Of a stretch of 64,000 nucleotides of DNA, positions 1 through 64,000 are shown piece by piece. Source of the stretch: Balamuthia mandrillaris (Eukaryota); assembly GCA_031835245.2 (NCBI GenBank), contig JAVKOQ020000093.1, positions 1 through 64,000 of the forward strand, written 5' to 3'. A program made the position numbers and the translations under genes. Each line of letters begins with the position of its first letter. Position 1 is the stretch's first letter. Below the pieces are notes generated by a model that did not search any database, was not told where the DNA came from, and saw nothing but the letters and a program-made list of their open reading frames with translations.

Positions 1-934
1 TTTGTTTGTTTGTTTGGGTTGGTTGCTTGGTTGTTCAATTAGTGGTTGGAAGGAAAGTACTAATTCTCTCTTGCTCACTTTGGATGGCTGCAGGCCCAGA
101 ACGAGGGAATCATCCAGGAATTGGGTGATATCGTGGCCAATGGCTTACGCTGCCATGGCAGCATCGTTGAAGGACCTTGGATCGTCAACGGTCTGGAAAA
201 TCCACGGTGGAAGTGGCTGGCGCAATCCATTCGCAAAGGTCATTGGGATGTGTTGCATCAAGCCGCTCTTGGTCTTGATTGTGGCAAAGAAGTCTTGCCG
301 CCGATGGATTCATCACAACAACAACAACTGTTGGATGCTACTTCCTCCCAATCCAGCAGTAGCAGCAGCAGCAGCAGCAGGTTTTATGAGACACCAACTG
401 GAAGTTGGATCTGTAACCTCATTAACGCTGCAGTATATAGCATTCTGAAGGAGGTGCCCTCCTTGGATGAACGGTGTAACCGCAAAGGACGCGTTTTTCA
501 GGGTTCCTTCACCCGAGAAGAACTGTTGTTAGTATATAGACAACTCCCTCTTGGCCTGCAGAAACTTTTTATGTTATTACGGGCCAAAACTATCCAGTAT
601 GTTGCTTCTCTTTCGCTTGGTTGCTTGCTTGCTTGCTTGCATGCAATGCAAGACATGTTATCCTTGCCGCCTCTCTATATTCCCTTTGCTTGTTTACTCA
701 CTCACTCGCCCCCTTGCGTGCTTGCTCATAGTGATAGCGCAACACACGAGGAGAATACCCGTTTGCCACCGCTGCGCCAAGAATGGTTGAACGAGTCATC
801 TTTGGCAGATGCCCTAATGTCATCTATCCCCTCAAAGCCAACAACCAGCAGCCATCGAACCAAAGTGCAACAAGAGATGATATCAGAAGGAGGAGAAGAG
901 GAGGAAGAAGAAGAAGAGGAAGAAGGTGAAGAGC

Positions 935-966
<32 letters not shown>

Positions 967-1456
967 GAAGCAGCAGTGATGGAGGAAGATCCAGAAGCCT
1001 TCTTATATCCCCCATTGGACCGCCAGCAATTAGAGCAGGCAGCCCGAATGGAAGCAATGGTAGAGAAGCAGTATTCCGCCAAGGAAAAGTTGTTCCAATA
1101 CCGTATGAAGCTAACCCATTATTGTCCTCCCTTTACGGTGCAAGAAGCCTTGGCAGAGAACGCGTTGAACTTTGCCAGTCTGAAATCCTTGAAAGGCATG
1201 CGCATTTCTACCAGCATCAACCTTTCTGGACCTTTGGAGGATGTCAAGCGGTTGATGCTTGCTGTTCGTCGCTGCTTGGTGAAGGAAGCGCAACAACATA
1301 ATGCTCCGCTGGAGTTGGATCCTTTGGATAGAAAGCTCTGGAAGACACGCATTCGTCATCCGGTTCGTTCTCAACTGGAGCGAGTGTGGCCGCACATCAC
1401 ACTGGAAAAATCCAGGAAACCTGAGCGACGGCAAAGCAAAAGCAAAAGCAAAAGCA

Positions 1457-1493
<37 letters not shown>

Positions 1494-3546
1494 AAGCAAG
1501 AACAAGAGTAAAGCTAGCAGCAGCTCTGCTACCGCAAACATGCCAGCAGACCCGTTATACAATGCAGCTGCTATTGTGCATGTAAAGGACTTGCCTGAGC
1601 TGGATGCTATATCACCACTCGCGGCTGATTGGTAAGTTGTTTGTTTATTTGTTTATTTGTTTGTTTGTTTGTTTGTTTGTTTGTTTGTTTATTTGTTTGT
1701 TTGTTTCATAGGAAAGGAACAACTCACCACTCACTACCAACCTCCTCCCACTTACTTTCCTTTTAACATTTTCTCTTTCTTTCTCTCTCTTTTTCTTTTT
1801 CTTTGTTTCTCTTTCTTTCTCTCTTTCTTTCTTTCTCTCTTTCTCTCTCTGTCTCTCTCTCTCTCTCTTTCTCTCTCTGTCATTCTCCAGGGATTTACAA
1901 TATGTGGATCAATTGGATAACAAAACATGGCAGCCTATCCATACCACCTCTACCCAAGTCGGCAATACAGAAATGAAGAGGGAAAAGCATCGTGCCAAAC
2001 GCCATTCTGTTAGACACCAAAAAGCCATGGACAAGCTGGCTCAGAAGAGCAGTGAGCTGCAGCAAGATATCTCTGTTGATGCCAGCCCCTGTATTGACTT
2101 GACAGAGTTTTTTGGGCCTGACCTTCGCTCTTTTGCTGCTGTAGACCAGAGTAGTTTGGATGATGCGGAGTTTAGTCTCGATGATGGCAGTATCCTGGGT
2201 GGAGGTGGTGGTGGTGGTGGTGGTGGCGGTGATGATAGTGGAAATGCTACCTCAGCTGGTGTGTTCGCAGACACAATGGACCTAGCAGCAACAGCAGAAA
2301 CAGCGCAGCAAAAACCAAGCTCAACAAAGCGCCCAAGAGCTATGTCTTCCTCTGCTGCCTCTTCCTCTCCTGTGACAAGCAAGAAGCCACGGAAGGCAGA
2401 TGATGATCAACTGTTGTTGAAAAAAAAGAAAAAAAAGCAGCAGCAGAAGCAGACACAGAAGGACAAGGAGAAGCAGAAGCAAAAGCAACAGCAGCAGAAA
2501 AAGAAGAAGGAGAAGGAAAAGGAAAAGGAGAAGCAAAAGCAGAAGCAACAGCAGCAGAAAAAGAAAGAGAAGGAAAAGGAACAAGAGAAGGAGAAGCAGA
2601 AACAACAGCAGAAAAAGAAACAAAAGAAGACTATGGCCACCGAGTCAGAGGAGTCCGAGGCCTCATCTGCATCAGAGGCATCAGATAAGTCGGAGGAGTT
2701 AGAGACCTCATCTGAGTCAGAGGCATCAGATAAGTCAGTAGAGTCAGGCAAGTCAGAGGAAGAGGAGGAAGAGGAAGAGGAAGAACCCAAGAAGACAGAG
2801 AAGCCTGCAACTTCCACCAAGTCTACTGCTCCTAGCATCAGCAGCAGCAGCAGCTCCTCAGATGATGATGATGATGATGAGATGGCCAGTCTCATGAGCC
2901 TTGATATCACTAATGTAGCAGGTAAGAGGCGCTCACGTTTGGTGTTACTTACAACAACTCACATATGCATTAACCACACTTGCATGCATGCATGCATACA
3001 TGCAGATACATGTGATGGTGCTGGAGATAGTAAAACAAAGTCAGATATCCCCAACAAGACAGCTCCTTCACCAGGTGCAATGGTGGATAAAGAGATTGAT
3101 GATTCCATACTGATAGACGTGTTAGAATGTATGTATTTTTATTTTATTTGTCTATTCGAGTTTGGTTCTCTATCTGTCCGTCTGTCTGTCCATTCGTCCG
3201 TCAGTTTTTCTACTAGCTTTGTGTTTTGTCTTTGTTTTGTTGGTTTACTGGTTTTCTGTTTGTTTGTTTGATGTTTATTTGTTTGTTTGTTTGTTTGTTT
3301 GGTTGTTCTCTTCCTCGTGGTGTTTTTTTTTTGTTTTTGGGCTTTTCAGTTGCAATTCTATGCTTATGCAGTGGCGCTCCGTCGGAGCGGCAGCTTTTTA
3401 GCTCCAGTTTTGTTCTTATTATTATTTGTTTTTTTGTTGGTTGCCTTTTTGGTGTTAATTGTTTAGCGCTCCAACGGAGCGCTATCTTTTTGGTGTTTGT
3501 TTACACTGTTATGCCTTTGTGATTTCTCATTCAAGCCTTACTGATT

Positions 3547-3588
<42 letters not shown>

Positions 3589-3660
3589 CTAGTATCAAAA
3601 AAACCTGCTAATGACCCAGCAAAACAAGTAGCAGCAGCAGCAGCACAAAATGAAGATGAG

Positions 3661-3692
<32 letters not shown>

Positions 3693-3981
3693 AAAAGAAA
3701 AAGAAAAAGAAAAAGAAGAACCAAAAGCAGCAGAAGCAGAAGCTGGCGAAAAAAAAGCAGAAAAACAGAAAGAAGAGGAAAAGACAAGTGCTACCAAGAG
3801 CCCTAGCAGCAAATCTACGCGCAAGGCTGCAGCTGCTGCTCAAAAGGCTATTGCTACTGCTGCTGCCAAATCATCTTTGCAAAGAGCTGCTGCTGCCGTG
3901 GCTGCCTCATCTAGCAGTAGCAGCAGCAGCAGCAGAAAAGGAGCCACAACTCGTTCACAACGCCGTAACTCAGGCAGGTGA
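1..3981 (+). CDS. Large orphan multi-exon protein, 5' end outside the window; low-complexity (poly-S/E/Q/K) C-terminal half
   Basis: Phase-consistent GT-AG model: exons 94-596, 732-1631, 1891-2921, 3006-3128, 3593-3981 (TGA 3979-3981). Joins ORFs 121..1635 and 1904..3271. No domain recognised. Confidence 0.7.
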
Positions 3982-4553
3982 TCTCTTTCTCTTTTTAGTT
4001 AGTTATATTAGTTTGGTTGTTTGAGAGAAAGCTTGAGTTAGTTGGTTGATTGGTTGGTTGGTTGGTAGTAATAATACTGGTTAAACAATGGATGGATGGA
4101 TGGATGGATGGATGGATGGTAGAGTAGTGATGGTGGTAGTGGTGATGATGATGGTAAGAGTTGTTAAGCATAGCATGGTGAGTAAAGGAGTGAGTGACAT
4201 GACAAACAAGCAAAAACAGTAGTTAGTATTGTTGCAAATAATAATACTAATAGACAGACAACAAGAAATGTAAACAAACAAAGAATGAAAAGGCAATTAT
4301 AAAAATGAATCTCCTACTACTGCTAGATGTAAAAAGGGAGAAAGAAAGAAAGAAACGACAAGAAAGAAACGACAAGAAACAATCAAGAAAGGAAAGGAAA
4401 GGAAAAACAAAAACAAGTCTCCAAATAGTTCTCATTCTTTATTATTATCTATATCTTCATTCATCCATCAGACTAGACTTACTAACTTCGTGTTTCTTTT
4501 GTTTCCAACATTTGTTGTTTGTGTTTGTGTTTGTGTCTACAATTTACTTGTTT

Positions 4554-4606
<53 letters not shown>

Positions 4607-4610
4607 ACAG

Positions 4611-5022
4611 AAGATAATATATCTATTCCTGTTGTCTTTGACAAACCATCACTACTAAACAACAACAACAACAACAAAGAGGCAGCAATAGCAACAACAG
4701 TAACAGCAATAGAAGAGGATGATGAAGTAACGATTGTCTCAATATCATCACCCTCATCCTCATCAACAACATCTTTCAATCATCACTTTGCTCCCTATCA
4801 GGCTCTCAACACTCGGTCATTCGTTCGCAAGCAGTTTTTGGATCATTATTTGTTAAAAACACCACCACCAGCAACTGTTGTTGCTTCTGCTCCTGTTATT
4901 GTTGTTGATAATCCTGCAGAGCTTTTTTCACCTCCTCCGTTTTCTGCATCACCCTTTTCATCCACTACCACTACCATCACCGCCACTTCATCATTTACTC
5001 AATCACAACCACAACAACAACG

Positions 5023-5067
<45 letters not shown>

Positions 5068-5968
5068 GCAACAACAACAACAATCTTTAGAAAGGATGAC
5101 CTCTTCTTCTTCTTGTTCTTCTTCTTCTTTTTCTTCTTCTTCTTCTTCTGCTTGTTCTTCTTCTTCTTCTTCTGCTTGTTCCCCTTCTTCTCCTCCTCCT
5201 CCTTCTTCTTTTTCTTCTCTCCCTTTTTCTCCTCCTCCTTCTTCTTCTTCTTCTTCTTCTTCTTCTTTTTCTTCTTCTTCTTCAAATTCAGAGTCCTTTG
5301 TCTTTGAGAACAATGATGGTGATGTTATGGATAGCAACGGTGATAGTAATTTATCAGTATCATCATCATCTTCATTAAGAGGAAGAAGAGGAGAAGTAGA
5401 AACAGAGGAAGATGCAAGAAGCAAAACAACAACCCCATCAACATTGATTGATTTGTTGTTGTTGACTGAAGACGAAAAAGAAGATGAAGAAGAACACAAA
5501 GAAGAAAAACAAGGAAAAAAGAGAAAAATAGAGAAACAACAAAATAGAGCTAGAACAAATGATGATAATGATGACGACGATACTACACATGGCAGCAGTA
5601 GTAGTAATGGTGGTGGTGGTGATGGTGGAGGAAGACGTCTTTCTCGTGCTATCACATTGATGAACCGTTTGACAGAAGAGCGGTGGACAGAGTTGACGGC
5701 AGTGACGAGTCGATGGAGCCCTTCTACCCAACGTAAACATGCCTGGACTTTGGCCATCTGGGAAGCACATTGTGCGCATCATAAATGTTTGCCAGCTCTT
5801 CCTTTGAATCTCCAACGTCATAACGTAGGAGCCTTTGTTCAATGGTTGATTTTGGATGTGGGTTATGCCTTGAGCTCTGTGCGTGATGTCATGATTGCCA
5901 GTCTTTATCGTTTGCATGATGAAAGTATCCAACAACAGCTTGACTCCCTTTCTGCATCCTCCTCCTTC

Positions 5969-6003
<35 letters not shown>

Positions 6004-6472
6004 CTCCTCCTCTGTTTCCTCCATGATCTCTTCAACTCCAGCATCATCATCATGTACCACTTCTTTCCCACCTTCTCCTTTATCCAGAACCCTTCTTGGT
6101 GATGGTGTCACTCGAGCAGCAACAACAGGAGCGACAGGACGCACTACAGCATTGACAACAACCTCAGACCATGCTTACTTGTTGTTGCTAAAAAACCAAA
6201 TGGATGCCATCAAAGATCAAGTCAAACAGGCCATTCGACATTGCAAAAGAGCCAAACCTTCCTGTTCTAGCAAACAATTGTGCAAAGACGCATGTTTGTT
6301 AGATGATGTCTTACATATTATCGCATCCACTCCAGATGGACTGGTGAGCAAAGCTGCTGAAGCCAGTTGTTGGTTACACAGTGTTTGTACTGGTGCCAGA
6401 GCCATTACAGCTACAAACATTCGTTTGGGTGATATTGTGGCATTTCGACCTAAACTTTCATCCTCCTCTTTC

Positions 6473-6526
<54 letters not shown>

Positions 6527-7678
6527 AATGACAACATCAGCTGCCATCACCAAGAGGATACATTTTCTGCTCCTCCTCTTTATTTCCTTTCATTGCGCCA
6601 ACAAGTCACTAAAGGAATACCAAATCATTGGAATCATGTCGTTACATTTGAAGGTTATTTAACACCACCACCACCACTACCATCATCATCATCATCACGA
6701 GGATCATCTTCTTCACCATCACCATCACCATCATCACCACTTAGGACTGCTGCTGCTACGACCTCTGCTGCTGTCACCACCCCTGCTGCCACCACATCAA
6801 CAACATCAACACCAAGCATTTGTCTTGGAGATTTTATTTACTGGTTAAACAAGCATCTGTTATGCAAGCATGGTTTGGATTTGCGCGAGTTTCACAACTG
6901 GCGCTTGACAGACAAACAAAAACAAACATCATTATGGGGATGGTCACGCGATACTTTAAATGCCAAGTTGCAAGATCGGGCTGTTCGGGCTGGTTATCCT
7001 GAAGGATTGTTTTCCTTTCACTCCTTGCGTGCTGGCTTCCTTTGCACTGCCTTGATCTTGGAGGGACTGCAGGAAGGTCACAGTCAGAACAATGTACTGG
7101 ATACTACTGCCCTTATTGCAGGTTGGGTACCTCGTGGTAGATCCCAGCAAGTCTACGTCAAGGATACATTAAAACGTGCTATTGTGGCCAATCGCTTGGT
7201 CAGCAATGTTACCACCACTCATCCTCATTCTTCTTCTTCTTCTTCTTCTTCTTCATCATCATCTTCATCCTTTATTGCAACTACCACTGCTGATTATCAT
7301 CCCCCTCGACATTGCGGTTCGTTACTGCTCATCTGATTTTTGTTTTTTCTTTTGTTTTTTCTTTGGCTGGGCTGGCTGCCTGACCAGCGTCAATAAATCA
7401 CCACCACCACCACCACCACCACCACTATCACTTGATGGACTGACTTGCTCTCTTTTTGGTTCTTTTTATTCTCACTCCCTTGTATACATACAGTTATTGC
7501 TCCAGAGCTAGTTACCAAAGAAGCATTTCACAATCTATCCCCAGATGCTTTGCAACAATCCAACTGGTCTGCAGATACCAACTATCAGAGTTTTATTCAT
7601 GCTGTTCGCCAACGGTTTGTTTGTTTGTGTTTGTTTGTTTGTTTTGTTTGCATAGTATCCACCACCATCACCACTATC

Positions 7679-7709
<31 letters not shown>

Positions 7710-8872
7710 CTATCTATTTATCTATTTATCTATCCAGTCAGTTTTTAGCTTGTTTGTTTGCTTGCTTGCATTCAAAAATGCACCCTTAGACCTAGCGCTC
7801 AGCTAGAACGCACAGGTTTATTGTGACAGCAGCAACATTCATAGTCTAAACAATAATTGTTATAATTGGTCTTAGTTCATTTGTTCTTCTTTTAACATTC
7901 ACTCACACTTTGTTTTTTGTCTCTTTTCCCTTTTTCTTTCTTTTCCTCTTTCTTTCTCTCACTTTCTCTTTCTTTCTTCTTCTTCTTTTACACTGCTTCT
8001 TTAGGTGGTTCATGAAATGAACAGATTTGCCAACCAAAGATCAACAAATACGATTTTATCGCTCCTTGTGGCTTGAATGTTGTACCGCTTGGGTAGAAAA
8101 TCATCCAGATGAGTTTGACAAGGATGTGCTAGCTGAAGCTGCAGCCACCTATGAGGCCAAAAACAAATCTCCTCTGCGTTGGCCCAATATTCATCGCCAG
8201 CTGTGCCGTCAACACATCTCTGGCATTCTACAAAGCTTTTTCAGTGGCTTGAATGAGCTGGTGGATGAGTTTGTAGCTCCTGTACTTCCCAAGTTGGTCA
8301 ACGGATCACCCATTCACAAAGCATTCCTCACCCCTCGTCAAGAGCAATCATCCTCCTCCCTTGCTTCTCTCGATGATGATGATGATGATGACAAGAGTCC
8401 TGACTCAAAAAAACAAACACCACGACGACAACGAGTTCGCAGAGCGCTTCAGCGACAACAATTGTTATCCAGTCGACTCAAATATCAGAAGAATGGCCAT
8501 CAACAACGGATTGCTTGGCAGGCACCAGAAATCCGTAGACTTGTCACTTGGCGCTTGCGTGATGGATGGTCTTGGTTGGAGATTGCCAAACACTTGCCTA
8601 CCCAACGTCGAACCAACAATGATTGCTATGATAAATGGCGCAATCTCCTCACAGAATTCTCCAACAATCTCGATGCTTTGAAGGCCAAATACTTGATGGC
8701 CCATGATGAGGACTTTGACAAATCGGATGATGATGATAATGACAACACTTCCTCCCCATCATCATCTCCTACTTTTACTACCACTACAGTTATATCCATC
8801 TTGGATGAAGAGGAAGAGACAGAGGAGAATGATGATGAAGATGATGATGATATTATGATTATATCTTGTTAG
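4611..8872 (+). CDS. Tyrosine recombinase (Cre/DIRS-like phage-integrase family) fused to a C-terminal Myb/SANT domain
   Basis: Exons 4611-7316, 7494-7614, 7790-7815 (26-nt micro-exon) and 8025-8872, with matching intron phases (1,2,1). True start unresolved: an upstream exon or the ATG at 5096. SAM-like core-binding domain at ~5714-5917 (WSPSTQRKH...AFVQWL...GYALSSVRDVMIASLYRLH). Catalytic residues: R in TGAR 6398, K in TKG 6611, HSLR 7019-7030, W in AGW 7124, Y 7154. Myb at ~8507-8650: WQAPEIRRL...WLEIAKHLPTQRRTNNDCYDKWRNL. Confidence 0.88.
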
Positions 8873-9004
8873 ATTATATAGGTATTTCTATACGAAAATT
8901 GAAAAAATTGCTACTTTGACCCACTTTATCCGTTAGACTTATAGACTTAGAGTTTTATAGAATGGACCATGGGGAGTTGAATGCCGTAGGTTCTGAGTAC
9001 CCGC

Positions 9005-9017
9005 CCCTAACCCTAAC
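9005..9017 (-). repeat. Short interstitial telomere-like repeat (CCCTAA)2C
   Basis: Sequence CCCTAACCCTAAC read directly; it is (TTAGGG)n on the minus strand. Confidence 0.6.
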
Positions 9018-9905
9018 TTGTTGGAAAACTCCAACATAATAGCCCTTCTTCTCTTCCTGTCGACCTCTCCCTCATGTCTGTCGACCTGAGGAAACTTCTC
9101 GGTGTCCAATTTCTCCTTTCTTGAACTTCTCCTTTCTTGTTGTTTTCTCTCTCTGCCCTTTTATGCTGATATTCTCTGTTCTTCTTTTTTGGATAATTGT
9201 TTTAGCTTAAATACTGCCTCTCCTTGCTTCTTCTTCTTTTTCCTCTCGGGACAACTTACAACAAAACACAAGATACTTTACTATCACTTGTACTCTTCAC
9301 TTTTAGTAAATTAAGTTCGGGTCTTGTAATTACTTTGTCTCCGCCATCATTCCCGTTCTTATTTTACAACAACCTAACCTAGAGCCTTGAAGGTTGCCAT
9401 GATCCACTGCCACCACTACCTCGAGCAGGCCCTTTACCTCATTGACAAGGCCATTCCCTACTTCAACAGCCCCCAAGGAATTCTTCGGATTTTTTGTAAA
9501 TAAAGTTTATTATTACACTAGCAGAGTGAGGTTTTTGGGGAAGAAAAACGGCAAGGCGGCCAACTCTGCTGCAGTTGTGTGGGTATGCAAGAGCTCATAG
9601 CCCCAAATCGAGGTGTAGAAAGAAGGAGGAATCCATGCAGCCATCTTGACAGGAAGATGGGTTCCTTTTTTCATCATGCGTTTTTTCATTTCCTCCCAGA
9701 GGCTTGAAAATACAAAACCATCAACTTCTTGCAGCACACAAACAACGTCCTCCCACTTCACCACATTCATGTTTGTTTCCCTTTTAATTTTTTCTTTGTC
9801 CTTTTTGGCAAATTATCCCCTGAGTTGGCGGATTTGCCATCTGTGCCACCATTTTGGCATTGTACAGGCTGCGATAAAAAAGAGAAAGCAACAACAACAA
9901 CAACG

Positions 9906-10451
9906 ATGCGCAAACGCACGGAAACGGTGGGCGTCGCCCTGGCGCGCCAGGGCGACCTGGAGCAGCTGCGCCGTCGCTGCCGCCGGCCGCTGGGGCAGGA
10001 AGTCGCCAAGGCGGCGGCGTTGGGTGGCCACGTGGACGTCCTTCAGTGGCTGTGGGAGGAGAGGGGCAGCGCGGAGTGCTGGGACTGCTGCGGCGTGCCG
10101 GTGAGCACCGAGGCCGCCCGCGGGGGGCACGTCCGCGTGCTCGAGTGGATCAAGAAACGCGACCTATCGTGGGACGCGTCGGCGTGCAGGGCCGCGGCCG
10201 GGGAGGGCCATCTCGAGGTGCTGCGCTGGCTGCAGGAGGATCCCAGGCACTCTCCCTGCCCGTGGCGTGAGTCCTACTGCCAGGCCGCGGCCCAAGGCGG
10301 CCACCTGGCCGTGCTGCAGTGGCTGCGGTCGAGGGACCCGCCATGCCCGTGGGACAGGGGCGCCCTGGACTCGGCCGTCCGCGGGGGCCACGAGGAGGTG
10401 GCGCGATGGATAGCGGAACAGGAGCCGCGATGGGGCGGAGCGTTTGTGTGA
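9906..10451 (+). CDS. Ankyrin-repeat protein (AAxGGHLEVLxWL...CPWD type), possibly 5'-truncated
   Basis: Repeats AALGGHVDVLQWL, AARGGHVRVLEWI, AAGEGHLEVLRWL, AAQGGHLAVLQWL...CPWD. Intronless and visibly GC-rich. Confidence 0.85.
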   Translation: MRKRTETVGVALARQGDLEQLRRRCRRPLGQEVAKAAALGGHVDVLQWLWEERGSAECWDCCGVPVSTEAARGGHVRVLEWIKKRDLSWDASACRAAAGEGHLEVLRWLQEDPRHSPCPWRESYCQAAAQGGHLAVLQWLRSRDPPCPWDRGALDSAVRGGHEEVARWIAEQEPRWGGAFV

Positions 10452-10479
10452 GTAATGAATAAACGGAGAGGATCCAGGT

Positions 10480-10936
10480 CACGGAGTGGGGCAAAGTGGG
10501 GTGGATATGCTGGAGGGGCAATGCTGTTGCAACTGCAAGCAGCTGAACATCGCCGTCCCGCTGCCTCCAGCTCCTCTGTCATCTGTGGGGCTGCTTCAAT
10601 GCGCATCACCTCAGGCACAAAGTAAGCGAATGTCCACACCCGCAGCGCTGCATAGATGCCGTCCGCAATGAGAATCAAGCGACGGCTCTCTCGGTGAGGC
10701 CAGACAGCCCACGTGGCCACCGGAAGCAAGGCCGAGAGGGCAACGTGCATCGGGATCCAGAATCTTTTCCTGTCCACGCCTCCATGTTGCGGCTGGAACA
10801 CCGCGAGGTTTGGCCATGCCCTACATACCACCGCATGTTCGTAGATGCCTCCACCCAGCTCCATTGCGGCAACAAGCAGGGAGCCCATCAACGCGCCGCC
10901 GCCCAATGTTTGCCTCCAACCAGCGGCACTGCTCAT
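10480..10936 (-). pseudogene. DUF1772/anthrone-oxygenase-like small membrane protein with an apparently frameshifted C-terminus
   Basis: GGGIYEHAVV...WP...QPQHGGVDRKRFWIPMH...ALRVWTFAYFVP resembles bacterial DUF1772-like proteins. After EAAGRR (~10550) the expected last hydrophobic helix (QLLAVATAL) continues in another frame. Confidence 0.55.
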
Positions 10937-12584
10937 CTTGGTTTTCTCCTTCTTCTTCGAAAAGCTTGTCTGCAAAAATATATGTCCTGTTGTCGACGGT
11001 AACGCTGTCCTTTTCTTTGTGTTGGAGGATTGGAAAGCATCTAGCTAGTCACGGGGGGCAAATGGGTGCGTGAAAGCGTTTTCAATGTGGCTGGTCTTCG
11101 TTGATTGATGTGTGCTGCTGTTAGGGAGAGTCCAAAATGTATCACACCGGAAGGATCAGCCGCGATGGCTGTGCGCCAGAGAAGCCAAGCGGCACACTGC
11201 AAGGACTGTGATGGCTCCCTTCCTACTCTTCTGTCTTCTTGTTGTTCTGCTTCTTCTTCTTCTTCTTCTTCTTCTTCTTCTTCTTCTTCTTCTTCTTCTT
11301 CTTCTTCTTCTTCTTCTTCTTCTTCCTTCTCTCCTCCTTCTTTTTCTTCTTGACTTTTACCACTATCTCAATGTTCGTTCTTTCTTTCTTCTCTCTTTAC
11401 ACCAGGTTCCATTCTTTCTTTATCTGATCACACATGCTTACTTTTGCTCGTATCACACTTTCTCCACCATTCTGTTACGCCGCTTTTGGACAAGGTTTGT
11501 AAGCTCTTTGCTGTTTTTTGTTGAGAAGACCATCTTTAACAGTGTTTTTTTTGTTCCAGTTCGTGGTATCCCTCCAACCATTTCTTCAGCTTCGTCCTCA
11601 GTGCTGTTGTGATATTTCTCATGTCTGCCACGACTGCTTTTATGGAAACCTACACAATATCTGAAGTGGGCTTTTTCCGTGTTCTTCTTCGTCTTCTTGT
11701 TCTTCCTCTTCTTGTTCTTGTTCTTGTTCTTCTTCTTCTTCTTCTTCTCCTTCTCCTTCTCCTTCTTCTTCTTCTTCTTCTTCTTCTTCTTCTTCTTCTT
11801 CTTTTCTCCTTCTTCTTTTCTCCTTCTTCTTTTCTCCTTCTTCTTCTTTATTTACAATGCTATTTTTATCTTATTTCTTCAATAGGTGCCTTACTACTCT
11901 CATAGCAACAAGTACATGATGTATACTGTAGGCTCCGTTTTCTATGCCATCTATTTTTATGTATCCTTTCCCATGTTTTACAGGTTCGTTATTCTGCTCC
12001 TTCCTCTTCCTCTTCTCGCCGCTGAAATCCTTTTCATATGCTGGGTGCAACTCTGCCTTATTGCTTTGTTAAAGGATTGAAGAGGAAGCAGCAGACAAAT
12101 GGGATTTGCAACGAGTTGTCCTCGACGCGCTGGCTGCAGGCATGGCGGTCATGCTCTTTCTTGACTTTTGGCGCCTCCTTCTGCCCTCCATCCAACCTGC
12201 CACTGATGACGCTGGTTCTTTGCCGCTTACCGCACCGTGCTTCCAACTGGAATGGCATCCCTTACTTTGACCATTGACAAACGCTTCCCTCTTTCTGCTC
12301 CCCTCAAGAGGGCATGTTGTTTTTCGAAGTTTCGTTGTGCTTTGATCTTTGGGCAGCCTTCTCTTTCCCTGTCCTCTGGGGCCTGCTACTCAAAACCAGG
12401 CACTAGACCACTGTTCTCTTCTTTTTGCTCCTGAAAGTTGGTGGTACAGTCCCTGGTTTTGAATAGCAGTCTTCTCACAATGTTTGATGCCTCTCTCTTT
12501 TCGCTCTTCTCTCCTCTCTCTCTTTTTGCTGGTGATAAAACGAGTTTAAAGCAGACGAGTTAAATTATGAGAAAAAGAAAACAA

Positions 12585-15500
12585 TTACTGCCTGGGAGCA
12601 CCACGACCTCTCTTGACAGTGGACCATCCATCATCCTCTTCGCCAGAGGGCTCACGATCTCCCCTTCCTCTCCCTTCATCTCCACCACGGGAAGGAGGAC
12701 CGCCAGCACCACCACGTCTCCATTCGTCTCCACCGCGAGTAGGAGGGCCGCCACGTCTGTCTCTGTCATCTCTCCACTCATCACGAGGACCAGCGCCACG
12801 TCGAACAGGCGGACGGTACTCTTCCCTCTCTCGTCCAGCGGGAGGGCGGTACTCTTCCCTCTCTCGTCCAGCAGGAGGGCGGTACTCTTCTCTATCTCTT
12901 CCGACAGGGGGGCGGTACTCTTCTCTGTCTCTCTCCCGCTCCCTGTCTCTCCCGACGGGTGGGCGATACTCGTCTCTGTCCCTTCCAGCTGGGGTACGGT
13001 ACTCCTCCCTGTCACGGCCGCCGCGAGGAGGACGGTACTCTTCCCTATCTCTTCCGACAGGAGGACGGTACTCGTCTCTATCTCGGCCAACAGGGGGACG
13101 GTACTCATCTCCGCGTCTTGCGGCGGGAGGTCGCCTTTCCCATCTGCGTTCTTCCTCAGGCTCTTCTCGAGTGGGGGAAGGACCACGTCTCCAACCTTCG
13201 GCTTCCGCTCTGGCAGAGGGAGGGCGGCGAAGTGGCGGACCTTCTTCTCTTTCGCTTTCTCTTTCTCTTTCGGGTGGCATGCCACCAGCAGCTCGTCGCT
13301 TGGCCTCCTCCTGCTCGCGCAATAGCCTTCTCTTCTCCTCCATGCGCTTGATCTTTTGGAGGCGCTCCTCCTCCACTCTTTGTTCCTCTGCTCGGCGCAG
13401 CTCCTCCTCCCGACGAGACTGTTCCTCTCTCTGTTGCTCCTCTGCCTCAGCGCGTTGTTGCTCCTCTGCCTCACGCTCGCGAGCACGATCCTGTTGCTCG
13501 GACCTATGTTTTTCCTGTTGTTGTCGTCGTGCCTCCTCCTCCTGGCGGCGTTTTTCCTGGGCAACTGCCAGCTTGGCTCGAATTTCCACCAGACGTTTGT
13601 CCTGCTCGGCCTTGGCCACCTCGTAGACGGCCTGTCGGCGCTTCATAAGCTCTTCCTCAAAGGCCTTGCGGTAGGGTTGCATCTTAGAGAGGCGCCTCTT
13701 CTCCTCCAGCTTCTTGATGTGGGCCGCTTCCTGAGTCTTGTGGAATTGTTGGCGCTGCTCCTCGTAGAGGGCACGGTGGGCCTCTTGCTGCTTGTCAAAG
13801 GCGGCTCGAAGGAGAGGTTGCTCTTCTTCCCTCAGGGCTCGTTCCAGATGGTCCATGCGCTTGGCTAAGTTGGTTATCTTGTGCTCCATTTCCTTCTGCG
13901 CTTTATTGATCTTGCGCTGCTTCTCCTTGAGGATCTCTTGCGCGTCGACTTGTTCGTTTTCCAGCTTACGTAACAAGGACTGGGCAAGGGAGGCATGCTT
14001 GGTGGAGCTCTGCTGGAGGGCAACCAGCTGCTCGTGAACTTCCTTCGTGGTCTGTTCCTTGGCGACTGCCTTCTTCTTTTCCTCCTCCCTGAGCTTGGCC
14101 TCCCTCTCCTTGATCTGCGCTTCTTTGGCCTTGCGGGCTTCTTCCTCCTTGCGGGCAGCTTCTTCGGCGGCCTTGGCGCGAAGCTTGGCGAGCTGCTCCT
14201 TGATTTCCTTGCGCTTCTCGATGATCCTCTTTCTTTCCAGGATCCTCTGGTTCTCCTTGGCCAAGTTGCGGAGGACACGCTGGAAAAGGGCTTGCCTCTT
14301 CTGAAGCTGCTCGACGGGATCCTGTGGCTTTACGCGGTCCACCACCACTTGCAAATTGCGGCCGAGGTTGGTCAGCTGACTTCTCAACTGGTCCGACTCG
14401 AGTGTCTGTCCTCCAAAGTGGAGGGCTCCCTTCTGGTGGTCCAAGCGTGCGTCTACATAGCGCTTGTGCACGATCTCGACAAGACTTCTCTCCAGCTCAG
14501 GGCCTTGCACGAATGGAGCCAGCTCAGCCAACTTCTTCAGCTGAACGGTTTGGTAGACCTGGGAGAGCTGTTGCAGCAAACGCACAAATAGGACTCGTTC
14601 CAGCGGCTCCCTGTACTTCTGCAACAGCTCGTGGGAGCCGATGAACTCGAGCGTGGAGGAGACGGAGCGCGAAAATTCCAACGGGTGGAACTTCTCCTCC
14701 ATTTCGTGGTAGAGGTCTCGCAGCTCGGGGAAGACGTGGGCGGGGAGGTTGCGTGCCACGAGCTCCGACAACAACACGTCGCGCTGAGGAGTGAAGGTAG
14801 GTCCCAGGAGGGCGGCCAGGCGCGCAGTCTTCTCCTGTTGGCCGTCATCCATGTCAAGGAAGCTCTCGTGGGGCTTCGCAGTATCGGGGGGAATGCTCAA
14901 GGCAGAGACCAATACGGCGGAGGCCATAGCACGGAGGCGTTCCTCATCAGCGGCGCCTGAGGTGCGAAGCACCATATAGTGCTTGAACCAAGCAAAGGAG
15001 TGGAGGAGATAATTCTTAGCCACCCAAAAGATCTGGGTAAGCTTCTCGTAGTAGGTGGCCATGAGTTCCGGCTCTGGGGCTTTCTTGGAGAAGGTCATGA
15101 GGCCGTGGATGTCTTCCGCCGTGCGGAACGCCTCTTGCCAGAGCTCCAAGTTGCTTGCCACGTTCAGCTGCTTGAACCTGATCTCCATGTGGAGAAGAAG
15201 GCTCTCTGCATTGGACAGGCTGATGGCATTGGTTTGGTGGCTGTACTTGCTGATGTTAACCAAGTGGGTGCGCAAGATTTCGCTCAGCCTCTTGAACTCA
15301 GTGAAGCGCTTGTACTTCTCGCAAAACTCAAAGGCCTTCATACAAGTCTCCTGATAGAGCTTTTCCAGCTTGTGGTTGTTGCGCAGAATGTCCAGTACCG
15401 TGCGGTAGGCTTCCCACAGGAACTTGAGCCAGGGTGTAACCAAAGCTCTGTCCGTTCGGTCCTTGGCCTCCACCAGCCCTTCCGTCGAGGTCTCCTCAGA

Positions 15501-16211
15501 CTCCAGGTCCTCGATGTTGAGCGTGATCTTCTCTGCCTTTTCCTGTGCCCCTTTGGCTTGTTGTTCGGCCTGTTCAAGAAACGCTTTGATCACAACTCCC
15601 AAGGAGGCGATGTTGGCTTGTTGGCAAATACCTCGGTATTGGTGCAGTCCATCTTTGGCTTCCTTGCCGCGTCTAAGCTCTACGCAAAGGTTGATATATT
15701 TCAACTGGTTTTTTTTAACCGCCAAGTTAGAGAAGGACAGAGAGAGACAGAGAGACAGAGAGACAGAGAGACAGAGAGACAGAGAGACAGAGAGAGACAG
15801 AGAGACAGAGAGAGAAAGAGTCGAAGCGGAGTGAGAAAACAAAGGGCGAAAAAAGAACCATGAGGGCCTCGTGAGACTTTTGCCATGTGCGGTGACGCTT
15901 GGAGGTAATAACGCCGCGCAAAGCATTGAGGGCTTCTTCTCTGTGTCCGACCTCCAAAAACTCTGCAGCGGGTAGAGTCAGTGGACAGGAAAAGCAGCGG
16001 ATAGGAGCGAAAAAAAAAATCAAGAAGATATAACAAAAGAACAATGTTTTGCTCCACCAACACAAAAGAACGAATCGCGTGTTGCACAAAAATAATCACA
16101 CTGAAACAAAACCAAAAGCAAAAAAAAAAATAATAATAAGTAGAAAGAAATGGGACACTGACCCTGCGCTCTTTTGAGAGCATTCTCAGGTTTTACGAAA
16201 CGGCTGTGCAT
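12585..16211 (-). CDS. EIF3A: Eukaryotic translation initiation factor 3 subunit A
   Basis: Exons 16211-16163, 15962-15859, 15704-12585. Motifs KPENALKRA, VTPWLKFLWEAYRTVLDILRNN and ELWQEAFRTAEDIHGL; PCI region, coiled coil and C-terminal R/D/P repeats. Confidence 0.97.
12805..13115 (-). repeat. Coding tandem repeat (~30-33 bp unit) encoding GRDREEYRPP in the eIF3a C-terminus
   Basis: About nine EYRPP/EYRTP units visible in the translation. Confidence 0.85.
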
Positions 16212-16679
16212 TATTCTTTCTTCGGGGGTGGTGAGAGACCGACGAAAAAAAAAATCTGAAAAAAAAAAAAAAAGAAGATCGCCCGCTGGGCAGAGAGAAC
16301 GAGGAAGGAAGAAGGAAAACAAGAGAACTCGAGCGAAGAGCGGGACTCCCTTCTGCTTCTTTCTTTTTCCCCTTTTCTTCTTTTCTTTTTATTTTTATTT
16401 TTTTTTCTTTGGCCACAGAAATAAAATGGGCCCACACTGGAATAGGAACGTCTTTCATTGCCAGCCCTTCGACCTGGCCTTTCTAGCGGGCGTACGGACA
16501 GTTTTTGTGGGATACCGTCTCCCCAGTTGGATCAAGAAACGACCAGGAATGCCTGAGGGTTTACCTCGTAGCACTTGGATTTTTTTTCGCTTCGCTCCGT
16601 TATTTTTTTCACTCCAAAAAGAAAAGAAAGAGAGAGCGAATTCTTCTGTTTTTGTTGTGTGTGAAGAAAAAAAAAAAAG

Positions 16680-18854
16680 ATGCTTGGAGAGGAGCCCGCA
16701 CTGGTGGAGAAAGGTGAGGAGGGCGTCGGGCTGGGCGCCGAGGTGGAGGAGGTGGAGGAAGTGCTGGAGGGCGTGGAGGCCACCACCCTCCCCAACTTTC
16801 GCCTGCAGGGCAGCAACGCCGCTGTCTTTGAGGAGGAGGACGAGGACGGCTACTACGAGGAGGACTACCGCGACCATAAGGTGGCCGTCATCCCAGAGAC
16901 CGTCAAGCACTTCCTGCAGTACTTTTACAAGCAGATCAAGGCCAAGAACACGGACGAGATCGTGTCCATCTACGACTCCACTTTCAGCAAGCTCTCTGAG
17001 CGCTTCTACAAGAACAGCCTGTGGCCAGTGGACAGCCAGATTGCTCCTCTTGTTGACAATGGTTTGTTTTTTTTTTCGCTCACACCCTTCCTCCTTCTCA
17101 CCACTCTTCTCTCTCTTTTTTTTTTCTCCCTATTATCTCTTCTCCTCTCGCTCTTCTCTTCTCTGCTCCGTTTTCTCACTGTCTTTCTTGTTTGCGAAAA
17201 CCACACAGACAAGTCTTTCCTCATTCTTTACAAAGAGCTTTACTTCCGTCACATCTATTCCAAACGCGAGGTCCCAACCCTTCAACAGCGTTTCGCTTCT
17301 TGGCAAAATTACTCTGAGCTCTTTGACTTTTTGTTAGGTAGGTTTTGCCAAGCTCATCTCTCCTTTCCCCTCTTGCTTCTGAGTGTTTCTCTTCTCTCCG
17401 ACTCCATTTGTCGCTTTCTCTCTCCTTTGCTCTCCTCTCTCTCTCTCCCCTCATTCTTACCTCTTTTTCCCTCGATCAGATCCGGAGACACAGAATCAAA
17501 TAGACTTGCCACTGCAGTGGTTGTGGAACATCATCGATGAGTTCATCTACCAATTCCAGACCTTCTGCCAGAACCGCTCCAAGCTCTCCAATAAGTCCCC
17601 CGAAGAGATCCAAATGCTCAAAGATAATCCTCAGGTGTGGAACATCAATGCCGTCCTCAACTACCTCGAACGTTTTGTCCAAGTCTCCAACATTCACCAA
17701 ATCCTCAAACAAGAAGCCGAAGAAGAGGGTTCTTCTTCCTCCCATAATAACCGAAAATACACTCTCCTCGAAGCGTTGGGCTACTTCAGTCTCATTGGCT
17801 TGCTCCGTGTTCACTGCTTGCTCGGGGACTATCATCTTGCCCTACAGACCCTCCAACCCATCGACATGAGCAAGAAAGGTCTCTTTGCGCGAGTAGCCGC
17901 CTGCCAAATTACTCTCTACTACTACGTCGGCTTTGCTTACATGATGCTGCGGCGCTACGTGGATGCAGCCAGGCTCTTCACCAACATCCTCATCTACATT
18001 GGCAGGACCAAGCAGTACCACACTCGCTCCTACCAGTACGAGCAGATCTTGAAGAAGAACAAGGAGATTTACAACTTGCTCGCCATCGTGGTTTCTCTCA
18101 GCCCTCAAAAGATTGGCGATGATAACATTCACTCCCAGTTGCGCGAGAAGTGTGGCGAACACATGGCTCGCATCCAAAGAGGGTACGTCTCCTCGCTTCC
18201 ACTCCTTTTTCTTTCTCTGTCTATTCTTCCTCTTGATTGACTTTTTCTGTGAATTGGTGCTGATAATTTTGTTGCACAGAGACAACTCGGCCTACGCTCA
18301 GCTCTTCGGTACTGCTTGCCCCAAGTTCATCAGTGTTGCCCCTCCTGATTATGACGACTCCCATGACCACCACCAGGTTTTATTTCTCCTTATCTCTTTT
18401 TCTTCCTCTCTCTCTTTCAACCACTAATTTTTGTAAACCAACGTAGGATGCGCGCAACTTGCAAACCAGCGTATTCATGGAAGAAGTTCAACAACAGAGC
18501 CTGATCCCAACCGTACGCAGCTACCTGAAGCTCTACTCTACCATCCCAGTCAGCAAGCTGGCATCCTTCGTGGACAAGGATGAGGCCACTTTCCGCGCTT
18601 TCCTTCTCCGCACCAAACACAAGACGCACAACCTTGTGTGGTCGTCAGGAGAACCCCTGCGAGGCGAGTGGACACTCGGCACGGACGTCATGTTCCACAT
18701 GGACCAGGATGACATGGTGCACATTGCAGACACGAAGATTGCGCGAAGGTTTGGCGACTATTTCATCCGCCACATCAACAAGTTTGAGCACATCATCAAC
18801 CAGGTGCAACGAGGTCCTTCTTCTTCTGGTTACCGTGGTGGTTACAGAGGATGA
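16680..18854 (+). CDS. EIF3L: Eukaryotic translation initiation factor 3 subunit L
   Basis: Exons 16680-17061, 17209-17337, 17480-18182, 18280-18376, 18447-18854. Motifs LYKELYFRHIY, WLWNIIDEFIYQFQ, LGYFSLIGLLRVHCLLGDY, RSYLKLYSTI and RRFGDYFIRHINK. Confidence 0.96.
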
Positions 18855-18949
18855 GTAGTCAACGAACTTGTAGGGAATGGGTTGTTTCTTTTTCTCACAC
18901 ACAAAAAAATAGAGCGTCGTCTCTTCAACACAACCTTTTTACAGTGTTT

Positions 18950-18998
<49 letters not shown>

Positions 18999-19072
18999 GA
19001 ATGCAAGGAACGAGAAAGAATGTGACAGCCAATTCATTAACAGGTGGGCAAATAAAACAACAAAAACTCACG

Positions 19073-19662
19073 ATGAGACTCGCAGTGTTGGCTTTCATCT
19101 GTTTCGCTCTCGTTGGCTTCTTTGCTAGCTTCTCTTCGGGTTTTTACATGGCTTCCTCTCACGAAAGAAAGTTGCTTGCACTCGCTCACTTTGCTCCTCT
19201 TCTTTCTCGTTCTTGTTGCCCTTCTTCATCTTCCTCCTTTCTGTGCTTTTGCTGTTATTATCAGCGCAGGACTGCTACGTCTCCCTCACTCCCTACGCTA
19301 ACGCTTCCTGCCTGGGAGAACCTGCTGACTCGGGCTGTGTCACCGAGCTGGCGAGCGACGGCCAGTGCAACCCCGTAGAAACCGGACAGAGCTCTCGCAT
19401 CCACTGCGACTTCAAGAACGGCACCTTCTACTCCTCTGCCCACTGCAACGGCACGGCAACAGACTTTGCCGATCAACAGTGCGTGGAGGTGCCCTCCTTG
19501 GGGGTCTACATAAAGGCGCAGTGGGACATGGACTGTGATGGCCACATCATCGATGGTGGTGGTAGTTCCAGCTCGTCTGGTGGAGGAGATGATGGCGACG
19601 ATTCTCCTGCCACCTTCCTTTCTGCTTCCTCATGGTGGAGGGTGGTGTTTGTGTTGCTTTGA
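19073..19662 (+). CDS. Small secreted Cys-rich protein, probably GPI-anchored
   Basis: Signal peptide MRLAVLAFICFALVGFFASFSS, one intron, Cys-rich body with N-glycosylation sequons, G/S/D linker and hydrophobic C-terminus. Confidence 0.7.
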
Positions 19663-19852
19663 GCAGAAGAAAGGGAAAGAAGGGAAGGGAAGGGAAGGAA
19701 GGGAAGGAAGGAAGGGAATGCAAAGAAAAGGTTTTACAGTGGGATAACAAAAGAATAGAAAAACAAACAAAAGCAAAAACACGCCATCCACGCTCACAAA
19801 CAGATGCCTATCGCTTTTGTTTCGTGTTGGGGGAAAAAAGAGAGACCAAACT

Positions 19853-22614
<2,762 letters not shown>

Positions 22615-22799
22615 TGTGATTGTGTGTCAGTGTGTGGTATGCTAAAAAAATAACAAGAGAAAAAGGGTGTGTCTGATCGCTTTATTCGCCTGTGATTGTC
22701 TCTTCTGCGAACTTTTCTCTCTCTCGTTGTAACCGCGCAGAGGGAGGTGTCAGGCGACCCTCAGGCGATGTCGTGCCAACGCGCGATTTGATGGCTCCG

Positions 22800-22882
22800 C
22801 ACGTGACGTCATGAAAATATGATCTAAAATCGGGATTCCTGCGAAAACTCGATCGATCGTGCATTCCATCGAGCTGTCGACA
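22800..22882. promoter_or_regulatory. Candidate elements in the CDC48/SNRNP40 bidirectional promoter
   Basis: Overlapping E-box/CRE CACGTGACGTCA (22800-22811) and palindrome TGTCGACA (22875-22882) in the ~440-bp divergent gap. Confidence 0.45.
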
Positions 22883-23051
22883 AACGAAAGGTGGCGAAGA
22901 AGGCGAATCGAATCTTGGCGATACCCCGTCCCCAGACCCCTCCTTCTTCCCTTTCTTTGTTCATCTTCTGGCGCACACACCCTCCGTACGAATTTTTAAA
23001 AAAATTGGAGTGAAAGATAATCCTTGAAAAAATCACAAGTCAAAATCGAAG

Positions 23052-23613
23052 ATGGAAGGCAAAAGAAAGTTCGACACCGGGCAAGAGGCAGCGGCCGGTT
23101 CCAGTGAAGATGGGCCTAGCAAAGGTACTTCGTGTGTATCCCTCTCAAGTTATTATTTCTATTTTTTTCGTGCGATTGACCAACTCTCGAATGAACACGC
23201 AGAGCTCTCTCTGGTGGTCAGCAAGAAAGCCCGCACCGACAACCAGCTCAGTCTTCCCACCAAAGGCAAAGAACTTTCTGTGTCAGGCGTAAGTTCCATA
23301 GTTGTTTTTTTTTTCTCCCTATCACTCCTTCCTATTGTTTGTTGTCTTCACTCACCTGTTTTTGTGGTCTCTCTTTCTCTGCTCAGTCGCAGCCTGCACG
23401 CAGAACGTCCGGTCTGTTGGCTCCGATCATGTTGCTGACGGGGCACCAGGCTGAAGTCCACACCGTCAAATTTGATCCTAAGGGCAAGGCCTTGGCCTCT
23501 GGCTCCTTTGACAAGAGAATATGTTCGTTTGTTATCCTCCCTCTTTTCTTTTCTCTCTCGTCCTCTTTCTCTAATACCCTTCTCTCCCACTTCTCTCTGT
23601 CCCACCTCTTTCA

Positions 23614-23644
<31 letters not shown>

Positions 23645-24899
23645 GCTCTCCTCGTCTCACCCTGCAGTCTTGTGGGATGTCTATGGAGAGTGCGAGAACT
23701 ATGCCGTGTTGGATGGTCACAAAAACGCTGTTTTGGAGCTGCACTGGTCCACCGATGGAGAGTTCGTCCTTCTCTCTTTTTGCCAAGCTCTGCAGCAGTG
23801 TGTGCTAATAGTCTCATCTTTCCCCTCTGCTCTTCTCCTCTTTTCTCTTTGACAAGTCGGTTGTACTCGGCTTCTGCTGACAAGACAGCAGCCTCGTGGG
23901 ACGCCGAGGTTTGTCGCCGTTTACGCAAGTTTGGAGAGCACAACGCTTTTGTCAACACATGTTGCCCTTCTCGCAAAGAAGATCCGCTTCTCGTTACTGG
24001 ATGTGATGAGGGAATGGTTAAGGTACTTTCTCTTCAGTTGCTTTTTTTTTGTCTAGTACTGATAACTTCAAGTTGTGGGACACACGAGTCAAAAGAAGCC
24101 AGGCTACTTTTGAGCACAGCTATTCAATCACCGCCGTAGCCTTTTCAGAGGACGCACAACAAGTATTTTCAGCTTCTCTTAACAACAAGATTAACGTACT
24201 ATTCTCTCTTCTCTCTCTCTCTCTCTCTCTCTCTTTTCCTCTCTCCTTCTCTCCATCTTCATCTCTCATGTTGCTTTTTCTTTCTTGGCGCCTTTCTGCA
24301 TCTTTTTACCTCCCCTCCCCTATCCTAAAGGTATGGGATGTGCGGAAGCAAGACGTGGTCTACACATTGGACGACCACAACGAAACTATAACGGGCATCA
24401 GCTTGAGTCCAGATGGGTCCTACCTGCTAACCAACTGCATGGACAACTTTCTCCGGATATTCGACATTCGTCCGTTTGTGCCGGGTGACCGTTGCCTCAA
24501 ATTCTTTTCGGGAATCGCGGTACATTTCTCTTTCTTCATTCTTCTTCGTGCTTCTTTCTTTTATCTTCTTTCTTTTTGCTTCTTTCTTATATCTTCGTCT
24601 CCAGCTTTTTTTGTCTTTCTTCTCACACAAACTTTTTTCTTTGTACCTTGTTCGTTCAAAAACAGCATGGATTCGATCACAACCTGTTGAAGTGCAACTG
24701 GTCAGCGGATGGCAGCAAAGTATCCGGCGGCTCTGCCGACCGGTTGGTTCACATTTGGGACACGACCAGCAGGAAGCAACTGTACATGCTGCCGGGCCAC
24801 ACCGGAACCGTCAACGAGGTGGCCTTCCACCCGAACGAACCCATCATCGTCTCTTGCTCTGCCGATAAGAACATTTATCTTGGCGAGATAGAGCCTTGA
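23052..24899 (+). CDS. SNRNP40: U5 snRNP 40 kDa WD40 protein
   Basis: RTSGLLAPIMLLTGHQAEV, WDVYGECENYAVLDGHKNAVLELHW, and LYMLPGHTGTVNEVAFHPNEPIIVSCSADKNIYLGEI. Multi-exon. Confidence 0.93.
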
Positions 24900-25249
24900 G
24901 GTTTCTTTTTCTTTTTTTTCCTTCAAAAAAAGTTTTTATGTTTGTTTATTCTTACTTGGGTTTCCTGTGCGATAAGAGAGAGAGAGAGAGAGAGAGAGGT
25001 GGATTATACTCTTTCTTTTTTTTTTTCGTTTATTTTTTTAATCTGTTATTTTTTTTATTTTTATTTTTTTATACTTTTTTAATATTTTTTTATTTTTATT
25101 TATGTAAACGTGCAGCTTTGTTGCCCAAAAAGTGCACATTTACATGTCAAATGGTTCAGCATTTCTTGACTGGTGCACTATTTCATGTCATTTTGACCTC
25201 AAAAGCAGCACCTCTTATAACAGAATAATTCGAAAAGAAAAAGAGAGAG

Positions 25250-26568
25250 ATGGAAGGCAAACAACCGTCTTTTGGGATGATGGGTCCTCCGCCACCGTAT
25301 CCAGGGGGAGGAGCGGGAGGAGTGGCGGCCGCCACTCCAAGCAGCAGCAAACCGTCATCCAAGGAAGGAGGATCGCCGCTTCGACCCAACTTGCCTCCTG
25401 TTCCCAACGCTTTTCCTGAAGTCCAAAGACTTTCGTACCTCATCGCTTCTTTCTTCTTCTTTCTGCTTCTTCTTTTTCTTCTTTTGCTTCCTTGTGACCT
25501 TTTTTAAAAAAACAAAAACAGCAACGCACAAGTGCAAAACCTGTTGAAAGACGAACAAGCGTTTTTGGCGTATGCCGACAATCTGCCCTTCTTCAAGCAG
25601 CTCTACAAGATTCGTGATGACCTGCGCGATACCAATGCCCAACTCGCTGGTTGGTACTGCCTTTTTTTTAAAAGTTCTCTCTCACTTTGAAACTACGTTA
25701 TTCTGTTTCTTGTTCTTGTTCTTGTTCTTCTTCTTGTTCTTCTTCTTCTTCTTCTTCTTCTTCTTCTTCTTCTTCTTCTTGTTCTTGTTCTTGTTCTTGT
25801 GCTTGTGCTTGTGCTTGTGCTTGTGCTTGTGCTTGTTTGCTTTGCTTGTGCTTGTGCTTGTGCTTGTGCTTGTGCTTGTGCTTGTGCTTGTGCTTGTGCT
25901 TGTGCTTTGCTTGTGCTTGTGCTTGTGCTTGTGCTTGTGCTTGTGCTTGTGCTTGTTCTTCTTCGAATTCCTTTTCTCTCTTCTCTCTTCTCTCTTCTCT
26001 TCTCTCTCGCTTGGTGTTTGTTAATGTTTGGTTCCCTTGTGCTATTCTTATGTGGTTTTATTTCCTCCATTTAACAAAAAAACAGAACAAAACATAGGGA
26101 GCGAGGCAGAGCTAAGCGACCTACGAAGGGAGGTATTCGCCCTTCAGGAGTCCGTCAAGGAGAAGCGTGCAGTGTTGGAGCAAAAAGTTTTGCAGCAACA
26201 ACAAATTATGAGCGTACGTTTATTCTTCTTAACTCCTTTTCTTGTGGTTTTAACCCGTGTTTTTGTTTGTTTATAGAGGTTTAGCGTGCCGTCTTTAATC
26301 CAAAAGTTGGAGGAGGAGGCGGCTCAAACGGAAGGAGAGTCGGACCAGTTGGCCCATCAGTTCTTGGAAGGAAGTCTCTCTGCGGAGGACTTCACTAAAG
26401 CCTTCCTGGAAAAACGACAGCAGCATCACCTCCAAAAAGCAAAAAGCGAATATTTGCGTGTTCGTATTCCTTCTCCCTTTTCTGTTCTTCCGCTCTTTGT
26501 CTATTCGCTAGTTTATCTTCTCTGGCTGACCATTTTATTCACAATAGGTACATAATCCTAGCAACTGA
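25250..26568 (+). CDS. VPS37: ESCRT-I subunit VPS37 (Mod(r) domain)
   Basis: Pro-rich N-terminus, FPEVQRLS...LLKDE, coiled coil, and ESDQLAHQFLEGSLSAEDFTKAFLEKRQQHHLQKAKSE. Five exons. Confidence 0.85.
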
Positions 26569-26587
26569 ATAATTACTTTTTTTGATA

Positions 26588-26633
<46 letters not shown>

Positions 26634-26675
26634 CTTCTGAAACCCATGAGATGATGTAAAAGCATTGGGTTGTAA

Positions 26676-29105
26676 TTATGGTGATGAGGAAGAAGAAAGA
26701 CAAAGAGGACAACAACACTCGAACCCAAAATTCTGGTACAAGATGGCACGTCGTTGCTCCACTGAGGGCAAGCGGCCCTGCTTGTAAAATCCTTTTTTTT
26801 AACAACATCACGTTACTTATTTGCATACACTTGACCAGCAGACAAGAAAAGAAAGGAGTCACAAGAACATACCAGCATAGTCGATGCATATTTCATGGCC
26901 GGGAGGAATATCTTTGCGAGCAATCACCGTTATCTAATGAATGACGAAAGATTGTAAGCGTAAGGCTGCGGAACATGTGATATGGAAATATGGAAAAAGA
27001 ACCTTGGCATCATCTTGCTGGTTGCGAATGGCAGCGTTGGCGTCACAGCTGTGGTTCATGCAGCTGTGAAGCGCGTAAAGGGCTGATCCTCCTGAACCTG
27101 TTATTGCGGTGCCAATAAGGGTGAGGAAGAGGTGAGAGGAAGACAGGAAGAGTGAGGAAGAGGTAAGGCAGAGCATTACGTGTAAGGAGATGAAAAATGG
27201 TCATTTGACGTTCCTCAGAACTAAGCTGATGACGATCGCCCAAAAACTCTGAAAGCATCAATACAGTGCTAGCTACACTCTTTGCAATGTCAGGAGGTTG
27301 TTGGGACAATGCCATTTGCAGGTTGTGAGCATACGTCTCCCAAGGTGACTTTGGCTGGGCAGATGAGCTGTGTGGAACGAAAGGTCAAATAGGAAAGAAG
27401 ATGGGGGGAGGAAAGAGGGAGGAGAAAAAGGAATTACCAGTTCATATGCACTGTGTTGTATATCCAGCTATAAAATTCATTGCTAAACAGTGCTGCAAAA
27501 GACAAACTTTTAGTGGAAAAGTGAGATAAAAGAATGGAGGAGAGTACCATCGTGAGCGGCAAAAGAAGGGGCTGTATCTTTGAATGCTTGTTGTAAAAGT
27601 TTGGCAGCTTCTCCTCCATAAATAAAAGCTTTGGCTCTCGCCAACTCTGGTTTCAACTCAAACATGGGTAACGGCTGCCAGCTGCTGCTGAACTTAGAAA
27701 TTGGGGTTTGGTTCCAGAGAGCAGATGATATAGCAGTGGAAGAGGTTTCCGAAGAAGAAGACGCAGAAAATAAAGGCAGCAGCATGCTGGCATACATGCG
27801 AGCCACTTGTATCGGAAAGCCACTATTTATTTCTCTGTAAGACGTTAAATATCGTGATTGAGATGTTAGCACATGTTCATCTTCTTGTTGTTTGAAGAAT
27901 AGGTACCGACATATGGCCTCATAACGGGCATATGGGTGAGCACCATCCACAGCAGAGCCCAGGTACTGTTGATAACGATCGTACGCCTTTGTCTGTAAAT
28001 AATACCATCAGGCATGAAGAAGTGAGCAGATTTGATGTCGGAGCATAAATGGGAGAGGAAACGTGATGCTGACCTTACAGCTCTCGCTGCAGTACATCTT
28101 TCCGTCGGCTGTCTCAACGGTTGTGCCTATTTGTGGCCATAATCTTGCCTACCTTAGTGCTCCTTCTCACCACGAAAGAGAAGAGGAGGAAGTAAAGAGA
28201 ATACACAAGTGGCGAAAGAGAGAGGGCGAGCATGGAAATGTAAAGAAATAGAGATAAAGCGAGAAAGAGAAAGAGAAACGACGAAAGAGAAAGAGAAAGA
28301 GAAAGAGAAAGAGAAAGAGAAAGAGAAAGAGAAAGAGAAAGAGAAAGAGAAAGAGAGAAAAAGAAAGAGAAAGCAAGACAGCAGGGAGGTTTAAAAAAAA
28401 AGAGAGGCACTTACTTTGAGTTGTGAATAAAGGGAAGGAGAGAGCGCTCTTCAGGGGATGTATCTTCAGGGAAGCACATGTCCGGCAGAGCTAACGAGCG
28501 CAGACAGTGGTCGCACAGGCGGTCGTGGTGCAGCGTAAGCCCATGCGCGTGCTGGTTGCCCTGTTGCTCCTTTCTCTTGTGGAAGGGCGTGCTGAAGGCT
28601 CTCGCCGTTACCACAGGCTCCTCTGTGAACACTATCTCCTGAGAAGAGGAGAGCGCATCGTCAACACCCTTTATCCATTTACAAACGAGAGAGAGAGAGA
28701 GAGCAAGAAAGAAAGAAAGAAAGAAAGGCTGCATACGCCGGCACGAAACGGTCGCGTGGCAAAGAGCGCCTTTGGGAGGAGTGGCTGAGCGGCAGGGTCC
28801 CGCGGCGTGGACTCCTCTTCCCTCGCTTCGGACTCGGCGCTCGTGCTCCCAATAACAAAGCGGGAGGGTCCAACCTCTATCCCAAAGCCTTCACACAGCG
28901 GCTCATAGTATGCCTTCCATCGATGCAACACGCTTTCTTCTTCCTGCTCCTTTGCGCTCGCTCCATCAGAAGCAGAAGAAGTGGCGTAGCGACTGTAGGC
29001 ATGCCACCGCGTTGTGCCTCTCAGAGCTGTTGTTGGACCACCGCCAGGAGAGGCACCCGCCACAAAGGATGAGAGCGCATGCGTCCTTCTCGCTCGGAGC
29101 AACAT
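26676..29105 (-). CDS. SMYD-family (SET + MYND zinc finger) lysine methyltransferase
   Basis: Split SET domain ALFATRPFRAG/EIVFTEEPVV; MYND-like CDHCLRSL...YCSESC; GSALYALHSCMNHSCDAN; EICIDY; post-SET FGFECCCPLC. Multi-exon. Confidence 0.85.
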
Positions 29106-29500
29106 GTTTTCGTTCTTCTTTTTCTTTCTTCCTTTCTCATGTCGACATTGAACAACAAGCAACATTCATTGTTGTCGACAAACCACAGATCCAGATCTAG
29201 ATCAAATGACATCACTGCTATTAAGATCATTGTAGATCGGATTTTCGATCGGACATGTGCTGATGTCAACTTGTCGACATAAATCAAGCACTTGATATTT
29301 TTACCTGAATCGAAAAAAGAAGAAAGGCCATCCACACAAAAGAAGAGAGCCAAGAAGAACAACAAACAACGAGAGAGCAACGAACTCTTTTTTTTTTTCC
29401 CTTCAACTCAACACGCTGAGGAATCAGAAGTAATATTTCTTTATTTTTTTTTATTTTGTTTTCGTATTTTTCTTCGAATTTCTTTGAATCAACAAACAAG

Positions 29501-30080
29501 ATGAGCGCTACCACTCAAAACAAAAGAGCTAACAACCACGCTGGTGCTGCCACTGCCACTTCGGCATGGGCCACCAAGCCTCCCACTCGTACCAATGGAC
29601 AACAGCAACTCCGCCAACCGCAGCAGCAGCAGAAGAAGAAGGCCACTCAGCCCAAACCCTCTGCAGGACCCTCCAGCACTGTCACTGCCACACAAAATCA
29701 TGTGGATGCCAAAAACGTAGCAGCCAACCAGCCACAACCAAAGAAAGGAGGAGCAACAGGAGGAGCTGGAGGAGCTGGAGGACGTAACAGACGTAAGAGA
29801 GGAGGAGGCGCAGGAGGTGCAGATCAGAGAGGAGGAGCTTCTTCGTCTTCCCAACCTTCTTCGGGTCGCCAAGAGACAGTGGCTTCCCAGACTTTGGAAG
29901 GGTCGGCACCGACACAGGCGAAAGCACAAGCGCAGGAGGCGGAGGCCGAGTGTTGCCTGATTTGCTGTGACCCGATCGAGGTGTACGCTGTGGGTGGCTG
30001 TGGCCACAGTCAGATCTGTTCTATTTGTTGCTTGAGGCGGCGTGAACTCTATCAAACCAACGAGTGTTGCATTTGCAAGG

Positions 30081-30124
<44 letters not shown>

Positions 30125-32747
30125 TACTCTCGTCTTCTGTGATGAGATTGGAACCGCTGATTCATCAAGTGATGATATCAACAAACAACCGCTGTCTGAA
30201 ACCCACTTTGTTTCTCTTTTCTTTCCTTCCTCTTTCTTAGATAATCTTCCTTGTATCAATGACCACTCTTATTTGCCATCTTTGACAAACAGGCACAGCA
30301 AGACAAAGTAGTGTTCACGAAGACACCAACAAATGACATCAGTACTCTGCCATTGCAAGATATGAAAGTGGACACGAAGCGTGGCATCTACTTTGCAGAC
30401 GAGAGTTATTATGAGCAAATCATGAAAATTTGGGAGTTCTCCTGCCCTTTATGCAAAGATTTACCACCATTTGCTAACCTGCCGGCCCTCAAGGCCCATC
30501 TTCGACAAAAGCACTCTCGTCATTATTGGTGAGTGTTTCTTTGTTGTTTGTTGTTTGTTGTTTGTCTTGTTTCTGAAATTGGGTCTGTGTAGTGTATATA
30601 TTTTGATCATGAACTAACGAGACCGTACTTAACAGTGAAATATGCCTTAGCACTCGGAAGATATTTTTGAGGGAACAAAAACTATACACTCCCTCCGAGT
30701 TGGATCGACACAAGCAAGGCGTAGGTGAACCAGAAATGGAGCGTCATCAGCTCTGCGAGTTTTGCAATCAACTTTACTTTGACAAGGATGATCTCTACAA
30801 CCATTTAACCAAACAACATGAGACATGTCACATCTGTGAGAGAGATGGCATTCGTTACCAATACTTCAAGAACTACAAGGCTTTGGTACCTTTCTTCCTC
30901 CTCTGCCTTCTTTCAAATCTCTCGTTTGAACAAGACTGATTTAGAAAAAAAAAAAAAAGGAACGACACTTTAGGCGGGCTCATTATTTATGTGAAGATCG
31001 TGACTGCTTGGAACAAAAGTTCATTGTGTTCCGCACCGCTTTGGACCTTAAAGCTCATGAGGTTTGTCATCTGCAAGTTCATCTTTTTTTTTGTATATAT
31101 TCTCATGTTCTCTCTCTCTCTCTCTCAGTTGGCTATTCACATGTCCGCACAGAAGTTATCCAAAGCACAACAGCGAGAAGCCCGTCGGGTGGACGCCAAC
31201 CTTTTGTTCTCCGAGTCTCGGGTATGTCTTTGCCTTTCGTTCTTTTTTTGTTGTTTTACGTCTTGTAGTTTCATTCTTTCCTATCTTGTCGTTTATTTGT
31301 TTGTTCATTCTTTGCACCGAACTCACTCGTCATGTTTATGTATATAGCAACCAGAACAAAGAGCGAATGATCGACGAGGCGGACGACGAATAGGAAGAGA
31401 CGATGTCTTAGTCTTCTCTCCTGGACCAGAGACGATGGGAAACCGGGAACGAGACAACCGATTAGTAGCGCAAACGCCCGCCACTCAAACCATCTCCTCC
31501 CAACATCAATTCAGCAGCAGCATTCCGATGTCTCCCCTTGAAAGAGAAGAGCTCGAACGTGCGATGATGATTCAGCAACAAGAAGAAGAAAAAGCTAAAG
31601 AGGAGAAAGAAAGCATAGCCGAGAAGGAAGAGGTAAAAGAAAGTGGAGGTAAACAAGATAAAGGAAAACAAAAGCAAAAGCAAAAACAAAAAAAGAAGAG
31701 CACAGAAGAATCCACATCTTCTCCCACAACAACTGGTGGCTATCTCTCTCAGGCAGACATACAACGACTCGTCAGAGAGCAGAAGATGATTTCGGAGGAA
31801 GAGAGGGTGGAGCGCAACCGCGCCCTCATCGCCAAGATCAAGTCCTTGTTGGGGGACAACACCAAAGAGTTTGCCGAGTTTAAGCAACAGAGTGTGGACC
31901 TACGGACGGGCGCTATAACGCCCGCGCAGTACTACAGCAAGTTTTTGGGGACATTTGGTTGGCGGGCCGGTGGGGAAGTCTTTCCGGAGTTGGTAGCGCT
32001 GCTGCCTGACCCTATCCTCCGCTCTGCGCTGTTAACGCTGCAAGAGAACAAACGGATTGAGGTACCTTTTCTTTTTTTAACTTTTTAACCATCTCTTCCT
32101 CTTTACTCACGTTTCTCTCTCCTTCCCAAACAGGTGGAACAAGCACCAGAAACCGCAGAAAAAGGTATTCTAGACCGAATCAACCGAACACCACACAATC
32201 AAACGCAACAACCTCCACAACAGCAACAACAACAACGAGGTCGACACCGGCCACCCACAGAAAGAGACAAGGACTTTCCACCTCCTTCCTCGTCTTCAAC
32301 AACATCAACAACAGCATCAGCATCACTTTCAGGAGCGTGGGGTCCTCGCCAGCAGGTTTCATTGAACTCGGCTGACTTTCCATCCTTAAACCAAAGAAAA
32401 GCTTCTCCTTCTCCTCCTCCAACGGCTTCTTCGACTTCATCTTCTTTGATGGATGATTATCCTTTTAGTGAACAATACTACGAGGAGGAGTACCACGGAA
32501 GCGGAGGAGATGATTATCTTGGCTACCAGGATGATTATGGATACTATCCACAACAGGGCTCCAATGGATCTGCTCCTTCTTGGTTCGTTTTCTTCTAAAA
32601 GCGTTTTTCCTCTTTTGAAAATCTTTTTTTATGTTTCATGTTTGTTTTGGTTTTTATTTAACTCCTCTTCTTTTTAAACTTATGAATAGGGCACCGAGTG
32701 GAAAGAAAGGAAAGAAAGGAAAACAAGTTTTGTTGAGGTTCGGTTGA
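29501..32747 (+). CDS. ZNF598: RING/C2H2 E3 ubiquitin ligase ZNF598/Hel2 (collided-ribosome sensor)
   Basis: RING CLICC...CGHSQICSICCLRRRELYQTNECCICK; C2H2 fingers (CEFCNQLYFDKDDLYNHL...HETCHIC); ERNRAL...FPELVALLPD domain; C-terminal KKGKKGKQVLLRFG. Confidence 0.9.
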
Positions 32748-33248
32748 ACTAAAACTTTTTTTGTTTTTTTTTTTGTTTCCCATTTTTTTTTTCTGGACAC
32801 AAGAGTCAGATGACGTCCAGCGCACCACCAACTCATCTTTTAGAAACAACCGAATGCACCGGAGCAACGGCCGTGGAATGGTTTGCACGCAGCTTGATGC
32901 ATCATCGTCCAGATGCCGCCACCCAAACAGTTGCCCGCTTGCCGCTTGGAGTTTTTCCGACCTACCGTATTTCGTGACGACACGGATATATTCATGTCGT
33001 CACGATAAACTTTCGTGTCGTCACGAATGTAACGCTTTGATTTTTGTGTGGCCAGGTTGCGAGGAAAGCAGCGTGCCATTTCCTCGTTTTGTAGTTTTCC
33101 GATTTTCTCTTTATAAAGCACTATAATAATTATAATATAATAAAGCACTATAATAATTATAGTATAACCCCAACAAAGAAAAGGGAAAAGTCTGAAAAAG
33201 TGGGAAACAAATTTGTTCTCGCAGCAAATACCAGTGCTAACACACACC

Positions 33249-33684
33249 ATGGGAATACGCACGCAGCTGGAGGCGGTGCGGCGGAGGGAACAGCAGCTGC
33301 AACAGGACCGACAAGCCTTGTTGCACCAAGACGACAAACAAGCCGGGTCGGGAGTGCCGAGGATGGCTTTTGATTTGGTGGGCGTGACTGTGGTGGACCG
33401 GGACGCTGCGCTCGCACAAGGAGCTAAACGGCCTTTTGCTGTAGGCTTGCTTTTTTTTTTCCTTTTTGTGTCCCCTTTCGGCTTTGTTTACTGACTGAGC
33501 GGTAAAAAAGATATACAAGATGCAAGTCACTATCACGATCAATGGCACCGGATGCACCGGCGTTTTTGGGGACCGTTACAGCAACCTTCTTAACGCCCAC
33601 CATCAAGTACCTCATTCCTCTTCTTCTTCGTTTCGCTTTCTCTCTCTCTCTCTCTCTCTCCTGCACTTCTCTCTATCCTGCACT

Positions 33685-33725
<41 letters not shown>

Positions 33726-34209
33726 GCACTTCTCTCTATCCTGTTCATTCTTCTTTTCCTTAACGCACCGTTTAACAAAAAAGCTACAAACCCGGCTAAG
33801 AGGGGTCGCACTACCAAGTTTTCCATCAAAGCATTGGCCGAATAACATGACTCTCCCTCACAACACAAAGCTTCGCTCCAAGGAACTCCTCGCCTACTAC
33901 TCTACCCTCTTTCAAATCGTTGCCGTCTTGCAGAGCTCCTCTTTTCTCCTCAAGACTTTAGAGCTTCCCGAAGAAGTGGCTGAAGCTGCCGCAGCGGTGG
34001 CAACGTTCATAAAGGAGAAGAAAATGAGGAAGCAACGTTTGGCAGCGATGGATGCTAAACTGAAAGAACTGAAGCAGGAGAGGGCTCATCTGGAAGAACT
34101 TTATCTCTCGCAGACGTTTCATCACGCCGGTGGCAAATTGTTGAGGTACGCTTATCACACAGAGTTCAGCATGTCCGAAAACTTGTGGGACTTTGGTATG
34201 TATTACTCA

Positions 34210-34243
<34 letters not shown>

Positions 34244-34968
34244 GTATTTGCTTCGGACCGTCATTCTTTTCCACATCCACGTGCGTTGTTGCAGTTAACA
34301 CTTGTTGAATAAATAGGAAGTGGAGTGATAACAGGAAGAGGAGACAATGTGTGGTTCAAGATGGATCGCCTCAATCCCTCTCTCTTCAACATCTTTGGCG
34401 ACCGCCAGTTTGCCATCGTGAACCGCCAGGACGAGCCTCTGGTCCTTGTCAACGAGGACTCTGGTTTTTTAGAGAAGAGGTTCATCATCGAGCGGGTGCT
34501 ATACAACCAGGATGACGCCAAAGGAAAGAAGCAGAAGACTATGAAGAAAGTGCCAATATGTACCATCTCGAGATCTGCGGTTCTTTGGACTCAATATCTT
34601 GTTGAGTACTACGGTGCTGGCGGTAAAATCAACGAGAGAGGTTTGTTCTTGTTTTATCTTTCCTTTTATTTATGTTTTTGTCGTTCTTTGGTGAGCGTTG
34701 TTTCTTTCGTTTCGTGCTCTAGTTGTGTTCTTCTGTAGGAGAAGCCTAACCGCAGTAACTAGCAATCATCATCCGCCCAGGCTACCATGAAAAAGGCTTC
34801 GAAATGGTGCAGCAGGACAAACTGGCCTGCCAAATGGAGAAGCAATGGCTTGGCAGGGGATGGGACATACACATGCATGCCGGTGCAGATGTGCTGCTTT
34901 ATCTGGCCCTCTGCATTTGTGTGGACAAGATGCGACGGCGTCATCACGGTCACCCACATCACAGCTAA
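33249..34968 (+). CDS. PX-domain protein with a C-terminal LURP1/Tubby-C/scramblase-like domain
   Basis: PX-like RYSNLLNAH...LPSFPSKHW...RSKELLAYY. C-terminal beta-rich region ending HAGADVLLYLALCICVD, resembling the LURP-one terminal helix. Five exons. Confidence 0.6.
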
Positions 34969-35710
34969 TGGAGGTAATGGCTTGCGTGTGTTCCAGCTAT
35001 TCTTAACACAGATACGAACGAACTCCTATGATGATTGTGAGTTTCAGGAGATCTTAGGAAGAAAACAAGTAGCGAAAGTGACAGATAAGATAGGCCTCAC
35101 GATGGCCTTTTCTTTGTAGCCTGTTACATATCGTTTTAACATCTGCATAACTACTGTAAACGAACATTATTTGGTGCTCTTTGTTCTTGTTGTTGCGAAG
35201 AAGAGGAAAACGGAAACACAAAGGAACAAGAGAAAGCGTTTCACGGCTGGTTCAAGGTAACCGGAAAGAATAACAAGTCTTCTCAATCATCCTCCCAGGA
35301 TACTAGGGCTAGGCAAGAGAGTGCAGCAACATTCTTATCATTCCAAACATTCACTAACTGGATTGCTTACGTCAGTAAATCTTCAAAAATGGATTCATTA
35401 CGTCATTTCCTGGAGGAACCATTCTGAGAAATTTCTTGAACAATATTTCGAACTTTTTTTCTTAAAAAAAAAAGAAGTGAAACTCTTCTCTTCTTTCGTT
35501 CGGCCGAGCTGCATCAACGAACAAGCAAACAGTTTGTCACATCTTTCCAACAACAACAACCACAACATCACGAACTCGACTCAACATTCAAAGGCTGGCA
35601 GCCTTGTTTGATACCCGAATAGCTTGTATATTATAATACCGACTGACTTTGAAGCCGTCAAACTTTTTTGGTGCGCAATAATCACCGGAAGTATTCAAAC
35701 GCCGATAACG

Positions 35711-36375
35711 ATGGAAGCAACTTCCGACAGTGTAAAAGAAGCAGAGGAACAGCCAGTGGAGAATGAGAAGGACGCCGTGGGCCAAATGCTCGCTGAAACG
35801 ATGGAGGAGGGCGTGGATGAAGCCGAAGCAGGAGAACAAGCAACGCATGAGAGCAGGGACGAAATAAAGAACAAGTATTCGAAGGAGGTGCGGCATCACA
35901 AGTACCCCTCTATAGAACATCCCAACAGGCCGCTCGTCATGGAGCAGATCATCCACAGCGAGCTCCTGATGTCCAGAACTTGGGTCATTACTGAAAAGGG
36001 TACACTTTTCTTTTGTCGTTTTCAAATGTCCTTTTTGTTTATTGTTGTCACAACATTACAGTGCATGGAGCCAACTTTGCGTTCATAACGGATGGAGCGG
36101 ACATCAAGTGCGCCAAACGTTCCGGCCTTCTGAAGGAAGAGGAAGACTTTTACTGCTGGCCGCAGGTCTTGCAGAAACATGAGCCTTTCATCAGGTCCGC
36201 TTTCGCTTTCCTGAAGGAACGAATCCAGTTCGATGTGCTTACTATTTATGGCGAACTCTTTGGCGGTACGTTCTCCTCTTTTCTTCCATTTCGTTCTCTG
36301 CTAATCCACTCTCACTTCTATGCTTCACTCATTCCCTCCTCTCACATCGCACGTCTCTCTTCTGCTTAACTTTTG

Positions 36376-36413
<38 letters not shown>

Positions 36414-37446
36414 CCTCCCTCCCCTCAATGTTTCTCGTTTTCCTATTCTTATCCATTTGCTAATAATAACACATAATAAAGGAATGTATCCACATGAGGA
36501 CGTACCAAAAGTGGAAGGCGTAAAGCACGTGCAAAAGGGTGTATACTACTGCCCAACAGTGGAATTCTACGCATTCGACGTGCACGTTACCAACCCAGAT
36601 GGCAACAGATACTTGTCCGTTGACTTTGCTCTGGAGGTTTTCCAGACCGCACAGTTCCCTTTTTATGCCGAGCCGCTTGCAAGAGGTAACCAATCTCCTT
36701 CCTGCAGAGCTTCTCTTCTTCTCTTCTACTTTCTTTTCAAGTTGATGTTTGCTTATTTTAAACCATAAAGGCACATTCCACGAGTTGCTTAAGTTTGATG
36801 TGGAGCAGTTCCATTCGACCATTCCAGCCAAGTTGGGTCTGCCTTTGCTCCCTGAAAACATTGCAGAGGGGGTGGTGCTCCGGCCTGCCCTCTCTGAACA
36901 GTTTGGCTGCTGGCCTTGCCTCAAGTTGAAATCCGGTATGTTTTTCTTTGTTTTCCGTGTTCTCATCTATTTTACTTCATGTTGGTCTTTGTTGCTCACA
37001 ACAAACAAACAAACCAATCCAAAACAGAACGCTTCCACGAAGTGACAACTGGAAAGAATGCCGGCAAGAGAATCCCTAAACCTCCAAAACCAGGCACACC
37101 TGCCCGCAAGCAAACCAGCGAGGAGCAGCTCCACACTCTCAACGACGACCAAGAGCTGGGTCCCCTGGCCAACAAGCTGATAGCCTACATCAACGAGAAC
37201 CGGTTGAGAAGCGTTCTCTCCAAGATGGGAAGAGCCAAAGAGCAGCACTTCAGGAAAGTCAGTGGCTTGTTGGTGCAGGATGCCCTCATCGACTTCAAGA
37301 AAGACGAGGACGAGTTTGATAAGCTGTTGAGCGGTGGAGCGGAGGAACGAAAGGAGAAGAAGGGAAGGCTGGTGCAGATGGTCTCCACTGCTGCAGCAGA
37401 GGTCGTCGTTGCCCACTGGGATGATATCATCAAAGGAGAATTTTAG
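35711..37446 (+). CDS. ATP-dependent RNA ligase, T4 Rnl2/REL family
   Basis: Motif I TEK|VHGANF (intron 36000-36061), Ia AKR, III YGELFGG, IIIa FYAFDV, IV EGVVLR, V KLK. Rnl2-type C-terminal domain YINENRLRSVLSKMG...LLVQDAL. Acidic N-terminal extension. Confidence 0.9.
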
Positions 37447-37674
37447 ATAAAAAATAATACATAAAACCAATTGGTGTCTCTTCGTACTTCTTCTTTCCTG
37501 AAAGTCAGCGTTACACCCTGTGCTTCACCAAATAGATCCTTCTGGGAACTGTTTAAAAAAAAGCTGAAAAGCAAAGCAACCAACAACACCGACATATAGC
37601 AAAAGGCAAAACGACTTCGGCGTCGTCATAGGTCCAATATATAACCAACAATAAAGGAAAGAGAGGAAAAAACA

Positions 37675-39322
37675 ATGGAAGAACAAGAAGAACGAGCGGA
37701 GAAGCACAAAGACAGCGTTGAACCTGTTTCGTCCGTGGAAGAGATTGAAGAGGGAGGAACAAACGGTGAGCACCGATAAAAGAACGAGTGCTCAACGGAG
37801 CTCCGGCATTTTAAGTATCCTTCCATAGAACCTCCCAACAGGCAGGTGGTGATGGAGCAGATCACCCAGAGCGAACGTCTTATGTCCAGCACTTGGGTAA
37901 TCACCGAGAAGGGTAACAACACTTCGTATCTTTTGTTTTCTATGTTTGTGTAGTTCGTTTAGTTGTGTTTTCTGGTTTGTCTTGCTTCGTTGACTCTGAG
38001 CGTTCACCCAATAAAGTGCATGGGGCCAACTTTGCTTTTGTAACGGACGGAGCGGACATCAAGTGTGCCAAACGTGCCAAGCTCTTAAAAGAACAGGAAG
38101 AGTTTTATGGCTGGCCACAGGTGTTGCAGAAATACGGGCCGTTCATCCGCTCCGCCTTTGCCTTTCTGAAGGAGCGAATCATGACTCTTGAGGCAATGAC
38201 TGTATACGGCGAACTGTTTGGAGGTTTGTCCTGCGCTCTCTTCCTCTCCTCTCTTCTATCTTCCCAGCGAGTTCCAACTTTCTCCACTCGTTCTCGTTCT
38301 CGTTCTCTATTTCTCTCTTTCTCTCTCTCGCTCTCTCTTTTGCCTTTGAGGCGTCTTTTGTATCTAACAGTGCTGTTATAAAGGAATGTATCCGCATAAG
38401 GACGTACCAAAAGTGGAAGGCGTGAAGCACGTGCAAAGAGGAATTATTATTCTCCAACGGTGGAATTCTTTGCATTTGATGTGTATATGTCATCAGCCCT
38501 GAGAGTAAAGGATACTTGTCTGTTGACTTTGCTCTGGAGGTCTTTCGGGCTGCTCAGTTTCCTTTTTATGCTGAACCACTTGCCAGAGGTAGTCTTGCAG
38601 CTTTCGTTGATCAGTCTCTCTTCCATTTGCTTTCTTTATTCTTATCTCCCCATCTTTTCTTGCATTCGATTAACAGGGACATTTACTGAGCTGTTAACGT
38701 TTGATGTAAATCAGTTTCACTCTACCATTCCAGCCAAGCTTGGTCTTCCTTTGCTCCCTGATAACATTGCAGAGGGGGTGGTGCTCCGGCCTGCTTTCTC
38801 TGAACAGTTTGGTAGTTGGCCCTGCGTAAAGTTGAAGTCTGGTACACGTTTCTCTTTTCTTCCTTCTCAGTTTGTACTGTTTGCTCAAACCAGCACAAAA
38901 CAGAACGGTTCATGGAAATAACAACGGGAAAGAATGCGGGCAAGCCAAGAGTTCTCAAACCCAAAACAAACATCCCCAAACAAAAGAATTCCAGCGAGGA
39001 GCTGCTCCGCTCTCTCAACGAAGACCAAGAGTTGAGCCTCCTCGCCAACAAGCTGATAGCTTACATCAATGAGAACCGGTTGAGAAGCGTTCTCTCCAAG
39101 ATGGGAAAAGCCAAAGAGCAGCACTTCCGAAAGGTGACAGGATTGTTGGTGCAGGACGCCCTTGCCGACTTCAAGAAGGATGAGGACGACTTGGACAAGC
39201 TGTTGAGCGGCGGAGTGGAGGAAAAGAAAGAGAAGCGAGCTAAGTTGGCGGAGGTGTTGTCCACTGTGGCTGCAGAGGTTGTTATCCCGCATTGGGACGA
39301 TATTGTAAAGGGTGATTTTTAG
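37675..39322 (+). pseudogene. Tandem duplicate of the Rnl2-family RNA ligase, disrupted
   Basis: Same motifs and intron positions as copy 1, but with an in-frame TAA at 37777-37779, a 1-nt deletion near 38443 and a 2-nt insertion near 38487. Confidence 0.8.
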
Positions 39323-39472
39323 AAAGAATATGATGGTGTAATACGAGCAAGCGAGAGAGTGAGAGCGGGATGAGAGGGAGAGAGAGGAAGAGGGGGTAAA
39401 TGAGAGAGAGAGAAAGAGTAGAGAGTATTTTTTGTTCTTTTCCACATTCACATCTCATGTTCGCAAAGCGCG

Positions 39473-40245
39473 TTACCACCAATTTTGCTTTCCTGTGTTG
39501 TTGCACACGTGGAACAAAGGGAAGAGATGATAACGAGGAGAAGGCATTAGAGGAGAGAACGAGAAAGAGAAGCGAGAGAATAGAGAGTAGAGAAGAGCAG
39601 AGAAGCAGAGAGAGAGCAGCAGAGAAGGAGAAAAGAAGAAACAAAAAAATGAAAGAGCTAAGAACAAAACCTGTCATAGGGTCAAACTTTGGGAGAGGTT
39701 CTCCAGTCATAGGGTCAAACTTTCTCGGTTGATCAAAGGCTGCGTTCGATGGAATACCACCCGCAGAAGCAGCAGCGCTTTCTTGTTGCTGTTGCTGTTG
39801 CACCGCAGCACTTCTTCCATGTGGCACAAAGCTAACAGTTGTAAAGGGAGCGTCGCTGTCGTTGGAGCGCCCGGTCCATGAGTTCTCCGGGGTGCCTGAA
39901 CCAGTCATTGTTTGCGTGCTGGCGAACTTGTATCCGCTGCCGTAACATGGCTTACAATACACTATTCCTTTGTTCTCTGCAAAGCCTCCAAGCTGGCAAG
40001 AGCAAGAGAGAAAGAGAGAGTAGGGAGAAGTGAGAACAAGAGAAGAGCGGCAAAGGATCACAAGAAAAGCGTTACACAGGGAATAAAGGACAAGAAAGAA
40101 AGTAAAGTGATGAATTTTTTACTTGCAGTTGCTTGCCACACATGCGACATTTGAGACAAAGAGGGTGGTAGTCGTAGCCACCGGCAGACTTTCTTTCGGC
40201 AAAGTAAACCGGCTTGTCGCACATAGGACACTTCTTTGAACTCAT
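39473..40245 (-). CDS. Single-LIM-domain (CRIP-like) protein
   Basis: [59 protein letters not shown]-terminal KFDPMTG repeated twice, ending KQNWW. Three exons. Confidence 0.88.
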
Positions 40246-40319
40246 CTTTGGCTTTTCGGTTTTGTCTGCTGTTTGTTTTCGCCAACAACCTAATAGCTAC
40301 ATTCCCATTGTCTCTTTGT

Positions 40320-40740
<421 letters not shown>

Positions 40741-40759
40741 TTCGTCGTCTTCTTCTATA

Positions 40760-42481
40760 TCATTTTGTGGAATAGACACGAGAAGCCCATTTCACCAGAA
40801 AGTCATTCACAAGGCCAGGTCCAAGGGTGTCACGGGCGAGGGCCAACCCACCGTACATCGCCACCGAGCCTTGGCCCACGTACCTCTCCGGGTGCGCCTT
40901 CACCCTCTCCACCGCTCTCTCCAAATCCTCCAAGAACTTCTCCTTGAGCCTTGCATGACTGGGCATGATGGTCATGTGAATCGAAGGCGGCAACTGGTTC
41001 CTTTCGATGTGCCAACCCGCTGCTCCTTCCGCTTTGCTGGCCTCCTCCAACTCGTCCGCCACCGCCAAGACATCCACTCGGGAGGAGGAACATGCCTCGA
41101 TGGCAAGGATGGACATGGCTGGCTGGCCAACCACTTGCAGGTCCTCGGACAGCCGCTCCTGGATGCCCTCTCTGAGGAAGCGTGTCGTGTCCATGAGCTG
41201 CTTGACCGTCTCTTTGAAGCCCTCCACGCCGAGCCCCATGAGAGCAGCCCATGCTGCCGCAATGGATCCTCCAGCACGCGTCCCCAACAGAGAGGGAGAG
41301 ACAAAGAGACCTCCAGGCCACTCGCTGTAGGCGGAGTACTGATACTTCCTCAACCCGGTGTCGCGGTAGAGGACCACGCTGGCTCCTTTGGCTGCGAAGC
41401 CGTACTTGTGAACGTCCATGGACAAGGAGGTCACTCCCTCCACACGAAAGTCGAACCGAGGCAAGTCCTCCTCCCTCTCGGGAAGCCCGCACCGCTGCCT
41501 CTCCTCCGGAGACAGGAAGCGGAACCACGGCAAGACGAAGCCGCCGATGCAGCTGTCGACGTGCAGCAGGAGTCCGCGAGACAAGGCCAGCTCGGCCAAG
41601 GCAGGAATGGGGTCCATCACCCCGTGAGGGTAGCTCGGCGCGCTGCCGACCAGCGCGATGGTGTTGGGAGTGATGGCAGCGGACATGGCCTGCACGTCCG
41701 CCTCCCTGGTGTCGGGCAGGACGGCCACCCACTTCATCTTCATGCCCAACAGCTGCCCCGCCTTCTCAAAAGCTGGGTGCGCCGTGGAAGGCAGCACCAC
41801 CTCGGCCTGCCCTTTGGTTCTTCTGTTGGCGGCAGCAAAGTCACGAGCGGCCTTCATGGCACAGATGATGCTCTCCGTGCCGCCAGAGGTCATGTTGCCG
41901 CAGACTCCCTCCACGCCGCCCATCATCCATCGACACATGGCCACCACCTCCACCTCGAAGCGGCGCAGGTTCTGGAAGACCACCGGGTTCAGCCCGTTCT
42001 GGTGCATGAAGAGGGTGAAGGCGCGCTCCACCAAGAGCTTGTGCCCGGCCTCGAGAGGAGTATAGACGTAGGCAAAGGCCTTGCCTTCCTCTCCCAGCGC
42101 TCTGTCCTCGTCGGCCAGAGCTTCCATCAGAGCTACGAGTTCCTCTCTGTCCATGCCTCGTTCCGGCACACGTTCCAAGAAGTTGTGTTCCTCTTCAGCC
42201 CCTTGGGTGCTCCTCCTCCTCCGAGGGAACATGTCGCGAACGATCTCCTCGACCTGGGCGTCGAGCTGGTGGTCGATGGCCTTGCGAAGGGGAGGCAGGG
42301 AGGCGGCGCTGCCGAGGAGCCTCTTGGCGGCAACTCCTCCGTTGCGAACCAGGTACAAAGCGGCAGCCGCCAGAGTGAGGGCCACCCATGCATGCTCGGC
42401 TCTGCGAAGGAGAGGGTTGTTGTGGTCGAGGAACCGGCCGAAGAGAGAGAGGAAAGAAGATGAAAGGCTTGGGCTCGACAT
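40760..42481 (-). CDS. SGPL1: Sphingosine-1-phosphate lyase (PLP-dependent, group II decarboxylase fold)
   Basis: TSGGTESI, TAHPAFEKAG, GSAPSYPHGVMDPI, HVDSCIGGF, PLP-lysine motif SMDVHKYG and WPGGLFVSPSLLGTRAG. N-terminal membrane anchor; intronless. Confidence 0.93.
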   Translation of the reverse strand: MSSPSLSSSFLSLFGRFLDHNNPLLRRAEHAWVALTLAAAALYLVRNGGVAAKRLLGSAASLPPLRKAIDHQLDAQVEEIVRDMFPRRRRSTQGAEEEHNFLERVPERGMDREELVALMEALADEDRALGEEGKAFAYVYTPLEAGHKLLVERAFTLFMHQNGLNPVVFQNLRRFEVEVVAMCRWMMGGVEGVCGNMTSGGTESIICAMKAARDFAAANRRTKGQAEVVLPSTAHPAFEKAGQLLGMKMKWVAVLPDTREADVQAMSAAITPNTIALVGSAPSYPHGVMDPIPALAELALSRGLLLHVDSCIGGFVLPWFRFLSPEERQRCGLPEREEDLPRFDFRVEGVTSLSMDVHKYGFAAKGASVVLYRDTGLRKYQYSAYSEWPGGLFVSPSLLGTRAGGSIAAAWAALMGLGVEGFKETVKQLMDTTRFLREGIQERLSEDLQVVGQPAMSILAIEACSSSRVDVLAVADELEEASKAEGAAGWHIERNQLPPSIHMTIMPSHARLKEKFLEDLERAVERVKAHPERYVGQGSVAMYGGLALARDTLGPGLVNDFLVKWASRVYSTK

Positions 42482-42656
42482 GTGACTTTGCAACTTTCTT
42501 TCTTTATGTGAGAAAAAAAAAATGGAAAAGTTTGAAAAGAGAGAAGAAAGCTATAGTAGCTACTATAGAAAATGGTGGTTTACTGGCTTCTCCTTGCTGT
42601 GATGCTTGTATGCAAGGACCTTTATCTTTGCTGGATGCATGGATGCACAACAGGTG

Positions 42657-44390
42657 TTAGCTGAAGCAGTTCAAATGCGATCCTCCCGTTGCACGGCTTC
42701 TCCTTTGAGGAATGCAGCTATCTTGGCGTTGACCTCCTCCGTGTCTCTCCAGGTGGGGGGAGTGTTTGCATCGGGTGACCACCAGCGTGTGGGAAGGCCT
42801 CAAGCTCTGCACGTAAGCACCGAAGCAGGCTTTGAAGGAGACGATCTCATCCTCTTCTCCCCATATCAACAAGCTCTGCTTCTCTCCTTCTTCTTCGTCT
42901 CCTTCTTTCTTGCCTGTCTTCTTCCTCTTCGTCCTCCATGTATCACCTCCAACCGCTTCAACGACTTGCTTCATGGTCAACAGAGGGAAGTTGTTGAAAG
43001 AGTTGGCGAACGCTTCTGCAAACGCGTTCATGTCAAGCTGTGCTGCCGCCTTTTGAAGGACTTGAATGACGTCCTGGCAGGCAGAGGGATCCTTGAAGTC
43101 CTGAGCGGTCATGTCCTCGGACTCAAGGTCGAGCTCAGCTCCAAAGGGGATGGCGCAGGGCAACCCCACTGGCCCTATCAACACCAGCGATTCAACCTTT
43201 GTGTGGAGAAGAAGAGAAGAGAAAAAGAGAAGAGAAGAGAAGAGAAGAGAAGAGAAGAGAAGAGAAGAGAAGAGAAGAGAAGAGAAGAGAAGAGAAGAGA
43301 GAGAAGAGAAAAGAGAAGAGAAGAGAAGAGAAGAGAAGAGAAGAGAACGATGAAGAGAAGAGAAGAGAAGAGAAGAGAAGAGAAGAGAAGAGAAGAGAAG
43401 AGAAGAGAACGATGAAGAGAACGATGAAGAGAACAGAAGAGAAGAGAAGAGAAGAGAAGAGAAAGAGAAGAGAAGAGAAGAGAAGAGAAGAGAAGAGAAG
43501 AGAAGAGAAGAGAAGAGAAGAGAAGAGAAGAGAAGAGAAGAGAAGAGAAGAGAAGAGAAGAGAAGAGAAGAGAAGAGAAGAGAAGAGAAGAGAGGAGAAG
43601 AGAATGAAGCACGTAAAAGAAGAAGAAGACAATAAGAGCTATGAAGAACGAAAGCAGTGGACGGAAACCACAAGCCAAAGAAACCTTTTCAGGGTGCGCA
43701 GCGGCATAGGCTACGGCGATGCCGCCGCCCAAGGAGTGCCCTACCAGCGCGAACGGCTGAGGGAAGTTCAAGGCGGTCACCAGCTCGTCGATCTGTTGGT
43801 TGAACAGCTCTGGGGTGTGGAGCTTCGCTGGGGCACTGCTCTGTCCACGTCCATAAAGGTCGAAGCTTAGCACACAAAAGCCTTTGGAGCAACGCCACTT
43901 AGTTGAAGCAGTAGCAGTGGTCTCTTATTCGAAGAAGAAGCAGAAGAAGAAGAAGAAGAAGAAGAAGAAGAACAAGAACAAGAAGAAGAACAAGAAGAAG
44001 AAGAAGAACAAGAACAAGAACAAGAACAAGAAGAAGAACAAGAAGAAGAAGAAGAAGAATAAGAAGAAGAAGAAGAAGATCAAGAAGAACAAGAAGAAGA
44101 AGAAGAAGAAGAAGAAGAAGAAGAAGAAGAACGCAAACCTTCAGCGCTCAAATGAGCAGCGAGCCAAGTCCACCACTCCACAGAGCTGCAAGAACAGACG
44201 TTAGCATTGAGCATGATAGACCGCACACTACCAACAACGTTGCGAGTCGGTTCACCCACCCATCGATACCATGCACACAAACGACAGCCTTGGTTGCGCC
44301 TTCACTCCCTTGTGGCTGCCCAGCAATGCTGTACCTCACCCTCCCCTCGCTCAACCCCACAAACCCTTCCTTTGTTGTTTCAACCTCCAT
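42657..44390 (-). CDS. Alpha/beta-fold hydrolase (possible frameshift at the extreme C-terminus)
   Basis: VVCVHG, SFDLYGRGQS, nucleophile GHSLGG, LLIWGEEDEIV and HSPHLE. Four exons; introns filled with (AAGAG)n and (AAG)n. Confidence 0.85.
43208..43602. repeat. Intronic pentanucleotide array (AAGAG)n
   Basis: About 400 bp of near-perfect AAGAG units. Confidence 0.95.
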
Positions 44391-44508
44391 TGTGTCTTCT
44401 GCTTCCTCTTTTACTTAAAGAAGTTTCTGTGAATGATAAGAGCTACTATAGAGCCAACCTCCTGGTAAGAGCTCCTTTAGAGGGCCAACCTATATAGAGA
44501 GGCTCCTG

Positions 44509-45939
44509 TTAAGCGCCTGTTGGGTCGTACCGGTCCAATACGAACTGGTCTTTGTGGGTGTTGCACTGGTACATCAGGCAGCTCCCGCAATCCATGTCCC
44601 AGTGGTAGGGAAGCACGATGGAGTCCTCCCCGACCATCTGAAAGAAATGGTTCGTCATCTCCGCCTTGCAGAGGGGACACTTCGGGACGTACGGGTTGGC
44701 AAAGTGGTACCAGCAGGGCCATCCGCCGAGCTTGCTTCCTTCGGCCGCCGTCTTCTTCTGCGGGGAGGGCTGGGCCAGCGTCCAACTTTCGTCACGGTAG
44801 GCGTCAAGGTCCGGGCAGCTGGCGGCAAGCATCATGCGCAAGAGCTCCTCCGTGGGGTAGTCTGCACACTTGCGCCACCCAACAAGAGCCCATTCGTCAA
44901 AGAAGATAGCCAGTTCCTTTGGCGCTCGTGGCTCTTCTTCTCCTGCTTCTTCTTCCTCTTTCTTTACCTCTTCTTCTTCGTTTCTGTTCTGCAAGAAAGG
45001 CATGGTTCGTTCCACTTGTTTCAGGAACGTCGTTATCTCCTCTGGTAAACCGCTTTCGTCGCATTCTTCTTCCTCCTCCTCCTCCTCTTCTGCTGCTTCT
45101 TCTTCTCTTGTGTTTCCATCGTTTCGTTTTCCTCTTCGGCTCTTCCTCAAAAGGTTGTGTTGGAGAACGGCTTTGGCAGCCAACCTTTTCAGGCTCGACT
45201 TGGTCGAAAGCAGTGGTGCAACCGTCAACACTCGCACCTCTGTCTCGCTGGAGTGCAGATCTTCTGAGCAATGATTCTCACAATGAAAACATTGCAACAA
45301 CCTCCCCTCCTCTTCTCCTTCCTCTTCCTCTTCTTCCTGTTTTGCAAGCTCTGAAGAGAATAGGTCGAGAAGACGATCGTCCTCAGAGATAGGAGGAAGG
45401 TCAGCAGCGTACAGCTGAAAGAAGAAGATCATGGGCCGCTGGCAGTGGACGCATTTCGGCCAGGTCTCTTCCTTTGATGCAGAAGAAGAAGCAGAGGAGG
45501 AAGGAGTGGAAGGCAACAAAGGATCGACGCCACCGAAACGAGACAACCCAGAAGGGAAGGGTAGGATCAGATCTTTCTCGCTTCCTTCCGCCTTCTCCTC
45601 GCAGTAGTAGCCTTGGTCCGCTTCCTCGGCTTCCTTGTCCTCCGTGCGAGGTCGATGCTCCGCGTTGGCGAGCCGTTTGGTTCTCTTGAGGATGGGGAAG
45701 TAGCAGTACCGCTTGAGAGCGTCCCAGTCGACGCGCACCACCGTCCGTGCTCCCGCTGCAGTCGGCGGCTCGATGCGAAAGACCGGCTGGGCGCCACCTC
45801 CCTCGCGCTCGAGCTGCTTCAGGGCGGCCCGGAGACCGTGGGGCGTGCTGCTGTCGTCGTCGTCGTCGTCGGAGTGACCATCCGTTCTGTCCTCGAGCCT
45901 TGGTCTTTTGTTGTCGGGTGCGCTTGTGCTTTGTCCCAT
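44509..45939 (-). CDS. YwqG/DUF1963-like (PDCD2-C-like) protein
   Basis: Internal duplication SRFGG...WPKCVHCQRPMIFFFQL and SKLGGWP.W...PKCPLCKAEMTNHFFQM. Intronless; MGQSTS N-terminus. Confidence 0.75.
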   Translation of the reverse strand: MGQSTSAPDNKRPRLEDRTDGHSDDDDDDSSTPHGLRAALKQLEREGGGAQPVFRIEPPTAAGARTVVRVDWDALKRYCYFPILKRTKRLANAEHRPRTEDKEAEEADQGYYCEEKAEGSEKDLILPFPSGLSRFGGVDPLLPSTPSSSASSSASKEETWPKCVHCQRPMIFFFQLYAADLPPISEDDRLLDLFSSELAKQEEEEEEGEEEGRLLQCFHCENHCSEDLHSSETEVRVLTVAPLLSTKSSLKRLAAKAVLQHNLLRKSRRGKRNDGNTREEEAAEEEEEEEEECDESGLPEEITTFLKQVERTMPFLQNRNEEEEVKKEEEEAGEEEPRAPKELAIFFDEWALVGWRKCADYPTEELLRMMLAASCPDLDAYRDESWTLAQPSPQKKTAAEGSKLGGWPCWYHFANPYVPKCPLCKAEMTNHFFQMVGEDSIVLPYHWDMDCGSCLMYQCNTHKDQFVLDRYDPTGA

Positions 45940-46184
45940 TCTCTCTTTGCTTTTTTCTCTCCAGGGAGTCGAATGGTTAATTCTTGCTATCACTATGTGG
46001 CCAGATGGGCCATTGGAACACCGGTCCTTGTGAGGAAGAGGCTTTGCTGTTTGGCACACAGGAGAAAACTCTCCATCGTTAGTGCACTTCTGTGTTCGTA
46101 GCTCCACTCCTCTCTCCTGAAATGTGGGTGGCAAAGTGCATTTTATTTTTATATACAAAGCAAGAAAGAACACACATTCGCTTT

Positions 46185-46223
<39 letters not shown>

Positions 46224-46258
46224 CTGCGGTGTTGTTTTGCTTTCCAGTTAGTATTTGT

Positions 46259-48122
46259 TCACAAGGGCCAGTCAAAGAAAGAAGGCAACAATTGTGATGC
46301 AGCAGAAGTCAAGCTGTCCGGAGGGATCTCAAAGCCAAAGGTATCCTTGATGATGTCTCCGCAAAACACCAGCTCGTTCTGGCTGAATAGCTCTGTGCTC
46401 AAGATGATGTAGCCGACGTTGTCGTTCTCGTGCACTTCCAGGATCTCATCATCGGGATCCAACCAGGCGTACAGACAACGATCCAGTGGTTCCTGGATTT
46501 CTCGCCATGTGTCGTTTATGCTGCCCATGAAGCCATCCTTCCACACTTCCTCCAAGACCAGGTCTTCTCCAAACTGGTTGGCAGGATCGCGGAAGTCACC
46601 TTGGAAGAAGCGAAGCACCACATTTTTGGCGGGTATGAGACTGTAATCACGAGCATGGAATATCACCACAACGTTCTCTCCCGCCACTGGGTTCTCGTTG
46701 CTCACAGCCAAGGACTTGGTGAAATACTTATTGTCAGAGGGTTGGTTGTTAAGCACATCCCATCGGTATGGCATGTTCCAAGTCAGGTCCGGTTTGCTAC
46801 ACAACCACAAAGGAGAACAACAGAAACAGAAAGGTGAGGATTGGGGTGGAAGGCTTCAGCAACAAGAATGTGGTGGACGTACTTGTACACCTTCTCCCAG
46901 AAGGAGACCGTGCCTTGGGAGGTGCCTGTGGGGAGATACACAGCATAGTCTACGCACAGATAGCCCAGGTCTTTGTCGTAAAAGATGTAAGGCTTGATTT
47001 CGTAGGGATAGAGTCCTCCTTCTGGGGAAGCATTGTCCAACTTGATGGCAATTCTTGTGCTTTCACTGCAATGTAATCAAGAAATGTCAAACAGGCTGTC
47101 TAGTGTGTTCATTCTTCAGGAGGAAACGAAAGAAGCAGAGCGAGGGAAGTCATCCGAACCTAATGGTCATGCTGCTGACCTGGATATCTTCCGACTTGTA
47201 CTCTCCTGTGACTTCCAAGTCGAAACCCCATTTGCCCTTGGTTTTGGCACCATTGCCAAAGGCCTCAAGACCGTTCTCCGTCTCAACCACCAGATCCAAT
47301 CCAAATGATACACCCACACCGAAGGAGGTCTGGGTCAGCTCGGATTGCTCTTGGATCTCCTCCCACGTGACCTCGAAGAGGGAGGTGGTGCCTCCAAAGG
47401 ACTTCTTGGTGAAAGACTTGAGGGTGCGACCGCCAAGATTAGGCGGTGCATTCGCAGAGTAGGAGAAGAGGTTGTTCACTTCATTGAGCGGTCTCACGAA
47501 AGAATTCGGGCTCTTGAACCTGTATGTGGCAGAACATGGTGAGAACGGAGAAGACAGCAGAGAGGAGAAAATGCGAATACCCAAGGGCATGAAGTCGTTT
47601 TTCTTCAGAGCCATCAGGCAGACGCTCAGGCCAGATGACCACAATGTAGTCTGTGGGCTCCGTTTCAGTGAAGTTAAAGGAATACACGGGATATTCCCAC
47701 ACATCATACATCACTTCCGTTCGGATCAGAGCATCATCCTCCACCGCCTCAGTGAGGTCACTCCACACTTCAAGGCTTTCTTGCGCATTGACATTTTCAA
47801 AGTTTTTGCCATACGTTGTTTCCAGCCCCACCGTTACTTTGCCCAAATACACCTTTGTGTTGATCCCAATGAGGATAAGAATACTTCACAACACATCAAG
47901 AGAGAACGAGAGAATGTACATTAAGTTCAGCGCCAGCAGTCCAGCTCCGTTTGTATTCAACGCTGAAACGTGAACTAGTGCTTCTCGATGACTCAAAGCT
48001 GGTCTTCACAGCGATGTACCCAAAGTTATTGGGAGGATTTACGTTGACTCCGTACGCCACGCCATCCACAATGTCATAATGCCTTGGTGGGGCTGTCAGA
48101 TAACAAAACTCAAATTGTTAAT

Positions 48123-48167
<45 letters not shown>

Positions 48168-48171
48168 TGGT

Positions 48172-48208
<37 letters not shown>

Positions 48209-49689
48209 ATAGAAGAGGGAAAGGGGAGCAAACTTCGCAGAGAAGCGATCAGGTTGAGGACTTTGGGATATTTCCAGTGGCGAGGCTTTCCCAAACGCAC
48301 GTTCTCTGTGGCATAGTACACTCCCGTCAGGAATTCCTTGTTGTATTGTTCACTTGGAGCCTCCTGGCCAGTGCTACGACGGATGGTTTCCTGAAGGGTC
48401 ATCCGCTCTAAGGTAGACTCTTGAAACCAGCGAAACAGACCAATTTCCGTGGGACCCATCACCGCAATGTGTTCATGAAAGCTATTCAAAAAAATACCAA
48501 AAAAAAACATGGTTACTTTTGTCAACCAACGTTTAAAGAAAAAGAATCATCATTGAATAATAAGATAACAGAGAGTTACGCACATGCCCTCGGCCTCTAT
48601 TGGTTCCTGTTGGCTGAATCTTCCTATGGCCAGCGAAGCAAACATTAATTCAGAGTTGTCATTTACCACCAAGTTGCGGAGGTCAGACAATGGTTCAGCA
48701 GTCAAAGGGACAATTTGAGAAGGTTCCACTTGGGCCGCCCAAAGATACACGGTCCACGAAAGCGAATTGCTACTATCAGAGGAATCATCCGAATATGTGA
48801 ATGCAACCTTTCAAAGTCAATTGTAGAAGTTAGTTAGAGGAGTTGAAGCGACGACAAAGGTATCCTTTTAAAAACATTATGCCAAACCTCATCTCGAGTG
48901 TCGCCATTCAAATCGCCAATGACGATGTCCATAGCCATGTAATTTTGATGGAGCTTTCCGCCATCAAGCTTCACGGGAGGCGCTCCAACCTCCAGTTCTC
49001 CCTCTTCAGGATCCACCTTCAGGTGATGCAAATAGAACCCGGAATTGCTGTCCTGTTTGTGCAAATGTCAATTATTGTTGTTTTTGTTTCGGAGAAGGGA
49101 AGATGGCAAGAGGAGAGTATAGAGGAGAAAACAACAAACCACTCCGTTAACACCGAACAGTAAAGCCAACTCTTCCCAATCGGAGGAGAACAAATGACCT
49201 GCCGCCATTTGTCCATAGGTTGGATGCGGAAAATCAAACGTGAAGGAAGAACCGATGGAGAGCTGCATGTTCTCGTCCACCAAGATGATGTCCACGGTGG
49301 CCTCGTCCTCTGTTGTGAAGTACAAACATGCAAACTCTTCCAAACCATCTCCATCAAAGTCTCCCACCACCACTATTCACCAAAGACGAGCCAAGCAAGT
49401 GGTTAGAAGGATATTTAAAGAAATGTGATGAAAAGTAGGGTAGATGAGGAACCATCGCCTTGCTTGTTGTTTGGGTTGAAAGCATGAACGTTGTTGACGA
49501 TCAGGCTGCTTTCCAACTCAAGGAGATTGGTGCTCTCACTTCGAGAGAAAAGCTTGTAGGCCAATCTCCCCTTGTTGGTGCCTGACGTCACGAAGGTCAC
49601 CACCAATAGCTCTTCCGTTTGCAGGTCATAGGCAGCGGTAGGGTTGACATTGCCCCATGCCACTCCTCTCACCACTTCGTTTTGCTAAA

Positions 49690-49724
<35 letters not shown>

Positions 49725-50453
49725 TCAGGGATATTCATCGCATAATGAGATAAAATACGTACCACGCCACCAAGGCAACTTGTGACCTGTGTCGGGGGTT
49801 GGCCAGCCGCAAACTTGTCGTGCTTGGAGTCGAGGATCGTGTATGCGTTACGCGAGCACCCTTATTTGATTAATGTTTGTTACAATCAGTCAATTAAATA
49901 ACAATAACAAAAGGAACAAATAGGCACCTGTATCAGAGGTATAAAATACAACAAGACTGGTGTGCAAAGAGCCGTAAAAGTCGGGACTGGCAACCGCATA
50001 ACCCTGACTTGGAGCGGGCAGCTCGAAACGATACTCGTTGTTCCCGTCCAACATTCTGTACTCCGTCACGATCACCTCCACCGCGTCGGTCTGATCTCCG
50101 CAGTCCTAGTCCACGCACTTGCGGAAGCGGTTGATGACCACAAAGTTCTTGGCCTTGCTGAGCTGGTGGTTGCTCTGGAAAGGGTCGCTCATTGTATCGT
50201 TCTGGAGAGCGTCGTTGAGCTGGCGGTATTGGTTGCGGCCTCCGAACTTGGGTAATTGGCCTGGCTTATGACGAGGCACATGATGCCAGTCCTCGCCAAG
50301 GCGGCCGGGGCGAAGGCTGGCCGGGGCCAAGCTCTCATGCAGGGTGCTTCGTTCCCGAAGCGCATCAACCCCGCTGGGGATCCCCGCCAGAACTGCCACA
50401 ACAAGCAGAAGAGAGAGCGCCGGCAATCCCGCCGCCAAAAACTTGGTCGTCAT
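46259..50453 (-). CDS. Large secreted protein with FG-GAP/VCBS repeats and a C-terminal CARDB-like Ig domain
   Basis: Signal peptide MTTKFLAAGLPALSLLLVVAVLAG; VVGDFDGDGLEE and IGDLNGDTRDE; LDPDDEILEVHENDNVG. Many exons; internal junctions approximate. Confidence 0.7.
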
Positions 50454-50456
50454 CTT

Positions 50457-50538
<82 letters not shown>

Positions 50539-51883
50539 TTAGCCCTCCTTTTTCTTTTTTGTTGTTGTTGTTGCTCAGACTGAATATTGCTGTTTACTTT
50601 GAATCTTGTAGAGCTGTTTTATAGCAACAGAATAAGTTTGGCGGGTTGGTTGGGGCAAACTGTTACGTGAGAGTGAGCAATTCATTAATCCAAACCACCA
50701 ATCAGAGAAGGTTTTACCGTATATAACGTTCGCCGAACGAATAGGCAGAGAATTGAACCAGAGTTTCATCAACGTCATTCGCCAAAACATCGGCGGGATC
50801 CTCCAATCCGTCGAGGAACTTGGTGGTCCTTCTTTTGGCCATGCATCTCTTAGCCGAAAAGCTTTCGGACGCTTTGTTCTCTCTCTGTTTCGGGCGCGCC
50901 TGTGTTAATGTAGAAGGCCTGGAAGAAGAAGCATCAAACTGGCAGTGGGGGCATGTGCGGAGTTGGGAAGAGGCAGCTCTTCTTGCAACTCCGCCTCACC
51001 GGTGTAAGCACCGTCAGAAAGGGGCCTCCACATCTTGGCGGAGCCTTCCAACCCCCAGCAGCGGTTGTGGTAGTCAAGTGTTGTAGAGCCAAAGCAAACC
51101 CCTTTGTTTAGAAAAAAAAAAGAGAAAGAAACAACGAAAGAGCAAAAGAGAGAGAGAGAAAGAATGAGAAGGATAGAAAGATAGTAAGGAACTGAGTAAT
51201 AAATATCAAGAGCTGTTTGTCCCTTACCTCTGTTTTTTTGCTTTTGTGCGGACCCTAAAGAGCTTGCACGCTGCCACGTCCAACTTTGACTCCCTGGAGC
51301 TTCGTGAGCTGGAGCTCGCCGTCGAAATCCAACAGGCACAACTGTGGGGGCGAAAGAGAGGGACGAAGGGAGGAAGAACGGGAGATAGATAGTTCGGCAA
51401 AGGGAGGAAAACACCTTTGAAAGGCTTGATGTTAAGTGGTGGCACCAGCTTTTGTCGTTGTTGTTATATAAACGAAAGCGGAAGAGGAAGAAGAAGAGGA
51501 TGGAAGAGTTTGCGTACGAGGTGGGGCCAGACTCCACAGAGAGTCTGTTTCCCTCAGACGACATGAGTGGAATAAATTTATTTGTCGACACCCATTAAAA
51601 AAAAATGAAGTTTCGCAAATTCCCGCCAAAATATATATCCGGTTCAAAATGCAAAGCATGAAAAGAATGTTATCAACTCGAGTTCGTTCCTTTGCCTTTT
51701 TGTGGAGTAGCCCCCACGCTTCACCACCACCACCACCGAAGGCGGGGATGTTTTTGTCCTCTCTACAATGGCTGCACTGCAAAAAAAACGTAGCAACGTA
51801 CGTTGTTTTGGAAGCTGATCAGTAAAAAAAAAATGTAGCGAGAAACTGGGCTGCTTTGCACCAACAAGACAAAAAAATAAAAG

Positions 51884-53061
51884 ATGGAAGATGACATGGA
51901 GTGGGAGGAAGTCTCACCGCCACCACCCACGCGACGACGAGAGGAGGGGGCACATGCTCCGGAGGAAGACAGGGAGGGAGTGGATGCGGATGCCGAAGAA
52001 GAAGCACAGCAGCAGGAGGAGGACGGGTTGAGCTGTTTCTTGCAAGAGTTGAGCGGGTTGGAAGCTCTGGAAAGACAAACAGAGGCGGAGCTGCAACGGG
52101 CGAGAAAGCAAGCACTGTTGGCGGCACGTCTTCTGGCCAAAGGTACCCACACTCTTCTTGCATTCCCAAACATCCAACCAACGCTTGTGAATTTATGTTC
52201 TTTCAGAGGAAGAAGAGCTGGATGAGTTGGCAAAGAAAAAGGCGGCGTACGAGCTGAAGACCGCGTCGATGAAGCAAGAGTTGAGGGCTGCCATGGATCG
52301 CTCTCTCGTGTTGGCGCAGGAAACGCAAGCCCTCAAGAGAAGACGCTGTGCACTCACCAAGACACTCAAGGATAGAGAGAAGCTCTTTGAGGAAGAACGG
52401 TATGTTATGCTCCTATCTTCCTGCTACACGTTCCATGCTAACGACTATGCACTTTTTGTCGATAACTAGGGCGCTGTTCAAAGAGCAGAGGGAAAGGTTG
52501 TTACAAACGCACCACCACGTGAGGCAACAACTGGACAACAGGAAAACTGCCCTGGCCATTCGTCATCAAAAGGAGGAGCAGCAACAACTCTTGAAAGAAC
52601 GTGAGATGCGTCTATTGTTTGCTTGTTGGATTCTCCTTTTTTCTCACTGTTCCTTCGCTCCCTCCAAAGTGCAAAACCTGGAGATAAGAGAGAAACAGCT
52701 GCAACACTACTGGGACAAAGTGGCCACCAACAAACCGACCTTGCACCGATTACTCTCCCAAGAAGAACACAAGCAGCACCTCCTTCAGCACCAACTCCAG
52801 GAGAAGCAACGAGAACTCGAGCAACGCAGGACGTCCCTTTCTCAAGCAGAACAGCTTTGGCAGGAGAGTCTCTTGCCACCAAAGCAGCGGGTGTCGGCTC
52901 TTCTTCGTGAAGCGAACGCTCTGGCGGTGAAGATGGAGGACATGGAGAGAGCACTGGCAAAGCGACGGCAAGAAACGGAAGCGATGGAGGTGCGCCTGCG
53001 GGAGCGGACCACCGCTTTGTTAACCACCAAGTCCATGCTTCCTGTTTATCCTCCCAAATGA
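51884..53061 (+). CDS. Coiled-coil protein of unknown function
   Basis: Successive E/Q/K/R-rich heptad exons with GT-AG introns; 3' end approximate. Confidence 0.6.
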
Positions 53062-53180
53062 TCTTAATGAATGAGGAGGTAGGCCAATCAGAAATCAAAG
53101 AATATGAGTTTGTTCGTGTCGTCCTGAGTAATCTCTGATCTTTATCAGAAGAAAGAAAGGCCAAACAGCGTAGCAGCGAG

Positions 53181-55932
53181 ATGGAAGCAACGGAAGGAGG
53201 AGGAGGAGCCAGTGCAGGAGGGGCCGAACCGCAGGAGCTTCGCACGTTGAACGTGAACGTTGGCATTCTTGGCCACATTGACAGTGGCAAAACAAGTTTA
53301 GGTAACTTTTCACGAGGTTCATTTTTTCCGTTTCCACGATTTCTTTGATGTTTGGTTGATGATTTCATACTGTAATAAAAAACTGTAGCAAAGGGCTTAT
53401 CCACGATGAGTTCTACTGCTGCGTTTGATAAGAGTCCGCAAAGCAAAGACAGAGGGATCACCCTGGACCTTGGTTTCTCTGCCTTCACCACGCCCTTGCC
53501 CTCTCATCTGGCTGGTTGATATTTCTGCTCTCTTCCGCACTCTTTTGTTTGTTCTCCCCTTCTTATTTCGCTCTTTTGTGCTTGCTTGTTCCTTTGCTGC
53601 TCTTATGTCTCTGTTCTTCTCTTCGCTTGTTCTCTTTTCTTCTCGTTGGTTCTCCTCCTCTCTCTTCCTTTCTCTTCTCCCCTCTCTCTTTCCCACATTA
53701 AAACCTTTTTTCTCGCACCACACAAAAAAAATGGAGATAGACCTTCCTTATGACCAGCTGCAGTACACATTGGTAGACTGTCCTGGCCATGCGTCGCTCA
53801 TACGTACCATCATCGGCGGCGCTCAGATCATCGACATGATGATGTTGGTCATCGACGTTACCAAAGGCATTCAGACGCAAACGGCTGAGGTCACCTCTTA
53901 CTTTCTCCTTTCGTTTTCTATGTTCTCTTGTCCACATGTAACTCATCTTGGCTATCTATTTTCTTGTCTATCTTTTTCTTCTCTTTCTCATTCTCTATTT
54001 TTTGTAGGGTCTTGTGGTGGGAGAGATAACCACGGATAAACTGCTAGTTGTGCTTAATAAAACGGACCTACTTCCAGAAGCCGAACGTGAGACTCATATC
54101 AAAAAAGTTTGTCTTTCTTCTTCACGAGTTATTTGTGTCTTACTTTGTCTGCATTCTTCTTTTTCTTCGTTCTCTTTTCTCATATCCTATCACTGAAACA
54201 AAAGATGAAAGAAAGAATTTCCAAAGTGCTGCAAAGAACGAGGTTTGCTGGAGCTGATATGGTGGCTGTTGCCGCTGCCCCTTCCGCCAAGACAGAGGAA
54301 GCATCTGCCAGAGACTTGTCTGTCCTCATTGCCAAGCTTCAAGAGATCACTCCACAGCCCCAAAGAAAATCCTCTGGCCCTTTTGTGTTTTCTGTGGATC
54401 ACTGCTTTCCTATTCGTGGGCAAGGCACTGTAATGACTGGTACCGTCCTTTCAGGCCAAGTTCAACTAAACGATGTACATTCTCTCTCTTCTCTCTCTCT
54501 CTCTCTCTCTCTCTCGTTGTGTAAAACTAAATTGCTCTGGTTTTTTTTTTTTTTTTTTTTTTTTTGTGAAGGTAGTGGAAATAGCAGCACTCAAAGTACA
54601 AAAGAAAGTCAAGTCAATGCAAATGTTTAAACGTCCTGTAACATCCGCTAAACAGGTAGCTGTATACTCTGAAAAACGTTTTGCTTTCACTTACCTTTCT
54701 TTTTCCACTCACAAACCTCTCTTGGCACAAAAAAGGGAGACAGAGTTGGAATTTGTGTAACCCAGTTCGATGCCAAACTGCTAGAGAGAGGACTCGTGGC
54801 AAGTCCTGGTCATCTTTTGACTGTATCCGCCGCAGTTGTTAGTGCTGTTAAGATTAAATATTATCGTGCTCCCGTTCAACAAAACACCAAATTTCATGGT
54901 TTGTTTTTATTTTTTCTTCTTCTTTTATCTTTTACCTTTTTCTTTTTTCTTGCTTTCTGCTTTCTTCCTATAGTTCTTTGTCCAACATTCTTTTTCTTCT
55001 TTACGTTTCGTTCCTTTAACGAGATTTCCTTCAGTCACTGTTGGTCATTCTACTGTGATGGCGACAGCTTTCTTTTTTGGTGTAGAAGCATCTGCCACTC
55101 CTTCCACCAGCTCAACTGAAGCATCTTCCTCCTCTTCTGCTGCTTCATTTGATCCATCTGGAGAGTATTTACATCAAGCCGAACTATTTCCTATGGACAA
55201 GGATCATCCTCCAAACACACAATTTGCTTTCTTGCGGTTTGAAAAACCGGTTATATGCCCCCCAAGTAGCCTTGTCATAGCATCTCGCCTTGATACTGAC
55301 ATTCGTACGCTTCTTCTCCTTCTTGTCCTCCTCTTCCTAAATTACAGCATTTCTTTTGTCTTTTGCATTTTCCATTTTCTTAATCTCTGTTACTTTCATA
55401 AAAACAGATGCAAATACTTGCCGGTTAGCCTTTCATGGACGTATGTTAGCTTTAGTGGAGGACTTACACTCTCTCAACATATATAAATACAAACAACGGG
55501 AGGGCACGGTGGACAGACTTGTAGACGATCACACCATAATAGGCAAGGGCTTCTTCAAGAAACAAACAGATATACAACCATTTTTAGGACTTAAAGTGGA
55601 ACGTTCGCCTGGTTTGTATTCGCTGTATTTATAATACCTTTTCTCTTCTTGTTGTTCATATTTTTTCATACTTATTCTTTTTTCCTTTGTTTCTCTTTCT
55701 TTCTCTCTCTCTCTCTCTCTCTCTCTCGCTCTCTCTCTCTCTTGCTCTCTCGTCCTTAGGAGGTAACATAGGTATATTGGAGTCGCCATTCGGCAAGACA
55801 GGCAAATTCAAGATCCATTTTCCGGAAGGAGGACAGAAAGAACCCAAAGGCAAACTTCTTCTTCGCTATAAAACTTATCCTCATCGCAAGTCAGCCCCGT
55901 CCACCCAACACCATCGAAGCATCGTTCAATAA
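53181..55932 (+). CDS. EEFSEC: Selenocysteine-specific elongation factor eEFSec/SelB
   Basis: NVNVGILGHIDSGKTSL, STAAFDKSPQSKDRGITLDLGFS, LVDCPGHASLIRTIIGGAQIID, VDHCFPIRGQGTVMTGT and ANTCRLAFHG. Multi-exon. Confidence 0.95.
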
Positions 55933-56005
55933 CGCCAAAAATATTCAATTTTATTTCAACGTAAGTATTTAAAAAAGAATCAGAGCGTTTCGCTTTCTTT
56001 TTTTT

Positions 56006-57310
56006 TTACTTCTGTTTCTTGTTCTTGTTCAGCGGAAACTTTCTCTTTCTATCCGCGTGCTTCTGTGCGGCAAATTCAAGCTTCAACTTTCTGTCCTCCA
56101 ACTCTTGCTCCTGCTGAGCAACAGCCTCTTCTTCCTCCTCCAACTTTTCCACTTCCTCCTCGATACGTTCTTCCTCCTCCTCCAACTCCTCCTCCTTATC
56201 CAGCAGCCGCTCTCGTTCTGTTTCTAGGATCTCTTCCGTCGTTTCGAGGTCCTCCTCTTCCTCCACGACCACCGCCATTGCCTCCTCCAACGCTTTCAAC
56301 TCCTCCTTAGAAAGCACTTTGACCTTCTTCTCCTTGTTCCTATCTTTGGGGTTAGTTGCCTGCTGCTGATTTTTCTTCTTTGCTTCGATTTCCTCCTCTT
56401 CATCTAACAACACGTCCAACTCTTCCTCCAGGTACTCTTCCTGTACTTCCAGCTCCAGCACCTCCTCCTGCACCTGCTTCTCCTCTTCTTCCAACCACTC
56501 CTCCTCCTCTTTAAGCCTCTCCGCCTTTTGCCTCAACAGCTCCTTCTGCTGCTCCAGCAGGGCCTGCTCCGCCATGATGATCTCCTGCTCCTGCTGCAAG
56601 TACTTCTCCTCCTCCTCTTCCTCCTTTTCCTCCACCTCCTCCAACTTTTCCTGTAGCTCCTCCTCTGCCTTGCGCAGGGCGTCGCTCTCCAACAACAAGT
56701 CTTCCTCCTGTTGTATCAGCTGCTTTTCCTGCTCCTCAATGGCCTTGATGCGCTGCGCCGAGATACCGGGTTGCTTCTTCTCCTCCTCCAGTCGCTTCTC
56801 CTCCTCCAACAAGCGAGCCGTCTCCTCCTCGATTTGGAACTCGAGCTCTTGTTCGATGCGAAGCGCCTCCTTTTCCAACCCGGCTTCCAGCTGGAGGATC
56901 TCTTTGTGAAGGGCTTCCAGCTCGTCCGCTCTCTGCAGGAGGCGCTGCTCAAACTCTCGGAGGTTCTTGTTGTGCTCCTCCAGTTCCTGCTCCTTCAGTC
57001 GGAGCTGCTCCTCCTTGTGTTGCACCGACTCCCTGTCTCGCTCGTCCTCCTGGCGGAGCTTGAGGAGCTGGCTCTCCACTTGTCCGGTGCGCTCCTCCAG
57101 GCGGGCCTCCATGCGCTTCACCTTGCGGAGGTGCATGTTCTTGTCGAGCTCCAGCATGCGCTTGTCCTCCTGCAGCCTCATGAGCTGCCAGCGCATCGAG
57201 TCCTTCTTCTCCTGCAGCTTCCCGTTCTCCACGAAGAGGAACAGCGCGAAGGAGAACAGTATCAAGAACAGCCCAGCGAGGGTCAATCTGGCCAAAGTGC
57301 CCACTTTCAT
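56006..57310 (-). CDS. Type II membrane protein with a long acidic coiled coil
   Basis: N-terminal hydrophobic segment LAGLFLILFSFALFLFV followed by ~400 aa of E/Q/K-rich heptads. Intronless. Confidence 0.7.
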   Translation of the reverse strand: MKVGTLARLTLAGLFLILFSFALFLFVENGKLQEKKDSMRWQLMRLQEDKRMLELDKNMHLRKVKRMEARLEERTGQVESQLLKLRQEDERDRESVQHKEEQLRLKEQELEEHNKNLREFEQRLLQRADELEALHKEILQLEAGLEKEALRIEQELEFQIEEETARLLEEEKRLEEEKKQPGISAQRIKAIEEQEKQLIQQEEDLLLESDALRKAEEELQEKLEEVEEKEEEEEEKYLQQEQEIIMAEQALLEQQKELLRQKAERLKEEEEWLEEEEKQVQEEVLELEVQEEYLEEELDVLLDEEEEIEAKKKNQQQATNPKDRNKEKKVKVLSKEELKALEEAMAVVVEEEEDLETTEEILETERERLLDKEEELEEEEERIEEEVEKLEEEEEAVAQQEQELEDRKLKLEFAAQKHADRKRKFPLNKNKKQK

Positions 57311-57419
57311 TTTTTTTTTGTTAAAAAAAAATTGTTCTTTCCTTTGCGCGTCTTTGAGAAAACAATGTTGCACGAGAACAGTCGCGTTGAGGTCTTCTCG
57401 AGTGTATACGATGTGTTTG

Positions 57420-57463
<44 letters not shown>

Positions 57464-57910
57464 CTCTCCTGTGATGGGCACTTTTTCCCCCTTTTGTTAT
57501 CCTTTTTTTTTGTTGTTGGATGAAAGGGCGGGGCTTTTTGTGGACATATGATGACGTCATCAAACAATGTCGACGAAAAGATCAAATCCGATCACACCTA
57601 TTCATAATTAATTTCGATTATTGTCGACATTCAGAAAGAAGAGAGAAAGCGTAGCGAAGAGAGAGAAGCGCACGCCTCTTGGTTTGCTGGAAGAGTGAAA
57701 GGCCCTCCCGCTCTGTTTTTTTTTTTTTTCTTGGCTAAACTCACTTTACGAAACGTAGAGCTCTTCAAACTGTTCTAGTTGAACCATTTTTGAGGAAAAA
57801 GAAAAAAAAGGTAGGGAGGCGTTCACTACTCTAAACACTTTCAATAACTCACTCTCGCTCTCGCTCTTTCTTCCCTTTGCACAGCACCCTCTCCGTCTTT
57901 CTGCCCAAAG

Positions 57911-60118
57911 ATGAGCTCAGTGACCTCTCTCTCCGCCGGCGTTGGGGACGTTGACTTGCCCACCGCGCCTCAGAAACTCCCATCATCACAAAACAAAGCG
58001 CAACGCTTCCTTCGCTTCCTGGGCCGCGGCATCCGCCAGGATCTAGCCAGGCGTTTGCCCTACTACCTCGACGACTGGCGAGAGGGCTTCCACCTCCGCG
58101 TTCCCGCCGCTGTGCTCTTCATGTTCTTCACCTCGCTTGCCCCAGCCGTGACCTTTGGGGTCTACCTCCAGGACAACACCGACCAGCACCTGGGCGTGGT
58201 GGAGGTGCTCCTCTCTACCGCCATCTGCGGCATCCTCTTCTCGCTCGCCGGAGGGCAGCCCTTGATAGTCGTTGGCGTCACCGGACCCGTCAGCATCTTT
58301 GCCGTTACCGTCTACCAGATAGCGGAGGCGGTGGATGTGAAGTTTCTGCCCTTCTTCGCCTGGTCGGGCATCTGGGCCTCCCTGCAGCACTTGCTCCTGG
58401 CCATAACCAATGCTGCCGGCCTGGTGCGCTTTGTCACGCGGTTCAGCGCGGAGGTCTTTGGCGTGCTGATAGCCTGCATCTACATCGCCAACGCCATCGA
58501 GGACTTTTGGAGGTACTTTGACGAGGAGGCCCTGCCTGCCGCCTTGCTCTCCTTCATCCTGGCCATGGGCACGTTCTTTGTGGCTTCTGCCCTGGACAAA
58601 GCCAGACGTTGGAACATCCTGGTCTCTCCGCTGAGAGCTTTTCTGGCGGACTATGCCACTGCCATTGCCATCCTTATCTTCACTGGTTTTTCCTACATTG
58701 GCAGATTGGAGGATGCGAAACCCCCTCGTCTCGACATCCCTGACGAGTTCTCTACAACTGTCGAAGCCGCTGTGGACGATGCTATGGATGCTCTTGCCTC
58801 GAACGGCACCTCTTCGGTGGACTTGGAGCTCTTGGAAGATGCCAGAGGGAGCACGGAGTGGTTGATCCCCTTTTGGGAGCTGGAAGGCTGGGCGATAGTG
58901 TTGGCCCTCGCTCCTGGCACCCTCCTCACCGTTCTCTTCTTCTTTGATCACAACGTGTCTTCCTTGCTCTCCCAACGAGCAGAGTTTAACCTGAAGAAAG
59001 GACCAGCGTTCCACTGGGACTTTTTCGTGATAGGACTTTCCATCTTTGTCTGCAGCCTGTTGGGAGTGCCACCTACCAACGGTCTCATCCCACAAGCCCC
59101 TCTTCATGTTCGAAGCTTGGCAACCATCGAGGAGCGAACCGAGGAAGTCAAGCAAACCATCAAAGTAGTGGTCAAGAAGAACAAAGATCAAAAGAAGAAA
59201 AAGAAGAAGATGATGGGAAAGTTGCGGCGTCGCAAACAACGAAAAGGTCCTGCTGCCGAACAACAAGAACCCACCAACGAACAAGAACTAGGAGTCATTT
59301 CCTCCGATAGAATTACCTCTAACGTTACCTTTAACGACGAAGATCCTACTCTTGCTTCGACCTTGCCACGTGCTCTTCCAGAAGAAACAGAGGAAGAGAT
59401 CGTGGTGCTATGCAAACGAGAAGTATGGACCCACGTCTACGAGAACCGCCTCTCTAACTTTGGGCAATCCCTTCTCATTGGCCTCATGCTCTCTCCTGGC
59501 CTCATCAAGGTGCTTGCATGGATCCCTCGCGGCATCCTCTCTGGGCTCTTCCTCTACATGGGCTTTGCTTCCTTCTACGGCAACCAATTCGCGGAGAGGC
59601 TCATGCTCCTCATCACCGATCCTCGCCGAAGGCCTGGTTACCCTTATCTCTTTGGCGTGCCCTTTGGCGTGACCGTCCTCTTCACTGGCATTCAGCTGCT
59701 GTTGTGGGCAATCATCTTTGCGGTAACGAGCAGCCGCACGCCCGCTGCTGTAGTCTTTCCGCTCTTCATCCTTCTGTTAGTGCCGTTGAGGGTGTTCTTG
59801 TTTCCAAGAATCTCGTTGATGAAGCATTACCTGGACAAGTTAGATGAGCCAATGGTGAAACCGGAACAAGAGGCGGCCTTGGCTGCTCCTGATGAGGAGG
59901 ATCAAGTTGAGGAGCTTAGAGAAGTTGGGGAGGAAATGCATACCTTCTCTGCGGAAGATGAAGATGAAGAAGATGACGACAAGGATAATGAAGAAGAGGA
60001 AGAAGAGGAACGCTCACAAACTGAAGAATCGGAGGAGGATGAAGAGGCTGGCACGGATGATGCATCTTCCACTTCCTCCAACTCAGAGACGACCGATGAA
60101 ACGAATGGTCAGAGGTAA
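57911..60118 (+). CDS. SLC4/BOR1-type bicarbonate/borate anion transporter
   Basis: GIRQDLARRLPYYLDDW, GGQPLIVVGVTGP, FVTRFSAEVFG, LFFFDHNVSS, NGLIPQAPLH and ENRLSNFGQS. Intronless. Confidence 0.93.
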   Translation: MSSVTSLSAGVGDVDLPTAPQKLPSSQNKAQRFLRFLGRGIRQDLARRLPYYLDDWREGFHLRVPAAVLFMFFTSLAPAVTFGVYLQDNTDQHLGVVEVLLSTAICGILFSLAGGQPLIVVGVTGPVSIFAVTVYQIAEAVDVKFLPFFAWSGIWASLQHLLLAITNAAGLVRFVTRFSAEVFGVLIACIYIANAIEDFWRYFDEEALPAALLSFILAMGTFFVASALDKARRWNILVSPLRAFLADYATAIAILIFTGFSYIGRLEDAKPPRLDIPDEFSTTVEAAVDDAMDALASNGTSSVDLELLEDARGSTEWLIPFWELEGWAIVLALAPGTLLTVLFFFDHNVSSLLSQRAEFNLKKGPAFHWDFFVIGLSIFVCSLLGVPPTNGLIPQAPLHVRSLATIEERTEEVKQTIKVVVKKNKDQKKKKKKMMGKLRRRKQRKGPAAEQQEPTNEQELGVISSDRITSNVTFNDEDPTLASTLPRALPEETEEEIVVLCKREVWTHVYENRLSNFGQSLLIGLMLSPGLIKVLAWIPRGILSGLFLYMGFASFYGNQFAERLMLLITDPRRRPGYPYLFGVPFGVTVLFTGIQLLLWAIIFAVTSSRTPAAVVFPLFILLLVPLRVFLFPRISLMKHYLDKLDEPMVKPEQEAALAAPDEEDQVEELREVGEEMHTFSAEDEDEEDDDKDNEEEEEEERSQTEESEEDEEAGTDDASSTSSNSETTDETNGQR

Positions 60119-60329
60119 ATCCACAAAATAGAAACGATGCCGCGGAATGGCACGTTTTCTTTCGGAGCGATCGTGCCGTTCCGCGTGTTCGCTCGGAGCA
60201 CACAACGCACAACCATGGCAACCAACGATCGAGGACCACCCAAACACAAGAAAGCAGTCTACACTCTTTCTTTCCTCCCCTTCCACAAAGTTTGGTTGCC
60301 ACTTCTTTGCTCCGGTGCGAATGTTCTCT

Positions 60330-60373
<44 letters not shown>

Positions 60374-60508
60374 TTGCGTTTTGTTTTTTTGGTACTTTAT
60401 TTGTTTCTTTTAAACGTTTATGTCTTCTCACCCACCCACAGTTTAATGGTTAGCAATAATACGCCTTCATTTTCATTTTATATCTCTTCTCTTTATTTCT
60501 TCTTCTTT

Positions 60509-61607
60509 TCAACAACAGCAAAAACAAGAACGATCCAGGTCTCGGTTTGGAAGCAACTTGAACTGGTCATGGAAGGCAAACACCATGGCCAGCTCCATCA
60601 CCGGCCTCGCCACCAGGAGGCCCACCCCAAAGCACAGCGCGCCCACCAAGCAGACCAAGAAGTAAATGATGAAGAAGAGGAGGTTCGTGCAAAAGTTCTT
60701 GTGCACAACGTGCCTGCTGATGGCAAGAGCATCGAAGACCCCCAAGGAACCTGTGGTCACACCGGTAGCTCTCATGTGGTGATACTCGATGTAAACATGG
60801 AATCCAAAAGCCATCGTAACCGCCAGGTAAACGCCTTCCATTTTGTTTGTTGAAACGAGGCTAAACTTTAGTTCTTGGTATATAGAGAGGAGAAAGAAAT
60901 GCCTACCAGGCGCAACACAGAGCAGCAAGCCAATGTAGACAGCGAAATACCAAAACAGGCCCAGGAACAATAACGGTAAGTAGAGGAAAACGCCTCTGAA
61001 CAGGTCCTTGAACTGAAATGTATAGTGACCGCCTGAAGCACCAGGGCAGACAGGATTGGCAGTGGAGCCCGCACGACTCCGGAGCAAATGGGAGCCAACG
61101 ATGAAGTGACCGTACTTCAAAGGGGATAGCAGCCAGTACAGAAAGTTGCTAAGCACGTAGGTAAAGCAAAAGAGAGTCTCCTCCATCCATCCCGCCATGT
61201 AGGGCAGAACGGTGATGCTCCAGAAGAGGAACTCGAAGGCAGAGTGCTGGAACCAGTTTGCTGTTTATTTGGCATTATTGTTTTAAAACAAAAAAAAGAC
61301 GTTTATCAAGAAAACAAACAAGAACGAGTCAGCGCAGAAGAGGATGGAGAAAAAAAGTATAGAAATAAGAGAGGATGAAAAGCGTTAAACCTTTGTACAT
61401 GCGCCACCCGTTTTGTATCCATAAGCCGAGGTTCAAGTTGTAGTTGATCTCATGGAACAGAGGATTGGAAACGCCGCTCTCGAAGTCACCTTCCTCTTCG
61501 TGGTCATGTTTCTTCACGGGATGGTAGCCCTGCAAACTCTCCCTACCACCCTCGCATTCGGATGAAGGAAAGACAGGAAGGAAGTCAGAGTCGTCGTTTT
61601 CAGCCAT
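60509..61607 (-). CDS. Multi-pass membrane protein (DUF975/GPDPase-membrane-like), paralog A
   Basis: Four exons; GLLLCVAPG|VYLAV...GVFDALAISRHVVHKNF...GALCFGVGLLVARPV; Cys-rich C-terminus. Confidence 0.7.
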
Positions 61608-62043
61608 GTTCGTCCTTGTTTGTACACCGCGGTTATTTAAATGCTAAATCTACAATTTATCCATTGGCCCGCTTCGTCGAAACGCTAGGATTCATTCGCA
61701 CCTGAACCGGTGGGACCGTGAAGCGACAACGAATTTCGTTGGTCCAATTAATTTATTTTGATTATAAAATTATCCTTTTCTCCTTGATCAATTATTTTGT
61801 CGACAATTTTGATTTTTGATTTTTGATTGGTGCTTTGAAAAAATTCCCAAAGATCAAAACTGTACCAAAAGGACAGGCCTCACTCTTCCCTGTTGGCCTC
61901 TGTTTGTTCTGGACATTTCCTCCCATAAAATAGGTTGGGATCGTGTCGCAAGAGGGAAGCAAAAAAAAATAAATTGGTGGAATCCTTTTTTTTTTTTTTT
62001 ACAGTGAAGAAAACGATAAAAGAAAAAGAGAGAAAGAAGCGCT

Positions 62044-62419
62044 TCACCAACAGTAGAAACAAGTACGATCCACGTCTCGGCGAGGCAACAGCTTGAACTG
62101 GTCGTGGAAGGCAAACACCATGGCCAGCTCCATCACCGGCCTCGCCACCAGGAGGCCCACGCCGAAGCACAGCGCGCCCGCCAGGCAGACCAGGAAGTAA
62201 ACGATGAAGAAGAGGAGGTTCGTGCAAAAGTTCCTGTGCACGACGCGCCTGCTGATGACGAGGGAGTCGATGACGCCAAAGGAGTTGGAGGCCACGCCGG
62301 TGTTGTTCATGTGGTGGTACTCGATGTAGACGTAGGGAGCAAAGGCAAGAGTGACCAACAAGTAAAGGCCTTGTTTGTAGGTTAGTTGGCAGCTTGCTTC
62401 AGGAGAAGAAAGAAACGGA

Positions 62420-62479
<60 letters not shown>

Positions 62480-62485
62480 AACGAC

Positions 62486-62517
<32 letters not shown>

Positions 62518-62994
62518 AACGACAAGAAAGAAACGACAAGAAAGAAACGACAAGAAAGAAACGACAAGAGAGAAACGACAACAAGAAAAAGAAGCAAAAC
62601 GCACCAGGCACAATGAACAACAACAGTCCAACGCCAACGGACACGCCGAGCAACAAGGACAGCAGCAGCAGCGGGAAGAACAGGTAGAACCCCCTGAACA
62701 TGTCCTTGAAGCGGTAGGTGTAGGTGTCCTCGTCAAAGCGCCCGGTGGAGGAGTAGTGGCGCAGCAGCTGAGAGCCCACGATGAAGTAGCCGTACTGCAG
62801 GGGCAGCACCAGGAGGTAGGCAAAGTCCAGGGGGAAGAGGAACCAGAGCTCCTCCCCGGCCATGTCGGGAATGTTGGAGAGCAGCATCAGCCCCCAAAGC
62901 AGCAGCTCAAAGAGCGTGTAGTACTGCCAATGCTCTATTCGTTTTTTTTTTTTTTGGTTTTGATGAGATTTTTTGGAATTTGATGAGTTTTTTG

Positions 62995-63059
<65 letters not shown>

Positions 63060-63476
63060 GCGTGTGCGTGTGCGTGTGCGTGTGCGTGTGCGTGTGCGTG
63101 TGCGTGTGCGTGTGCGTGTGTGCGTGTGCGGTGTGTGCGTGTGCGTGTGTGCGTGTGTTTAAAGGATGTGTTGGAAAGGTTGGGGGGACAGAAAGGAACC
63201 TTTGTACATGCGCCAGCCGTTCTTGATCCAGAGCAGGATGTCGAGGTCGTAGTTGACCTCCTCGAACATGGGCGCCGAGAGGTGGTCAGCGCCGCCGCTG
63301 CCCAACGCTCCTCCTCCTCCAAGCTCCTCATCGTCGAACGGCTCGTTGGGGGGCACCTTGCCGTGAACAAAGGCGGGCTCCCTCTCCTCCTCCTCCACTT
63401 GCTGCTTGCTGCTGGGCGGGGCGGAGGGGAAGGGCGGCAAGAAGGCCGATGCGCCGTACTCTTCGGTGTCCGACAT
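62044..63476 (-). CDS. Multi-pass membrane protein (DUF975/GPDPase-membrane-like), paralog B
   Basis: Exon layout similar to paralog A and near-identical last-exon peptide NFCTNLLFFI.YFLVCL.GALCFGVGLLVARPVMELAMVFAFHDQFKLLP. Confidence 0.7.
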
Positions 63477-63829
63477 TGGTTTTCAATAAAAAGAAAGGGG
63501 GACAGTGCTTTCGAGTGGGGTGTGGGGTGGGGTGTTGGGGGGTAGGGTGAGGTGGGGTGGCAGTAAGAGAAGATGAACCTCTCTCTTCTCTCTTCTCTCT
63601 CTCTGCTACTTTTTTCTTCCAAACAAATATAAATTTCTTTAACGAGTTTTCCGCTTCCTATCGCCGAAAGTTTTAAGGACAGAGATAATTGGCCTTTCTT
63701 GTAACAATTATCGATGAATGTTAAAAGTTTGGATAACTTTAAAAAAATATAATGGGCCGAATAATATTTTCGATTATTCGATAGTATTACAGCATCATTA
63801 CCGCCCAAGAGAAAGAAAGCAAAGAAGAG

Positions 63830-64000
63830 ATGAATGAAAAGGTTGTTTTGGTGACCGGTGGTACCTCTGGTTTGTCCTTCAGTGTGGTTGTTGTTGTTTT
63901 TTTTTGTTTCAGTTGTGGCTTTTTTGTTGGATACTGGTTCTCGCTGATCTTTTCCTCCTTTTCTTCCTGCAGGCATCGGAGAGGCTACCGTGGAGGAACT
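63830..64000 (+). CDS. Short-chain dehydrogenase/reductase, N-terminal part (runs off the window)
   Basis: Exon 63830-63869, intron 63870-63972, exon from 63973 give MNEKVVLVTGGTSG|IGEATVEE, the TGxxxGIG Rossmann motif. Confidence 0.85.
   Translation, partial: MNEKVVLVTGGTSGLSFSVVVVVFFCFSCGFFVGYWFSLIFSSFSSCRHRRGYRGGT

What the first reader, a model, noticed from the sequence alone, without database searches (positions are those of the whole stretch)
4611..8872. Spliced, intact tyrosine recombinase fused to a telobox-like Myb domain: candidate new class of YR DNA element
Seen: a SAM-like core-binding domain and the full catalytic set R(6398)-K(6611)-HSLR(7019)-W(7124)-Y(7154), with poly-S/N/T insertions lying only between motifs. 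Three GT-AG introns with matching phases join this to a Myb/SANT repeat ending RTNNDCYDKWRNL. Established: HxxR...GW...Y with Trp in place of the second His is the Cre/DIRS/Ngaro style of YR. Cryptons are intron-containing YR DNA transposons without RT, and fungal CryptonF carries a GCR1_C DNA-binding domain. TRF/telobox Myb domains end in RTxVxLKD(K/R)WR(N/T). Inference: I do not know of a described YR-Myb fusion element, so this may be a new Crypton-like lineage, or a domesticated recombinase whose Myb domain supplies target specificity. Caveat: the telobox Lys is Tyr here, and Reb1/DMTF1-type Mybs have a similar helix.
Basis: partly seen in the sequence, partly recalled or inferred. Interest (0 to 1): 0.88.

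Follow-up and report, generated by a model that had tools for sequence, protein, structure and literature searches.

The report
Telomere-repeat-targeting recombinase–Myb DNA transposons
This amoeba gene joins a Cre-like DNA-recombining enzyme to a Myb DNA-binding domain and belongs to a widespread protist family whose copies often sit against short telomere repeats, so it is likely a DNA transposon that inserts into telomere sequence, although this particular copy may carry a premature stop.

Summary
The tyrosine recombinase (YR) and the Myb domain are real; the fusion is a family trait: 37 related proteins and 11 metagenomic loci were found, several encoding YR–linker–Myb in one intronless frame. 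A relative folds like Cre (Z 16). In contigs read with the ciliate code, 3.2-kb one-gene units of six families lie head-to-tail in varying order, separated by 2–7 TTGGGG repeats, and each starts with telomeric hexamer–N6–ACT(C/T). The same end motif occurs once in the window, on (TTAGGG)2, 132 bp past the stop; TTAGGG is the published telomere repeat of Balamuthia, host of the nearest relatives. No reverse transcriptase or terminal inverted repeats were found. Best reading: a Crypton-like DNA transposon lineage that recombines into telomeric repeats, likely aided by its Myb (about 0.7). Corrections: 'intact' is doubtful, since a simpler two-intron splice fits paralogues slightly better and contains a TGA before the Myb; this copy fails the telobox consensus (12 of 31 relatives meet it); RNA gave no junction test. 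No description was found in ten literature searches; Repbase was not searchable.

The parts
4611..7316 (+). Exon with low-complexity N-terminus, core-binding and catalytic YR domains (core about 5630-7201); translation start unresolved
   Evidence: fold of paralogue
6398..7156 (+). Catalytic set R6398, K6611, H7019-x-x-R7028, W7124, Y7154
   Evidence: HxxR..W-x9-Y kept in 36 of 37 family rows
7317..7493 (+). Intron 1 (GT-AG, phase 1), predicted
   Evidence: flanking exon homology
7494..7614 (+). Exon 2, start of conserved helical linker
7790..7815 (+).
8005..8872 (+).
8513..8650 (+). Single Myb repeat; third helix RTNNDCYDKWRNL departs from the telobox consensus at V and K
8989..9004 (-). Element end motif N6-ACTC-N2-AACC directly after the telomeric tract; same spacing as ciliate-code and L003 ends (attachment-site-like, inferred)
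9005..9016 (-). (TTAGGG)2, the only such 12-mer in 64 kb even at 2 mismatches; inferred element/host junction
   Evidence: telomere repeat from 10.1101/2025.02.25.640156
1..9004 (.). Compositional island (lower GC3, GTTT-type intron repeats) taken as the element body; other end lies outside the window or was not found
64..3981 (+). Multi-exon low-complexity gene of unknown family inside the island; possible cargo or 5' part of the same gene
   Evidence: no family or relative found

Best explanation
The locus is one copy, possibly disabled by a premature stop, of a protist family of YR-Myb genes that are likely RT-less DNA transposons inserting into telomeric repeats. Shown: the YR-linker-Myb architecture, intact catalytic motifs, telomeric tracts at unit junctions, a shared end motif, mixed-family head-to-tail arrays. 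Inferred: the YR would excise the unit as a circle by recombining the short telomeric cores at its two ends; the circle junction (telomeric arm, about 7-bp spacer, imperfect inverted arm (C/T)ACTC) would act as the donor site; one crossover with a chromosomal (TTAGGG)n or (TTGGGG)n tract would integrate it, and repeated rounds would stack different families. The C-terminal Myb would tether the complex to telomeric DNA as an accessory binding domain. In the window the junction is at 9004/9005, the gene points toward it, and the element is at least 9 kb.
For: Arrays: unit A (3193 bp, 2-3 differences among three contigs) is followed by three different families B, C, D in L006, L007, L008; D is followed by E in L010; another unit precedes F in L011; all 10 junction tracts are 12-42 bp of TTGGGG; families are 47-66% identical. 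End motif hexamer-N6-ACT(C/T) at 8 of 9 distinct ends; the pattern matches once in the window, 0.03 expected, right after the gene and 10 times in L006-L011. L005 has (CCCTAA)3 239 bp after its stop, same orientation as the window; L003 (3412-bp circular or tandem unit) has a degenerate tract with the motif; L001 lies 7.7 kb from a (TTAGGG)14 contig end. Microsatellite style changes at 9 kb (GTTT runs 7 vs 1, CT runs 1 vs 25) and GC3 is 0.40-0.46 vs 0.59-0.77 in four host genes. Several Balamuthia families with 5 and 17 cluster members; annotated P0002 ends in 105 of 106 residues of the P0001-type last exon, suggesting neighbouring copies of two families. Other copies in run X12 differ at 19 codons, 16 synonymous vs 22% expected. 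Telobox consensus in 12 of 31 Myb helices, absent from all six TTGGGG-associated families. Precedent for mechanism: Crypton insertion by recombination of a short terminal donor with a like target (PMC9977147); telomere-specific nimavirus YRs (PMC10871703).
Against: Only one end is seen in the window and the tract is just two repeats, beside housekeeping genes; no empty site or second Balamuthia junction could be examined (no genome held). The end pattern was written after seeing the window end. L005 lacks the ACT(C/T) motif; L001 and L004 show no tract near the gene (L004 is cut at its 3' end). The arrays come from what is probably one organism and could include assembly joins at repeats. Gene orientation relative to the G-strand differs (toward the junction in window and L005, away in L003 and ciliate-code units). 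Whole-domain Myb scores do not separate TRF from c-Myb, and this copy and L005 lack the telobox although they abut TTAGGG. No activity, circle or transcript was shown.
Confidence: 0.7

Rival explanations
1. A Crypton-like DNA transposon with a short G-rich target (a few bases) and no Myb-driven telomere preference; telomeric tracts are hit because they repeat that core, and the Myb binds the element's own ends or regulates it.
For: Cryptons use 4-6-bp direct repeats (PMC3212892). Telobox is missing in the window copy and L005, both beside TTAGGG; 2 of 6 lineages with DNA context show no adjacent tract.
Against: All 10 ciliate-code junctions are multi-repeat telomeric tracts; telobox consensus in 12 of 31 helices is hard to explain otherwise.
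Confidence: 0.17
2. The YR-Myb gene is the integrase of a larger element (virus-like or cargo-carrying) in Balamuthia, like telomere-inserting nimaviruses, and the small units are its minimal derivatives.
For: The island is at least 9 kb with an unknown upstream gene; nimavirus precedent.
Against: Complete 3.2-3.4-kb units hold only this gene; no relatives in viral contigs or phages; upstream gene has introns and no viral family hit.
Confidence: 0.06
3. A domesticated host recombinase acting in telomere maintenance or chromosome healing, single-copy and immobile.
For: Introns, strong purifying selection, telobox in many members, wide spread in protists.
Against: Several divergent families per host, shuffled tandem order, conserved end motif, likely nonsense codon here; Balamuthia, Monocercomonoides and ciliate-code sequences form several host-specific clusters rather than one orthologue each (quick tree).
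Confidence: 0.05
4. The YR of a DIRS/Ngaro-type retroelement whose RT lies elsewhere.
For: HxxR..W..Y pattern is shared with these elements (recalled); an ALOG/YR cluster is among Atlas look-alikes at 0.92 with only 135 of 256 shared features.
Against: No RT or RNase H family in upstream frames or in the rest of complete units; introns; no terminal inverted repeats in units A and D.
Confidence: 0.02

Closest known systems
Crypton DNA transposons (CryptonF, S, A, I; PMC3212892) and microsatellite-specific CryptonV (one sentence in PMC8869645)
   Same: YR as only enzyme, no RT, no terminal inverted repeats, short direct repeat at both ends, C-terminal DNA-binding domain as in CryptonF, introns possible.
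   Different: Myb instead of GCR1_C; no GCR1_C, DUF3504 or NDC10_II hit in 45 proteins scanned; telomeric target and mixed arrays; hosts are amoebae, oxymonads and ciliate-code protists. CryptonV sequences could not be compared.
Telomere-inserting endogenous nimaviruses (PMC10871703)
   Same: YR-associated insertion into telomeric repeats, concatemers or episomes.
   Different: 300-kb viruses; their YR has a C2H2 zinc and SAM-like domain, 'myb' does not occur in that paper; no viral genes here.
TRAS/SART and HeT-A/TART/TAHRE retrotransposons (PMC5537684)
   Same: Insertion in telomeric repeats, head-to-tail arrays, both orientations across families; TRAS carries a Myb domain suggested to aid targeting.
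   Different: They are non-LTR retroelements with RT and APE endonuclease; this family has YR only.
Cre recombinase / loxP
   Same: Closest solved fold over both domains (Z 16.0), Trp at the second His position (recalled for Cre), inverted arms around a 6-8-bp spacer.
   Different: 12-14% identity; extra helical linker and Myb; site arms are telomeric and imperfect.
Ciliate Tec, TBE and Paramecium ITm elements
   Same: Ciliate elements with YR genes or telomeric repeats at ends (PMC5405496).
   Different: Those carry a DDE transposase and several ORFs; TBE ends are inverted (recalled); here one ORF and direct, same-strand tracts. Tec3 was not compared.

Membership tests
Tyrosine recombinase superfamily | R-K-HxxR-H/W-Y catalytic set | tested here: met
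   (36 of 37 rows)
Tyrosine recombinase superfamily | Core-binding plus catalytic fold | tested here: met
   paralogue P0001 model vs Cre; PF00589 in relatives
Crypton (broad sense) | YR without RT or DDE transposase | tested here: met
   for complete small units and window frames
Crypton (broad sense) | No terminal inverted repeats; short direct repeats at both ends | tested here: met
   units A and D; in the window only one end is visible
Crypton (broad sense) | YR groups with a described Crypton clade | not testable with these tools
   No Crypton reference sequences available; the deep profile search never ran; Atlas gives only distant look-alikes
CryptonF | C-terminal GCR1_C domain | tested here: not met
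   Myb in that position, no GCR1_C hit
CryptonV | Sequence relationship and microsatellite target | not testable with these tools
   Only a one-sentence description seen; Repbase not available
DIRS/Ngaro/VIPER YR retrotransposons | RT/RNase H ORF in the element | tested here: not met
   the Balamuthia element's far end is outside the window
Telobox (TRF-type) Myb | VxxKDxxR in helix 3 (PMC6175992), this copy | tested here: not met
Telobox (TRF-type) Myb | VxxKDxxR in helix 3, family | tested here: met
   12 of 31 rows with a detected helix, including both Balamuthia paralogues
Telobox (TRF-type) Myb | Whole domain closer to TRF than to c-Myb repeats | tested here: inconclusive
   similar per-repeat scores
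Telobox (TRF-type) Myb | Binds double-stranded telomeric DNA | not testable with these tools
   needs binding assay
Telomere-inserting nimavirus YR elements | Large viral genome with core genes | tested here: not met
   one-gene 3.2-3.4-kb units; no viral-contig relatives

The most novel reading that the evidence does not exclude
A new superfamily-level lineage of eukaryotic DNA transposons that use a Cre-like recombinase fused to a telomere-reading Myb domain to integrate into telomeric repeats and build mixed head-to-tail arrays at chromosome ends: a DNA-recombinase counterpart of TRAS/SART and HeT-A/TART, with the Myb recognition helix tracking the host repeat (telobox with TTAGGG, a different helix with TTGGGG).
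Probability: 0.5. Interest if true: 0.92.

Novelty: new variant of a known kind. Interest (0 to 1): 0.82.

Why it matters
Telomere-colonising elements are known mainly as retrotransposons and a few large viruses. A one-gene DNA element doing this by site-specific recombination would add a new route, and recombination between such ends could excise, lengthen or rearrange chromosome ends in protists. It offers a compact, testable system (about 520-600 aa, 3.2 kb) for how an accessory Myb domain retargets a recombinase to a non-palindromic repeat, with natural TTAGGG and TTGGGG variants for comparison, and it may bear on the transposon origin of DNA-binding domains.

Tried and rejected
RNA: no RNA holder listed. 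Three same-species RNA runs, 3-5% of each read, laid on 5300-7900 gave 7, 13 and 0 reads, nearly all low-complexity, one pair on the core, no junction; this is no test of expression, and the last junction lay outside the laid stretch. No whole genome held; cluster members could not be looked up; the deep representative search was never accepted (9 tries), nor the wide fold search (3 tries). Sequence search of PDB missed the YR (one XerD row at E 0.47). No relatives in viral contigs, prokaryote genomes or phages; plasmid integrases only at 22-27% identity, best E 2e-4 among rows shown; end motifs absent from viral contigs. NCBIfam: 1 of 34 rows hits XerA. The upstream gene found no family, Atlas hit or relative in loci. 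No Rfam hit at 8030-12000. The tree is a quick one without outgroup, 10 short proteins left out, so it says nothing on origin. Rejected: protelomerase (no such Pfam hit, protelomerase absent from listed fold rows, which is inconclusive; units show no hairpin signs); chance for (CCCTAA)2 (unique in 64 kb and carrying the family end motif).

Full report
Observation. The YR exon hits no Pfam family and the Myb is weak in this copy. Searching with the exon found two Balamuthia mandrillaris proteins (45% and 43% identity, both with a C-terminal Myb) and two from Monocercomonoides exilis; the spliced model is colinear with P0001 from YR to Myb. The host is therefore likely Balamuthia or a relative (inference; the window copy groups with the two paralogues at full support in a quick tree).

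The family. Profile searches raised the set to 37 proteins and 11 metagenomic loci. Myb hits were found in 2 of 4, 11 of 11 and 17 of 30 proteins scanned; most of the rest are fragments. L001, L003, L004, L005 and six families read with table 6 encode the fusion without introns, so the fusion does not depend on a splice model. HxxR..W-x9-Y is kept in 36 of 37 rows, 10 short proteins left out. An AlphaFold model of P0001 (mean pLDDT 77) matches Cre best (Foldseek E 3e-5; Z 16.0, rmsd 4.4, 274 residues). Low-depth contigs of another isolate differ at 19 codons, 16 synonymous against 22% expected (P 1e-8).

Is this copy intact? Exon 2 is homologous to intronless relatives, the 26-bp micro-exon is not clearly so. 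One phase-2 intron 7615-8004 has a much better acceptor, scores 2.4 bits higher on a profile built without the window rows, and is favoured by both paralogues, but by only 13 of 27 relatives overall. In that reading the last exon begins W-F-M-K-stop-T-D-L, opposite FKQRQDL and FQSRTDL in the paralogues; the annotated proteins have three different residues before this Phe, which suggests an exon boundary there (inferred from protein models). I put about 0.65 on the copy carrying a nonsense codon (or a sequence error) between YR and Myb. RNA reads gave no junction.

The ends. L006-L011 use TAA/TAG in frame and never TGA and carry TTGGGG tracts, so they likely come from one ciliate (repeat assignment recalled). 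They consist of 3.2-kb units with one gene and an AT-rich remainder without Pfam families beyond low-complexity noise. Unit A is nearly identical in three contigs but is followed by three different families; D is followed by E; all 10 junctions are 12-42 bp of TTGGGG on the sense strand. No terminal inverted repeats were found in A or D. Each unit starts telomeric hexamer-N6-ACT(C/T); L003 and the window share this, 8 of 9 distinct ends, L005 being the miss. In L003 the junction is a clean inverted pair around 7 bp (GAGTTG, CAACTC), the layout of a YR site (arms around a 6-8-bp spacer, PMC3212892). In the window, (CCCTAA)2 at 9005-9016 is the only such 12-mer at up to 2 mismatches, lies 132 bp after the stop, and the pattern matches only there, 0.03 expected (the pattern was written knowing this end). 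TTAGGG is the Balamuthia telomere repeat (10.1101/2025.02.25.640156, passages). Sequence style changes at this point. L005 has (CCCTAA)3 239 bp after its stop. Of six lineages with DNA context, four have a tract within 1 kb of the gene; L001 is 7.7 kb from a telomeric contig end with no nearby tract, and L004 shows none but is cut. P0002's annotated tail is 105 of 106 residues identical to P0001's last exon, hinting at adjacent copies of two families in Balamuthia too.

The Myb. The telobox consensus VxxKDxxR (PMC6175992, passages) is met by 12 of 31 detected helices, including both paralogues, L003 and L004; it is absent from all six TTGGGG-associated families, from L005 and from this copy. 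Whole-domain scores do not separate TRF from c-Myb. Binding is untested.

Mechanism. Shown: architecture, catalytic motifs, junction tracts, end motif, mixed arrays. Inferred: excision to a circle, integration by one crossover in a short telomeric core, Myb tethering. Active Cryptons insert by recombination between a short terminal donor and a like target (PMC9977147, passages). Weak points are the single visible end here, possible assembly joins in the arrays, opposite gene orientation between lineages and the missing telobox in two TTAGGG-flanked copies.

Comparison. It works like a Crypton and meets the broad definition (YR only, no inverted repeats, short direct repeats), but not CryptonF, and clade membership could not be tested. 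Known analogues are microsatellite-specific CryptonV (PMC8869645, passages), telomere-specific nimavirus YRs without a mention of Myb (PMC10871703, passages) and TRAS, a telomeric retrotransposon with a Myb (PMC5537684, passages). I read parts 1-2 of 7 and passages of PMC3212892 ('myb' 0 times) and passages of PMC3537659, PMC6681497, PMC5405496, PMC9528979 and PMC13236599. Ten searches listed no paper describing a YR-Myb element; subscription journals, Repbase and all supplements were not seen and may hold one. An earlier AI note on another genome reports a YR-telobox fusion; it is a lead, not support.

Verdict. Real, a family rather than a one-off, and likely a telomere-repeat-targeting YR DNA transposon lineage (0.7); new variant of a known kind, with an even chance of deserving its own superfamily. 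Interest 0.82.

Noticed in passing
window 9906-10451 (+): Intronless ankyrin-repeat gene with GC3 0.89, far above its neighbours; resembles repeat families shared by amoebae and giant viruses (recalled).
   Followed up: no
window 9017-9800 (+): Coding-like spliced stretches begin immediately at the telomeric tract with no start or acceptor, as if a host gene were cut at the junction; no Pfam hit.
   Followed up: partly
window 3974-4610 (+): A GC-AG intron here would join the upstream low-complexity gene in frame to the YR exon; read by eye, untested.
   Followed up: no
L003:2735-2944; proteins P0007-P0009, P0035: Several family members carry an N-terminal Cys-rich zinc-finger-like motif (CxxC..YCSxxC) not seen in the window copy.
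   Followed up: no
L004:3250-4834: The YR-Myb frame continues for over 500 residues past a perfect telobox helix; that extension was not scanned.
   Followed up: no
L005:3599-3671 (-): tRNA-Met 250 bp beyond the (CCCTAA)3 tract.
   Followed up: no
L007:1-14, L008:1-26, L009:1-9, L010:1-9: Four of five array contigs start with short AT-rich sequence unlike the known unit ends, running into GGGGTT, as expected where an array joins a chromosome end; too short to be sure.
   Followed up: partly
window 12585-22000, 40760-42550, 57848-60118: Ordinary eukaryotic housekeeping genes by eye (eIF3a-, eIF3L-, CDC48-, sphingosine-phosphate-lyase- and bicarbonate-transporter-like; labels recalled, from no call), starting 3.5 kb from the junction.
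   Followed up: no
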